Translations under genes and position numbers: made by a program
From: Azolla caroliniana
Lineage: Eukaryota > Plantae > Polypodiophyta
Reading direction: 5' to 3'
Assembly: GCA_043228905.1 (NCBI GenBank)
Contig: JBHGNT010000012.1
Location: 18,228,001 to 18,292,000, forward strand
DNA length: 64,000 bases
The notes under the pieces: generated by a model
The model's database searches: none
What the model saw: the letters and a program-made list of their open reading frames with translations, nothing else
Told to the model about the DNA's origin: nothing
Shown: positions 1 through 64,000 of the stretch, one piece after another
How positions within the stretch are numbered: the first letter of the stretch is position 1
How the letters are laid out: every line of letters starts with the position of its first letter

Positions 1-193
1 CATTGTACATTCCCTGCATATAGTGATAGTTGGAGTCTTGCACTCCCGTGGTTCTTTTTTGTCTAGGGTTCTCCACGTTAAACCCTGTGCATTCGAGTCT
101 CTCTTTGTGTTTTTTCGATTTACTGCTGCATTGATTCGTGTTTCCTCGGTTGTGGTCAAGAGGTGAAGGAATTGAAAGCGTCAATTCATAACA
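1..193 (+). repeat. 5' LTR of Copia A (partial)
   Basis: Matches 17420-17612, ends ATAACA, followed by the PBS. Confidence 0.95.
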
Positions 194-196
194 ATC

Positions 197-208
197 TGGT
201 ATCAGAGC
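197..208 (+). promoter_or_regulatory. Primer-binding site (tRNA-iMet) of Copia A
   Basis: TGGTATCAGAGC 3 nt after the LTR end. Confidence 0.95.
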
Positions 209-224
209 AACTGCAGTGCAGAAA

Positions 225-756
225 ATGGAAGGCGGCAGCAGCGGGCAGCCGGTGATGATGGTGCTGAATGCGCAGAACTACGCCGACTGGAAGATAAAGA
301 TGGAGGATCTGCTCATTGTTCGGGACCTGTATGAACCAATCGACAGGTCGGAAATACCCAAGGGGGTACTTGAGACGGAATGGAGGCTTCTGAACCGGAA
401 AGCCGTTGCAACCATTCGGCAATACGTCGACGTGAGCGTTCTACAACATGTGGCGAACGACACCAACGCATATGAGATGTGGCAGAAGCTGTCGGGCCTC
501 TACGAGAGGAAGAATGCGTTGAACCGGACCTCCCTGATGAGGAAGATAGTGAACCTCAAGTACCGGGACGGCGAGAGTATGGTAGAACACGTAAGCACGT
601 TCATGGGATTCGTGAACCAGCTTGCGGCGATCAAGTTCCCGTTGGAGGATGCAATGCAAGCCATCATCCTGATGTGTACATTGCCGGCAAGCTGGGAGAA
701 CTTGGTGGTGACTCTCAGCACCTCCTGCACCGAAGATAACTTGTCCCTACAAACGG
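225..756 (+). pseudogene. gag: Copia A gag, N-terminal part, interrupted by Gypsy B
   Basis: LNAQNYADWKIKMEDLL..AYEMWQKLSGLYE; collinear with Copia C gag up to SLQTV. Confidence 0.93.
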
Positions 757-1549
757 TGTCGAGATATTACGCAAGTGCGTGTGGAAACGAGGCGGGACCG
801 CGGGGGTCTCGAACCAAAGAGCAAGCGAGGGAGGAGAAAGAGAGAGAACCGGCTACGCAGGACCGGGGATACACAGGGACACGGCCCTTCAGCACGGAGA
901 ACGCGAACAGACACCGACACAGACAGATGCGAATGACTAAATATGTATATTAACAAAAATGGCTAACACGACTACAACCCTCGATGGGGGCACAGGTTGG
1001 TTACAACCGAACAGGCCGGCGAACAAATGCCGATGCTTCTTCGCTTCGACGCACAAAGGGGCAGCAGGTCGGAGGTGCTGCCGGAAGCACTCGGGCGTTC
1101 CTCGAAACAGCGCGAGCCTCCTCGGGACCCTGCACAGAAAGCTATGGAGCTCAAGAAGGAAGGAAACAGAGAGAGAAGCGTCCAGAAACGGTCCGACAGC
1201 ACTTCGTCCTCTCTGCGCGAGATGCCTGCAACCGCTCTTTCCAGCTCCTTATATAGGCCGACGAGCAGGCCGTCATGTCAGCTTTATTCCCTGTCCCTTT
1301 CGAACAGGGATCCGCTCCGTTCTTCACGCATCCGCGTAGTTACGCCGCCGACTCGTACAGTTCCTTAGCTCGCGCGCGCGACCGAAAAGACTGTTCGCGC
1401 GGTCTTTGTCTCCACTTGTGTTAGGGCCCGTTCCTGCCGATTATCCTCCTAATTCGCTTCTATCTACAACTTGGAGCTTGCGCGCGTGAAGAACCGGTTC
1501 CCACGCCTTGGTGCGCCGATTCCGCTTATGGACGGTTTTCTTCACGACA
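757..1549 (-). repeat. 3' LTR of Gypsy B
   Basis: Matches 12654-13446; three mismatches seen (1464, 1478, 1518); adjacent PPT GGTGGGGGCGGA on the minus strand. Confidence 0.95.
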
Positions 1550-1620
1550 TCCGCCCCCACCTAACCGCGCATCCTCCGGTATGCGCCAAGAGAGTTGGGA
1601 CGGAGAAAACCGGCCCGTCT

Positions 1621-4600
1621 TCATTCCTCGCCCGTCGGTTCTTCCTCGTTTTCGGATCGTTCGTCACTGCTGACTAGGAGAGCCGGGTCTGGCTCGTCGT
1701 CGTGTCGCTTCTTGAACGTTTTGATCCGCTTCCCTGCAACCGGTATCGCCATTCTCGTGCCGTCGAGTTCCGCCAGGTGATATGTCCCGTTGTCATTGGC
1801 GCTCCGTACCACGTAAGGCCCGAACCACCTTCGTGCGAACTTCCGTGTAGCTCGGTGCTGGTTGTCGAGGCTGCTGTCGTAGACGAGCACCCAGTCACCT
1901 TCGTCGATTTTCTTCGGTCGAACCTGGCTTTGTTCTTTGTCCTCGCCACCCGGAGCTTCTCCGCAGCCAGTTCCACGTCCTCCGGTCTCCGCTCGAGCTG
2001 TCGTATACGCGCGGCCAACAACTCCTCCCGGCTCATCTCGTCCCTCCAGTCGACCGTTGCCCACGAGGAGATCGTCCGTTCCATCGGCATGATCGGCTTC
2101 TGGCCGAACATGAGCTCCGTCGGCATGTACCCGGTTACCGAACTGTGCGTGGTCCGGTCTGCCCACAAAGCATAAGGTAGCAGCCGCGGCCAGTTACCGA
2201 CTCGGCCTCCGCATGCCCGAACCAACGCCTTGACGATCGGCCCGTGTCCGCGCTCCACCTTTCCATTCGCCTCCGGATTGTACGCAGTGGTGAGCGAGAG
2301 CTTGACTCCCAGCCGGTCGAACAGCTCCGCGGCTTCTTCGGCGTCCAACTCCCCTCGGTCAGCCACGATCTTCCCGACGCACCCGTACCGGCATATCACG
2401 TCCTCGATTAGGAACCGACATACGGCCGCGGTCGTTTTGTTCGGAAGGGCCCGGCCTTCCACCTGGTTCGTCAGATCCTCCCGCGCTAGGACCAGGTACC
2501 GCATCTGTCCTACCCCCATTGGCATCATCACCAGATCTACCATCCATTTGAAGTGGATGGTCGGAGGGTACGTAGGGTGAAGCTCGTCCCGGTGTCGGAC
2601 CACGGAGTGCATCTGACAGCTCTCGCAAGTTGTCACGAATCGATGCACGTCCCGGTACAGGCCCGGCCACCAGTACTTCTCCTTTATCTTCTCGAATGTG
2701 GCCCAAGTTCCACGGTGTCCGGCCCAAGGGCTGTCGTGGTAGGCCGTCAGCAGCTCCTCCTGTTCTTCCTTCATCGCCACCACCCGGAGCGGAGCGCCGT
2801 CCCTCTTCTTCGGGTGCTTCCATAGATAGCCATCCCGGAGAAAGAACCGGTACGCTTTCTTCCGGATCCGGTTGGCCTCGTCTTTCGTCCATGACGCATC
2901 CGGCGCCATTGTCCTCAAGAACCCGCCGATCTGCAGCCACTCCTCGTCGTACTTGCTCGCGTCGAAGTCGTTAAGCGCCGGAGTGCTCGTCCCGTCGGTT
3001 GTTACGTATGCTACCTCGAAGAAGTCCACGCCGACCTCTTCGTCCTCCGAAACCATGCCGCCCTCGTCATCGAACCTCGCCCTCGAAAGCATGTCGGCCA
3101 TGGCGTTGTCTTTCCTGGAAATGTGTCGTATTTCCGGGTCCAGGGACTTGATGTACGCTATCCACCTGAGCATTGCCAGGTCCGGCGTCGCGCATCCGGA
3201 AACCATGCCGAGAATCGGCATGCAATCCGTCTCTATGATTACCTCTGTCCCGATCAGATAGTCCTTGTCGGCCTTCACCGCCGAAACGATACCCCAGAGT
3301 TCGCGTTTAACCTGGGCGTATCCTCGCTGCCGCTCACTGAGGACCTTCGCGCCGAATCGGATCGAAAACCGATTGCCGTCCTCGTCTTCTTGGTTGACGA
3401 CCCACCCGATTTCGGTCGGACTCGTGTCAACCGTTATGTACACTGGGGTGCCCTTCCTGTAGACGGCCTTTCGGAGCGCCGGTGCTGCCGAAAGAGCCTC
3501 CTTCAGCTTCCGGACCGACTCCGTGTGCTTGTCTAGCCATTCGAATCTTCGCCCTTTCTTCAATAATCCGTACAGCGGCTCCGCGACGTGCGCGTAATGT
3601 GGGATCCATATGTGGTAGAAGGCGCATGCTCCCAAGAATCTTCGTACTTCCGTGACCGAGCTGCAATCAGGCTTCATCGCGGAGATGGCTTCTACCTTTG
3701 CCGGAGACGGTTTCCGGCCATATGGTCCACATAAATGTCCGACCACCATGATTTCCGACTGCCCAAAGGCTGACTTCTCCCCCGAGAAGGTGAGCCTCGC
3801 ATCCTCTAGCCTTTGCAGCACCTTCTCGCAGTCGTCGATGTGCGTCATCACGAATCGCCGGCATCCGTCCGGCCCGATCGTCTCGTCCTTCTCTTCTACC
3901 GGGCATCCCTTGATCGGGATGTCATCTAGAAACAGCATGGTGATGTCCGGGATGCAGTCCCTCAGCACCTTGTTCATTGCATTCACCATGTGGGCCACCG
4001 AGTTGGTCCCTCCTTGCGGCAGCGTACACATCCGCACTAGGCCGAGGGGAGTTCGCATCGTCGTAATGTCTCTGCTCTCCACGGCTAGCTGGAACTGGTC
4101 GTACCCTGAGTATAGATCACCGACCGAGTAAATCGACCTTCCGGCGAAGGCCTCCGCGAACTTGTCTATGGTCGGTCTGATCCCTGCGTTCCGAATGGTC
4201 ACTCTGTTGACCGGCTGCAGGTCCTGAATGAAGCGCAACGATCCGTTTTTCTTTGGTACTGTAAACCATCGGTTTGAATATGGGGCGCTCGACGGCTCGA
4301 GAATGCCCATATCAACTTTCTGCTTCAACAGCTCCATCAACTTCGGGATGTGAGCTCTTGGAACCGGAATTGGCTTGAGATTCCACGGTACATGCGGTAC
4401 CGTGAATATCACCATTGGCTCTACGATCGTCGGGTCTACGCACCCGATTTCCTCCGGTGAGAATGCGAAGGCTTTCCCGTGCCTTCCGAGCATTCTCCGA
4501 AACCGGTCTTCCTCCACCGGCAGTAGGAACCCGCCCCCACCGATCTTCAGCTCGCGGAGCGTCTCGTTGGTGAAGGCGTGTCCTATGCAGGCCGGATCTC

Positions 4601-5083
4601 GTAAGCTGGGGTCCGATGCAACCCCTTTGATTCGGGATTCGCTGCCCTCCGGTAAGGGCGCCGCAACTGGCCTCACCTTCCGGTCCACAGTCTTGTACTT
4701 GGTGCTAACTCGGGCCGTCCGTTCCGACTCGAGCCCTCGACCGAAGTCCGCGATGACTTCGTACATTTCTTCGGAACATACCGGTATCGTCCGGTCTTCG
4801 TTAAGGTCTTCTTCGACTACCTTCCCCAGCATTCCCAAGGTGTCGTCGAAGGAGACTGCCTCCACGGCTCCGTCGATTTCTTCGTCAGGGCCGAGAACTC
4901 CGCACGCCCGAAGTCTCCCCTCCGTCTTTGTTTTCTCTCGGCCGGCGATGCCGACCATCGTACATGCTCCGCTGTCAGAGAAGCAAAATTTCCTACCTAT
5001 TGTACACGGTTTTATCGTACAGATGTGGGGTTTTCCCGGAGCATCCAGACTGTCGCGGCCCCACGCCTTGGCAGTCCTCTCTA
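1621..5083 (-). CDS. pol: Gypsy B pol (RT-RNase H-integrase), probably reached by -1 frameshift; small frameshifting deletion near 1915 in the integrase C-terminus
   Basis: ORF 1674-4958: RT DLYSGYDQ, LPQG, FLDD; RH TVDTS, ETDC, ADMLSR; INT HHCC and D-D-E (MVD, VAD, KVE); GPY tail in ORF 1621-2166. Confidence 0.92.
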
Positions 5084-5479
5084 AAAATCCTCTCGGTTTT
5101 CGGAACCGAGGGAGTCGCGGTTACGTTCGTGGTTCGGCCGTACCGTCAGAAACTGGACCGAATGGCGCCCGTCTTGGCTTTTGACCCTCGCGTAGGCCGA
5201 ACCATTGTCCAGCACCTTGGTCTCCATTCGTGCCGCCGTGATGTACGGCTCTCCCAGTATGACCGGATGCGAAGACGTCTCCTGCACGAAGAAGTGCTGG
5301 TCAATCTCGACGTCGCCGATCTTGACTCGCACATTCGGACAGGCCCCGTGCAGTTCCTCGGTGGCGCGCGTTGCTGCCCTTATTTTCCACCCGTGCTTGG
5401 TGTTGATCGGCCATTTGCCCTTCTTATAGAAGTCCATGGACATCAAATTGATCTCCGATCCGTGGTCCACCAAAGCTAT
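5081..5479 (-). CDS. Gypsy B aspartic protease, end of the Gag-PR ORF, cut off by Copia C
   Basis: ALVDHGSEINLM..VILGEP..REDF-stop; continues the frame of 10882-12636. Confidence 0.88.
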   Translation of the reverse strand: MALVDHGSEINLMSMDFYKKGKWPINTKHGWKIRAATRATEELHGACPNVRVKIGDVEIDQHFFVQETSSHPVILGEPYITAARMETKVLDNGSAYARVKSQDGRHSVQFLTVRPNHERNRDSLGSENREDF

Positions 5480-6148
5480 TGTTGGGATTTCGGTCCCTCC
5501 GGATGGGATGTCCGGAGATGAATGACGGCAAGCCCGGTTGCGGTTACGGAGCCGGATGACGAATGTACCCGGAGAGAGATCCGGATGACGGCAAGCCCGG
5601 TTCCGGTTACGGAGCCAGATGATGAAGACCCTGGCTACGGAGCCGGATGCTGAAGACCCCGGTAACGGAGCCGGATGACGAATGTACCCGGAGAGAGATC
5701 CGGATGCGGGGACATATTTGTGAATATGTTTTGCCAAGAGCCCTTGAGGCTATATTTGTAAATAGCCCGAAAGTCATATGTGTATAAATATGACTTAGGG
5801 CAAACAGTTTAAATGTTGTTGCTCATTTTATGTTTTCAGCCGAGAGAGCGAAGTGAGAGCAGCCGAGAGAGGGAGAGAGAGAAAGGAAGAGGTCAACGCC
5901 TCTGTGTATTACCGCCGCCTGTGGCGAAGACAGTGAGCTCAAGGTTGTTGCCTTGTAGCTTCACCATTGTACATCTCAGTGTATAGTGATAGTTGGAGTT
6001 TGAGGACTCCCGTGGTTTTTCCCATTTAGGGTTTTCCACGTAAAATTCCAGTGTACCTTTTCTCTCTACTGTCCTCGTGCACTTTGTATTTCCCAATTTC
6101 TGTGAGTTGATCCTATTCCTCGGTTGTGGCCGAGCACTGTTTATATCA
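5480..6148 (+). repeat. 5' LTR of Copia C, with CCGG-rich short repeats near its 5' end
   Basis: TG..CA; recurring GGAGCCGGATGA and CCCGGTT units at about 5510-5705. Confidence 0.96.
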
Positions 6149-6179
6149 GAGTGGTATCAGAGCGACGGTAACACAGAAA

Positions 6180-7145
6180 ATGGAAGGCGGCGGTAGTGGG
6201 CCTCCGGGCATGATGGTGTTGAACTCACAGAACTACGCCGACTGGAAGATAAAGATGGAAGACCTTCTCATCGTCCGAGACCTGTACGAACCGATCGACA
6301 ATGCCGAGATACCCAAGGGAGTAATAGAGTCGGAGTGGAAGCTCCTGAACCGGAAAGCCGTAGCGACGATTCGGCAATATGTCGATGTAAGCGTCCTACA
6401 ACATGTGGCGAACGACACCAACGCATATGAGATGTGGAAGAAGCTGTCGGGCCTCTACGAGAGGAAGAATGCGTTGAACCGGACCTCCCTGATGAGGAAG
6501 ATAGTGAACCTCAAGTACCGGGACGGCGAGAATATGGTGGAACACGTGAGCACGTTCATGGGATTCGTGAACCAGCTTGCGGCGATCAAGTTCCCGTTGG
6601 AGGATGCAATGCAAGCCATCATTCTGATGTGTACATTGCCGGAAAGCTGGGAGAACTTGGTGGTGACTCTCAGCACCTCCTGCACCGAAGATAACTTGTC
6701 TTTACAAACGGTAAAGACAAGCATTTTGAACGAAGAAGCGCGTCGGAGAGATAAAGAACCGGTTTCCGATCCGAAGATGCTGCTTACCGAATCGGATCGG
6801 GGAAGACAATGGAACCGGAGTCCGCAAAGACGGGAGAAGTCGGGGACCCGGTCGCAGTCAAGAGGAAGGCCCACGTGCTTCCACTGTGGGAAGCCGGGGC
6901 ACTTCCGGAAGAATTGTCGGCATTACCGAAAGGACAACGGAGCCGACGACACCGATTCGAAGAAGTCACCGGAGAGAAACGGTGCATACCGGGGAGCCAC
7001 GGACCGGAGAGGTCCGGATCGGCGAGGGAAGGACCGGAAGGGAACGACGGCACTCGTGGCAAGTGAAGAAGAAATAATGCTCATTACCGAAGAGAGGGAG
7101 CTGAACCTTGCCGGTGAAATACTTCTCATCCTACACAGCCGGTGA
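6180..7145 (+). CDS. gag: Copia C Gag with CCHC zinc knuckle; runs out of frame at the protease deletion
   Basis: CFHCGKPGHFRKNC; terminal ILLILHSR is off-frame relative to A. Confidence 0.92.
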   Translation: MEGGGSGPPGMMVLNSQNYADWKIKMEDLLIVRDLYEPIDNAEIPKGVIESEWKLLNRKAVATIRQYVDVSVLQHVANDTNAYEMWKKLSGLYERKNALNRTSLMRKIVNLKYRDGENMVEHVSTFMGFVNQLAAIKFPLEDAMQAIILMCTLPESWENLVVTLSTSCTEDNLSLQTVKTSILNEEARRRDKEPVSDPKMLLTESDRGRQWNRSPQRREKSGTRSQSRGRPTCFHCGKPGHFRKNCRHYRKDNGADDTDSKKSPERNGAYRGATDRRGPDRRGKDRKGTTALVASEEEIMLITEERELNLAGEILLILHSR

Positions 7146-10100
7146 GCACGGCTGTGTCCGGATGGGAAATGAAGGTACGTGCCGGATTGCCGGCATAGGA
7201 CACGTGTGGCTGATGACATCAACCGGATGCAAGATGCTGTTGAAGGATGTGCGACACGTTCCGGAGGTCCGATTGAACCTGATCTCGGCCGGGAGGCTAG
7301 ATGATGAAGGCTACACGGGTAGCATCCGGAACGGTGTCATGAAGTTCAGCAAGGGGAGCTTGATAGTGGCTCGGGCCCGGAAGGTCAACACACTGTACCT
7401 GATGAATGCCTGGTTATGTCCGGAAGAGCTGAATGTGGCAGCCGACACTGCCGGTGAGCTGTGGCACAAGAGACTGTGCCACATGAGTGAGAAGGGGATG
7501 AAGAGGCTTGCAGAAGACAATCTTATTCCAGTGAAGCATGTGCACCTGGAGAAGTGCACCGATTGCCTGGCCGGTAAGCAGAACCGAACCTCCTTCCATT
7601 CAAGGCCACCGACGAGACGTAGCGCACCATTGGAGTTGGTGCACACTGATGTGTGTCAAGTAGAAACGAAGTCACATGGCGGAGCCCAGTACTTCGTAAC
7701 ATTCATTGATGATCACAGCCGGAAGCTGTGGACGGCACCGTTGAAGACAAAGGACCAAGTGTTGTGCGTCTTCAAAGAACTCCACGCGAGAGTGGAAAGG
7801 GAATCCGGCAAGAAGCTGAAAGCGATACGAGCGGATAACGGAGGGGAATACCGGGGGCAGTTCCAGGAGTACTGTCACTCGAAGGGAATCCGGCTCGAGT
7901 TTACTGTGCCGAAGACGCCGGAACTAAACGGGCTGGCCGAGAGGATGAACCGGACCATAATGGAGAGGGTCCGGAGTATGCTGGCACATGCAAAATTACC
8001 CAAGGGGTTTTGGGCTGAGGCAATGTCGACGGCGACATACGTGATAAACAGATCACCCTCAGTACCTTTGGACGGAGACACGCCGCAGAGAGTGTGGACC
8101 GGTAGGGAAGTATCCTACCGGCATCTGAAGGTGTTCGGGTGTCTCGCATACGTGCATGTGGCAAAGGACCGGAGAGGAAAGTTAGATCCAAAGACCCGGC
8201 CATGCATATTCCTCGGTTACGGCAACGACGAGTTCGGCTACCGAGTATGGGACCCGGTCGACAAGAAGATATTCAGGAGTCGTGATATCATCTTCATGGA
8301 GAACAAGACACTCGCCGACTGGGAGTCGGAGAAGAAGATGAAGAGCTCCAAGTTGACCGGTGAGGATAAACTCTACGAGGAGCAGTCCCGACCGGCGAGG
8401 GACCGGTTAACACTCGAAGATCCGGCCGTAGACGGTGAAGAAACAGAACCGGCCGAAGAAGAGGAAAATGATACCGGAACCGGCCCCGATCCCGAAATGG
8501 ATTCGGATGAAGAAGAATCGGAAGAACCGGTTACCGAAGCTCCGGAACGGAGATATCCTCTAAGAGAGAGAAGGGCCCCCCGGAGATTTCCGGAACCAGA
8601 GCACGTGCTGCTAACCGACGAGGGGGAGCCGGAGAGCTTTGAAGAAGCAAAACATGACATCCAGAGCCGCAGGTGGTTGAGTGCCATGCAGGACGAGATG
8701 GATTCCCTGCATGAGAACCACACATATGAACTTGTGGAGTTGCCGAAAGGAAAGCGGGCACTTCGAAACAAGTGGGTGTTCAAGCTGAAACCGGGAGATG
8801 CCGGAAACCCCCCGAGATACAAAGCCAGGATCGTGGTGAAGGGGTTTCAGCAGAAGAAGGGCGTCGACTTCGACGAGATATTTGCCCCAGTAGTGAAGAT
8901 GACCTCCATCCGGACGGTGCTGAGCATAGCGGCAAGCATGGACCTCGAGGTAGAACAGATGGACGTGAAGACGGCATTCCTTCACGGTGACCTCGAAGAA
9001 GAGATCTACATGCAGCAACCGGAAGGATTCGAGAAGAAAGGGAAGGAGCACCTGGTATGCCGGTTGAAGAAGAGCCTTTACGGACTGAAGCAGGCTCCCC
9101 GGCAATGGTACCGGAAGTTCGACTCCTTCATGACCGACGAAGGGTACCTCAAAACGCAGTCCGACCACTGCGTGTTTGTGAAGAAGTTCGAAGGAGGAGA
9201 CTTTCTAATACTCCTCCTGTACGTGGACGACATGTTGATCGTCGGATGGGACCAGGTCAAGATACGGATGCTGAAGAAGGCTCTTCACCGAACCTTCTCA
9301 ATGAAGGACCTGGGTCCGGCGAGGCAAATACTAGGGATGCACATCATCCGGGACCGGAAGAAGAAGCAGTTGTGGCTGTCACAGGAGAAGTACGTGACGA
9401 AGGTGCTTCACCGGTTCAACATGTCGGAAGCAAGACCGGTCGGATCGACCCTCCCGGCAAACTGCAAGCTGTCCAGCAAGCAAAGTCCCAAGACAAAGGC
9501 TGAAAAGGAGGATATGATGAAAGTGCCGTATGCCTCAGCCGTCGGGAGCTTGATGTACGCCATGGTGTGTACGAGACCGGACATAGGATATGCAGTCGGA
9601 GTGGTGAGCCGGTACATGAGCAATCCCGGCAAAGAGCATTGGAACGCGGCCAAGTGGATACTCCGATACCTGAAGGGCACGACAAACGTGTGCCTCCGAT
9701 TCGGCTCCGGCAAGCCCGAACTCGACGGCTTCACCGATTCGGATATGTCGGCTGATGCAGATACCAGCCGGTCCACATCAGGGTATGTGATGACGTATGC
9801 AGGGGGAGCTGTTTCATGGCAGTCGAGACTGCAGAAGACGGTTGCGTTGTCAACCACGGAGGCGGAGTACATGGCGGCTGTTGAAGCCGGCAAGGAAATA
9901 ACATGGATGAAGGACTTCAGTAGAGAGCTCGGTATCCGGCAGGAGGAGTACCGGCTCTACTGCGACAGTCAGAGTGCAATCCACCTTGCGAAGAACGCGG
10001 CCTATCACTCCCGGACGAAGCACATCCAGCGAAGATATCACTGGATCCGGGAAAGGATAGAAGACCAGGAGTTCATGCTGACGAAGATCCACACGGACGA

Positions 10101-10197
10101 GAACGGCTCAGATATGCTGACCAAAGTGCTCACACCCGACAAGCTGGAAGCATGCCGGAAGAGGATCGGATTGGAGAGACATCCCATGCCGAAGTGA
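7118..10197 (+). CDS. pol: Copia C pol (PR remnant, integrase, RT, RNase H); open but out of frame with gag
   Basis: WHKRLCH..CTDC; VHTD, RADNGGEY, NGLAER; RT YVDD; RH TDSD, EAEY, DSQSA. Confidence 0.93.
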
Positions 10198-10207
10198 AGG
10201 GGGAGTT

Positions 10208-10876
10208 TGTTGGGATTTCGGTCCCTCCGGATGGGATGTCCGGAGATGAATGACGGCAAGCCCGGTTGCGGTTACGGAGCCGGATGACGAATGTACCCGG
10301 AGAGAGATCCGGATGACGGCAAGCCCGGTTCCGGTTACGGAGCCGGATGATGAAGACCCTGGCTACGGAGCCGGATGCTGAAGACCCCGGTAACGGAGCC
10401 GGATGACGAATGTACCCGGAGAGAGATCCGGATGCGGGGACATATTTGTGAATATGTTTTGCCAAGAGCCCTTGAGGCTATATTTGTAAATAGCCCGAAA
10501 GTCATATGTGTATAAATATGACTTAGGGCAAACAGTTTAAATGTTGTTGCTCATTTTATGTTTTCAGCCGAGAGAGCGAAGTGAGAGCAGCCGAGAGAGG
10601 GAGAGAGAGAAAGGAAGAGGTCAACGCCTCTGTGTATTACCGCCGCCTGTGGCGAAGACAGTGAGCTCAAGGTTGTTGCCTTGTAGCTTCACCATTGTAC
10701 ATCTCAGTGTATAGTGATAGTTGGAGTTTGAGGACTCCCGTGGTTTTTCCCATTTAGGGTTTTCCACGTAAAATTCCAGTGTACCTTTTCTCTCTACTGT
10801 CCTCGTGCACTTTGTATTTCCCAATTTCTGTGAGTTGATCCTATTCCTCGGTTGTGGCCGAGCACTGTTTATATCA
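10208..10876 (+). repeat. 3' LTR of Copia C
   Basis: Matches 5480-6148. Confidence 0.96.
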
Positions 10877-10881
10877 GCTAT

Positions 10882-12636
10882 CACCGGTTCCTGGACATCG
10901 CCGATCTTCACCGGGGTTTCCGTGGTCGCTCGGGCCCAGTGTGGTCTCGAATAGTGGCTTTCCGCCCACTCGTCTCCTAGCGCCATGTCGTCTAGGTGCG
11001 TCGTCCGCAATTCCACCGGTCTTTCCGGTTCTGTCTCCGTTGACAGCCTCTTCCGTTTCACCAAGTCCACGATGGAGTCGTTGAACTCCTTCTTGGCGAT
11101 TCCCAGCACCTCTCGTAACGACAGCTCCACCTTGCTGTCGAGGATCCGTTCCTCCAGGACCTTTCGTAAGTCCGTGGTCCTTTCTATCTCCGTCCCCAGA
11201 CGGTACCCGCCCTTCTGGGGTTTATCTTGCGTACCGGCCCCGCCGGCTTCGTCCCGTCGTGGCCCGGACCGGGTCTCGTATCGTTGTGAGGGCCCGGTCG
11301 TCCCGGGTTTCCCCACCCGCTTCTCTTCTACCAGAGCCTCGTAGTTCTGGCAAGCGGCTTCCACGAAGCCCGTCTTTTCCTCGACCGGGTCGCTCCACCC
11401 GGTCATCTCCCGTACCCGTTTCTCCGCACGGTCCGATTCCTCCCTTTTAAGCCTTGCACCGGCAAGGCCTTCCAGCATCGTCGGCCAGAATCTGGCTTTG
11501 CTTTCCCTTCGGGCCTCGCCGCCCCCGACTCGAATGCCGGCCGACGCCGAGTAGTGGACGGTTTCCGCGTGTCGGGCCGCCGCCTCTTCCATCAACCTTT
11601 TCATACCACCTCGCCCGTCGTTTCGGCTCAGGGCCCTTCGGGTGTCGCTGGCATGCACCCGTCCTTCCCACAGGTACACCACCCTGTTCCTCAGCGCCTC
11701 CGCGAAGTCGCCAGAGTCCTTCCGAATGTGGCCGACTTCATCGCACCACATGCACCTGTTTCCTGCCGCCGGCCGTCGGTCACGAGCCGGTTCGCCACCT
11801 TCCCTTCGGGCTTGCGCGATTTGGAGGTCTTTCATCGCCCTCGTCAATTCCTCCAGCACCGCTCCTCCGATTGAGCCTCTGACTACGCCGGTCGAAGCCG
11901 AACCGGTTTCCAACCACTCTCGGGTCTCTTCCTTTCGCACCTGTGGCGCTGGTTCGAGCTTCCTTGCTGCGACCGAGCCCGACCCGGTTGCCCCGTTATC
12001 CGCCCATTCTCGCCGTTTGTCGAAACGGCCACAGACTTTCTTGACAGCCGCCCAGTCGGTAGTGAGCCCGTCTTCGGTTTCCAGCAAGAGGCCCACTTGC
12101 TCCCGATCCCGCTCGTCGACCGACTTGACAAACAGCAAGACCCGGCTCGTGTCCAGGATGGTTCGGTCGAGCGCCGAAAGGCGCGCAAAGTTTTCCTCGA
12201 ACTCCCGGAGGAGTGCCGACGCGTTTCTTCCCTTCCCCGGGGACTCCACCCATTCCATGAACCTTCGCTTCGAAAGCCGGAGCGCGTCGTCCAGCCCGTA
12301 TTTCTCTAGGAGCCGACCTTCGAACTCCTCCCAGGTACGGCTCTCCGCCCGCACCTCGAGCACCTCCGCATGGATGCTCGGCATCGCCACTCGGGGAAAT
12401 CCGGCAAGACGCCTTTCTTCCGGAATGTCCCGCATCAGCATCTCTGCACCGTAGGACGCCAAATACTTCGTGGCATCCTTCCCATCGAACCAGCCGATCG
12501 TGCCGACGACCGCCTCAATAGCTCTGTCGAGGGCACCGGTGCCCTCGCGCGCGTTTACAATCCGATCCACGGCCGAAGCCATGGCCTCTGCAAGATCCGA
12601 CCCCCTCATCTTCTGCTCTTCAGCCGCCTCCTTCAC
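10882..12636 (-). CDS. gag: Gypsy B Gag, interrupted just before the protease active site
   Basis: FDGKDATKYL; knuckle CMWCDEVGHIRKDS with the last Cys replaced by Ser; homologous to gag of D, E and K. Confidence 0.88.
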
Positions 12637-12649
12637 GTCGGGTTCACCA
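12633..12649 (-). promoter_or_regulatory. Primer-binding site (tRNA-Trp) of Gypsy B
   Basis: TGGTGAACCCGACGTGA, complementary to the plant tRNA-Trp 3' end as I recall it; same motif at 27439-27455 (-) and 31099-31115 (+). Confidence 0.88.
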
Positions 12650-12653
12650 AAGA

Positions 12654-13446
12654 TGTCGAGATATTACGCAAGTGCGTGTGGAAACGAGGCGGGACCGCGG
12701 GGGTCTCGAACCAAAGAGCAAGCGAGGGAGGAGAAAGAGAGAGAACCGGCTACGCAGGACCGGGGATACACAGGGACACGGCCCTTCAGCACGGAGAACG
12801 CGAACAGACACCGACACAGACAGATGCGAATGACTAAATATGTATATTAACAAAAATGGCTAACACGACTACAACCCTCGATGGGGGCACAGGTTGGTTA
12901 CAACCGAACAGGCCGGCGAACAAATGCCGATGCTTCTTCGCTTCGACGCACAAAGGGGCAGCAGGTCGGAGGTGCTGCCGGAAGCACTCGGGCGTTCCTC
13001 GAAACAGCGCGAGCCTCCTCGGGACCCTGCACAGAAAGCTATGGAGCTCAAGAAGGAAGGAAACAGAGAGAGAAGCGTCCAGAAACGGTCCGACAGCACT
13101 TCGTCCTCTCTGCGCGAGATGCCTGCAACCGCTCTTTCCAGCTCCTTATATAGGCCGACGAGCAGGCCGTCATGTCAGCTTTATTCCCTGTCCCTTTCGA
13201 ACAGGGATCCGCTCCGTTCTTCACGCATCCGCGTAGTTACGCCGCCGACTCGTACAGTTCCTTAGCTCGCGCGCGCGACCGAAAAGACTGTTCGCGCGGT
13301 CTTTGTCTCCACTTGTGTTAGGGCCCGTTCCTGCCGATTATCCTCCTAATTCGCTTCTATGTACAACTTGGAGCGTGCGCGCGTGAAGAACCGGTTCCCA
13401 CGCCTTGGTGCGCCTATTCCGCTTATGGACGGTTTTCTTCACGACA
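12654..13446 (-). repeat. 5' LTR of Gypsy B
   Basis: Next to the PBS; TATATAAG on the minus strand near 13150. Confidence 0.95.
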
Positions 13447-13450
13447 ACGG

Positions 13451-16400
13451 TAAAGACAGGCATTTTGAACGAAGAAGCACGTCGGAGAGATAAAGAACCG
13501 ACCTCCGATCCGAAGATGCTGCTTACCGAATAGGATCGGGGAAGACAACGGAACCGGAGTCCGCAAAGACGGGAGAAGTCGGGGACCCGGTCGCAGTCAA
13601 GAGGAAGGCCCACATGCTTCCACTGTGGGAAGCCGGGGCACTTCCGAAAGAATTGTCGGCATTACCGAAAAGACAACGGAGCCGACGACACCGATTCGAA
13701 GAAGTCTTCGGAACGGAGCGGTGCTTACCGGGGAGCCACGGACCGGAATGGTTCGGATCGGCGAGAGCAGGACCGGAAAGGAACGACGGCACTCGCGGCA
13801 AGTGAAGAGGAGATCATGCTCATCACCGAAGAAGGTGAACTAAACATTGCCGGCGATGAGACTACCTGGGTGGTCGATTCCGGAGCGTCGTTCCACCTGA
13901 CCCCGGAAAGAAGATACTTCTCATCCTACACAACTGGTGAGCATGGCTGTGTTCGGATGGGAAATGAAGGTACGTGCCGGATTGCCGGCATAGGAGACGT
14001 GTGGTTGACAACCTCGACCGGATGCAAAATGTTGCTGAAGGATGTCCGACACGTTCCGGAGGTTCGATTGAACCTGATTTCGGCCGGGAGGCTAGACGAT
14101 GAACGCTACACAGGTAGCATCCGGAACGGCGTAATGAAGTTCAGCAAGGGGAGCCTGATAGTGGCTCGGCCCCGGAAAGTCAACACATTGTACCTTATGA
14201 ATGCCTGGTTGTGTCCGGAGGAGTTGAACGTGGCAGCCGACACTGCCGGTGAGCTGTGGCACAAGAGACTGTGCCACATGAGTGAGAAGGGGATGAAGAG
14301 GCTTGCAGAAGACAACCTTATTCCAGTGAAGCATGTGCACCTGGAGAAGTGCACCAATTGCCTGGCCGGTAAGCAGAACCGAATCTCCTTCCACTCAAGG
14401 CCACCGACGAGACGTAGCGCACCATTGGAGTTGGTGCACACTGACGTGTGTCAAGTAGAAACGAAGTCACATGGCGGAGCCCAGTACTTCGTGACATTCA
14501 TTGATGACCACAGCCGGAAGCTGTGGACGGCACCGTTGAAGACAAAGGACCAAGTGTTGTACGTCTTCAAAGAACTCCACGCGAGAGTGGAAAGGGAATC
14601 CGGCAAGAAGCTTAAAGAGATACGAGCGGATAACGGAGGGGAATACCGGGGGCAGTTCGAGGAGTATTGACGCTCGAAGGGAATCCGGCTCGAGTTTACT
14701 GTGCCGAAGACGCCGAAACTGAACGGGCTGGCCGAGAGGATGAACCGGACCATAATGGAGAGGGTCCGGAGTATGCTGGCGCATGCGAAATTACCCAAGG
14801 GGTTTTGGGCTGAGGCAATGTCGACGGTGACATACGTGATAAACAGATCACCCTCAGTACCTTTGGACGGAGACACGCCGCAGAGAGTGTGGACCGGTAG
14901 GGAAGTATCCTACCGGCATCTGAAGGTGTTCGGGTGTCTCGCATATGTGCATGTGGCAAAGGACCGGAGAGGAAAGGTAGATCCAAAGACCCGGCCATGC
15001 ATATTCCTCGGTTACGGCGATGACGAGTTCCGCTACCGTGTATGGGACCCGGTCGACAAAAGGATATTCCGGAGTCGTGATATCATCTTCATGGAGGACA
15101 AGACACTCGCCGACTGGGAGTCGGAGAAGAAGATGAAGAGCTCCAAGTCGACCAGTGAGGATCAACTCTACGAGGAGCAGTTCCGACCGGAAAGGGACCG
15201 GTTAGCACTCGAGGATCCGGCCGAAGACGGTGAAGAAACAGAACCGGCCGAGGAAGATGAAACTGATACCGGAACCGACCCCGATCCCGAAATGGATTCG
15301 GATGAAGAGGAAACGGAGGAGCCGGTTACCGAAGCTCCGGAACGGAGATATCCTCTAAGAGAGAGAAGGGCCCCCCGGAGATTTCCGGAACCAGAGCACG
15401 TGCTGCTAACCGACGAAGGGGAGCCGGAGAGTTTTGAAGAAGCAAAGCTTGACACCCATAGTCGCAGGTGGTTAAGTGCCATGCAGGAGGAGATGGATTC
15501 CCTGCATGAGAACCACACATATGAACTTGTGGAGTTGCCGAAAGGAAAGCGGGCACTTCGAAACAAGTGGGTGTTCAAGCTGAAACCGGGAGATGCCGGA
15601 AATTCCCCGAGATACAAAGCCAGGATCGTGGTGAAGGGGTTCCAGCAGAAGAAGGGCGTCGACTTCGACGAGATATTTGCCCCAGTAGTGAAGATGACCT
15701 CCATCCGGACGGTGCTGAGCATAGCGGCAAGCATGGACCTCGAGGTAGAACAGATGGACGTGAAGACGGCATTCCTTCACGGTGACCTCGAAGAAGAGAT
15801 CTACATGCAGCAACCGGAAGAATTCGAGAAGAAAGGGAAGGAGCACCTGGTATGCCGGTTGAAGAAGAGCCTTTACGGACTGAAGCAGGCTCCCCGGCAA
15901 TGGTACCGGAAGTTCGACTCTTTCATGACCGACGAAGGGTACCACAAAACGCAGTCCGATCACTGCGTGTTTGTGAAGAAGTTCGAAGGAGGAGACTTTC
16001 TAATACTCCTCCTGTACGTGGACGACATGTTGATCGTCGGACGGGACCAGGTCAAGATACGGATGCTGAAGAAAGCGCTTCACCGAACCTTCTCAATGAA
16101 GGACCTGGGTCCGGCGAGGCAAATACTAGGGATGCACATCATCCGGGACCGGAAGAAGAAGTAGTTGTGGCTGTCACAGGAGAAGTACGTGACAAAGGTG
16201 CTTCACCGGTTCAACATGTCGGAAGCAAGACCGGTCGGGTCAACCCTCCCGGCAAACTGCAAGTTGTCCAGCAAGCAAAGCCCCAAGACAAAGGCTGAGA
16301 AGGAGGACATGATGAAAGTACCATATGCCTCTGCCGTCGGAAGCTTGATGTACGCAATGGTGTGTACAAGACCGGACATAGGATATGCAGTCCGAGTGGT

Positions 16401-16992
16401 GAGCCGGTACATGAGCAATCCCGGTAAAGAGCACTGGAACGCGGCCAAGTGGAGACTCCGATACCTGAAGGGCACGGCAAACGTGTGCCTCCGATTCGGC
16501 TCCGGTAAGCCCGAACTCGACGGCTTTACCGATTCGGATATGTCGGCTGATGCAGATACCAGCCGGTCCACATCAGGGTATGTGATGACGTATGCAGGGG
16601 GAGCTGTTTCGTGGCAGTCGAGGCTGCAGAAGACGGTTGCGTTGTCAACCACGGAGGCGGAGTACATGGCGGCTGTTGAAGCCGGCAAGGAAATAATATG
16701 GATGAAGGACTTCATTAGAGAGCTTGGTATCCGGCAAGAGGAGTACCGACTCTACTGCGACAATCAGAGTGCCATCCACCTTGCGAAGAACGCGGCCTAT
16801 CACTCCCGGACGAAACACATCCAGCGAAGATATCACTGGATCCGGGAAAGGATAGAAGACCAGGAGTTCGTGCTGACGAAGATCCACACGGACGAGAACG
16901 GGTCAGATATGCTGACCAAAGTGCTCACACCCGACAAGCTGGAAGCGTGCCGGAAGAGGGTCGGACTGGAAAGACATCCCATGCCGAAGTGA
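13451..16992 (+). pseudogene. pol: Copia A gag-pol remainder with in-frame stops
   Basis: PR WVVDSGASFH; INT, RT and RH as in C; stops near 13531, 14668 and 16162. Confidence 0.93.
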
Positions 16993-17002
16993 AGGGGGAG
17001 TT

Positions 17003-17612
17003 TGTTGGGATTACGGTCCCTCCGGATGGGATGGTCGGATGTCCGGGAATCGGGAATGAAGACCCGAATGAGGAGTGCCCGGTTCCGGATCCGGATGATG
17101 AAGACCCGGTTTCGGAGCCGGATGATGAATGTACCCGGAGAGAGATCCGGATGCGGGGACATATTTGTGAATATGTTTGCCAAAGGCCCCTTGAGGCTAT
17201 ATTTGTAAATAGCCCGAAAGTCATATGTGTATAAATATGACTTAGGGCAAACAGTGTTGTGGTTGTTGCTCATTTTCTGTTTTTCCACTTAGAGGGAGCG
17301 AAGTGAGAGCAGCAGAGAGTGAGAGTGAGAGAGAGAGAAAGGAAGAGGTCGACGCCTCTGTGTAATACCGCCGCCTGTGGCGAGGACAGCGAGCTCAAGG
17401 TCGTCGCCTTGCAGCTCGCCATTGTACATTCCCTGCATATAGTGATAGTTGGAGTCTTGCACTCCCGTGGTTCTTTTTTGTCTAGGGTTCTCCACGTTAA
17501 ACCCTGTGCATTCGAGTCTCTCTTTGTGTTTTTTCGATTTACTGCTGCATTGATTCGTGTTTCCTCGGTTGTGGTCAAGAGGTGAAGGAATTGAAAGCGT
17601 CAATTCATAACA
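17003..17612 (+). repeat. 3' LTR of Copia A
   Basis: TGTTGGGA..ATAACA after the PPT; followed by putative TSD TGTAC. Confidence 0.95.
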
Positions 17613-20306
17613 TGTACGACGAATTCGACCAGATGTTTAGTCGTCTCCCCAATACGAACCAAGTGTTGCTTGAAGAGGACAAGACTTTGTACTTCTTGAA
17701 GGTCGTGGACATAAAGGATAGACGGGAGTTGGGGACTCTTCTTTAAGATGATACCCAAGCAAATGGGCTCGTAGCGGACTGGATCGCGGTGAAGCGGGCA
17801 TGCAATAGGCTCGACAACCGTCGCCAATGGGTTGATGACACCGACTTGACGGGACCGACTACCACGGAGAAAGCAAGACCGCCGAAAGTAGCTGAGCCGC
17901 TGAGACAAAGTAACGTGGAAGAAAAGAAGATTGATGACGACATCATTGAAGAGCTAGCGAAGAAGTTCGAGAAGGTCATGCTAGCCAACATGAATCGTCG
18001 AGGCCCTAAAGGAAAAGAACCCTTTAGATGCATGTGGTGCGATAGCATGGACCACATGAGAAGGGATTGTGCGAGCCTTCGAGAGGCGATTCGACAAAAT
18101 ATCGTATACATAGAGGACAACATGATCTGCTCAAGCGAGACTAGAAGACCCCTACGGGTGAATTTCGGAAGAGGAGGAATGAAGAAATCTATGGAGGATG
18201 CTGATGCGACTCATGTGGATGCGATGCACTATGCTGCGTCGGCCGGAATAAGAGTCGGGAAAGACAAGACTGAAGCTGCTAGAGCGGGAGCAAAGTTTTG
18301 GACTTCCGTTCTCGAATATGAGAAGAAGGGAAAAGTCACATCGAACGAGGTAGAGCTTGCGGACCGAAACATGCAAAGCATAACCGGGTGGTCGGATCCG
18401 GTGGACGACAACACCATACTCGCAGAGGTGATGTGCGACAACCACGAGGTGTTCGTCGAAGAAAAGAGAAAGAGAATAGAAGAGCAAGGGCCATCAAAAA
18501 GACATGAAACAAGGAACGCGAAAAAGAAGGACGATGCGGAGATGAGTCGACCTTTACAAACGGAGGAACGAGAATCAAGCCGAAAAGGGGAGCCGAGCAT
18601 ACGAGTTGAAGAAACGGTTCGGCCCGTGAAGGTTGGTGTCGAGGACCCCGCTCGGAGGACAAGGACCATACCTACCTATAAGCTAAGGTCGGACATAGAG
18701 CAGACGACGGACCTAAAGAAGATTCTCGAAGAACGAGTTCGTGATAGCCACGTAACTTTGTCCTTGAGGGAATTGCTTGGCATTACGAAGAAGGAGTTCC
18801 ATGACACGATCGTGGACCTTGTAAAGAGAAAGAGACAACAATCGGACGAGGAAGAAGAGAAGCCGCAAAAAGCAAAAACGAATGCCATAACGATGGCAAG
18901 AGACGAAATCGATGAAGATATGGTGGACAGCCACTACACTCGACCTCATTGGGCACGAGCGACAACGGAGACGCCGGTGAAGATCGGGGAGAAGAAAGAG
19001 ACCGTCGTAGCCTTGATCGACCACGGCTCGGAGATCAACCTCATGTCAACCGACTTCTACAAAAAAGGAAGATGGCCAATCAATACAAACCACGGATGGA
19101 AGATTCGCGCGGCAACAAAGTCTACGGAGGACTTGTACGGAGGTTGTCCCAATTTCAAAGTCACGATCGGGGATGTGGAGATGGATCAACACTTCTTCGT
19201 ACAAGAATCGGCGTCGCATCCTGTCATCCTAGGGCAACTTTATATCACATCATCTCGGATGGAGACCAAAGTGTTCGATAATGGAGCAGCCTTCACACGA
19301 ATAAAGAGTCTTGACAACCAAAGATCGGTCCAATTCCTAACAGTGCGAGCCAATCATGAAAGGAATCGAGATAGTCTCGGAGGCGAATCCTCGGATTTTT
19401 AGAGCGGACTATTGAAGCATGGGGGACAAATAGTCCGAGCAATCACAAGACCCCACAAGAAAGAAGAGTGTGTGGATTGCAAGGAGAAGCAACATGTGTC
19501 ACACCTAGTGGCGCATGTAAACTAGTACTACCTGACAAGAAGCACAAGCGCCGGATACAAGAATTTGAGAAGATGCTGAAAGAAGAGAATATAATAGAAG
19601 AAGGAGAGTTCGTGACTCATATTATGGAAGAAGCCTCATTTAACGACACCATCGGCGAAATCGAGGACGTCGTGGACTTGAGCTATCTTCACAACCAACG
19701 CGTGATTTCGGTTAACTCTGTCAACATGTATGCTATCATCGATGAATACCGTCGTGGCATCTCGATGAAGGAAGCTGACATCAACACGAAATATAAAACG
19801 GTGGATAAGAAGATCAAGCCAGTTGCGGTTCCGCTACCGGAAGATAGCTGGCAAAAGATGAAGGAAGTCGCTAACGATCCAAGCTTAAGAGATCCGAAGA
19901 AGATAGGTCATGACTTCCCTAAAGAGATGAAGGGGAAGCTACGAGTTGGAAAGGAGGATTTCCTTCTCCCTGAAGAGGAGCGAATGTTTCGCGATATGCT
20001 TAAGAGACATGGGAAGGCTTTCGCATTCTTCCCACGAGAAATCGGATGCGCCGACCCAAAGGTTATAGAGCTGACGGTGATCTTCACGGTGCCTCATGTG
20101 CCTTGGAACTTAAAACCGATACCGGTTCCGAGAGCACACCTTCCGAAGCTGATCGAGCTCTTAAAGGAGAAGGTGAGTATGGGAATTCTAGAACCGTCGA
20201 ATGCTCCTTATTCCAATAGGTGGTTCACGGTGCCGAAGAAGAATGGATCATTGCGATTCATCCAAGATCTTCAACCCGTCAACAAGGTGACAATTCGAAA
20301 TGCCGA
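17613..20306 (+). mobile_element. Gypsy D internal fragment (gag 3' part, PR, start of RT); same family as E, opposite orientation, 3'-truncated
   Basis: ORF 17789-19402 (CMWCDSMDHMRRDC, LIDHGSE) and ORF from 19468 (RT start to TIRNA), then abrupt junction. Confidence 0.92.
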
Positions 20307-20413
20307 AAATCTTCACACTATTGCCGAAAATCTTCACGACATCCACCCCCACCAAACCGCAAGTCCTCCGGTACGTGCCAAGAAGAGAGAAAGTGAGATT
20401 TCAGCTACGGTGA

Positions 20414-23400
20414 TCAATTAGATTCCTCCATGTCTTCATTTACATCCTCCCTATTATGTTCATTGTCGAGGTGATCGAGGTTAGGATCCTTGTCTTGTCT
20501 TCTCTTGAAAATCTTTACTCTTTTTCCCGCAATGGGTACGGCCAACCTTGATCCGTCTAGTTCCGCAAGGTGGTATGTGGCATTATCGTTGGCACTTGTC
20601 ACCACATATGGCCCGAACCATCTTCTTGCGAACTTCCTTGTTGTACTGTGTTGATTGTCAAGGGTGCTATCGTAAACCAAAACCCAATCCCCTTCTTCAA
20701 TCTTCTTGGGACAAAGTCGATGCGTGTTGTCGAACTGAACTTTGTTCTTTACTCGAGCTGCCTCCATCATCTTTCGCGCTTTTTCTAAATCTTCAAGTCT
20801 TCTTTCAAGCTGCCTTATCCGCGCCGCCAATAACTCTTCTCGGCTCATCTCGTTCTCCCACGGTATCGCTACCCATGAGCGATCGTCCTTTCGATGGGCA
20901 TAATCGGCTTCTGTTCATACATAAGCTACGTCGGCATATACCCTGTCACCGAGCTATGTGTCGTTCTATCGGCCCACAAGGCATAGGGTAATAGTCGTGG
21001 CCAATTCCCGACTCGACCATTTCATGCCCGTACGATGGCTTTAACGATAAGTCCATGCCCTCGCTCGATCTTCCCATTCGCTTCCAGATTGTAGGCAGTC
21101 GTGAGGGAGAGCTTCACGCCTAGTCTTTCGAAGAGCTCCATCGCTTCGTGCGCGTCCAACTCCTCTCGGTCGGCCACTATCTTCCCTACACATCCATATC
21201 GGCAAACAACCTCTTCAAGCAGAAATTTGCAAACAGCTGAAGTCGTCTTATTTGTCAAGGCTCGTCCTTCCACTTGATTTGTCAAGTCTTCCCTTGCCAG
21301 CGCTAAGTACTTCATTTGTCCCACTCCCATTGGCATCGAGACCAGATCCACCATCCATTTGAAGTGTATGGTGAGTGGGTATGTCGGTTGTAACTCATCA
21401 CGATGACATATATTTGAATATACTTGGCAAGTTTCGCATGTGGACACGAAATGGAGTACATCTTTGTACATGCTTGGCCACCAGTACTTCTCCTTCAACT
21501 TTTCGAACATCGCCCATGTTCCTCTATGACCTGCCCAAGCACTTTCGTGGAATTCGGTCATCAGCGTCTCTTGCTCTTCTTTCTTTACCACCACTCGACG
21601 TGGTATTCCTGTCCTTCTTTTTGGATGTCGCCAAAGGAATCCTCCCTTCAAGAAGTATCGGTAAGCTTTCTTTCGGATTCGTAGGGCCTCCTCCTTTGTC
21701 AATGAAGCATCTGTCGTCAATGTTCTTAGGAATCTACCGATGAGTAACCACTCTCCTTCGTACTCGTTCTCGTTGAAGGCGTGGAGGGTTTGCGTGTCCT
21801 GGTCTTCCGCCGACAATCAAGCCATCTTGAAGAAGTCGAGGGCGACATCTTCATCTTCCGAAACCATGTTACTTCCATTTGAAAATCTTGCCCTCGAGAG
21901 CATGTCAGCCATGGCGTTCTTCTTCCCTGCAATGTGACGGATCTCTAGGTTTAAAGACTTGATGTAGGCGATCCACCTTAACATAGCAAGATCTGGGGTC
22001 GCACATCCCGAGACCATTCCGAGAATTGGGAGACAATCTGTCTCTATTATCACTTCTGACCTGATCAGGTAATCTTTGTTCGTCTTTATTGCCGACACAA
22101 TACCCCAAAGTTCCCGCTTGACTTGGGCATATCTTTGTTGTCGTTCGCTGTGAACCTTTGCTCCGAACCGGACGGCATATCGCGCATTATCTTCACCTTC
22201 TTGATTGATGACCCACCCGATTCCGGTTGGGCTCGTATCTACGGTCACGTAAATTGGTTTCCCTTCGGCATAGTCGGCCTTCCTTAGTGTCGGAGCTTCA
22301 AGAAGCAGTTTCTTTAATCTTCGCATCGCATTTGTGTGCTCGTCTCGCCATTCGAACTTCATTCTTTTCTTTAGTAGTCCATATAACGGTTCGGCGACAT
22401 GAGCGTAGTGAGGAATCCATATATGATAAAACGCGCACGCTCCAAGGAACCTTTGAACCTCTGTTTGGTTTTCGCATTCTTCTTTCATGTCTTGTATTGC
22501 GTTCACTTTGGATGGCGAGGGCTTCCGGCCATATGCTCCACACAAGTGACCTACCACCAAGATCTCTGGTTGCCCGAATGCGGATTTTTCTCCCGAAAAT
22601 GTCAAATTCGCATCTTCCAGCCTTTGAAGCACCTTCTCGCAATCTTTCATATGATCCGCAACGAACTTTCTACAACCTTCCTTATCTTTCGATTCATCTT
22701 TCTCCTCATCCGAACATCCTTTTATCGGAATATCATCCAAGAATGGCATCGTGATGTCCGGGATGCAATCCTTCAAGACTTTATTCATGGCATTCACCAT
22801 ATGAGCCACCGAGTTTGTTGCGCCTTGGGGTAAGGTACACATCCGCACAAGCCCGATTGGAGTCCTCATGGTTGTAATGTCCCGACTGTCGATCGCCAAT
22901 TGGAATTGGTCATATCCGGAGTAGAGATCGCCAATGGAGTAGATGGACCGGCCTGCAAACGCTTCAACAAATTCGTCCACGCTTGGACCGATTCCGGCAT
23001 TTTGAATTGTCACGTTGTTGACGGGTTGAAGATCTTGGATGAATCGCAATGATCCATTCTTCTTTGGCACCGTGAACCACCTATTGGAATAAGGAGCATT
23101 CGACGGTTCTAGAGTTCCCATACTCACCTTCTCCATTAAGAGCTCGATCAGCTTCGAAAGGTGTGCTCTCGGAACCGGTATCGGTTTCAAATTCCAAGGC
23201 ACATGAGGCACCGTGAAGATCACCATCGGCTCTATAACCTTTGGGTCAGCGCATCCAATTTCTCGTGGGAAGAATGCGAAAGCCTTCCCATGTCTCTCAA
23301 GCATATCGCGAAACATTCGCTCCTCTTCAGGGAGAAGGAAATCCTCCTTTCCAACTCGTAGCTTCCCCTTCGTCTCTTTGGTGAAGACATGACCTATCTT

Positions 23401-23900
23401 CTTTGGATCTCTTAAGCTTGGATCGTTAGCGACTTTCTTCATCTTTTGCCAGCTATCTTCCGGTAGCGGAACCGCAACTGGCTTGAACTTCTTATCCACT
23501 GTTTTATATTTCGTGTTGATGTCAGCTTCCTTCATCGAGATGCCACAACAGTATTCATCGATGATAGCGTACATGTTGATGGAGTTAACCGAAATCACGC
23601 GTTGGTTGTGAAGATAGCTCAAGTCCACGATGTCCTCGATTTCGCCGATGGTGTCGTTAAATGAGGCTTCTTCCATAATATGAGTCACAAACTCTCCTTC
23701 TTCTATTATGTTTTCTTCTTTCAGCATCTTCTCGAATTCTTGTATCTGGCGCTTGTGCTTCTTGTCGGGTAGTACTAGTTTACATGCGCCACTAGGTGTG
23801 ACACATGTTGCTTCTCCTCGCAACCCACGCACTCTTCTTTCTTGTGGGGTATTGTGATTGCTCTGACTATTTGTGCCCCATGCTTCAATAGTCCGCTCTA
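20414..23900 (-). pseudogene. pol: Gypsy E pol (RT-RH-INT) with stops and frameshifts
   Basis: ORFs 21817-23832, 21022-21816 and 20414-20848 collinear with B pol. Confidence 0.9.
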
Positions 23901-24298
23901 AAAATCCGAGGATTTGCCTCCGAGACTTTCTCGATTCCTTTCATGATTGGCTCGCACCGTTAGGAATTGGACTGATCTTTGGTTGTCAAGACTCTTTATT
24001 CGTGCGAAGGCTGCTCCATTATCGAACACTTTGGTCTCCATCCGAGATGATGTGATATAAGGTTGCCCTAGGATGACAGGATGCGACGCCGATTCTTGTA
24101 CGAAGAAGTGTTGATCTATCTCCACATCCCCGATCGTGACTTTGAAATTGGGACAACCTCCGTACAAGTCCTCCGTAGACTTTGTTGCCGCGCGAATCTT
24201 CCATCCGTGGTTTGTATTGATTGGCCATCTTCCTTTTTTGTAGAAGTCGGTTGACATGAGGTTGATCTCCGAGCCGTGGTCGATCAAGGCTACCACGG

Positions 24299-25596
24299 TG
24301 TCGCGAAAATACGACAAGGATACGTGAACGTTGAGGCAAGACCCCAGGGCCTTTGTCTAGAGGATATCAAATTCGTGTATTTATATACTAAGAATTAACC
24401 GAAATGAGAAAGATTAACAAATTTCATTAATAAAAGGGAAAGAAAGATTACAATCAATCCCAAGATTGGGATTACAAAAGTTTTATCTTATGGAGATGAT
24501 TAGAATAATAGATAACAGGAAATAAGAGATTATGATTCTTGAGTGATATGGCTTTGACAAGGAATTTTGGATTTTGAGAGATTGCTTCCGTATGGAAATT
24601 ATGGTTTACTTGAGAGATAGCTTCCGTAGGGAAGATTAGGGTTATTGGCTTCGATAAGATAAGAGAGCTCCCCAACAAAAGAAAAAAAAATTTAGATAAT
24701 ATGGAGAGTGAGTCCTAGTGTAGGAAAAAAAATGGAATAAATATGGAGTTCTCCCTTGATCATAGCCTTTCCACTTTTTGTTGCATGGCCTCTACTTTTA
24801 GTTGCCTAGCTTTTTCTTTTGGTTGCATGTGACTGTCCACATGACCTTTACTTTTTCCATGCACTCCTTCTTTAGTTGCTTGCGTCCACATGGCCTTTAC
24901 TTTAGTTCTCTTCACTTTACTTTATTTTGTTGCATGATCCAATCTTTCGTCCGTCCGTGTCCAACCTCGTCCGGTAGCCGGTTCCATTTTGCTTGCCGGT
25001 CGGTTCCGGTTCCGATTTTGCTTTCCGGCCGGTTCCGGTTTGCTTGCCGGTTCCGGTTCCAGTTTTGCTTGCCGGCCGGTTACGGTTTTGCTTACCGGCC
25101 GGTTTCCGGTTTTGCTTGCCGACCGGTTCCGGTTTTGCTTACCGGCTGGTTCCGGTTCCGGTTTGCTTGCCGGCCAGTTCCGGTTTTGCATACCGGCCGG
25201 TTTTCGGATTGCATACCGGCCGGTTTCCGGATTTGCTTACCGGACCTGTTTTCCGGATTTGCTTACCAGCCGGTTTCCGATTTTAGGGAATTTGGCCACC
25301 ATCATCCATCAAGACAAAGTGGCCAAAGTGCTCTTAGCACAAATGAAAAATGAGGGAGCTCAAGGTGTTTATATAGCCAGGGCCTTAACTTTCCTATCTA
25401 TGTAGGATAGTTCTAATTTCCCTATCTAATCAAACTTTATTTTCTCATAACTTGATATGTATTTCTCCATTTTGTATATAGTAAAATACATTTTGAAGCT
25501 CTTGAGTATATCCATCTTTCTATAGTAAGCTACTAATCTAATCTATAATAATTATTTCATTATTTTTTTACATAGTGTGTGAAGATTCACACGACA
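24299..25596 (-). mobile_element. Solo LTR (1298 bp) of another family of the same Gypsy group, inserted in E
   Basis: TGTCG..CGACA ends; TSD ACGG at 24295-24298 and 25597-25600; no PBS, PPT or coding sequence; E frame continuous across it; TATA on the minus strand near 25370. Confidence 0.92.
24970..25280. repeat. CCGG-rich minisatellite inside the solo LTR
   Basis: Repeated CCGGTTCCGGTTTTGCTT-like units. Confidence 0.9.
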
Positions 25597-27463
25597 ACGG
25601 TCTCTTTCTTCTCCCCGATCTTCACCGGCGTCTCCGTTGTCGCTCGTGCCCAATGAGGTCGAGTATAGTGGATGTCCACCATATCTTCATCGACTTCATC
25701 TCTTGCCATCGTTATGGCATTCGTTTTTGCTTTTTGCGGTTTCTCTTCTTCCTCATCCGATTGTTGTCTTTTTCTCTTTACAAGGTCCATGATCGTGTCA
25801 TGGAACTCCTTCTTCGTAATGCCAAGCAATTCCCTCAAGGAAAAAGTTACGTGGCTATCAAGAACTCGTTCTTCGAGAATCTTCTTTAGGTCCGTCGTCT
25901 GCTCTATGTCCAACCTTAGCTTATAGGTAGGTATAGTCCTTGTCCTTCGAGCGGTCTCTTCGACACCAACCTTTACGGGCCGAACCATTTCTTAACTCAT
26001 ATGCTCGGCTCCCCTTTTCGGCTTGATTCTCGTTCCTCCGTTTGTAAAGGTCGATTCGTCTCCGCATCGTCCTTCTTTTTCGCGTTCCTTGTTTCATGTC
26101 TTTGTGATGGGCCTTGCTCTTCTATTCTCTTTCTCTTCTATGCTCTTCGACGAACGCCTCGTGGTTGTCGCACATCACCTCTGCGAGTATGGTGTTGTCG
26201 TCCACCGGATCCGACCACCCGGTTATGCTTTGCACGCTTCAATCTGCAAGCTCTACCTCGTTCGATGTGACTTTTCCCTTCTTCTCATATTCGAGAATGG
26301 AAGTCCAAAACTTTGCTCCCGCTCTAGCAGCTTCAGTCTTGTCTTTCCCGACTCTTATTCCGGCCGACGCAGCATAGTGCATCGCATCCACATGAGTCGC
26401 ATCGGCATCCTCCATAGATTTCTTCATTCCTCCTCTTCCGAAATTCACCCATAGGGTCTTCTAGTCTCGCTTGAGCAGATCATGTTGTCCTCTATGTATA
26501 CAATATTTTGTCGAATCACCTCTCGAAGGCTCGCACAATCCCTTCTCATGTGGTCCATGCTATCGCACCACACACATCTAAAGGGTTCTTTTCCTTTAGG
26601 GCCCCGACAATTCATGTTGGCTAGCGTGACCTTCTCGTACTTCTTCGCTAGCTCTTCAATGATGTCGTCATCAATCTTCTTTTCTTCTACGTTACTTTGT
26701 CTGGGCGGCTCAGCTACTTTCGGCAGTCTTGCTTTCTCCGTGGTAGTCGATCCCGTCAAGTCGGTGTCATCAACCCATTGGCGACGCTTGTCGAGCCTAT
26801 TGCATGCCCACTTCACCGCAATCCAGTCCGCTACGAGCCCATTTGCTTGGGTATCATCTTCGAGAAGAGTCCCCAACTCCCGTCTATCCTTTATGTCCAC
26901 GACCTTCAAGAAGTACAAAGTCTTGTCCTCTTTAAGCAACACTTGGTCCGTGTTTGGGAGACAACTAAACATCTGGTCGAATTCGTCGTACACCCTCAAG
27001 ACGCTCATCTTCTTATTCTTCTTCTCTATCCACTTCATCATGGCATGTCGAGTCATCCTCGTTGAGTCTTCAGCCACGAACTCCGCTAGTACCGTTTTCT
27101 TGAACTCGGACCATGTTGTCTTACCTTCTTGAAGCTCGATGACACATCTTTGGATGTTGTTGGCGACAACTCTCTTGAAGCTTGCGATTTGACGTGCCTC
27201 GGACACGTCCCTCTAATTCATCTCCCTTCTATATGCATCAAGGAACTTCGTAACGTTCCTTCCATCGAATTGGCCCTCGAGCTCTACGACACGCAACCTA
27301 CTCCACGCTCGCGTCGTTGTCCTGAGATCTCATCATTTGCTCAACGATTAGCATCATCCTTTCGAGCTCTCCCACTTGGTTGCTTGAGGACGCCATCTCC
27401 AAGTATTAATCTCGACTTGATCCTTCCTACCGCCTCTTTCACGTCGGGTTCACCACTTAATTA

Positions 27464-28525
27464 TGTCGTGAAGATCCGTCACTACGCGCGAATCGTGAGG
27501 CGGAACCACCGGGGTTCTGGACCGGAAGGATTCAAAGTCAGTACAAGCTTTGGCGCAAGCTTTAGCGAGAAAGTACTTAAGATAGATTGGGAAAGAGAGA
27601 AGTTGAGATTAAACGATTGAGAGAGATTGATTGAACTTTTATCTTTAGATTTAAGAAACAAGTTACACGATCAATTCGATAACGAATTTCTTCTTCTTAA
27701 TTTCATAACCCAAAAAAGAACGTTTTTTCTCCTTCCCCCCCCCTATTTTATAGATGCTCTCATGCATATGATGCACGTGAGGGTACAAGACATGCATAAA
27801 ATGCATGTTTGCCATTTGGCGCTCATGTATTACATGTGGTGCATGATAACCATGTCACTCATTTTAGCTCTCATGTATGAGAATTTACATGTAAAAGTAC
27901 AATGATAGAAATATAAATTCAACTAAATGTCATGGCTTAATGGTAAGCCAATTGACTCCTAACTCGGAGGTGCAAGGTTCGAATCCTTACTTGCCCTCCT
28001 TGTATATGTATATATATTTATATATTTATTTATCTAGTCACCGGACGCCGGATGCCGTCGTCTCACCGTCGCCGGTGCGCCGCCGGTTACCGGTGGCTAC
28101 CGCCGGATGTTGTCACCTCGCCGTTGCCGGTGTGCCACCGAATCACCGGCTCCATCGCCGGTCCGGTTTTGGTTGGCCACCTCCACTCTTAGTTCAAGTT
28201 ACCTTGGACTCTCTATGCTCCACACATAGACACAAAGATAATAGCTTTTGCTCTACCTTATATATGATGAGAGCCGTATTTGTCGTGCCTATGTGGGATA
28301 TCTCACAATTTTCTCTTTTCCTTTCACAAACTTTATACCCTCATATCTTGACATTTAGTTGTCCGTTTCTCGTGTAATAAATTGCACTCGAAACCTCCAT
28401 CATTTTGTACTTAGATATTAAATTTATTTAAAACGTTATCTTCACTATTATTGTATTATGTGATTCATACTCGATTTTGTACGGTTTATGGGATTTTCAC
28501 ACTATTGCCGAAAATCTTCACAACA
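27464..28525 (-). repeat. 5' LTR of Gypsy E
   Basis: TGTCG..CAACA, next to the PBS; end matches the stub at about 20312-20341; flanked by ATGT. Confidence 0.9.
27926..27997 (+). other. tRNA-derived sequence with Pol III A and B boxes inside the Gypsy E LTR (pseudo-tRNA or SINE head)
   Basis: A box TGGCTTAATGG 27933-27943; D stem GGCTT/AAGCC; loop CTCCTAA; B box GGTTCGAATCC 27976-27986; acceptor stem not formed. Confidence 0.7.
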
Positions 28526-30283
28526 ATGTGTAGTACGTTCAACATCTTCCCCTTTTGTCCGACATGGCTCAAAGGGACTTCTCCAACCTGCACAATCGGG
28601 TGAGGGGTGTGATCTCCGATTTCGACAATCCCTGGTTGTTTAGGTTTTTCCAAAAAAGAGAACCACTCTTCATGGCTTGTCATGTGGTTGGACGCTCCGG
28701 AATCAACGTACCATGCTTCCTCCAATTTAGAAGTAGTCCTCTTCATGGAGTTAGCCTTGTGCTTCATCACGAAGGTTGGCCCCTTTCCGGCTTTCCCAGT
28801 TCCGGATCCTTCTGCGTAGTGCAAGCTTTCTTAGTTTTCCCCACCGGCCTTGTCGTATCCGGATTTGTCCGAATCTGCGCGCTTCTTCCAGCACTCGCTT
28901 TCCTTGTGGCCCTTTTTGCCACAATACCAACATTCCGTGTTGGCTTTTCCTTGACGGCCTCCTGCGCTGCTTTGACTCCCCCTGTTTGTGGAGGGTTCGG
29001 AATTACTGTCGCACTACCTCTGTGCCTCCGGTCCTGCTCTTGTCGGTTGCCTTCATTGTGTGTCGACCCACCTCGTACACCACATCCATGGGGCCGATCT
29101 GTCTTTGTGTACAGCATCCGGCCGTCCGATTGAGTGGTCCTCGACCCACTTGCGTGGTTTTCTTCGATCATTAGCATCGATTGCAAGTCGAAGAAAGTCG
29201 GTGGCTTCTCCCGAGTGGAGATCATTGTCCGGATTGGCTCGTACCTTTGCGCTAGACCACCGAGGCAGATTTGTACCATCTCATCTTCGTCCACCATCAC
29301 CTTGATGGACCCGAGTGCAACACAAATATCCTTTATCTTGGTGGTGTAATCCTTAACCGACATGTCTCGTTGCTAGATGTTGTTCACCTCTTGCCGGAGC
29401 TGCAACTTATGGATTGTGGTACTCGCAGCAAAAATCTTCCTCAGATTTCCCCAGGCATCCTTCGGCATTTTTGCATCCTTTATGTAGCCGAGCATCTGGT
29501 CATGCACACAAGACGCGAGGCAGTACAATACTCGCCTCACTCCTTGCTCCCATACCAAGAAGTCCTCGTGTGCCGGCTCCGGCGCTACCTCGTTTGTTCC
29601 TTCCACGAAGCTCCAATATCTATGCCCCAGTAGGTACTGGTGCATCTTGTATGACCAGGACGCATAGTTGCTATGATCGAGCTTCTCTGTTGGAAGTGAA
29701 CTCACCATTCCTCTATCCATATATTTTGTCTGTCTGTTGTTACCGGGTCCTAGGGTTCGTCTACGAAAGCATGTGCCGGCTACAGAGGTTCTCAACCCTC
29801 GCGCTCTGATACCATGTGAATTTTAATGTGCGGAAGCATTAGACAGAACTGGCTCAGCCGGATAGCAACAGAGAATAAGATGAAGTTTTAATGGAGAAGC
29901 TTAATACACAAAGAGTATACGTAAGAGAGACAGAGAGAGCAGAACATAAACATAGATTCAAAAAAATAGAAAACACTATGTAGACTCTGTACATACAATG
30001 TGCTATAACAACACTATTTATACAAGTTCATAAAGGACTGACAGAAGTACTGACACGTACTTCAATATTCCTACGTGCGATTGACACTAACTATGAGACA
30101 ATGATTACCTAGTAGTCTAGGCTACTACTAGGCTTTCGGTTCCCGCTCGAATCCGGCTCTCTGATCCGTCTCCTCAATCTGGCCGGTTGTTTCTAGATAC
30201 CAATCCGGCTCATCCTTCCGAATGTCGATTCGGCTCTAGCTTATTTAGCTGATCCAGATCCGGTTAAGCTTGCTCGCTCAATA
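28526..30283 (-). mobile_element. Ty1/Copia G (second Copia group), 5' part: LTR, PBS, degenerate gag-PR; interrupted by Gypsy E
   Basis: LTR 29815-30283; PBS TGGTATCAGAGCGC 29801-29814 directly next to the LTR; gag KLDHSNYASWSYKM; PR WYVDSGASNHM. Confidence 0.88.
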
Positions 30284-30390
30284 GAAACATATCCAGCGGA
30301 GGTACCACTGGATCCAAGAGAGAGTAGAAGTTGGGAGAAAGTAGAAGATCAAGAGTTCGTGCTTACGAAGATCCACAGGAAGGAGAACGG
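30284..30390 (+). pseudogene. Copia H RNase H C-terminal fragment, host of G and F
   Basis: KHIQRRYHWIQER..EDQEFVLTKIH..ENG, homologous to A about 16813-16902. Confidence 0.85.
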
Positions 30391-33300
30391 TGTCGTGGAG
30401 AAAACCGTCCCTAGGCGGAATCGAAGAATATCGGGAGAATCGGCGGAGTGCATCATGTGCACTCACCCTTGTATAAACGTGTGAATAATGGGGGGTGCCT
30501 TTATGGTGCCGACTGGGAGTCAAGTCGAGACAAAGAATCCCATGTAAATCGGGATTTATCCCACATTGTAACGCATCCCTCTCCTTGTTCTATAAAAGGA
30601 AGGGATGGTCCCTTGTAGAGGGGTTGCCCATTTTGTGTTAGAGGGTATACCGTTAGATTAGGGTTAGGCGGTTCTATCTTGGTAGTTTCTTCTTTTTTTT
30701 CTCTTCTTCCTCTTCTTCTTCGTCGTCGTGAGGGTTGAGAGTTTGTGTCTGTTCAGGGTTTTCTTCTGCTCGGTCTCCTGTGCAAGGCCCCGCTCTGTGC
30801 GACGAGCCCGAGAGCTCCCCGAATGGCGGCTTGGCAGCAGACTGTTGTTGTAACCTAGCCTACCTCGGTCCGTCTCGAAGCAGGGGTTGTATTCTTTCTC
30901 TTGTAATATACATATTGGTAACTGTCTGTGCATAAGAGTCGGTGCACGCGCATGCTTTCTTTCCTCTCTCCCTCTCTCGTGTTTGGTTGCCTCCAGGCCA
31001 TGTCCGGAGTCAGTTTTCTTGTCTCTTGAGTTTCCTCGTTCGAGACCCTCGTGGTCCCGCCCCTTTCTACACACACGTGCGTAACAACGCGACATATTTG
31101 GTGAACCCGACGTGAAGGGCGGCAAGGGAGAATGGAGTTGGAAGCAAACGACTTCGCACAACTTTTTGTCGAAGCGGTGAGGGAGTTTGGACGAGCAACA
31201 TCAAAAAGAGAGACGGTGCAGCAAGCTGTCAAACGCGTGGTCGAAAGAGTCGGCCGTTTCAACGGGGACAAGGTCCCATACTACTTGGAAGCCTACAACG
31301 CGGAAATGGAGGAGAGAGGCGTAGACGAGGCGTTGAGGTTGGAGTTCTTCTGTCGGGTCGTAGTCGTCCGTATGCACGCGGAAGTGAAGGAGCTCCGAGA
31401 AGCTCATAGTTCATGGGAGGCCTTCGAAGAGGCGCTCCTGCAGGCATATGGACGACGGCGGAAGAGCCGGGGACGACACGGCTTCGACTAGTGGGTTGCG
31501 TCGGCGAAGACCCACCGGGGTACAACGAAGGCGTTCCGAGAGTTCGAGCGACGGCTTGCTCGGCTCCTGGAGTGGGAACAAGGTTTGGTGGGGGTGGACC
31601 AAGTCCTGTTGTTCGTTAAGTCGATTGACCGAGCGAAACGGGAGGCCATCGAGATTGAGCTCGAAGACGAGGACGGAGCGAATGGCCTTACCGAGGACTG
31701 GTCGAAGGTCGGAAGGGTATGCCAACGGCTAGATGACGAGTGAGCCGAGAAGGCTAGGAGGAAGGCACGCGACGGCGCGCCATCATAGCGGGAAGAGGCC
31801 GAACGGCAAAGAGAATCGGCAAGGCTCAGCTTCGGGGCCAAGATTGTGGAGGCATACGTAGCTCTCGAGGCAATTCTCGAGGAAAAGGAAAAACCGAGGC
31901 CGCAAGCCAACGCCGAGGAGACAAACTTGTCTCGCAAGATGGCAGAAGATCGGTACCACGGTACCACGGGAGAGGGTGCGGAACAAAACGCCCTCTCGGT
32001 TTGCGGAAATAGAACGGCCAAGAACAAGGTCAAGATACCGATCGCAGAATCAGAACGTTGGGCCTGGCGGTTTCGGGCACGTCAACCCGAAACTCCGAAC
32101 ATAGGAGAAGCAAGCCCAGGCGGGGCTTGCGCGATTGGTAAAGGGATGACCACCAACCATGAGGAGCCGGTGGCTACGGACAAGGGCGTAAATAGGACGG
32201 GCGATTCTACGCGTCTTCTGACACTTGCTCCCAAGACGATGGCAGTCGGGCCCAAGTGCCCACGTGAATCCCAAGAGGAGGAAGGCGGCGGCGAGAGACC
32301 GAGAATCATCGGCGACACGATACGAGGAAGGAGTGGACAAGAGCCCTCGGAACCGATTCCGGAGAACTCAGCATTCGGGCCCTTACGCCCATGTGAGACC
32401 GAGGAGATGGATGACTGTATCAAGGAGTCATGGCACGATCCCAGTGAAGATGGATGGGAAGTGGCCTGCGAGAAGGTCGAAGAAGAGACCATGAGACGAC
32501 CCAACCGAGGACCGAACCGCGCGGCACTCCGATTCGGGTGGAGCGCGATCCGGTCGTGGATTGTTCAACCAGGGCCAGAATCAGCATGAAGGTGCTGATA
32601 TGGGAGAGGGTGCAGAACGAGCCGCCCTCTTTTACATGGGGAGAAAGACTAGTCGGGCGAAGGTCGGGAATCGAGAAGAAGTGATCAAGGGTTCAGAACG
32701 AGTCCGGCAAGGTCGGCATCAAAGCCGAAACTCCGGACATTGGAGAATCAAGACCAGGCGGGGCTTGGTTGATCACAGAGCAGATGCTTTCCACCGACAC
32801 CCCTAAAAGGGTCGGTGGCCCCAGACGAGTCGCCGAAAGACGTTGCGAAATCAGTTACCCCCCATCTTGTCTAGAGACTTCGGCAGTTCGACCGACGTGG
32901 CAACGTAAGACCGAAAGAGATGGAAGATGGAGGCAGGAGCACAGCGAGGAGAGCGACGACGAGTTTAGGAGAAGTACAAGGGATGAAGAGGAGAACGAAG
33001 ACCAGTCCTACGGATATCCTCACACTGATCCGGCTGTCGGCCCGAGTGTCAGCGTGAGTCCTATAGGAGAGGTCGGTGGCCACAGGAGAACAGGACCCGT
33101 CAATCCAGAGAATGACGGGCGGACCCGGACGAGAACGGGGCGGGACGGACTTCTGGATAACTAGTCCGGAAGATGGGAGAGAGCAAGCCTACGAAGAGGC
33201 CGGGAACACGGTACGTCGGTACCATGGGAGAGGGTGTGGTGCGAGCCACCCTCTCGACTTGTGAAGAAGGAAGACCTAGGATAAGGTTCGGTGAAACGAC

Positions 33301-34564
33301 AAGCCCGAGGAGGATCCTTCACACCGGATCTAGAGACTCCCACGATCGGCCCGAGAGCCGGCGTGAGACCTAGAGTGACGGACGGTGGCGGTGAGGGGAC
33401 GAAGGCAAAGGACTGTGGATAGGCGGTCTACAAAGATCCTCACACTGATCCGGCGGTCGGCCCGAGTGCTGACATGAGTCCTATAGGAGAGATCGGTGGC
33501 GGCAGGTGAACGTGACCATCAGAAGTGGCCGACACAGAAGTCGGGGAAATCGGCAAGCGGTGCTGCCACGACCTTACGCACACCAATTCTTGAGACTCCG
33601 ACAGCCGGCATGAGACCTAGGGAGAAGAATGGTGGCGGCGGCAAGGCGGGCAACCAAGGCGCCAAAGGGGGAGGTCCCACGGAGATCCTCACACCGATCC
33701 GGTGGTCGGCCCGAGAGCCAACGTGAGTCCTATAGGAATGGACGGTGGCGGCAGGTGAACGTGACCAGGAGAAGTGGTCGACGCAGAAGTCAGGGAAATC
33801 GGCAAGCGGTGCTGCTACGACCTTGCACACACCAATTCTCGAGACTCCGGCAGCCAACAACGAGAGCCGGCGTGAGACCTAGAGAGAAGAATGGTGGCGG
33901 CGGCAAGGCGGGCAACCGAGACGCCAAAGGGGGAGGTCCCACGGAGATCCTCACACCGATCCGGTGGTCGGCCCGAGAGCCGACATGAGTCCTATAGGAA
34001 AGGACGGTGGCAGTAGTAGAACGTGATCGGACAACGAAGGCAGAGCAGAAAGGAGGTATGAGGCCGGAGAGGCGGCCATGAACCGGATACGGGCCAGGAC
34101 GCGGCAAGGGTGATCTTCTAGTGAGTTGCCGGGGACACCCAGTTAAGGAGCGGTGTGCCGAGCCGGAAAGGGGCACACCCGGAAGCGGAACAAAAGACGT
34201 GTGTGTGGCCATCGAGAGCCAAAGCAAGCACAGGAACGGGATAGTGTTCGGTACAGACAGTGTTGGACAAGAAGGGCGGAAGACAACACATGGCGGATCC
34301 GGAGGACGAAGGGTAAGCGCGGGCCGGTCTTTTCCAGCAACAGTCTATTTTGGCGCATACCGGTGGATGCGCAGTTAGGTAGGGGCAGATGTCGTGGAGA
34401 AAACCGTCCCTAGGCAAAATCGGAGAATATCGGGAGAATCGGCAGAGTGCATCATGTGCACTCACCCTTGTATAAACATGTGAATAATGGGGGTGCCTTT
34501 ACGATGTTGAATGAGAGTCAAGTCGGGACAAAGAATCCCATGTAAATCGGGATTTATCCCACAT
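30391..34564 (+). mobile_element. Gypsy F: pol-less derivative with gag remnant; 3' LTR truncated
   Basis: 5' LTR 30391-31094 (TGTCG..CGACA); Trp PBS 31099-31115; gag homology 31132-31790 (RFNGDKVPYYLEAY) with stops; PPT before 3' LTR 34390-34564; left flank ACGG. Confidence 0.88.
33010..34030 (+). repeat. Tandem repeats of about 250 bp in the internal region of F
   Basis: GATCCTCACAC.GATCCGG.GGTCGGCCCGAG recurs near 33014, 33435, 33684 and 33945. Confidence 0.85.
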
Positions 34565-34603
34565 AGTTTGGAGTCTGTGGGCTCCCGTGGTTTTTCCCTA
34601 TTA

Positions 34604-37600
34604 AACACGTTCGCTTTCACAAGTGGAAGGATAAGGAATATTACATTTGATTTTGGGGCTTTTTTTGCCATTTCACAAAACACCTTGATACTAGTATCAC
34701 ATGTTCTCAAAAACTTGATGAAAAAACTAAAATTTTCACCATTTGGTAAAATTGAAAATTGCCAAATTTTGGCCAAATACGAAAAGTAACTTTGTGTATT
34801 TTTAAGAAGAAATTATAACTAGTAGTATTTTAGATCCTAACAAAATCATAAGCTAAAGATTTCAAAACAATCAACTTTTTTATTTCATTTGATAAAATAT
34901 TGTCTAAATTTCTTACATATCGTTGCACAAAAAATACATTTAAGAGTTATTTGCATCACTATCATCATTCCTTTCCTGAGAATCACTACTATAGCTAATA
35001 TACAATTGTGACTCTTCCTCCTCATTTTCAAATGTACCAATTAAATCATTGTCTTCACTAAATGGTGTCTCCAAATTGTGTGCACTAAATCTTGTTCGCT
35101 TTCAATTTGAGATATCTTCTAGTCTTGGTAATATCTTTTTTATTATGTCTATCGTTCTCGTCCTTAAACATCCAACATTTGTCAATGTAAAGTCATACAA
35201 AACAATATCCACCTCACTAATGTCAATGATAGATGTATTACAAAATTTTAATCCATCGCCACATCCAAAACTTTACCACTTCAGAATTGATGCCCTAACT
35301 GATGGCCATCTACATGTGTAGCTATTAATATCCCCACCTTGAGTTCTTGCAAGTTTCCTTGTCACCTTAGTTATGCTCGTGTTGTCATCCTTCGTTCCAC
35401 ATAAATGTTTCATTATTGTAGATGAACCAAACTATGAATATCAACATTAAGTGCTTGACGTGGTGATTAAGAACCACGAGAATATTTTATACATCACGTA
35501 AATGGCATTTGCAAGGTTCAATTACCATCAACACAATTCTTAATGGTTTTCTGTTAATCAATGAAGCACATGTTCACCATAAGGTGTCTTGTTGTGCAAC
35601 ATATTTCTTTGCAGTATCAATATGCATCTTTTTCTCTTGTAAAAATAGAGATTTTAGTACAATTCGAGTTCATGTAAACCCTAAACCTCTTTTATTTGAA
35701 TAAAAAGATGATTTCTAAACATGAACTCCATACATTATATCGAGTTGATGTAAAAAACAAATTTTTTATCACAATTACATACAATGTATCAAATTCATGT
35801 TCAAAGTTTTTTTCTTGGATTTAAAAAAATAAAAAAATAAAACAATTGAGCTTGACTTGATGAAAAAACTAGTTTTTTCACCACAATTCAATACAATGTA
35901 TCTAGTTCATGTTTAAAGTAATTTTTTCAAATTTTTTCAAATTTTATTTATTTATTTTTAATTTGTTTTTTGGGGAAAAACATGATATTTTATCGACTTG
36001 TGACAAAAATTCTAGTTTTTTCATCACTTCAAAAACAATTTTTTTTTAAAAATCCAAAATAGGTAGAAAAAATAAAAAAACTTTAAACATGAACTCGATA
36101 CATTGTATCGAGTTCGCGTTGAAAAACTCAGTTTTTTTATATGAACTCGATACAATGTATCAAGTTTGTGTTTAAAACATTTAAACACGAACTCGATACG
36201 CCGTATCAAATTCATGTTGAAAAGTCAACTTTTTGACACGAACTCGATACAATGTTGAAAAACAAATTTCTCAAGACGAACTCGATACATTGTATCGAGT
36301 TCATGTCGAAAAGCTGACTTTTTCACATGAATTTGATACAATGTATCGAGTTCATGTTTAAAGGTTTTTTGGGGGGGTTTTAAAAAAAACTATTTTGGTT
36401 TTTTTCTATTTATTTTGGGTCCTTTTGGTTTTTTTTTTTTTTTAAAGTTGAAATGATGAAAAAACGAGAGATTTCATCACAAGTCGATACAATGTATCGA
36501 ATTCATGTTTAAAGTTTTTCTTTTCAAAAAAAATAAAAAAATAAATTCAAAAATTGAAAAGACAAATCAAAAAAATTTGAAAAAAATTACTTTAAACATA
36601 AACTAGGTACAGTTTACTGAATTGTGGTGAAAAATCTGGTTTTTTCATCAAGTCAAGTTCGATTTTTTTATTTTTAGTTTTAGTTTTTTTTAAATTCGGG
36701 AAAAAAAAAACTTTGAACATAAATTTGATACATTATATGGAATTGTGATTAAAACTTTGTTTTTTACATCAACTCAATACAATGTATGGAGTTCATGTTT
36801 ACAAATCTTCTTCTTTTTTCAAATAAAAGAGGTTTAGGGTTTACATGAACTTGAATTGTACTAAAATATCTGTTTTGACAAGAGTAAAAGATGCATATCA
36901 ATGTTGTAAAGAATTATGTTGCACAACAAGATACCTTACAGTGAACATGTGCTTCCTTGATTAACAAAAAACCATTAATAATTCTGTTGATGGTAATTTA
37001 ACCATGCAAATGCCATTTACTTCACAAATTTTGTAGGGGAGCTCTCAAAATGAAGAAGAGGAGAGCATTGTGGATACCTTGATAAGTATGTGATATGTTC
37101 AAATTGATATATTAATGTTTACATCTAAGTTTGGCAGTTTTGACAGTTTATGAATATAATCTACAGTTTAGGAGTTATGGATTTATCAAAATTGTTTATG
37201 AATATTGTATACATTTCTTGAGTTGTGAATTTATGGATGTTAAGGAGCACTAAATTTATAGATGATGGCATTAAGGATTACAATGTTACCTCTTATACTT
37301 AAAACATTTTCAAGTCTAACAATAGATGTAACTTCCACTTATGGAACCTACATCTTCTCAAGATGGTGAAACCATTAATCTTAAATTGTGTGTTAAGTTA
37401 ACCATTGTGATTTTCTTTAAGTTAACTACATTTCATATTTTCAAACCATTAATGTTTAAGAATTTATTGAAAAACTATTCAATTTTAAAAATTATCATTT
37501 TGAAACTTGTTAAATCTCAAAAAATTAACAAATTTTACATGCTATTTAAAACATGTAATACTGGTGTATCAAGTTTCTGAAAATCGCCTAAAATCGCAAG

Positions 37601-37661
37601 ATTATAAAAGGAATGTATAAGTCGAATGCGCGATCCTTCCACTTGTGAACACAAACGTGTT
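34604..37661. mobile_element. TIR DNA transposon with 4-bp TSD ATTA; no transposase recognised
   Basis: Left end AACACGTTCGCTTTCACAAGTGGAAGGAT, right end ATCCTTCCACTTGTGAACACAAACGTGTT; ATTA at 34600-34603 and 37662-37665. Confidence 0.8.
35498..37020. mobile_element. Foldback (MULE-like) element with inverted arms of about 700 bp
   Basis: GTAAATGGCATTTGC.. / ..GCAAATGCCATTTAC; arms complementary over hundreds of bp; internal palindrome GAACTCGATACA-N-TGTATCGAGTTC repeated; no clean TSD. Confidence 0.82.
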
Positions 37662-37781
37662 ATTAGGGTTTTCCACATAAATATTCTGTGTACCCTCTTC
37701 TTCCCGTTTCTATGTTTCATTCCCATTTCTGTGATTCAAGACTCGGTTGTGGCTGAGCAATATTCCGCACTATTCCTCACA

Positions 37782-39414
37782 AAATCAACTAACCAATCAA
37801 CCTCCACTACTATTGACTTGAGGCCATGTGAACCGACACAATTGGTTGTTCGGAGACAGCCAGTCAGCACAACCGAATCTGAGTTGATTGACTCAAAGAG
37901 ACCGATCGACTATGAGTCTGAGTCAGCAAAGTTGTTAACATCGATCAAGGAATACGACTTGGAGTCGTCCAACCTTCAGAAGCCGATTGACATATATGAA
38001 CCCGATCAAAGAGGAGAGTCGAGAGAACACCCAAACGAGAGCCGAAAACGAGTGGAAGAAGATACCCACTCAGAGAAAGGCGAGCACCGACGACATATGC
38101 CAGTCAATACATCCTCTTGACTGATGAAGGTGAACCCAAGTGCTATGATGAAGCCATTACCGATGAGCACAGAGAGAAATGGTTGAGCGTGATGCAAGAT
38201 GAGATGGACTCCTTGCACGAAAATTACACCTATGACCTAGTAGAACTACCGAAAGGTAAGAGAGCACTCAGGAATAAATGGGTCTACAAGGTGAAGACTG
38301 GAGAAGTCAACAGTGCGCCTAGGTACAAAGCCTGCATTGTGGTGAAGGGTTTCCAACAAAAAAAGGGCGTCAACTTTGACGAAATATTCACTCTACGTGA
38401 AGATGACATCTATTAGAACTGTTCTGAGCATAGCTGCCAGCATGGATTTGGAGATCGAACAGTTGGATGTCAAGATAGAATTCTTGCACGGCGAGCTAGA
38501 TGAAGAGATTTACATGCAGCAGCCCAAAGGCTTTGAGGAGAAAGGGAAAGAGAACACGGTGTGTCGACTAAAGAAAAGCTTGTATGGGTTGAAACAAGCT
38601 CCACACCAATGGTACAAAAAGTTTGAGTCCTTCGTGGTGGAACATAGGTTCCAGAAAACACAAGCTGACCATTGTGTGTTCGTCAAAAGGTACGACGAAG
38701 GTGATTTCTTGATTCCCTTGTTATATGCAGATGACATGTTGATAGTCAGTCAAGATACAAGGAAGATCGGAAGCTTGAAGAAAGCTCTATGCAAATCGTT
38801 TGCTATGAAAGATCTTGGACCACCTAAACAGATCCTATGGACTCCTCCCCACTGGAGTGAAGGGGGAGTTTGTTAGGAATATGTCCCTCTAGTGGGAGGA
38901 GCCGACTGTTCGGAGAGAGCCGACAATCGAAGACAAGGAGCAACCGACTAATCGGATGAGTCCGTTGATTAGTAACACTATTATTAATATTAGGTAATTT
39001 AATAGGAATGACAGTAGCAGTAGCTACATTTGTAAATAGCCCATACAGGGTATAGTATAAATACACTTACGAAAAGTAGTAAAGAGACTATGTATGTGAG
39101 AGTAGTGTGTGATCTGCTGTTGTAGCTAACAATAGAGAAGAGTGAGAATGAGAAGAGAGATTGAGCGAGCGGCGCCATAGCTGTGTTCTGTAACAACATA
39201 TGCGAAGAGCCATGCGTTGTTGATACACTCGGTGTAGAGAGTCTTGTACTCTAATGTCGTCATTGTATATCCACTGTATAGTGAAGCTTCGTTCTCCGTG
39301 GTTTTCTCCCGCTTTAGGGTTTCCACGTTAAAATTTGTGTGCATTTTTTCTGTGTTTCCGAACTGTGTATTTCAGCACATTCCTTCTTGTGGATTGACGA
39401 TTTGTTTCTGAACA
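37782..39414 (+). mobile_element. Copia L, 3' part: degenerate RT, RNase H deleted, PPT and 3' LTR 38871-39414
   Basis: TDEGEPKCYDEA, WVYKVK, LKKSLYGLKQAP, LYADD; PPT GAAGGGGGAG; LTR TGTTAG..GAACA. Confidence 0.85.
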
Positions 39415-40919
39415 TTTCCAACCTCTGTAGGATCCCTTCATAGTCGGCGATGTGGTTGGCTACGAACCATCGGCACCCGTCCTCATCTAGTGTTTCGTCC
39501 TTCTCATTCTCCGTACAACCTTTGATGGGGATGTCGTCCAAGAATGGCATTGTGATTTCCGGAATACAATCTCGCAACATTTTGTTCACTGTGCTCACCA
39601 TGTGCACCACTGAATTCATCCTTCCCTGAGCCAAGGTACACATCCGAACTAAGTTGATTAGGGTCCGCATTGTCGTGATGTCCCTATTTTGTGCAGCTAG
39701 TTGGAACTGGCCGTACCCTGAATATAGGTCATCAATCGAGTAAATTGACCTTCCGGCGAAGACCTCTACAAACTCAGTCGGTCCGACCCCTGCATTCCGA
39801 ATTGTCACTTTATTGACAGGTTGCAACACATCCTGTATGAAATGCAATGTGCCATTCTTCTTCGGCACCGTAAGCCACCGATTCAAATATGGGGCGCTCG
39901 ACGGTTTGAGGATCCCCATATTGACCTTTTCCTTCAGCATCTCCATCAACTTCAGGATGTGAGCCCTTGGAACCGGGATACGCTTGATGCTCCGTAGTAC
40001 ATGCGGTACCGTGAAGAGTACCATTGGTTTCACGATCGTTGGGTCGACGCACCCAATCTCCTTCGGCAAGAATGTGAATGCCTTTCCGTGTCTCTTGAGC
40101 ATTCTCTTGAACCAATCCTCCTCTGCGGGCAATACTAAGTAGGAAGCCACCCCCACCAATCTTGAGCTTCCGTAGCGTTTCTTTAGTGAACCAATGTCGT
40201 ATGCCACACGAGACTCATAAGCTTGGGTCAATCGCGACCCCTTTTATCCATTCCTAGTTGCCCTCCGGTAAGGGTGTCGCTACTAGCCTTACCTTCCAGT
40301 CCACAATCTTGTACTTGGTGTTTAAGCTAGTGGTCCGATCATCCCCGGCCGCTCGTTCGAATTCCGCATTCATTTCATACATATCAATTGAGTTGACCGA
40401 AATCACTCAGTCTTTGCTCAGGCTCCTCGATCCTCCTGATTCTTTTCTTCTCCCATCTGTCTATGTCCACTATGGTATATCCTCCATTTTCGGAGAGCCA
40501 AATCTTCTTACTGTTATTGGTACATGTGGTGGTATAGGGGTGAGGTGCCAATTGTCTTCTTGGGCTATCGCAGCCCAACGCCTTAATAGCCCTTTTTAAA
40601 AATCCTTCCGGCTATCGTCATCTAGGGAGTCCTTATTCCTTTCATGGTTCGGCTTGACCGTTAGGAACTGGATGGAGTTTCCATCCTGGCTTTTCACTCG
40701 AGCATATGATGACCCATTATCCAATACCTTTGTCTCCATCCGGGTTGTTGTGATGTACAGTTCCCCTAGTATGACCAGATGGGATGGCATTTCCTGTACG
40801 AAGAAATGTTGTTTGATTTCTACGTCTCCCACTCTCACCCGGACATTCGTGCATCCACCGTGCAGTTCCTCCATGGCCCCGGTCGCCGCCCATATCTTCC
40901 ACCCATGTTTTGTGTTAAA
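39415..40919 (-). mobile_element. Gypsy I internal fragment (end of PR, frameshift site, RT), old and degenerate; host of L and J
   Basis: ORFs 40596-40874 (PR) and 39314-40231 (RT, PFLDDIPIKG). Confidence 0.87.
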
Positions 40920-42046
40920 TGTTGAGCAGAAAAGCTCAACCGGATTCTGATCGGCTGAATAAGCCTAACACGGATCATAATCCGGATCTTATTGTAACTG
41001 ATAGGCCATTAGAGGTGTACAACTCTAGCCTAGTATGTGGGCATATTTTTTAGAGTCAGTGTCTAATGCTCAATATGAGCATTGAAGTGCTTGTCAATAC
41101 TTTAATTAGTCCTTTTAAGAACTTGTATAAAAAGTGTTCCTTAGGGCATTTGTATATACAAAGTGTCTTTTTTGAATATAGACGTTGTGTTCTGCTCTAA
41201 CTTTTTCTCTGTCTCTCCCGCATGTTCTAGCTTTCCATTAAACCTTCATCTTTGTGTTCTACTATTATCCGGCTGAGCCGGTTGTGTCTTAGCTTCCGCA
41301 TGCTAACTTTTACCTGGTATCAGAGCGCAAGGGTTAAGAATCCTCTGCTGCTAACAAGCGACGTTGTCGTGAAAATCCGTCACTATGTGCGGATCGCGAG
41401 GCGAAACCGTCGGGGTTCTGGACTAGAAGGATTTAGTGCAACACGTACAACATAAACAAAATTCACATATAAGACGAGTAGATGAGAGGAAACGAGTTTT
41501 AAGCATAAGAAAAGTGGGAGAGACAAATCATTAGTTTATTGCAAAAGAAAATCGATTCTTTTATAATTCAAGAATCTTGTTACAACGGGTTGGAGATGAA
41601 AATGAGAGATAATTTTAAACCCTAAATGAGAGAAACCCTAAATTTTAAAGAAAGGAGCCAACAGCCATGTAAGGAGTGGTCCAATGTGAATATGAGAGAT
41701 AATTTTTGACAAGAAAAATTGAGCAAGCCAAGCCAAGAGTTTGATATCAATCTCAGAGATAATTTGTTTTGGAATCCTCGAGAGAAGAAGAAGGAAAAAA
41801 ACTAGAGGGAAAAAAATGAGACGTATATCGAGCTCTTTGTTGATCCCCCTCCCCAGTGTTACTTTGCATGCCCACTTTTAGTTACATGACCTCTATTTTT
41901 AGTTCCATGGCCTCTACTTTTAGTTGCATGCTTCCATTTTTAGATGCATGCCTTTTACTTTTAGTTGCATGGCTTTGGCTTTTGGTTGCATGCGACTGTC
42001 CGTATAATTCGGTCAAATGACACAATCATCCATAAAGTGTAGCCCA

Positions 42047-43010
42047 TGCGCAATCCGTACGTGCGACGCAACCAAATCGTAGACGCGTCCGCGCGCAAAA
42101 GTCCCAACCGCGCAGTGTACGCATACATGCATGCGCACGTCCCGACCGTGTCGTGTACACATCCGCGTGCCTAAGTCCCGACCGTGTCGTGTACGCATCC
42201 ACACACACGCATCCGCACACAAAAGTTTTGACCGCACCGCAGTGTACGCATCCATGCATGTGTGCGTCCCAACCGCGTGTGTACGCTTCCGCACGCTCGT
42301 CCAAACAGATGCTTCCGTTCGAAACGTCCACGCGGCCGTGCATGCATACGCCCGAAACTTGTGCACGCGCGTACATTCGAAAACGTCTACGCACCGCACC
42401 GCAGTGTACGCATCCATGCATGCGTGCGTCCCAACCGCGTGTGTACGCTTCCGCGCGCTCGTCCGAACAGATGCTTCCGTTCGAAACGTCCACGCGGTCG
42501 TGCACGCATACGCCCGAAACTTGCGCACGCACGTACATTCGAAAACGTCTACGCACGCGTACGCCCGAAGCGTTAACACGGTCGTGCATACGCATCCACA
42601 CACACGCATCCGCACACAAAAGTTTTGACCGCACCGCAGTGTACGCATCCATGCATGCGTGCGTCCCAACCGCGTGTGTACGCTTCCGCACGCTCGTCCG
42701 AACAGATGCTTCCGTTCGAAACGTCCACGCGGCCGTGCATGCTTACGCCCGAAACTTGCGCACGCGCGTACATTCGAAAACGTCTACGCACCGCACTGCA
42801 GTGTACGCATCCATGCATGCGTGCGTCCCAACCGCGTGTGTACGCTTCCGCGCGCTCGTCCGAACAGATGCTTCCGTTCGAAACGTCCACGCGGCCGTGC
42901 ACGCATACGCCCGAAACTTGCGCACGTGCGTACATTCGAAAACGTCTACGCACGCGTACGCCCGAAGCGTTAACACGGTCGTGCATACGCCAGAAGCATG
43001 CACACCACAC
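42047..43010. repeat. CpG-rich tandem array in the K 3' LTR
   Basis: Repeated CGCACCGCAGTGTACGCATCC..CCGAACAGATGCTTCCGTTCGAAACGTCCAC units of about 160-230 bp. Confidence 0.92.
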
Positions 43011-43377
43011 AGTGTAGCCCAAGTCACCTTGAACATTCTATGCTCCACACATTAATAAAATGAACATGTTTTGGTTTCCCTTATATATCATGGGTTCCAA
43101 TGTTGTCCTATCTATGTGGGATATCTCATAGTTTTGTCTTTTCTTTCTTCTTCAAACTTTACACTCACATAACTTGATACTTGTTTATACGTTTCATGCG
43201 TAGTAAAATACACTATGAAGCTCTTGAAGACGTCTATCTATATGAATACATTAAGCTAATCTTAAATAATTGTTTTACTAGTTTTCATATCGTGTGTGAA
43301 AAACCACACGACATTCACCCCCACCAAACTTGCACATCCACCGGTATGTGCCAATTGTGGTGAGGTTCCTCTTTTAA

Positions 43378-46300
43378 TTACTCTTTTTCAACCTCGATGT
43401 TCAAGGCTATATCATCCAGAGCTTCGATCTCAAGATTTCGGGCCTCTCTTCTCTTAAAGATCTTGATTCCTTTCCCTACAATTGGCAAAGCAAGTCGAGT
43501 TGTATCTAACTCCGCTAAAAAATAGGTTGCATTGCTTCCTATTTTCTTGACCATATACGGGCCAAACCATCGTTTTGCGAACTTTCGAGAAGTGTTGTAT
43601 TGATTATCGAGACTACTATCATAGACAAGAACGCAATCTCCTTCTTCAATTTTTCTTTGTCGAAGACAATGCTTTCTATCAAAATTCTCCTTGTTCTTCA
43701 GTCGAGCTTGGCACAACCGTTCTATTGCCAACTCGACATCTTCGAGCCTCCGTTCTAGTTGTTGGATCCTCGTGGCTAGCAAGTCTTCCCGACTCATTTC
43801 CTCTTGCCATGGCAAAGATGTCCACGAAGCAACACTTTGCTCAATAGGCATTATTGGTTTTTGTCCTAGTATGAGTTCGGCGGGCATATATCCTGTAGTC
43901 GTGCTATGTGTAGTTCTATCTGCCCACAATGCATAAGGTAGTAATCGTGGCCAATTTCCCGTCTTGCCGTCGCAAGCCTTTGCTAGAGCTTTTACAATTG
44001 GACTATGTCCTCGTTCCACCTTCCCATTTGCGTCTGGGTTGTATGCCATGGTGATCAATAATTTGATGCCTATTCTTGAAAAGAACTCTTTAGCTTCATT
44101 CGCATCTAATTCTCCCCTATCGGCTACTATTTTGTCGACACATCCATATCGACAAATAACATCTTCAAGGAGAAACTTACAAACCACCGAAGTTGTTTTA
44201 TTCCTTAGCGCTCGTCCTTCTACTTGGTTGGTGAGATCCTCTCTTGCTAGCACGAGATATTTAATTTGCCCCAATCCCATTGGCATAACCACTATGTCTA
44301 CCAACCACTTATAGTGCATTGATAATGGATATGTCAGATGAAGTTCATCTCTATGTTGAATATTCGAGTATAATTGGCATTGCTCACATGTTTCAACATA
44401 GCGTGCTACATCTTTGTAAACACCCGGCCACCAATACTTCTCCTTGAGCTTTGCAAATGTTGCCCATATACCACGATGACCGGCCCACACACTATCATGA
44501 AATTCAGCAATTAGTGTTTGTTGATCTTGTTTCTTGCACACCACTCGAAGTGGAGTTCCATTCTTCTTCTTCGGAAACTTCCATAGATATCCTTCTTTGA
44601 GGAAGAACTTGTAGGCCTTCTTCCTAATTCGGTAGAAGTCTTCCTTTGACCATAATTCATCCTTTGTAAGAGAGCTTAAGTACTTGCCAATTTCGATGAA
44701 TTCACCCTCATAATCTTCTACTTTGAACACTGCTAGCACCCGAGCATAAGAAACCGTAAAGTTTAGGCCAACATCCTCTCCGTCGGAGTGCAAATCTTCT
44801 TCACCCTCATACCTCGCCCTTGACAACATATCGGCCACCACATTATGCTTTCCATTTATATGTCGAATCTCGGGGTTGAGGGACTTGATATAGGCAATCC
44901 ATCACAGCATAGCAATATCCAGTGTAGCACAACCGGATATCATTCCGAGAATAGGTAGACAATCAGTCTCGATTATGACCTCTGTTCCGATAAGGTAGTC
45001 ACGATTGGTTTTAACCGCGGATACTATTCCCCATAGTTCTCTCTTTACTTGGGCATACTTCCTTTGTCTTTCTGTTAACACCTTTGCACCAAATCAGATT
45101 GCATACCGATTCTTTTCTTTGTCTTCTTGGTTTATCACCCATCCAATTCCGGTTGGGCTCGTATCCACCGTCACATATATCGGGGTACCTTCGGTGTAGT
45201 CGGCTTTTCGTAGTGCCAGAGCTTCCAATAATAGTTTCTTTAGCTTTTGAACCGCGTAGGTATGCTCATCTTCCCATTCAAATTTCCTCCTTTTCTTTAG
45301 TAATCCATACAATGGTTCAGCGACATGAGCATAATGTGGAATCCATATGTGATAGAATGCACATGCTCCTAAGAATCTTCGCGCCTCTGTTTGAGACACA
45401 CATTCTTCTTTCATCTCTTGAATAACGTTCACCTTGGATGGAGATGGCTTCCGGCCATAAGACCCACATAAGTGTCTTACTACCAATATTTCCGGTTGAC
45501 CAAAGGCAAACTTCTCTTCCGAAAACGTGAGATTTGCATCCTCAAGCTTTTGCAACACCTTCTCGCTATCCTTTATATGATCGATGACGAATCTTCGGCA
45601 ACCATCTTCATCTTTTGATTCATCTTTTTCTTCCACCAAGCATCCTTTGATTGGAATATCATCTAAGAAGGGCATTGTGATCTTAGGGATACAATCCCTC
45701 AACACTTTGTTCATGGCATTCACTATGTGGGCTACGGAATTTGTTGCACCTTGGGGTAAGGTGCACATCCTTACCAACCCGATCAGTGTCCTCATTGTCG
45801 TTATGTCTCTACTATCGACGGCCAATTGAAATTGATCATAGCCTGAGTAGAGATCACCAATGGAATAGATCGATCTTCCCACGAAGGCTTCGGCAAATTC
45901 ATCCACACTTGGACCAATTCCGGCATTTCGGATCGTCACCTTGTTGACAGGTTGGAGATCTTGAATAAAGTGTAAGGACCCATTCTTCTTCGGCACCGTA
46001 AACCATCTATTGGAGTAGGGAGCATTTGACGGCTCAAGCATCCCCATCCTAACCTTTTCTTTTAGAGGCTCAATCAACTTCGGAATGTGAGCTCTTGGAA
46101 CTGGTATCGGCTTGAGGTTCCAAGGTACATGCGACACCATAAAAATCACCATCGGCTCTATTATCTTCGGGTCGGCACATCCGATCTCTTGTGGAGAGAA
46201 GGCAAAAGCTTTCCCATATCTCTCAAGCATTCCGCGGAACATTCTCTCCTCTTCAAGGAGAAGGAAATCTTCCCTTCCAACTTGTAGCTTTCCTTTTGTC

Positions 46301-46830
46301 TCTTTGGTGAAGACATGACCTATTGCCTTTGGATCTCTTAAGCTCAGATCATTAGCAACTTCCTTCATCTTCTACCAACTATCTTCCGGTAGCGGAACCG
46401 CAACTGGCTTGATCTTCTTATCCACCGTTTTATATTTTGTGTTGACTTCAGCTTCCTCCACCAAGATGCCTCGATGATATTCATCGATGATAGCGTACAT
46501 GTTGACGGAGTTAACCGAAATCACATTTTGGTCGTGAGGATAGCTCAAGTCCACGACTTCCTCGATTTCATTGATGGTGTCGTTAAATGAGGCTTCCTCC
46601 AGAATATGGGACACGAATTCTTCTTCTTCGATTATGCTTTCTTCTTTCAGCACCTTCTCGAAGGCTTGTATCTGATGCTTGTCCTTCTTGTTGAGTAGTG
46701 TTAGTTTACATGCGCCACTAGGTGTGACACATGTTGCTTCTCCTTGCAATCCACTTATTTTGCCTCCTTGTGGGGACTTATGATTGCTCGGACTATTTGT
46801 GCCCCACGCTTCAATAGTCCGCTCTAAAAA
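43378..46830 (-). pseudogene. pol: Gypsy K pol (RT-RH-INT) with stops
   Basis: ORFs 46372-46749, 45094-46368 and 43378-44841. Confidence 0.9.
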
Positions 46831-48473
46831 TCCGAGGATTCACCTCCAAGGCTATCTCAGTTCCTTTCGTGATTAGCCCGCACCGTAAGGAATTGAACAG
46901 ACCTTTGATTGTCAAGGCTCTTGACTCGCGCGAAGGCCACTCCATTATCGAACACCTTAGTCTCCATCCGGGACGGTGTGATATATGGTTGTCCTAGGAT
47001 GACGGGATGTGAAGCCGAGTCTTGCACGAAGAAGTGTTGATCCATCTCCACATCTCCAATTGCGACTTTAACATTGGGGAAAGCTCCGTACAAGTCTTCT
47101 GTGGCCTTTGTTGCCGCTCGTATCTTCCATCCGTGGTTTGTGTTGATTGGCCATCTTCCTTTCTTGTAGAATTCGGTCGACATGAGGTTGATCCATGGTC
47201 AATCAAGGCTACCACGGTCTCCTTCTTCTCTCTGATCTTCACTGGCGTCTCCATTGTCGCTCTTGCCCAATGAGGCCAAGAGTAATGGTTGTCCGCCATC
47301 ACTTCTTCTTCCTCCTCCTCTTCGGATCTTGCCATGGTTATGGCACTTGTTTTCACCTCTTCTTCATTCGATTATTGCTGCTTCTGCTTAATCAAGTCCA
47401 CGATAGTATCGTGGAACTCCTTCTTAGCGATCCCAAGTAGCTCTCTCAAAGTAAGGTCGATGTGACTGTCTAAAACCTTCTCCTCAAGGACCTTCCGCAA
47501 GTTGGTTGTTTGTTCTATGTCCGACCTTAGCTTGTAAGTCGGCGCCACTCGTTCCTTTCCTTTCTTCACAGATTCATCGACTTCCATCCGAGAAGGTTGG
47601 CTCGATCCACCGGGCTTCATGCTTGTTTCTCCTATCTCTTTTCGTGGCGTAGGTTGGGCTTGTCCTTCTTTCCCTGCATTCCTCGTATTATGACGCTTTG
47701 ATGTGCCATCTTCTTCACCGGTTCTTTTCCTCTTCTCTTCAACAAGAGCTTCATAGTTGTCACACACAACCTCCACAAAGCTCGTGTTATCGTCAACTGG
47801 ATCCAACCATCTGGTAACTCGTCGCACATTCCAATCAGCATGTTTTAGATCCTCCAAATCTATTTTTCCTTTCTTTTCACACTCAAATACTGTTGGCCAA
47901 AACCCAACTCCCAGCTTGATCGTCTTTAGATTCTCTCTTCCAACTCGTATTCCTGCCGATGCGGCATAGTGCATGGCTTCCACATGGGTTGCATCTTCCT
48001 CTTCCACGATCTTTTTCAGCCCGCCTCTTCCGAAGTTCACTCGTAGTGGCTTTCGCGTCTCGCTCGAGTGGATCATGTTGTCGTCCAAATAGACGACATT
48101 CTTGCAAATCGTGTCTTGCAAGTCAGTGCACTCCCTTCGCGAGTGCTCGAAGCTGTCACACCACACACACCTATAGGCTTCTTTCCCCTTGGGCCCACGT
48201 CGGCCTAAGTTGGCCAATGATACCGCTTCAAACTTCTTGGAGAGCTCTTTGATTATGGATTCTTCCATCGCTTTCTTGTCAAAATTGTTGATTAGCTTGC
48301 TAGGCTCGATCGTCATAGGCGTCTTCCTCCTCCACGATTGTGGATTCTCCGTATCAGTTTCCTCTTGCCATTGTCGATGCTTGTCAAGACGGCTACAAGC
48401 CTTCTTCACCATTGCCCAGTCCGCTACCAAGCCATTCAGTTGTGTTTCGTCCTCCAAAAAGTTGCCCAATTCG
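46824..48473 (-). pseudogene. gag: Gypsy K gag-PR, 5'-deleted and frameshifted
   Basis: CVWCDSFEHSRREC; LIDHGS; collinear with D and E. Confidence 0.87.
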
Positions 48474-49027
48474 GTAGTGGAATACATGCTGAAGGTGAGA
48501 GTTTTAAGCATAAGACAAGTGGGAGAGACAAACCATTAGTTTATTGCAAAAGAAAATCGATTCTTTTATAATTCAAGAATCTTGTGACAACAGGTTGGAG
48601 ATGAAAATGAGAGGTAAAAAATTTTAAAGAAAGGAGCCAACAGCCATGTAAGGAGTGGTCCAATGTGAATATGAGAGATAATTTTTGACAAGAAAAATTG
48701 AGCAAGTCAAGCCAAGAGTTTGATATCAATCTTAGAGATAATTTGTTTTGGAATCCTCGAGAGAAGAAGAAGGAAGGAAAAAAACTAGAGGGAAAAAAAT
48801 GGGACATATATCGAGCTCTTTGTTGATCCCCCTCCCCAATGTTACTTTGCATGCCCACTTTTAGTTACATGACCTCTATTTTTAGTTCCATGGCCTCTAC
48901 TTTTAGTTGCATGCTTCCATTTTCAGATGCATGCCTTTTCCTTTTAGCTGCATGGCCTTGGCTTTTGGTTGCATGCGATTGTCCATATAATTCGGCCAAA
49001 TGACACAATCATCCATAAAGTTTAGCC

Positions 49028-50200
49028 CGTGCGCAATCCGTACGTGCGTCGCAACCAAACCGTAGACGTGTCAGTGCGCAAAAGTCCCGACCGTGCAGTG
49101 TACGCATCCACGCATGCGCACGTCCCGACCGCGTCGTGTACGCATCCGCGCGCAAAAGTCCCGACCGCACCGCAGTTTACGCATCCACGCATGCGCAAGT
49201 TCCGACCGTGTCGTGTACGCATCCGCGCGCTCGTCCCCACACACGCGGTCGTGTACGTGTATGCCTGAAACTTGTGCACGCACGTACATCCGGAACGTCC
49301 ACGCGCACGTACACCCGAAGCGTTAACATGGCCAAACCGTAGACGCGTCCGCGCGCAAAAGTCCCGACCGCGTAGTGTACGCATCCACGCATGCGCACAT
49401 CCCGACCGCGTCGTGTACGCATCCGCACGCAAAAGTTCCGACCGCACCGCAGTTTATGCATCCACGCATGCGCGCGTCCCAACCGCGCCGTGTACACATC
49501 CGCGCGCTCATCCGCACACACGCGGTCGTGCACGCGTAAACCTGAAACTTGTGCACGTGCGTACATCCGGAACGTCTACGCGTGCATACACCCGAAGCGT
49601 TAACACGGCCATTCATACACTCGTACGCCCGAAGCGTTACACCTGAAACTTGCGCACGTGCGTACATCCAGAACGTCCACGCGTGCGTACACCCGAAGCG
49701 TTAACACGGCCATGCATACACTCGTACGCCGAAGCGTTAACATGGCCAAACCGTAGACGCGTCTGCACGCAAAAGTCCCGACCGCGTAGTGTACGCATCC
49801 ACGCATGCGCACATCCCGACCGCGTCGTGTACGCATCCGCACGCAAAAGTTCCGACCGCACCGCAGTTTATGCATCCACGCATGCGCGCGTCCCAACCGC
49901 GCCGTGTACACATCCGCGCACTCATCCACACACACGCGGTCGTGCACGTGTACACCTGAAACTTGTGCACGCGCGTACATCCGGAACGTCTACGCGTGCA
50001 TACAACCGAAGCGTTAACACGGCCATTCATACACTCGTACGCCCGAAGCGTTACACCTGAAACTTGCGCACGCGCGTACATCCAGAACGTCCATGCGTGC
50101 GTACACCCGAAGCGTTAACACGGCCATGCATACACTCGTACGCCCGAAGCGTTAACACAATCGTGCATACGCGCATACGCCCAAAGCGTGCACACCACAC
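49028..50200. repeat. CpG-rich tandem array in the K 5' LTR, a different variant from 42047-43010
   Basis: Repeated CAAAAGTCCCGACCG..ACATCCGGAACGTC..CCGAAGCGTTAACA units. Confidence 0.92.
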
Positions 50201-53200
50201 AGTGTAGCCCAAGTCACCTTGAACATTCTGTGCTCCACACATTGATAAAATGAATATGTTTTGGTTTCCCTTATATATCATGGGTTCCAATGTTGTCCTA
50301 TCTATGTGGGATATCTCACAGTTTTGTCTTTTCTTTCTTCTTCTTCAAACTTTACACTCACATAACTTGATACTTGTTTATCCGTTTCATGCGTAGTAAA
50401 ATACGCTATGAAGTTCTTGAAGACGTCTATCTATATGAATACATTAAGCTAATCTTAAATAATTGTTTTACTAGTTTTCATATCGTGTGTGAAAAACCAC
50501 ACGACAACGTTTACATACAAACCCTAATACCCCGTAAAGAACAAGAAGGAAAAAATGGACAGAGGAATGGATAGCTCGCTCCCGACAGAGAAGCTCAACA
50601 AAACCAACTACGTATCTTGGTCATACAAGATGCACCAATACCTGCTCGTGCATGGCTATTGGAGATATGTCAACAGAGCCAATGATAGAGCACCTGATGC
50701 GGCACACGGGGGCTTTTCGGCTTGGGAACAAGCGACAAGCAGAGTAATGTACTGCGTTGCATCTAGTGTCAACGATCAGCTACGCGGTGTTGGCGATTAG
50801 CTGCGTAGCCATATTTGAGACGCTAAGACACCAAAGGAAGCTTGGACGAACGTGCAACTCAAACAGGAATTGAGCAACATCCAGCAAAAGGATATGTCGG
50901 TGGCCGACTACACGGCCTATATTAAGGAGATCTGCGACTCCCTTGCCTCCATCAACATGATTGTCAAGGAGGATGAGAGGGTATAGGTCTATCTCGGGGG
51001 CCTACCGTCGAAGTTCGGAGAATTCCGAAGGGCGATCTGTGCAAGGGAGAATATGCCCTCATTTTTTTACTTACAATCGATGCTCCTTGTAGAAGAGAAC
51101 CACATGGGTGCATCGACGAGTATGCACACTGATAGCAAGATGATGTACACGGAGGCAGAGAGGCCCCATGGACGTGGTGGTCGAGGCAGATCAGCGCGCA
51201 ATGTAGGCAACCGACAAGAGCAGAATTGGAGGCACAAAGATGGTGCTGACAATAGTACTAGACCCTCTGGAAGCAAGGGGAGTTAAGGTGGCGTTGGACG
51301 CCAGCAAGGAAAGGTCGCAACAAACTGTTGTTATTGTGGCCGAAAGGGCCATAGAGAAAGAGAGTGCTGGAAGAAAAGATTTGATTTGGACAAACCTGGA
51401 TCGAGCTGGAGGGACACAGATAGGCGTCACCGATCGCACTTTGTTGGACGCTCAGAGGGAGCCAGGTCAAGAATGGCCCTCGTAATGAAGCATGAGGCCA
51501 ACCGCATGGGAGCTTCTGACTCGAAGTCGAAAGAAGTTTGGTACGTGGACTCCAGAGCTTGAAACCACATGACGAACCACAAAGAGTGGTTCTCCTTTCT
51601 TAAGAAGCCGGAGAAGCCGAGGGTGATCGAAATTGGAGATGACACCCCACATCCCATTGAGCACATCAGAGATGTCCCTCTGAGTCATGTCGGCCAAAAG
51701 GGAATCATGAGGAACGTCCTGCATGTACCGACGATAACCAAGAACTTGGTGTCGGTTGATTAGATTGTGGATCAAGGAATGCATGTTCGATTTACTCACC
51801 ATGGATGCTTTATCAAGGAGGAAGGCGAGATCATCGCACAAGGGCGCCAGAATGGAAGAATGTTCATTCTCGAAACCAATGATGTTATCACCCCTATGTT
51901 CGTGAAAGGGTAGAAGGTCGAGTGGAATATCGACCTAAGCAGATTGGCCACATCAATTTCCAAAAGCTTTAGGAGATGCAGTCAAAACGTGTTGTTTCCG
52001 GACTACCGAAGTTCAGTGGCCGAAAAGGCCAAATATGTGAAGCTTTCCAGCTCGGGAAGCAAGATAGGCATTCGTTCCCCAATGAGAAGAATCGGAGTCA
52101 GAATCGGCTCGATCTTATCCATTCAGATGTGTGGGGACCGACATAAAACATGAGCATCGGCGGGAGTCGATATATTGCAGGAGATATGGAGTGAAGTTGT
52201 AGCCACACTAAAGAGCCAATATGCTAGCATCACGAGTGGAGCCGATGGAGCGAAAAGAAAACGATCAGCCTTCATCCAACAATGGTCGTCCTCTCCCTTT
52301 CTTTTTTTACCATAAAACATATGCTCTATTGGTATTAATAAAAAGCCCGGAGGCAGTATACAAATAGTACATAATATTGTTTCATCTCCACCATTATATC
52401 TGAAGTGATTCTAGCATTGGGAAAAAAAACAGCCATAAAACACATAAGATGGAACTATCGAGTCCTCTCCCTTTCTTGAGTTAGTAGGCCTCCACATAAG
52501 ATGGAACTATCGAGTCCCTTCTAGAATTTGTATATATACATTCTCAACTGTAAAATTTTATAACTAATGGAAGGAGTTTTGTTTTTGGGAGAAAAAAGAA
52601 CATAACTATAATGTTCATCCAAAGTGTGGTTATAAATGAGATTATTATCTCATGCTTGACAGTGAAGATAAAGAATGATGGAGAAGTGTCCAAACCACAC
52701 CCTCCTACCCAAAATCCTAAGCTTCCTACTCAAGAGGAGGAAGAAAAACTAAAACTCAAAACCCTAGAATGTCAAGCCTCATTTGTCTCTCCCCCTCCCT
52801 TGTTATAGTGAGAGAGTTAGTCACTTATCGCAATAAATGGCCACATGCCCCCTTTTCCCATCAAGATGCAAAAGAGGTAGATTTCTCCCACATACATCCC
52901 TACAAAGATTTAAACCCTTGACATTTCCCCACACAAAGAAGAACCTTAACCATTTGGTTATTCACCTTTCATTATTTTATTTTTATTTTCACATGAATCA
53001 CGAGCCCAACTCACTTCTGCTTCAGCCACAATGAATGCATGTGTATACTATATTTACAGTTTTTGTGGTTTCTCCTTTTTTCCCCCTTTTCTCCCTTTTT
53101 AATCCTTCTACCCACCATCCCATGACACTTGTCGTTATTGCTTGTTGTCTCATTTCACTTGTCTTATATCCATAACATTATGGAACTTTGTCCAATTTGA

Positions 53201-53769
53201 AAATCATGTTTTGGAATTTTTAAGGATTTTCATGGAATAAAAGCTTGGGATTAAGTGATGTAGCTCATAGTACATATATTATATTTCTGGTTAAAACTTC
53301 GGAACATGATGCCAAGCGAATATCTAATATGATGGCTACATCATAAAATGTATATGGCGCAACACTAGAAGTAATATGGGATGAGTGTGGCATGTATTTA
53401 TCATGAGGGTTTTGAAAATTATATACAAGTGTGTAACCATAATTAATACAAAAGATGCATGTGGGTCGTAGTAATATTATGGAAAAGTAAAGTTTATTTA
53501 GCATGTAGTTACATTCAAACTACTATAATTTGTATGAGCTACATCATGATGATCCTTTTTTCAATGCATGAGGTGACATTCTACATATGAGAATATTGTA
53601 AAAATGGTAGTTGTGGGGGGTTTTGATGATAGAGTTGAGATTTATCAAAATGTGAAAGTTGATGATAATGTAATGGTGTCGGATTTGACATTTGACTTCG
53701 AATATTATATTATGTCAAATTATAGTTGGCTTCTCATAAACATGCTTAATTGCCCAAACTTGCATATTC

Positions 53770-55040
53770 TTAATGGTACTCATGTGTTTCTAAAATACAA
53801 GAAAAGAAGGAAATACAAATGTATAAACTCCAAGCACAATTAGCTTGGCGACAACTCAAGGGCAAAATCAAGAAAGACATAATTGGTGAATTTACTAATC
53901 AAAAGTGATTGAACAATATGTATGTAAGCTTTATATGCATAATGGGATAATATCTATGGCATTAGGAATTGAAACACCATATAATGCATGTAATTGAGGG
54001 GAAACAAAAATTTCTAATAAAGTGCAAATGCAACTTTAATGACAATTGAGCTCTTAAAATGGACAAGACCATAAATTCATCAATGAATAGCAATTATCAT
54101 GGATCAAGCTATCAAGAAAGGTTCTCCAGAAGATTGGGTCGTGAATTGGATTAAACCAAATCATAAAAGAGGAGAAAAAAATTTAGTTTCCAACTATCGA
54201 ACTATCATGGTTAACTCAGTTATGGCCAAGTTATATACGATTATCATGGAACAAAAGATTAGCTCATGTATTGAACATCATCACAAATGAGCACTTGGTC
54301 AAGTAGGCGTTAAACCAAAACATTTAATAGTCAATCATTTGATTACACCAAGAGGTAATAATATAAGAAAGTTGACTTCAAGAGAAAACGATGTGTTATT
54401 GTTTTGAGACTTCAAAGATGCCTTTAACATTGTATGAAGGAATGAGCTATGGAAAAGAATGATAGACTCAATCAGAATACCATTAGAGTATAGAGCTATT
54501 GTAGCACAATTGTATGAGTAAAGCATGTGCCAATGGAAAATGGATCGTGAGTTCTCGAAGCTCTTTTTGAGCAAAGTGGGGACCAAGCAAGGGTTTCCAC
54601 ATTTTTTGGTCTATGCATTGATACGATTGAAGAAAAGGCTATAAAAGAAGGATTAGATTATTTTTATAATCCTATGTGTTGATGTTGTTTTATTCTCATA
54701 AACTTTGGATGATATAGAACACATACTTCATGTATCGGACATAGTTTGTCAAAACAATAGGATAATTGTTAATGTGGACAAAACAAAAATGATGACAATA
54801 AAGGCAATCCAACCAAGAGACTACCCCACTTACATAAAGGAGAACCAATGTAGTGTAAAGATTCAATATCTTGGTATTAATGTCCCACTGACAAATAGAT
54901 GGAATGTACGCAATGAGTCTAGACACCAAGTGGGGTGGAATAGTTATTATATGTTTGAGAATCAATGCAACCAAAGTGATTCTCAAGGATGGGAAGTAAG
55001 ATTGACGTTATTCAAAGTTATAGTGGTCCAAGCGTTCCTT
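53770..55040 (+). mobile_element. Decayed LINE ORF2 RT fragment; boundaries approximate
   Basis: PEDW..WIKP.HKRGEKNLVSNYRTIM; DFKDAF; GTKQG; VNVDKTKMM; YLGI; many stops. Confidence 0.75.
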
Positions 55041-55399
55041 TGAGTAGAAGTGCATGGAATGACATGTACTTTGACTATAATCAAGCATACTCTTGACTTT
55101 TTTTATGTGTATACTCTTTCATGATGAGTACCTCTACAAGGTGAGCACCTATTTCTAATTGCATGACAAGAAATATCTACATAAGAATATGTTTTGGATT
55201 TATCTACAAGGTGAGCACCTATTTCTATTCTTATGATGTTGAGGATTTAACCCCCAATTATCTACATAAGAATATGTTTTGGATTTTGGCTTTTTTATTA
55301 CATGCACTAAGAGAGATAGTGTCAACCCACACTTCCACTTCATAAAGCAAAACCACTATAACGTGAATTACGCTAATCTCACTTCCCATCCTCAAGTGT

Positions 55400-56900
55400 C
55401 ACTTTGACATTAGCTCGTTGATTGTATAAAATGTTTCCAATTCACCAAATGTTGCATATCATCCAAAATATATGATAATAATACAACGTCATCAACATAT
55501 AGGAGTATAAAAATAAGCTCTTACTTGAATTTTGGGCCATCTAATCCTTCTTCTTTTGCAACCTTGTTTAGTATTCTTCTAGTTTTTGAATGCCTTGACC
55601 AAAGAATATAGGGGGCAGTGCACACCCCTATGTGGCCCCAAGGTTGCTCAAGAAGTGTTTCAAGAAACTAGCATTCATTTTCAATTGGACATAACTTGCT
55701 CACTGAATCTTGCTACACATATCATTTTTTTCCAAAGATCACTCCTTGATACAATGTTAAATGCTTTCCTAAAGTCCAAAGAACAACAAAGTAGTGTTTT
55801 CCATTTACATTGACTTTCTTTCATGATTACGCTTTAGTGTAACCAAACAATCAACAATGGGATGTTTTGGTCTAAAGCTTGTCTAACCAAGTGATTGTTT
55901 ATGATGTTACTCAACCCATGAGCTAATCTTTTGTTCCATGATAACACTATATAAATAGTGATAATCGAAATAACCACATTAAATCGATAGTTGGAAACAA
56001 ACTTTAAATATTCTCCTTTATAGATTGGTTTAATCCAATTGATCATGAGCCAATTTTTTGGGAAACCTTTCTTGATAGTTTGATCCATGATAGTTGCTAT
56101 TGATAAGTGAGTTTCTAGACTTCCATTTCAAGAGCTCACTTTTTTTTTCCAAAAAAGGAGCCACTTTCCCATTAGTTAGGCGAGATTTTTACAGAAAGAC
56201 TATTCAAGATGGCTTATATATAAATCGGGGAATCACCGCCCAACCAAGTTCAAGAATATGAACATATTGTTCCATCTCTTCATTGATGAGCTAACTAATT
56301 ATAGAATCCTTTTTTTCCTTGAGTTGACGTCATGTTAGCTTTGTTGAAGTTTAAACATTTGCATTTTCCTTCTTTCTTGAATTTGGTCATATTGACTCTT
56401 CTTTCTCCTCAATCATTCTTTGATATTGATACAACGTTAGGACTTTTCAAGTTTATCATTTGAGAGCTTGAACATTTTGAGATAGACCTATCATTCTTCA
56501 TCAAACTAAGCATTACATTGGAAACTGAGCATTTGATCACCAATTATAGTTACACTGAAATATTGATAGCTTACATTGAGAATGACATCCTTCAAATGTT
56601 CCCAATTTGTTTTGCACATCTTTATTGAGAAAAAGGTTCATAGCATGACTCTCAACATCATTTACATATAGAGTAGCTTTTCTATATCAATGTTGCCTAA
56701 TGTACCTCTTTTCCTTTTGTATTCTAAATCTTGGTCAATGTGTGAGGTTTTTGTTGCAATGTGCAAGTATAAGGGCCTATGGTTTGAGTCTAGTGACAAT
56801 GGGTTAATTCTAAATGCATTCACTATGGATGCATCACATTCTTTCACCAATACATAGTCAACTACACTACCTTAAAAAAATATGTTCAATCCTCAATCTA
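55400..56900 (-). mobile_element. Decayed LINE ORF2 fragment of the same family, opposite strand; boundaries approximate
   Basis: WIKPIYKGEYLKFVSNYR; DSNHRP resembles the endonuclease SDH motif. Confidence 0.7.
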
Positions 56901-57657
56901 CAACCATTGCTTCTATTTATAAGTCGATGCATTTACTCTCATGTGTCCCTTTCCCTTTTACTTCCTTGTGTTCACACCTTGTCAAGCAATTGTTCCTTCT
57001 TAGCTCATTACAGCTGGCTTTTGCTTTGGTTACTCTTAATCTTACATGCAACATCACAATGTTATTGGTGTAACATTATTGGTGTAACATAAGAGAAGAA
57101 ATCATAAGAGACATAATGTTATTGGTGTAACATTATTAACATTACAAGGTAGGTATCTTCATCGAGATCCAAGAAAGGCTAAGGTTTATTGTTCTCCATA
57201 GAGAGGGTTATAATGATGGTGTGAAAATGTAGTTTTCCCTAACAAGTATCATACACACTAAGTTCTAACCACTTTACGACATGGCCATGTACTATAGCCT
57301 ATAATACTTTTTCCACAATACAATGAGTGAAAAAGAAAAGGTCATTGCTGAATTGTGAATTGTCACAATTTCCAAGGTAAGTATATGAAGGGACTCATCT
57401 TATTGTATGTACTCATATGATCATCAATGGCATGGACCTAAATTGTTTTTTATAATAGGTTGATTTACATCTACAATGAAAAATATTTGATTTTAGCCCC
57501 AAGAGAAGATCTTGTTCATAGATTTAGAAAATGGTCATACAACATAATACAACAATATCAATGTCAATAAGAGCTAATTAGATATGGTTCAAGGTTTGAC
57601 AAGTGAGCCAAAAATCTAGACTTCATCGAGATTTTTTTGTTTGTGTCACAAAGAAAT

Positions 57658-57963
57658 GACATTACATTCCAAAACGAAAGCAAAATATCTAATGATTAAT
57701 TCAACCATTAATATTGTTCGAAGGGCTGAGATCCCTTAAAGTGGGTGTTTATCACATGGTTGTACATGACGGCATGTTCATACATGTTGGAATCATGGAT
57801 CAAGGCATACGACATTACATTCCAAAACGAAAGCAAAATATCTAATGATTAATTCAACCATTAATATTGTTCGAAGGGCTGAGATCCCTTAAAGTGGGTG
57901 TTGATCACATGGTTGTACATGACGGCATGTTCATACATGTTGGAATCATGGATCAAGGCATAC
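57658..57963. repeat. Direct tandem duplication, 2 x 153 bp
   Basis: 57658-57810 and 57811-57963, one mismatch seen. Confidence 0.93.
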
Positions 57964-60900
57964 AAAATGACCTCTATACCATAATGCTTTGATTGAGTTT
58001 TACATTGAATATGGAAAATAGAGGATGCTTGGTCATTGTAAATGTGGGGGTATATTGGATGCATGTGATGACCCAAAGGTGGTATCGGGAGATGTTGAAT
58101 ATGAACATGATGAGGAAGATTGATTTGGTTTGAACATGTACAGATTCATGGTATGTTTTCACTATTGAGGAAGTGTCCAATCAAGTCTATCAAAAGAAGG
58201 ATTAATGGCTAGCTATTGTCTTACACAAGACGGGCTGGGGAAGGATAATCATCTCCTTTCCATCATTTTATATTTTGTAGCTGATATGGTTTTTTTAAAC
58301 TAATGGAAGGATATGTTTTTTTTTTTTAATCGACCATTAATATGTAAAGTGACTCATAATATGTACATAATATGAGGGTCGAGGCAAAGGGCAATTTGTT
58401 CTGCAAGCAAATAGGAAATTTCAAGGAACTTGGAAACTATAGGTGTTGTTAAAGACAATGCAGATGTAGGTAACTTGCAAACAAAGTATTTGATATGTGT
58501 GCATGTTATGTTCACAACATTATTTGCCAAAAAGCTATTTAAATTGGGAACTATGGCTTTCTATTTATTGAAATAGTTGCATATAATCACAAATTTATAT
58601 AGACCCAAAAGGTTACCTATGAACAAATATACTTAAGGTATCTTGGATATGTTTGATGGCTTATGATCTCATATCCTTCCGTCAAGCAAATGCAAAATGC
58701 TAAAAATATTTAATTATTTTGATATAATGCAAAATTTTCTTGCCAGTGAAGGAGAATCAATAGGGTCTTATGTTATCTATTACATGGGAATAAGCCAACA
58801 CTGGGTGATGAAGGGTTTCATCTACTTGCTCACACCCCCTACAGGTGGCCAAATCAAAATCTCTTGACTAATCACATAACATTAGACAAGATTCTAAGTA
58901 GACTTTGCCATACTCATCTTTCCTACCAAACAGAGGAGTTTTGCATGTGCCATACATTATTATAAAATGTATGCATTGTACCAATTTCAATCCTAATACT
59001 CTTTTTGAGTGGGTTTGTAATGGTCAATTATGAGCATGTGCAAAAACATTAGATGGGTTAGATGTCTTAATATTTTGACTTTTATGCTTTTCTTTAGGCT
59101 AACAATATAAATATAGGTTTAATGAACAATTTAAAATAGAGTTTCAGTTGGAGACATATTGTTAGTGTATTGTTGCCAAACCCCAAACTTATTGTAGTTG
59201 AATAATTGCCCTTTTCCCCAAAAGACAGATTCATCTAATTGTCATTACTATTACTGCTAATGGTCATTTCCTTTGGTACCCCACCATGTGGATAGTTCCT
59301 AACGCACATTCATGTCACTTCCAGATTGAGATTTTGAAATATTTGATGGGCTTCTACAACCGTGGCTTTTTGTGTGCTTGTCAATATGGACAACCTTGTA
59401 GAGATTGGGAAGGAGAGTCTGATTCATGCTCACCAACTTTTCATCACCTAATTATACTTGCCATCCAAGCATAAGGCCACAAACTCCTAAGCATGCTTAT
59501 GGTTACAAGGAGGAGGTTCTATCCATATTAGTTCCATATTCATTTTGTGAGCTTGATTGAAAAAAAGTATCAATAGGCAAGGATTCAAAGACAATGAATC
59601 CTTCCACACACCTGGTTTCAACCAAACCAACTGCTTCTGCAAAATATAATGACAAATGCATCAAATTATGGTGATAATCGCAGACATGCTTTTTGGATAA
59701 AAGGTTTTTGTTGAAATAATGAATCCTAAAGTTATCTTCCATCTTATAATGAATGCATCAAGGTATGCCAAAGGAAGCTTTGGTGCATATTAAGGACATA
59801 TCCTCATCTTGCATCCAAGAAGGATATATTTTTCCATCTTCCCTCATTACATCCTCGATGGTTTTTATACCCTGTGTGTGACTGCACATACACACAATAG
59901 TTGGCTACCCCAAGTTGTTTACTCGTACAAGTACAAGAGAAGGGATAAGACAAGGACATAAAGTTGATTTCACAACAACTTGCAGGGGCATAAATGGCAA
60001 ACAACTTTACAATATTTATATCGTAATCGCAAAGTTTTTAATATTAAAAGCTTTATTATGCTAGGCCTTTCAGGATATTCTATGAAGAGACAAAGTTGTT
60101 GATGAATCCTTTATTATATTTACATGTGTAGAGTGATACCATGCCTATAACTACCTAAAAAATGTTAAACTTTTGGAAAAGAAAATGAAAAGTATTGTAG
60201 TATAACAACTCAAGGAAAAAGAATAACAAACATTGGGATAACTATATAACATTATCAATAGTTTTGTTATGAAATACTTTGTAACGTCTTAGTAAGTTGC
60301 TTTCTCACATAACAATGATTGTATGTGGAATCAAATCTCCTACATGTTAAAATCCTAAAGTAAACTAAATGTGGACAAGCAACTTCATGTGGTATCCTAT
60401 ATAAAGGCAACTCCTCTTCATTCATTCCATACACGTCTCACTATGAGATACCAATTATCTTTGTGTTGTGGCCTATAGGTTATGTAAAGGCAACCCCTTT
60501 ACATTCCATATCTTGTGTGGCATATATTGTAAATTCACCCTAGTGGTAAGTTGTTACACAATTAATCCATTTCGTCTCTCCATCTCTTGTGTTTACAAAA
60601 TTCTCTCTGTGTGTGTGAATCAGCCTTACTAGGGTAAGACTACCAATCCTAAGCCTAACTAAGGTAAGTTGTTAGATTGCTAATTCTGCGTCTTGGGTGG
60701 GGTGAAGATTAAATGCTTCACTAATAAATAATACTTAGTGGCGTGCAATCATGGCAATGAATAGTAATGAATAACTGAATGATGACATACAAGGTGGTAG
60801 CTGTGGCTCCATGATAGTATAACAAAACTTGATCTACGCTTGACAAGGGTGAAGGAAATAAACACATCATGAAAGGGGCCACATTTTCATGTCATTGAAC

Positions 60901-61842
60901 TAGTCTATGAAGATGTAGTAACAAGAAAAACAAATGCTGATTAGTTTTCCATCATAATTGAAGTGTTATGGTGTCTACTTTGGCCTCAAAAAGTGTAATA
61001 AGCTAAATGAATTAAAAAGGTGGCAAAAAGGTTGGGTCTCATATGTGAACGGATCAATGCATTCAAGATTTTAAAGAGTCACACCATGCTTCTTGTGACG
61101 ATTTCATTAATTGCGCAAACATCACACTTTTAGGTTAGGTGATATGTCTGTAACATGGTACATGATTGTTTGATAAGGTCGTCTTTATTTTTAACTCCAA
61201 CTACATGGATCTCAATACATTTAAATCTCTAGAGGTGTAACTGAGAAACTTTGAACAACACAATGGACCTAATGGAATTTAAATCACCTAGTTTTGTTTT
61301 TAAAAAAGAGTTGGCCAATTATGGTTGAATCTAAGGTGGATACAAAAGTGAATTTATCTCATTTCGTCCTAGTATCGAAATAGTTCCATGATTGAAGCCA
61401 TGACAGTTGTCAGTTGGATTGATCGAATCTCTATTTACAAATATTTCTCATCATACTTATTAGGATATGTGAATGTTCAATGGACTCTCTATAACTTTCG
61501 GGGCTATATTTGGTTGAGTCTCCCCACGCACAAGGCTTTTCGGTGGTTGATAGTAGGTCTACACATTTATGAGTTGTTGTGTTGTTGCGATTGTTTCATT
61601 CCTTCAATCCATGGAAACTTTTAGAAAAAATTGAAATCATTAGTTTTAGTCCAAATGTTTTAAATATTGAACACCACATTGACGAATTTATTTTGAGTTT
61701 ACTAGATTACACATGAATATGACATCCAAAGTATAAGCTTCATTTAAAAACCAAACAATGAAAGTAAAATCTAATACATTATTTGTCCTCTTTTATGTCT
61801 TTGGTGATAAAAAAGCAAATCTGAATGTCATTCTCTTGGTGC

Positions 61843-61845
<3 letters not shown>

Positions 61846-61908
<63 letters not shown>
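61846..61908. repeat. (GA)n microsatellite
   Basis: About 31 GA units. Confidence 0.98.
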
Positions 61909-61909
<1 letters not shown>

Positions 61910-64000
61910 ACTTTCATGAATTCTCCATTCACATGCACATTATTATGCAAGGGAAAATCGGAAAACAGCTAAAATTTTTAGAACAGTTAGAGACTAACTC
62001 AAATATTGTTCATATTTGAAAAAGAATGCTTTATGATCACTTCAATAGTTACGGAAGGTAAAATTTGTGAACCCAATGGATATCTTCAACACGTTCCATC
62101 TATCCGCGGTTGAATAAATACATTGATCCATCAATAAGGAAAAAACTACACAGTCTCTCAAAAAGATCATATCTGAGGGTTTGCATATATACACATAGCA
62201 TTAATAATACTTCCTTGTGTTCATCTCACAAATTTTAAAACCATAAGAGCATGTGGTTACGGTGTAAAAACTAATTTTCTAAAATGATGGGGCTTCTTTA
62301 ATATTGGTTCAACGAGGTGTGAATGTGCAATGAATATAGTCTAATATATATAGATATTTATATGTATTGCTTCTAAGGTGGACCAATTGCCATTATAGCA
62401 TTGCTATGTACAGGATGAAAGCCGAATTATTTTCGATTTTCGATTTTCGATTTTACTCCAATAAGTAGTCTTTGCTTAGCTGGTCCCCACATCGAGACAA
62501 ATTGTCAATGTACCATTGGACATTGTGTTTGTTTTTGTCTTCAATCTTAGATACTCCTTACCTGTCACCACTGGCAATGTTGTTATTCGTTTTCATGTTC
62601 TTAACATCAATATATCTTAGCATTGGAACGAGTAGATAGACTTTATTGGCTTACCTACACATTGTATGAGATTTATGAGGTGAAATGTATGTTGTCACTA
62701 TAAACAAGCGGGTAGGTGAAAACACAAAACATAAAGGAACTTCTTTAATATGTTATATAAGAAACTTTATACTTTTTGTTTATAGATGCACGATGATAGT
62801 TTTAATCAAATCCTAAAACCTCGAAACATCTAAATATGATGATTTGGATGCAATAAGGGTTGATGTTGTGTTCATTATAAAAACTCTTCATAATCTAAGT
62901 TTTAGATCATGTACAAAGACAAATATACAAAGGTTTTGCAAAGTTAAATTTGTCTTGTTTTCATACATCAAGAAAGAGTGAAAACGATAACATAGCCCAA
63001 ATGAATGGGAAGTGGAAATATACTTCTCACTAATCATGTCTATTTTATGCATTGCTAAACGTAAGTACTTGTAAAGTTGTATGTGGTATCTTTGATTTGA
63101 TAAAGTAAGGTGTTCTCATGCACTTTCATGCCTGCTATCAATGTAGCTAAGCTACTTATATTCTTATCATTGCAAGTGTTATATAATCATAATTCATATG
63201 TTATGAAAGCATGCACCTATACCATCAATCAAGTACAAGTGTGGAATTATCTCGAAATTGTGCTCTTGAAGTAATGACCAACATAATGATGCTCACATGT
63301 GAAATTTAGAAAATTGTCCTCAAATCATCTTAATCCAAGGATGTGACCAATAAGGAACATTAGATTTCTAGTATGGTTAACCCTCGAACATGTTTGGGCT
63401 AGTACAATTGTTTGGACGACGTGTGCTTTTATCAATTTATGTTATTATTGTGGTTTGATGTTAATCTCGATGGTACTTAAGGTTGATTTTATCCTAGGCA
63501 ACTTTGGTACTAAATGAGAACAAATGTAATTGCAAGAAATGTTTAAAGAATTAAATTTTACAAATACTCTCAACACTTACTATTACAAGCACCAAGAGAT
63601 GGTTAGATTACAAACAGTGTGACAAAATGTGAACTGTGAAATAAACTAGGGCTGGCCACATATGAAACTACCAAATGGGGTCAAACATGGTGTAAACAAG
63701 GAAAGACAATCATCAATGCTATTGAATGATGTGACTGCATCGTCAAGCTATTAGGATCAATCTAGAGAAGTGAAATGTGGTACAAATTAGGATATGGCAT
63801 TCACAATATAAATGAGGTTGTGCCATTGATTCAATTCCATGACACTACGACTCACAAACCATATTAAAAATTGGGTCATTGTGGAGACGTGAATGAAGAT
63901 TCATACAAGGATTGATCATTCACAATGTTACAACAATAAGAACAATCAAGAGAGCGTCAATCACAGTCAAAGATAATGAGTGATATAGGTTCAATCCCAC

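What the first reader, a model, noticed from the sequence alone, without database searches (positions are those of the whole stretch)
753..13450. This Gypsy group makes 4-bp TSDs centred on CpG
Seen: B has ACGG on both sides, the solo LTR ACGG on both sides (24295, 25597) and K ACGT on both sides (41361, 50507). F has ACGG on its one visible side (30387) and E has ATGT (28526), which could be deaminated ACGT. The intact Copia C site (CAAACGGTAAAG) confirms a 4-bp duplication for B. Copia C has a 5-bp TSD without CG. Inference: the integrase prefers (A/C)CG(G/T). In an AT-rich genome that would steer insertions into CpG-rich young transposons without a chromodomain and could drive nesting. The sample is only five sites.
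Basis: partly seen in the sequence, partly recalled or inferred. Interest (0 to 1): 0.7.

Follow-up and report, generated by a model that had tools for sequence, protein, structure and literature searches.

The report
Phygy-type retrotransposons insert at CpG
Several families of plant jumping genes in this genome sit almost exclusively in CG dinucleotides with a four-base duplication, likely because their integrase picks CG itself; this habit is already published for the Phygy lineage, to which they most likely belong.

Summary
Of about 1,640 outer LTR ends of the B family, 91% are followed by NCG and about 99% by CG, TG or CA. All 32 perfect duplications among 38 resolved copies are 4-bp NCGN. 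TG/CA ends are mostly later decay: 11 of 13 resolved cases trace back to CG. Two other families do the same. The motif is wider than (A/C)CG(G/T): V-CG-B for B, NCGN overall. Flanks are CpG-richer than random DNA but match a CpG-weighted null, so the CG rule alone can explain the nesting.

The trait is not new. Neumann et al. 2019 list Phygy elements with 4-bp NCGN duplications (100% of 186), a tRNA-Trp primer site and no extra domain. These elements meet those features; placement on the reference tree could not be tested. The scan noted a similar NCGN habit in another, likely fungal, genome (e1-10582392, not tested here). How the integrase reads CG, and whether methylation matters, is open.

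The parts
757..13446 (-). Element B, Phygy-type Ty3/gypsy retrotransposon (about 7.3 kb without the nested Copia), inserted in the gag of a host Copia
   Evidence: LTR pair and termini; RT, RNase H, integrase and DUF4100 matches
753..756 (+). TSD of B, left copy (ACGG)
13447..13450 (+). TSD of B, right copy (ACGG)
12654..13446 (-). 5' LTR of B (793 bp, TGTCG...CGACA)
   Evidence: 3 differences in 793 columns from the other LTR
757..1549 (-). 3' LTR of B
12633..12649 (-). Primer-binding site of B, complementary to the 3' end of tRNA-Trp, 4 nt from the LTR
   Evidence: 6 of 6 fetched host loci with the matching tail are tRNA-Trp(CCA) by ARAGORN
1550..1566 (-). G-rich purine tract next to the 3' LTR (likely PPT)
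1674..5120 (-). pol frame of B (RT, RNase H, zinc-binding and core integrase); the frame breaks in the integrase C-terminal part; no chromodomain, no archaeal-type RNase H match
10621..12663 (-). gag frame of B (weak DUF4100 match), interrupted by Copia C
5480..10876 (+). Copia C nested in B, 5-bp TSD GCTAT (control); holds an uninterrupted homolog of B's target site at 6708-6711
24299..25596 (.). Solo LTR of a related family, TSD ACGG (24295-24298, 25597-25600), inserted in element E
19002..19005 (-). Single ACGG in an inverted duplicate of E that lacks the solo LTR (natural empty site)
27464..28525 (-). 5' LTR of element E; tRNA-Trp PBS at 27439-27455; outer flank ATGT at 28526-28529 (likely decayed ACGT)
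30391..31094 (+). 5' LTR of element F; outer flank ACGG at 30387-30390; tRNA-Trp PBS from 31099; second LTR starts at 34390 and breaks off near 34567
41365..50506 (-). Element K (9.1 kb, long LTRs with tandem repeats), TSD ACGT (41361-41364, 50507-50510), inserted just behind the PBS of a Copia

Best explanation
These Ty3/gypsy retrotransposons, most likely of the Phygy lineage, sit in CG dinucleotides with a 4-bp duplication, likely because their integrase cuts the two strands 4 bp apart around a CG step that it selects by sequence. Shown: the 4-bp NCGN duplication in three families, the origin of most TG/CA ends by later decay of CG, a tRNA-Trp primer site, no chromodomain, and flanks as CpG-rich as a CpG-weighted null predicts. 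Inferred: a foamy-virus-like intasome bends the target and unstacks the two central base pairs, which favours a pyrimidine-purine step. An added base-specific contact, most plausibly from the conserved loop between the first strands of the SH3-like C-terminal domain, would narrow that to CG. Inferred consequence: host methylation has drained CpG from old and genic DNA, so the CG rule steers new copies into young, CpG-rich transposons and builds nests without a chromodomain.
For: Paired TSDs: 32 of 38 resolved copies (40 fetched) have an exact 4-bp duplication, all NCGN, none 5 or 6 bp. Genome-wide: 1,494 of about 1,633-1,642 outer ends are NCG, and 62 TG plus 62 CA were listed. CG rather than any YR step: in 13 resolved TG/CA cases, 10 have CG at the other end and 1 has TG/CA on opposite ends; TG, CA and TA are each about twice as common as CG in the background. 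Other families: K 49 of 59 outer ends CG, all 59 CG/TG/CA/TA; solo-LTR family 59 of 69 CG, all 69 CG/TG/CA. Relatives in other assemblies share the PBS and termini; 4 of 5 distinct outer junctions are NCGN and 1 is NTGN. Control: 4 Met-tRNA-primed elements found in the same stretches, plus Copia C, all have 5-bp TSDs without central CG. Context: flank CpG density 0.056 against 0.035 for random positions (bootstrap p 0.0005) and 0.050 for CpG-weighted positions (not different). Lineage table: Phygy = 4 bp (100%) NCGN, tRNA-Trp 81%, no extra domain. The closest solved structures are the PFV and Ty3 integrases. PFV makes 4-bp TSDs, unstacks the central step, prefers YR there and uses Arg329 of the CTD loop (PMC4005685, passages).
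Against: No biochemical test: integrase as the cause is inferred. No Phygy reference sequence was at hand, so the lineage call rests on features, not a tree. B-family copies (about 7.3 kb) are a little shorter than the published Phygy range (7,656-9,968 bp). 2 of 13 resolved non-CG cases have CA on both sides, so the rule is not absolute; 26 of 40 such stretches could not be resolved. The genome-wide counts need an intact 16-bp LTR end, so they lean to young copies, and duplicated sites were not removed. The context test rests on 32 sites and 40 background stretches and cannot exclude selection against genic insertions. The fold model is weak (pLDDT 69, pTM 0.47; parts of the CTD loop under 50) and gives no residue-level contact.
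Confidence: 0.8

Rival explanations
1. The integrase (or a partner) recognises methylated CpG, so the element reads the host's silencing mark directly and aims at methylated DNA.
For: The target CpGs are evidently methylated at least after insertion: about 124 TG/CA ends against 13 other single or shifted changes and 2 TA (hand counts). All five window sites lie inside other retroelement-like DNA. The element lacks a chromodomain.
Against: Flank composition fits plain CpG weighting with no significant excess. CG-centred targets also occur in Drosophila errantiviruses (CGCG; PMC5408687, passages), a host with little CpG methylation (recalled), and in Ginger1 (PMC2836005, passages). No methyl-binding domain matched in Pfam.
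Confidence: 0.15
2. Only DNA shape is read: the integrase takes any flexible pyrimidine-purine step, and CG dominates because of where the elements land.
For: PFV integrase prefers a central YR step. TG and CA ends exist, and ACAC/ACAC is a perfect CA-centred duplication.
Against: TG, CA and TA together are 20% of background dinucleotides against 3.5% CG, yet all 32 perfect TSDs are CG, and 11 of 13 resolved TG/CA cases derive from CG.
Confidence: 0.03
3. The motif is an artefact of misplaced element ends (the TGTCG/CGACA termini extend into the flank) or of copies spread by segmental duplication.
For: The termini themselves contain CG. A few flanks recur at more than one place.
Against: Inner LTR junctions (AAGA and TCCG) fix the boundaries and lack the motif. 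The outer two bases vary between insertions but match within each pair. Two natural empty sites hold one copy of the 4-mer.
Confidence: 0.02

Closest known systems
Phygy lineage of non-chromovirus Ty3/gypsy retrotransposons (Neumann et al. 2019, PMC6317226; passages, section 8 and supplementary table 5 read)
   Same: 4-bp NCGN TSD, tRNA-Trp PBS, no chromodomain or extra domain, coding region filling most of the interior, TG...CA ends
   Different: Described there as specific to Physcomitrella patens (later reported by name in the liverwort Apopellia, PMC12885004, passages). Here it is at high copy in another genome, with B copies of about 7.3 kb. Flanking-base bias (V-CG-B), decay of TG/CA ends and the CpG-weighted context were not seen in the passages read.
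TatI and Selgy lineages (same table)
   Same: 4-bp TSDs; TatI also uses tRNA-Trp
   Different: TatI carries an archaeal-type RNase H (100%), for which no match was found here. Selgy uses tRNA-Ala and is about 5 kb. Neither is listed with an NCGN preference.
Ginger1 DNA transposons (PMC2836005, passages)
   Same: Gypsy-like integrase, TGT ends, 4-bp TSD centred on CG (CCGG 75%, CCGT/ACGG 24%)
   Different: DNA transposons with TIRs and no RT; stronger preference at the outer bases
Drosophila errantiviruses of the ZAM subgroup (PMC5408687, passages)
   Same: Sequence-specific Gypsy integration at a CG-containing palindrome (CGCG)
   Different: The central step is GC; AGT/AnT ends; env-bearing animal lineage
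Prototype foamy virus and Ty3 integrases (PDB 3oym, 4e7k, 7q5b; PMC4005685, passages)
   Same: Best sequence and fold matches to this integrase; PFV makes 4-bp TSDs with an unstacked central YR step
   Different: PFV has only a weak YR preference; Ty3 is targeted by TFIIIB at tRNA genes

Membership tests
Phygy (Ty3/gypsy, non-chromovirus) | 4-bp TSD with NCGN motif | tested here: met
   against the table
Phygy (Ty3/gypsy, non-chromovirus) | PBS complementary to tRNA-Trp | tested here: met
   PBS in B, E and F; 6 of 6 host loci with the matching tail are tRNA-Trp
Phygy (Ty3/gypsy, non-chromovirus) | No chromodomain, no aRH, no extra ORF | tested here: met
   Pfam scans at E 0.001 and 0.1: only a weak SH3_Tf2-1 match after the core; natural intact relatives end in an acidic tail; none of 120 listed homologs carries a chromo family
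Phygy (Ty3/gypsy, non-chromovirus) | Gypsy domain order PR-RT-RH-INT | tested here: met
   RT, RNase H, then integrase in one frame; the protease was not matched by Pfam in B
Phygy (Ty3/gypsy, non-chromovirus) | Length 7,656-9,968 bp | tested here: inconclusive
   K is 9,142 bp (inside); B copies are mostly 7.2-7.5 kb, just under a range drawn from one species
Phygy (Ty3/gypsy, non-chromovirus) | Clusters with P. patens Phygy elements in an RT-RH-INT tree (the primary definition) | not testable with these tools
   The reference FASTA and element table of PMC6317226 were too large to read; no named P. patens protein among listed homologs
TatI | Archaeal-type RNase H in the polyprotein | tested here: not met
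   no second RNase H family matched in B's pol or in P0003, P0004, P0021
Selgy | tRNA-Ala PBS, about 5 kb | tested here: not met
   tRNA-Trp PBS, 7-9 kb
Chromoviruses (Tcn1, Galadriel, Tekay, Reina, CRM) | Chromodomain at the integrase C-terminus | tested here: not met
Fungal Ylt1-like Gypsy clade (PMC2864245, passages) | RT-INT phylogeny | not tested
   Only a lead: the nearest ESM Atlas cluster is commonest in Basidiomycota (phylum known for 5 of 98 members); no tree was built

The most novel reading that the evidence does not exclude
CpG selection is an old integrase-encoded trait of a Gypsy clade that spans non-seed plants, charophytes and fungi, and the integrase reads 5-methyl-CpG itself. 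It would then use the host's silencing mark as a homing signal to gene-poor, transposon-rich DNA, in place of a chromodomain.
Probability: 0.15. Interest if true: 0.7.

Novelty: new member of a known kind. Interest (0 to 1): 0.3.

Why it matters
The target rule is in print as one sentence and one table cell for moss Phygy elements. My searches found no paper that explains it. This genome gives a large natural sample (over 1,600 outer ends in one family). It shows that the rule is CG-specific rather than a general flexible-step preference, and that it is enough to bias insertions into CpG-rich transposon DNA. That makes a simple, testable model for chromodomain-free nesting, and a candidate sequence-selective integrase for structural work. 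It also warns that LTR finders set to 5-bp TSDs will miss these families. It is a useful extension of a known trait, not a new system.

Tried and rejected
A genome-wide Copia control failed for lack of copies: the Copia C end matched only itself and the host Copia end matched 2 elements. The control therefore rests on 5 elements and the published 93.4% 5-bp TSDs. In one search one 5-bp call (L255) was a false boundary and was dropped; one search gives ACGT/ATGT for it. In one search, L241 paired with the inner LTR of a different element (71% identity) and was dropped; 26 of 40 stretches gave no partner LTR (one of these, L259, looks like a solo LTR with ACGT/ACAT and was not counted). In one search, two of 40 stretches gave no LTR hit at the threshold. 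Metagenome relatives are mostly collapsed contigs: 80 loci gave 8 junction rows, 2 of them inner junctions and 2 the same site. The AlphaFold model was too weak to name contact residues. Looking for a published TSD of Ylt1 (PMC5014426, passages), Cryptococcus TCN3 (5 bp, PMC12810828, passages), Culex elements (no preference, PMC3286476, passages), P. patens RLG families (PMC7466625, passages) and GingerRoot (6 bp, PMC6839031, passages) gave no CG rule. A search for newer REXdb lineage names returned nothing relevant (listing only). Boundary artefact and general YR preference were considered and rejected (see rivals).
Full report
What is in the window. Bases 1-52,000 are a stack of nested LTR retrotransposons. 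Element B runs from 757 to 13446 on the minus strand, with 793-bp LTRs that differ at 3 positions. It encodes a gag frame with a weak DUF4100 match and a pol frame with RT, RNase H and integrase. A Copia (C, 5480-10876) is nested in it, and B itself interrupts the gag of a near relative of that Copia. Related elements E, F and K and a solo LTR lie further on.

Observation. The duplication is therefore 4 bp.

Genome-wide test, B family. Of the 30 best LTR loci, 29 have CG at the centre of the outer flank and one has TG, whose partner LTR shows CG. I fetched 40 stretches around LTR pairs and 38 resolved. Of these, 32 have an exact 4-bp duplication, all NCGN and none longer. Three show internal sequence on the outer side, two differ by one C-to-T, and one has unrelated flanks. 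A 16-bp LTR end pattern has 3,358 matches. 1,494 continue with NCG. 109 have a non-C second base; of the 100 listed, 62 are TG, 28 are inner junctions and 10 are other (hand count). 77 continue V-C-H; 62 are CA, 10 are inner junctions and 5 are other (hand count). The remaining 1,678 begin like the inner junction; this is by subtraction, and a few outer ends may hide there. So 91% of about 1,633-1,642 outer ends are CG and 98.5-99% are CG, TG or CA. Background CG is 3.5% in 400 kb sampled at fixed positions on 21 of the long contigs and 6.4% in the window's TE part. The pattern favours young copies and duplicated sites were not removed.

CG, not any flexible step. I fetched 40 stretches around TG or CA ends, taken in listed order. 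Fourteen gave a partner LTR and one of these was a wrong partner. Of the 13 left, 10 have CG at the other end with the same outer bases, 1 has TG and CA on opposite ends (two separate decays of one CG), and 2 have CA on both sides. Most non-CG ends are thus later deamination of a methylated CG, and true CG use at insertion is likely near 98% (inference from these counts). TG, CA and TA are each about twice as common as CG in the background, so a general YR preference is excluded.

The motif. In the 32 perfect TSDs the first base is A 16, G 10, C 6, T 0 and the last is T 16, G 11, C 5, A 0, although T precedes 34% of background CGs. The K family (first 100 of 216 matches: 41 inner, 59 outer) gives 49 CG, 6 TG, 3 CA and 1 TA. 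The solo-LTR family (first 100 of 385: 30 inner, 1 ambiguous, 69 outer) gives 59 CG, 5 TG and 5 CA. Both tolerate TCG or CGA more often, so NCGN is the common rule. Relatives at 65-79% integrase identity in other assemblies share the PBS and TGTC/GACA ends; their 5 distinct outer junctions are CCGT, GCGG, ACGT, TCGA and CTGC. As a small control, 4 Met-tRNA-primed elements found in 80 stretches have 5-bp TSDs (AGTTG, CATCC, CTTCG, AAAGG), as does Copia C.

Nesting. CpG density within 500 bp of the 32 sites averages 0.056. Random positions give 0.035 (bootstrap p 0.0005) and random CpGs give 0.050 (95% range 0.040-0.059). Choosing any CpG at random is enough to produce the bias toward GC- and CpG-rich, transposon-like DNA. 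The genome sample is 42.6% GC overall, with CpG-poor stretches near 36% GC.

What it is. The PBS of B, E and F matches the tail of host tRNA-Trp. No chromodomain or second RNase H was found; the integrase ends in a weak SH3-like match and, in intact natural relatives, an acidic tail. Named relatives come from Riccia, Adiantum and Chara, which points to a non-seed plant host; an earlier unchecked note calls it likely a fern (e1-10587443), which I did not test. Neumann et al. 2019 (PMC6317226; passages, section 8 and supplementary table 5 read) state that Phygy elements are the exception among plant LTR retrotransposons in preferring NCGN. They list 186 elements with 4-bp NCGN TSDs (100%), tRNA-Trp PBS (81%), no extra domain and 7,656-9,968 bp. 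These elements meet the TSD, PBS and domain features; B is slightly short. TatI and Selgy fail on aRH and PBS. The tree-based definition could not be tested because the paper's sequence file and element table were too large to read; they may bear on length range and termini. PMC6911290 (passages) also reports 4-bp TSDs with GC-rich centres and Phygy nested in Tcn1 in P. patens.

Mechanism. The nearest solved integrases by sequence and fold are PFV and Ty3 (the model is weak). PFV makes 4-bp duplications, bends the target, unstacks the two central base pairs, prefers YR there and uses Ala188 and the CTD-loop Arg329 for base contacts (PMC4005685, passages). I infer the same geometry here, with an added base-specific contact that narrows YR to CG. 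The conserved CTD loop is the likeliest place, but no contact is shown. Direct reading of 5-methyl-CpG is the main rival. Nothing here demands it, and CG-centred targets are known for Ginger1 transposons (PMC2836005, passages) and CGCG for ZAM-group elements (PMC5408687, passages).

Novelty. The trait is known for the lineage. A whole-word search for NCGN with retrotransposon returned only the Neumann paper and one unrelated paper; searches listed no mechanistic study. The scan has an unchecked note of NCGN duplications in another, likely fungal, genome (e1-10582392); I checked its Ginger1 reference but not its data. With the Atlas lead to a Basidiomycota-rich cluster, it suggests that the habit may be clade-wide. 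Verdict: a real, well-supported feature and a new member of a known kind; interest 0.3.

Noticed in passing
window 17613-20308 against 22992-26992: An inverted duplicate (95-96% identical) of part of element E lacks the solo LTR and so preserves its empty site.
   Followed up: yes
window 41365-43313 and about 48499-50506: K's LTRs carry arrays of 164-410 bp tandem repeats and are only about 78-82% alike. The inner start of the right-hand LTR and the PBS were not found, yet the ACGT duplication is intact.
   Followed up: partly
window 12650-12653, 27456-27463, 31095-31098; loci L149-L215: The PBS stands 4 nt from the LTR in B and F and 8 nt in E, and a few nt with varying spacers in the relatives; 2-3 nt is the usual distance (recalled).
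   Followed up: no
L094, L096, L099: 3 of 38 resolved B-family stretches show internal sequence on the outer side of an LTR, which points to tandem or three-LTR arrangements.
   Followed up: no
alignment A1, columns 181-186 and 345-368: The integrase keeps an invariant D-R-G-E-L after the second catalytic Asp, with Glu at about the place of PFV Ala188, and a conserved C-terminal loop in the region that aligns with the Ty3 CTD loop.
   Followed up: partly
G000:C8:17.80-17.82 Mb and C16:4.99-5.11 Mb: Matches to the tRNA-Trp tail lie in dense arrays (about 1.2 kb spacing on C8), suggesting tandem tRNA gene clusters.
   Followed up: no
window 52001-64000: AT-rich DNA (33-36% GC) with CpG observed/expected of 0.16-0.5, against about 1 in the young retroelements.
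   Followed up: partly

What the first reader, a model, noticed from the sequence alone, without database searches (positions are those of the whole stretch)
19393..19456. Conserved -1 frameshift signal (G_GAU_UUU plus pseudoknot) between Gag-PR and RT in five Gypsy copies
Seen: Gag-PR ends G GAT TTT TAG/TAA in D (19393-19402), B (5090-5081), E (23907-23898), I (40605-40596) and K (46833-46824). In B and D the -1 frame is open from there into pol. The first -1 residues are conserved (FLERTIEAWG, FLERTAKAWG, FLKRAIKALG). About 5 nt downstream, stem 1 covaries: CGGACTATT/AATAGTCCG in D and K, GGACTG/CAGTCT in B, GGGCTAT/ATAGCCC in I. A loop (G)TGGGG can pair with a downstream CCCCA(C) in B, D, E and K. 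Known: GGAUUUU is the dianthovirus RCNMV slippery site, and Gag-PR with -1 pol is the alpharetrovirus layout. Inference: a functional H-type pseudoknot frameshift element. I do not know whether it is already described for this lineage.
Basis: partly seen in the sequence, partly recalled or inferred. Interest (0 to 1): 0.8.

Follow-up and report, generated by a model that had tools for sequence, protein, structure and literature searches.

The report
Pseudoknot frameshift signal in plant retrotransposons
A lineage of jumping genes with relatives in mosses, liverworts and ferns keeps a slippery sequence and a knotted RNA fold between its protease and reverse-transcriptase genes, which likely makes some ribosomes slip back one base to make the enzymes, and one sub-branch appears to have retuned the same signal for a predicted two-base slip.

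Summary
Confirmed and extended. All five G_GAU_UUU+stop sites are real and close a retropepsin-fold protease; RT lies in the -1 frame. The copies are Phygy-like Gypsy elements (4-bp NCGN target duplications, conserved PBS). D is a near-copy of E, and I has lost stem 2. In 82 relatives fetched by protease sequence, 71 carry G_GAU_UUY or G_GGU_UUU; of 62 with a pol match, 57 have pol open in -1 back to the site. The first G is invariant in 21 families across ten encoded residues. Stem 1 covaries (96% paired, 6 of 8 pairs with double changes), and so does stem 2. RNA reads from a related organism show no splice. Programmed -1 frameshifting stimulated by an H-type pseudoknot is the likely mechanism (0.88); no protein product was measured. 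New: two sister families (L044, L052) have pol in the +1/-2 frame, an arterivirus-like AG_GUU_UUU site, a spacer one base shorter, the same pseudoknot, and purifying selection on pol. That fits a natural pseudoknot-driven -2 shift (0.6). I found neither signal in print; REXdb lists Phygy organisation as undetermined, and the key 2003 survey could not be read.

The parts
17747..19402 (+). Copy D: Gag-PR frame (551 codons open) ending D-F-stop; its last ~134 residues are the protease domain with a D-H-G motif
   Evidence: retropepsin fold: Foldseek probability 1.0 to Ddi1 RVP and XMRV PR, VIA Z 10.2, rmsd 3.1, 103 aligned
19393..19399 (+). Copy D slippery heptamer G_GAU_UUU, in phase with Gag-PR and followed directly by the stop codon at 19400-19402
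19405..19437 (+). Copy D stem 1 (19405-19413 paired with 19429-19437), 5-6 nt after the heptamer
19420..19455 (+). Copy D stem 2 of the pseudoknot (loop 19420-19424 paired with 19451-19455); loop 1 is 6 nt, the interstem 4 nt, loop 3 13 nt
19393..20308 (+). Copy D pol in the -1 frame: a linker of about 130 codons and the start of RT, truncated
5025..5090 (-). Copy B signal: heptamer 5090-5084, stop, stem 1 (5077-5072 with 5052-5047), stem 2 (5064-5059 with 5030-5025)
1677..5090 (-). Copy B pol (RT-RH-IN; no chromodomain or aRH hit), open 1138 codons in the -1 frame
757..13446 (-). Copy B whole element: LTRs 13446-12654 and 1549-757 (3 differences in 793), TSD CCGT, PBS 12649-12632, Copia insertion 5480-10876 (TSD GCTAT) inside the protease
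23845..23907 (-). Copy E signal (one mismatch in stem 1); -1 frame open 696 codons; solo LTR at 24299-25596 with TSD CCGT upstream
40562..40605 (-). Copy I signal: heptamer and stem 1 kept, stem 2 decayed; fragment
46770..46833 (-). Copy K signal with both stems; element spans 50506-41365 with TSD ACGT; protease and pol frames broken

Best explanation
These Phygy-like Gypsy retrotransposons carry Gag-protease and RT-RH-integrase in two overlapping frames and likely join them by programmed -1 ribosomal frameshifting at G_GAU_UUU, stimulated by a predicted H-type pseudoknot 5-6 nt downstream. Most ribosomes would stop at the codon right after the heptamer (or five codons later in some families) and release Gag-PR. 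A minority would stall on the pseudoknot, slip the Asp and Phe tRNAs back one base (GAU to GGA, UUU to UUU) and read a fast-evolving linker of about 125-150 codons into RT. That would give protease at Gag levels and RT/IN at low levels. Shown: layout, frame offset, heptamer conservation, and covariation of both stems. Inferred: the slip itself, its rate, and that the pseudoknot rather than stem 1 alone is the stimulator.
For: Frame: 57 of 62 loci with a pol match have pol in -1 and open back over the Gag-PR stop; among 27 loci with at least 600 open Gag-PR codons and at least 1000 open pol codons, 26 are -1, 1 is +1 and none is a single ORF. Heptamer: of 82 loci, 66 are GGATTTT, 4 GGATTTC, 1 GGGTTTT, 2 GGTTTTT, and 9 have none in frame or run off the contig. 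The first G is a third codon position and is G in 21 of 21 family representatives across ten residues, against 35% G at comparable protease sites (557 of 1585), while the bases just 5' vary freely. In proteins, 82 of 87 full-ended homologues end in x[DG]F, x[DG]F+5 or xVF+1, and 0 of 82 preceding residues lack a G-ending codon against 197 of 656 further upstream. Stem 1: 96.1% of cells paired, 6 of 8 pairs with changes on both sides, 0 of 500 shuffles reach the covariation score, and slid controls pair at 38-47% (55 sequences). Stem 2: a helix of at least 5 bp in 50 of 55 (shuffled mean 30, maximum 39; mean energy -8.9 against -4.6). In one fixed register on all 55, 5 of 6 pairs show double changes, and divergent families change both sides together. 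The linker is only 28% identical between families yet has dN/dS 0.36-0.47 in the -1 frame (3 pairs). The first pol-frame Met lies anywhere from codon 8 to 146, so there is no shared start. Three polyA runs of a related organism cover B's junction (depth 8-19) with no joints and no indels. G_GA slippery sites are used by umbraviruses and dianthoviruses (PMC5009743, passages).
Against: No transframe protein, ribosome profile or reporter was seen. 77 of 80 metagenome loci carry one type of assembly name and many are near-copies, so hosts may be few; only the best 80 of 168 relatives were kept. The covariation shuffles ignore relatedness. The 12-sequence stem-2 test used rows chosen for sharing one register, and on all 55 that register pairs only 74% because loop 3 length varies. 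For 3 of 10 divergent families (L041, L069, L075; copy I set aside) more than half of the modal loops paired with the downstream region as well as or better than the family's own loop. The zero-stop counts partly follow from choosing representatives with long pol ORFs. Loop 1 (4-6 nt) and the interstem (0-4 nt) are longer than in compact viral pseudoknots. Eight longer PR-RT fusion proteins exist, all Riccia gene models whose junctions differ from each other and were not checked on DNA; one distant relative (P0184) reads from PR into RT without a break. The RNA evidence is shallow, from another organism, and on both strands.
Confidence: 0.88

Rival explanations
1. Frameshifting occurs, but stem 1 alone is the stimulator; the loop-to-downstream pairing is incidental or serves another step such as RNA dimerisation or packaging.
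For: RNAalifold and single-sequence folds recover only stem 1, but they cannot model pseudoknots. Stem 2 is 4-8 bp with a variable register, and the copy I fragment lacks it.
Against: Stem 2 changes on both sides in divergent families, including completely different sequences (L061, L069, L077, L079, L044, L052), and stays mostly 10-16 nt after stem 1, which is H-type geometry.
Confidence: 0.06
2. Ogre-like splicing removes the Gag-PR stop in part of the transcripts and joins protease to RT.
For: Ogre elements have GAG-PROT and RT in separate ORFs joined by a partly spliced intron (PMC6317226, section 13). Gene predictors bridge the frames with introns in Physcomitrium and Riccia models.
Against: The ORFs overlap by 13-124 nt instead of being spaced apart. 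No conserved GT donor lies within 60 nt upstream (best offset 8 of 21). There are no RNA joints in 3 runs. Splicing would not explain the invariant heptamer or the open frame from the heptamer onward.
Confidence: 0.03
3. Pol is made separately, by a subgenomic RNA or by re-initiation, or the frame is corrected by polymerase slippage on the T run.
For: No direct evidence; the RNA data are too shallow to exclude a rare transcript.
Against: There is no shared pol start codon; no start cluster and no indel is listed at the site in RNA reads; the run is only 4-6 T, and 4 loci have TTC.
Confidence: 0.03

Closest known systems
Phygy lineage of non-chromovirus Ty3/gypsy elements (REXdb, PMC6317226)
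   Same: 4-bp NCGN target duplication, similar size, no chromodomain or aRH, and homologues in Physcomitrium patens. The PBS is read as tRNA-Trp from memory.
   Different: REXdb gives Phygy's polyprotein organisation as ND and lists no lineage as GAG-PROT overlapping RT-RH-INT. Homologues extend to a liverwort (Riccia) and a fern (Adiantum).
Umbravirus and dianthovirus -1 frameshift signals (G_GAU_UUU; PEMV RNA2, RCNMV)
   Same: Same relaxed G_GA heptamer with a stop close behind, read by plant ribosomes (PMC5009743, passages).
   Different: Those use a bulged stem-loop paired with a distant 3' loop; here the stimulator is a local two-stem pseudoknot inside a retrotransposon.
Alpharetrovirus (Rous sarcoma virus) gag-pol -1 frameshift
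   Same: -1 shift with a pseudoknot stimulator (PMC5009743, passages). The protease at the end of Gag is recalled, not from a call.
   Different: Different heptamer and fold; an unrelated lineage, so the layout is convergent.
Ogre and Retand (Tat) plant Gypsy elements
   Same: GAG-PROT is separated from RT-RH-INT.
   Different: They use a spliced spacer (Ogre) or a single stop codon (Retand) and carry aRH; here the frames overlap and aRH was not found.
Arterivirus nsp2 -2/-1 frameshift on GG_GUU_UUU (PMC4937337), for L044 and L052 only
   Same: Same GUU_UUU core preceded by a purine and G; the -1 frame closes at once or within 5 codons; a shorter spacer favours -2.
   Different: The arterivirus signal has no RNA structure and needs nsp1beta, PCBP and a C-rich motif; L044 and L052 have a covarying pseudoknot 5 nt downstream and no such motif.

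Membership tests
Canonical -1 PRF signal | X_XXY_YYZ heptamer (G_GA variant allowed) in phase with the upstream ORF | tested here: met
   G_GA variant in PMC5009743
Canonical -1 PRF signal | Overlapping downstream ORF in the -1 frame with no start codon of its own | tested here: met
   57 of 62 loci; first Met at codons 8-146
Canonical -1 PRF signal | 3' stimulatory structure 5-9 nt downstream | tested here: met
   stem 1 at 5-6 nt, covarying; stem 2 covarying
Canonical -1 PRF signal | Measured transframe product that depends on site and structure | not testable with these tools
   needs a reporter assay, ribosome profiling or mass spectrometry
Phygy (REXdb) | 4-bp target site duplication with NCGN | tested here: met
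   CCGT (B), ACGT (K), CCGT (solo LTR in E); definition
Phygy (REXdb) | PBS complementary to tRNA-Trp | tested here: inconclusive
   A TGG-starting PBS follows the LTR end in B and E, and its core was matched in 42 of 82 loci, one match being spurious; that it matches tRNA-Trp is recalled, as no tRNA was on hand
Phygy (REXdb) | Length 7.7-10 kb with no chromodomain and no aRH | tested here: met
   K is 9,142 bp; B is 7,288 bp without the Copia insertion, slightly under the range; no Chromo or aRH family hit
Phygy (REXdb) | RT/RH/INT phylogeny with REXdb Phygy references | not testable with these tools
   The REXdb FASTA gave no text hit among the 5 supplement files held; P. patens homologues were found only as gene models
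TatI (4-bp TSD, tRNA-Trp) | aRH domain between protease and RT | tested here: not met
   No Pfam hit at E 0.1 in the 140-residue linker; linker identity 28% between families
Ogre-type spliced GAG-PROT / RT | Non-overlapping ORFs separated by a spliced spacer | tested here: not met
   ORFs overlap; no RNA joints at depth 8-19
Arterivirus-type -2 PRF (L044, L052) | RG_GUU_UUU site with the downstream ORF in the -2 frame | tested here: met
   AG_GUU_UUU in both, pol open 1106 and 1181 codons in +1/-2
Arterivirus-type -2 PRF (L044, L052) | C-rich CCCANCUCC motif bound by nsp1beta/PCBP and no 3' RNA structure | tested here: not met
   motif absent from the junction sequence; pseudoknot present (definition)

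The most novel reading that the evidence does not exclude
Beyond a lineage-wide -1 pseudoknot signal in plant retrotransposons, one clade (L044, L052) has switched the same signal to -2 frameshifting by two coupled changes: G_GAU_UUU became AG_GUU_UUU, which lets the A-site tRNA re-pair perfectly in -2, and the spacer lost one base. This would be a natural, RNA-structure-driven -2 shift in a retroelement and an evolutionary demonstration of the spacer-tension rule so far shown in engineered reporters.
Probability: 0.6. Interest if true: 0.85.

Novelty: new variant of a known kind. Interest (0 to 1): 0.68.

Why it matters
The 2016 review (PMC5009743, summarising a 2003 survey) knew two plant element types with separate gag and pol frames, both +1, and PMC5580714 states that plant retroelements mostly have a single ORF. 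A -1 pseudoknot signal conserved across families at 65-89% RT identity would fill the 'not determined' entry for a non-seed-plant lineage. It would explain why gene predictors invent introns there, and would give plant translation research an endogenous recoding signal with a natural series of variants. The +1/-2 sister clade offers a ready-made comparison, with the same pseudoknot but a different site and spacer, that makes the question of what sets frameshift direction directly testable.

Tried and rejected
No whole genome is held for this window, so genomic copies beyond the window could not be aligned. An Rfam scan of the window gave 6 sub-threshold matches, none at a junction; there are no tRNA genes. 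Two scans of viral contigs found no relative. The protease has no PDB sequence match and only weak Pfam hits (E 0.046-0.099), so it was identified by fold. The sixth GGATTTTTAA at 36055 was rejected as chance. TatI and Ogre membership were rejected (see tests). Laying four DNA runs on L044 showed contigs over the junction in 3 of 4 runs with no indel listed there, and loose ends resembling L052; the letters at the junction were not shown, so this is only weak support. Two tree attempts dropped L052, or L044 and L052, through a too-strict anchor; one search is the complete tree (36 rows; loci with pol ORFs under 560 codons and duplicates left out). Gao et al. 2003 is not held. Ten literature searches showed no title or abstract describing this signal; subscription journals are largely missing. 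Earlier scan notes held no look-alike.

Full report
Observation. The ten-base junction GGATTTTTAR occurs six times in the window against 0.45 expected. The stems are as reported. D is a truncated inverted near-copy of E (95-97%), K is 83% like them, and B and I are 65-69% like the others over the 240 bases before the site. All five copies are damaged, so function has to be judged from relatives.

What the elements are. B has 793-bp LTRs differing at 3 sites, a CCGT target duplication and a PBS after the 5' LTR; K has an ACGT duplication and spans 9,142 bp. Pol has RT, RNase H and integrase, with no chromodomain or aRH hit. The domain before the stop has a D-H-G motif and a retropepsin fold (model pLDDT 69; Foldseek probability 1.0 to Ddi1 RVP and XMRV protease; VIA Z 10.2). 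Named homologues come from Physcomitrium patens, Riccia sorocarpa and Adiantum nelumboides, so the host is probably a non-seed plant (inference). These features fit REXdb's Phygy lineage (4-bp NCGN TSD, tRNA-Trp PBS, 7.7-10 kb; organisation ND). The tRNA-Trp reading of the PBS is recalled, and the phylogenetic test could not be run.

Frame and heptamer in relatives. An alignment of 34 protease-bearing sequences fetched the best 80 of 168 metagenome relatives and 2 loci from genome contigs, with no selection on the junction. Of 82 loci, 66 have GGATTTT, 4 GGATTTC, 1 GGGTTTT and 2 GGTTTTT in phase; 9 have no in-frame heptamer or run off the contig, one of them (L009) through a change of the first G. 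Of 62 loci with a pol match, 57 have pol open in -1 back over the Gag-PR stop, 2 have it open in +1/-2, and 3 have stops in the linker. Among 27 loci with long ORFs on both sides, 26 are -1, 1 is +1 and none is a single ORF. The long-pol loci fall into 21 families at 65-89% RT identity. In 21 representatives of -1 families (19 of these plus L068 and L069) the first G of the heptamer, a third codon position, is invariant across ten encoded residues, against 35% G in the protease. At protein level, 82 of 87 full-ended homologues (from 120 listed of 143; 33 set aside as lacking the motif or ending elsewhere) end in x[DG]F, x[DG]F plus five residues, or xVF plus one. The residue before is never one that lacks a G-ending codon (0 of 82 against 197 of 656). 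More distant representatives also end in D-F, G-F or N-F.

Structure. On an almost gap-free alignment of 55 junctions (duplicates and a few near-copies left out), stem 1 pairs in 96.1% of cells, with double changes at 6 of 8 pairs; 0 of 500 shuffles reach the covariation score and slid controls pair at 38-47%. A loop-to-downstream helix of at least 5 bp exists in 50 of 55 (shuffled mean 30, maximum 39). In one fixed register it pairs in 74% of cells on all 55, with double changes at 5 of 6 pairs, and in 94% in 12 rows chosen for that register. Families with unusual loops mostly pair best with their own downstream strand, but three do not stand out in the reverse test. These counts do not correct for relatedness. 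The long loop 1 and the interstem of up to 4 nt have precedents in the Visna-Maedi and LDV pseudoknots (PMC5009743, passage).

RNA. Three polyA runs of a related organism (about an eighth of each read; 143, 90 and 188 reads laid) cover B's junction at depth 8-19 with no joints and no indels listed. Reads lie on both strands, so this is weak evidence against splicing and slippage, not proof of expression.

Mechanism. Shown: two overlapping frames, a heptamer kept for its nucleotides, two covarying stems at the canonical distance, no shared pol start codon, and a divergent linker under purifying selection in the -1 frame. Inferred: tandem -1 slippage of the Asp and Phe tRNAs, producing Gag-PR in excess and Gag-PR-Pol rarely (0.88). 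Against universality: eight Riccia gene models fuse PR to RT with differing junctions, probably predicted introns but unchecked, and one distant protein (P0184) reads through.

The +1/-2 clade. L044 and L052 are sisters (100% bootstrap, RT 86.6% and DNA 77.5% identical) among -1 families. Both have AG_GUU_UUU, one more codon and a stop; a 5-nt spacer where the -1 families have 6 nt to the same column; both stems with compensatory changes; and pol open for 1106 and 1181 codons in the +1/-2 frame, while -1 closes at once or after five codons. dN/dS between them is 0.04 in protease, 0.25 in the linker and 0.07 in RT-RH-IN. Six proteins among the 15 listed of a 35-member cluster end in Q-V-F-D and two of a 4-member cluster in Q-V-F-Y; the rest are fragments ending elsewhere. 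A one-off assembly error is therefore unlikely, though pol frame was seen on DNA only for the two loci and L052's gag is broken upstream. -2 shifting is optimal at spacers 1-2 nt shorter than -1 (PMC3458567, abstract and passages), and GG_GUU_UUU is the arterivirus -2/-1 site, there protein-stimulated (PMC4937337, passages). A +1 P-site slip fits L052 poorly (UUU to UUG); two successive -1 slips remain possible. I put tandem -2 at 0.6.

Comparison and novelty. -1 frameshifting with a pseudoknot is a known kind and common in animal retroelements. For plants, PMC5009743 (passages) reports only two types with separate frames, both +1. PMC5580714 (passages) describes plant elements as mostly single-ORF. 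REXdb (PMC6317226: passages, section 13 and supplement 5) lists overlapping frames only between GAG and PROT (Tcn1, Selgy, part of SIRE). Known -2 cases in the review are phage Mu, arteriviruses and Trichomonas virus 1. Keyword passages of PMC12786077, PMC7466625, PMC11963269, PMC12885004, PMC2864245 and PMC10508981 did not mention the signal. Ten searches found no description, but Gao 2003 and the REXdb element tables were not seen.

Verdict. Interest 0.68, with the -2 clade as the most surprising lead.

Noticed in passing
L044:2497-2560 and L052:2835-2900: Sister families with AG_GUU_UUU, a shorter spacer and pol in the +1/-2 frame; candidate pseudoknot-stimulated -2 frameshift.
   Followed up: yes
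window 19019-19030 and all homologues: The protease catalytic motif is D-H-G, invariant in 34 aligned sequences, instead of the usual D-[ST]-G; the fold is still retropepsin. Its effect on catalysis is unexplained.
   Followed up: partly
L068, L069, L079 and proteins P0038-P0061, P0085, P0104: A branch, including the P. patens and Adiantum proteins, puts the Gag-PR stop five codons after the heptamer, inside stem 1, rather than directly after it.
   Followed up: partly
window 5480-10876: A young Copia element (LTRs 99.85% identical, TSD GCTAT) sits inside copy B's protease; its gag and pol are in separate overlapping ORFs (6111-7145 and 7105-10197). That junction was not examined.
   Followed up: no
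window 17613-20308 against 20300-27290: Copy D is an inverted, truncated duplicate of copy E without E's solo-LTR insertion and abuts E's 3' LTR start, suggesting a local rearrangement.
   Followed up: partly
window 35498-37020: AT-rich element with nested inverted repeats and about 50-nt repeat units, MITE-like; weak Rfam miRNA-precursor scores below threshold.
   Followed up: no
L081 and L082: Plant-type retrotransposon fragments lie in a cyanobacterial and a Streptomyces genome record, probably contamination.
   Followed up: no
   Followed up: partly
window 41494-43313, 48499-50506 and 24977-25284: LTRs of K and the solo LTR in E contain GC-rich tandem repeat arrays that differ in copy number between LTRs.
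   Followed up: no
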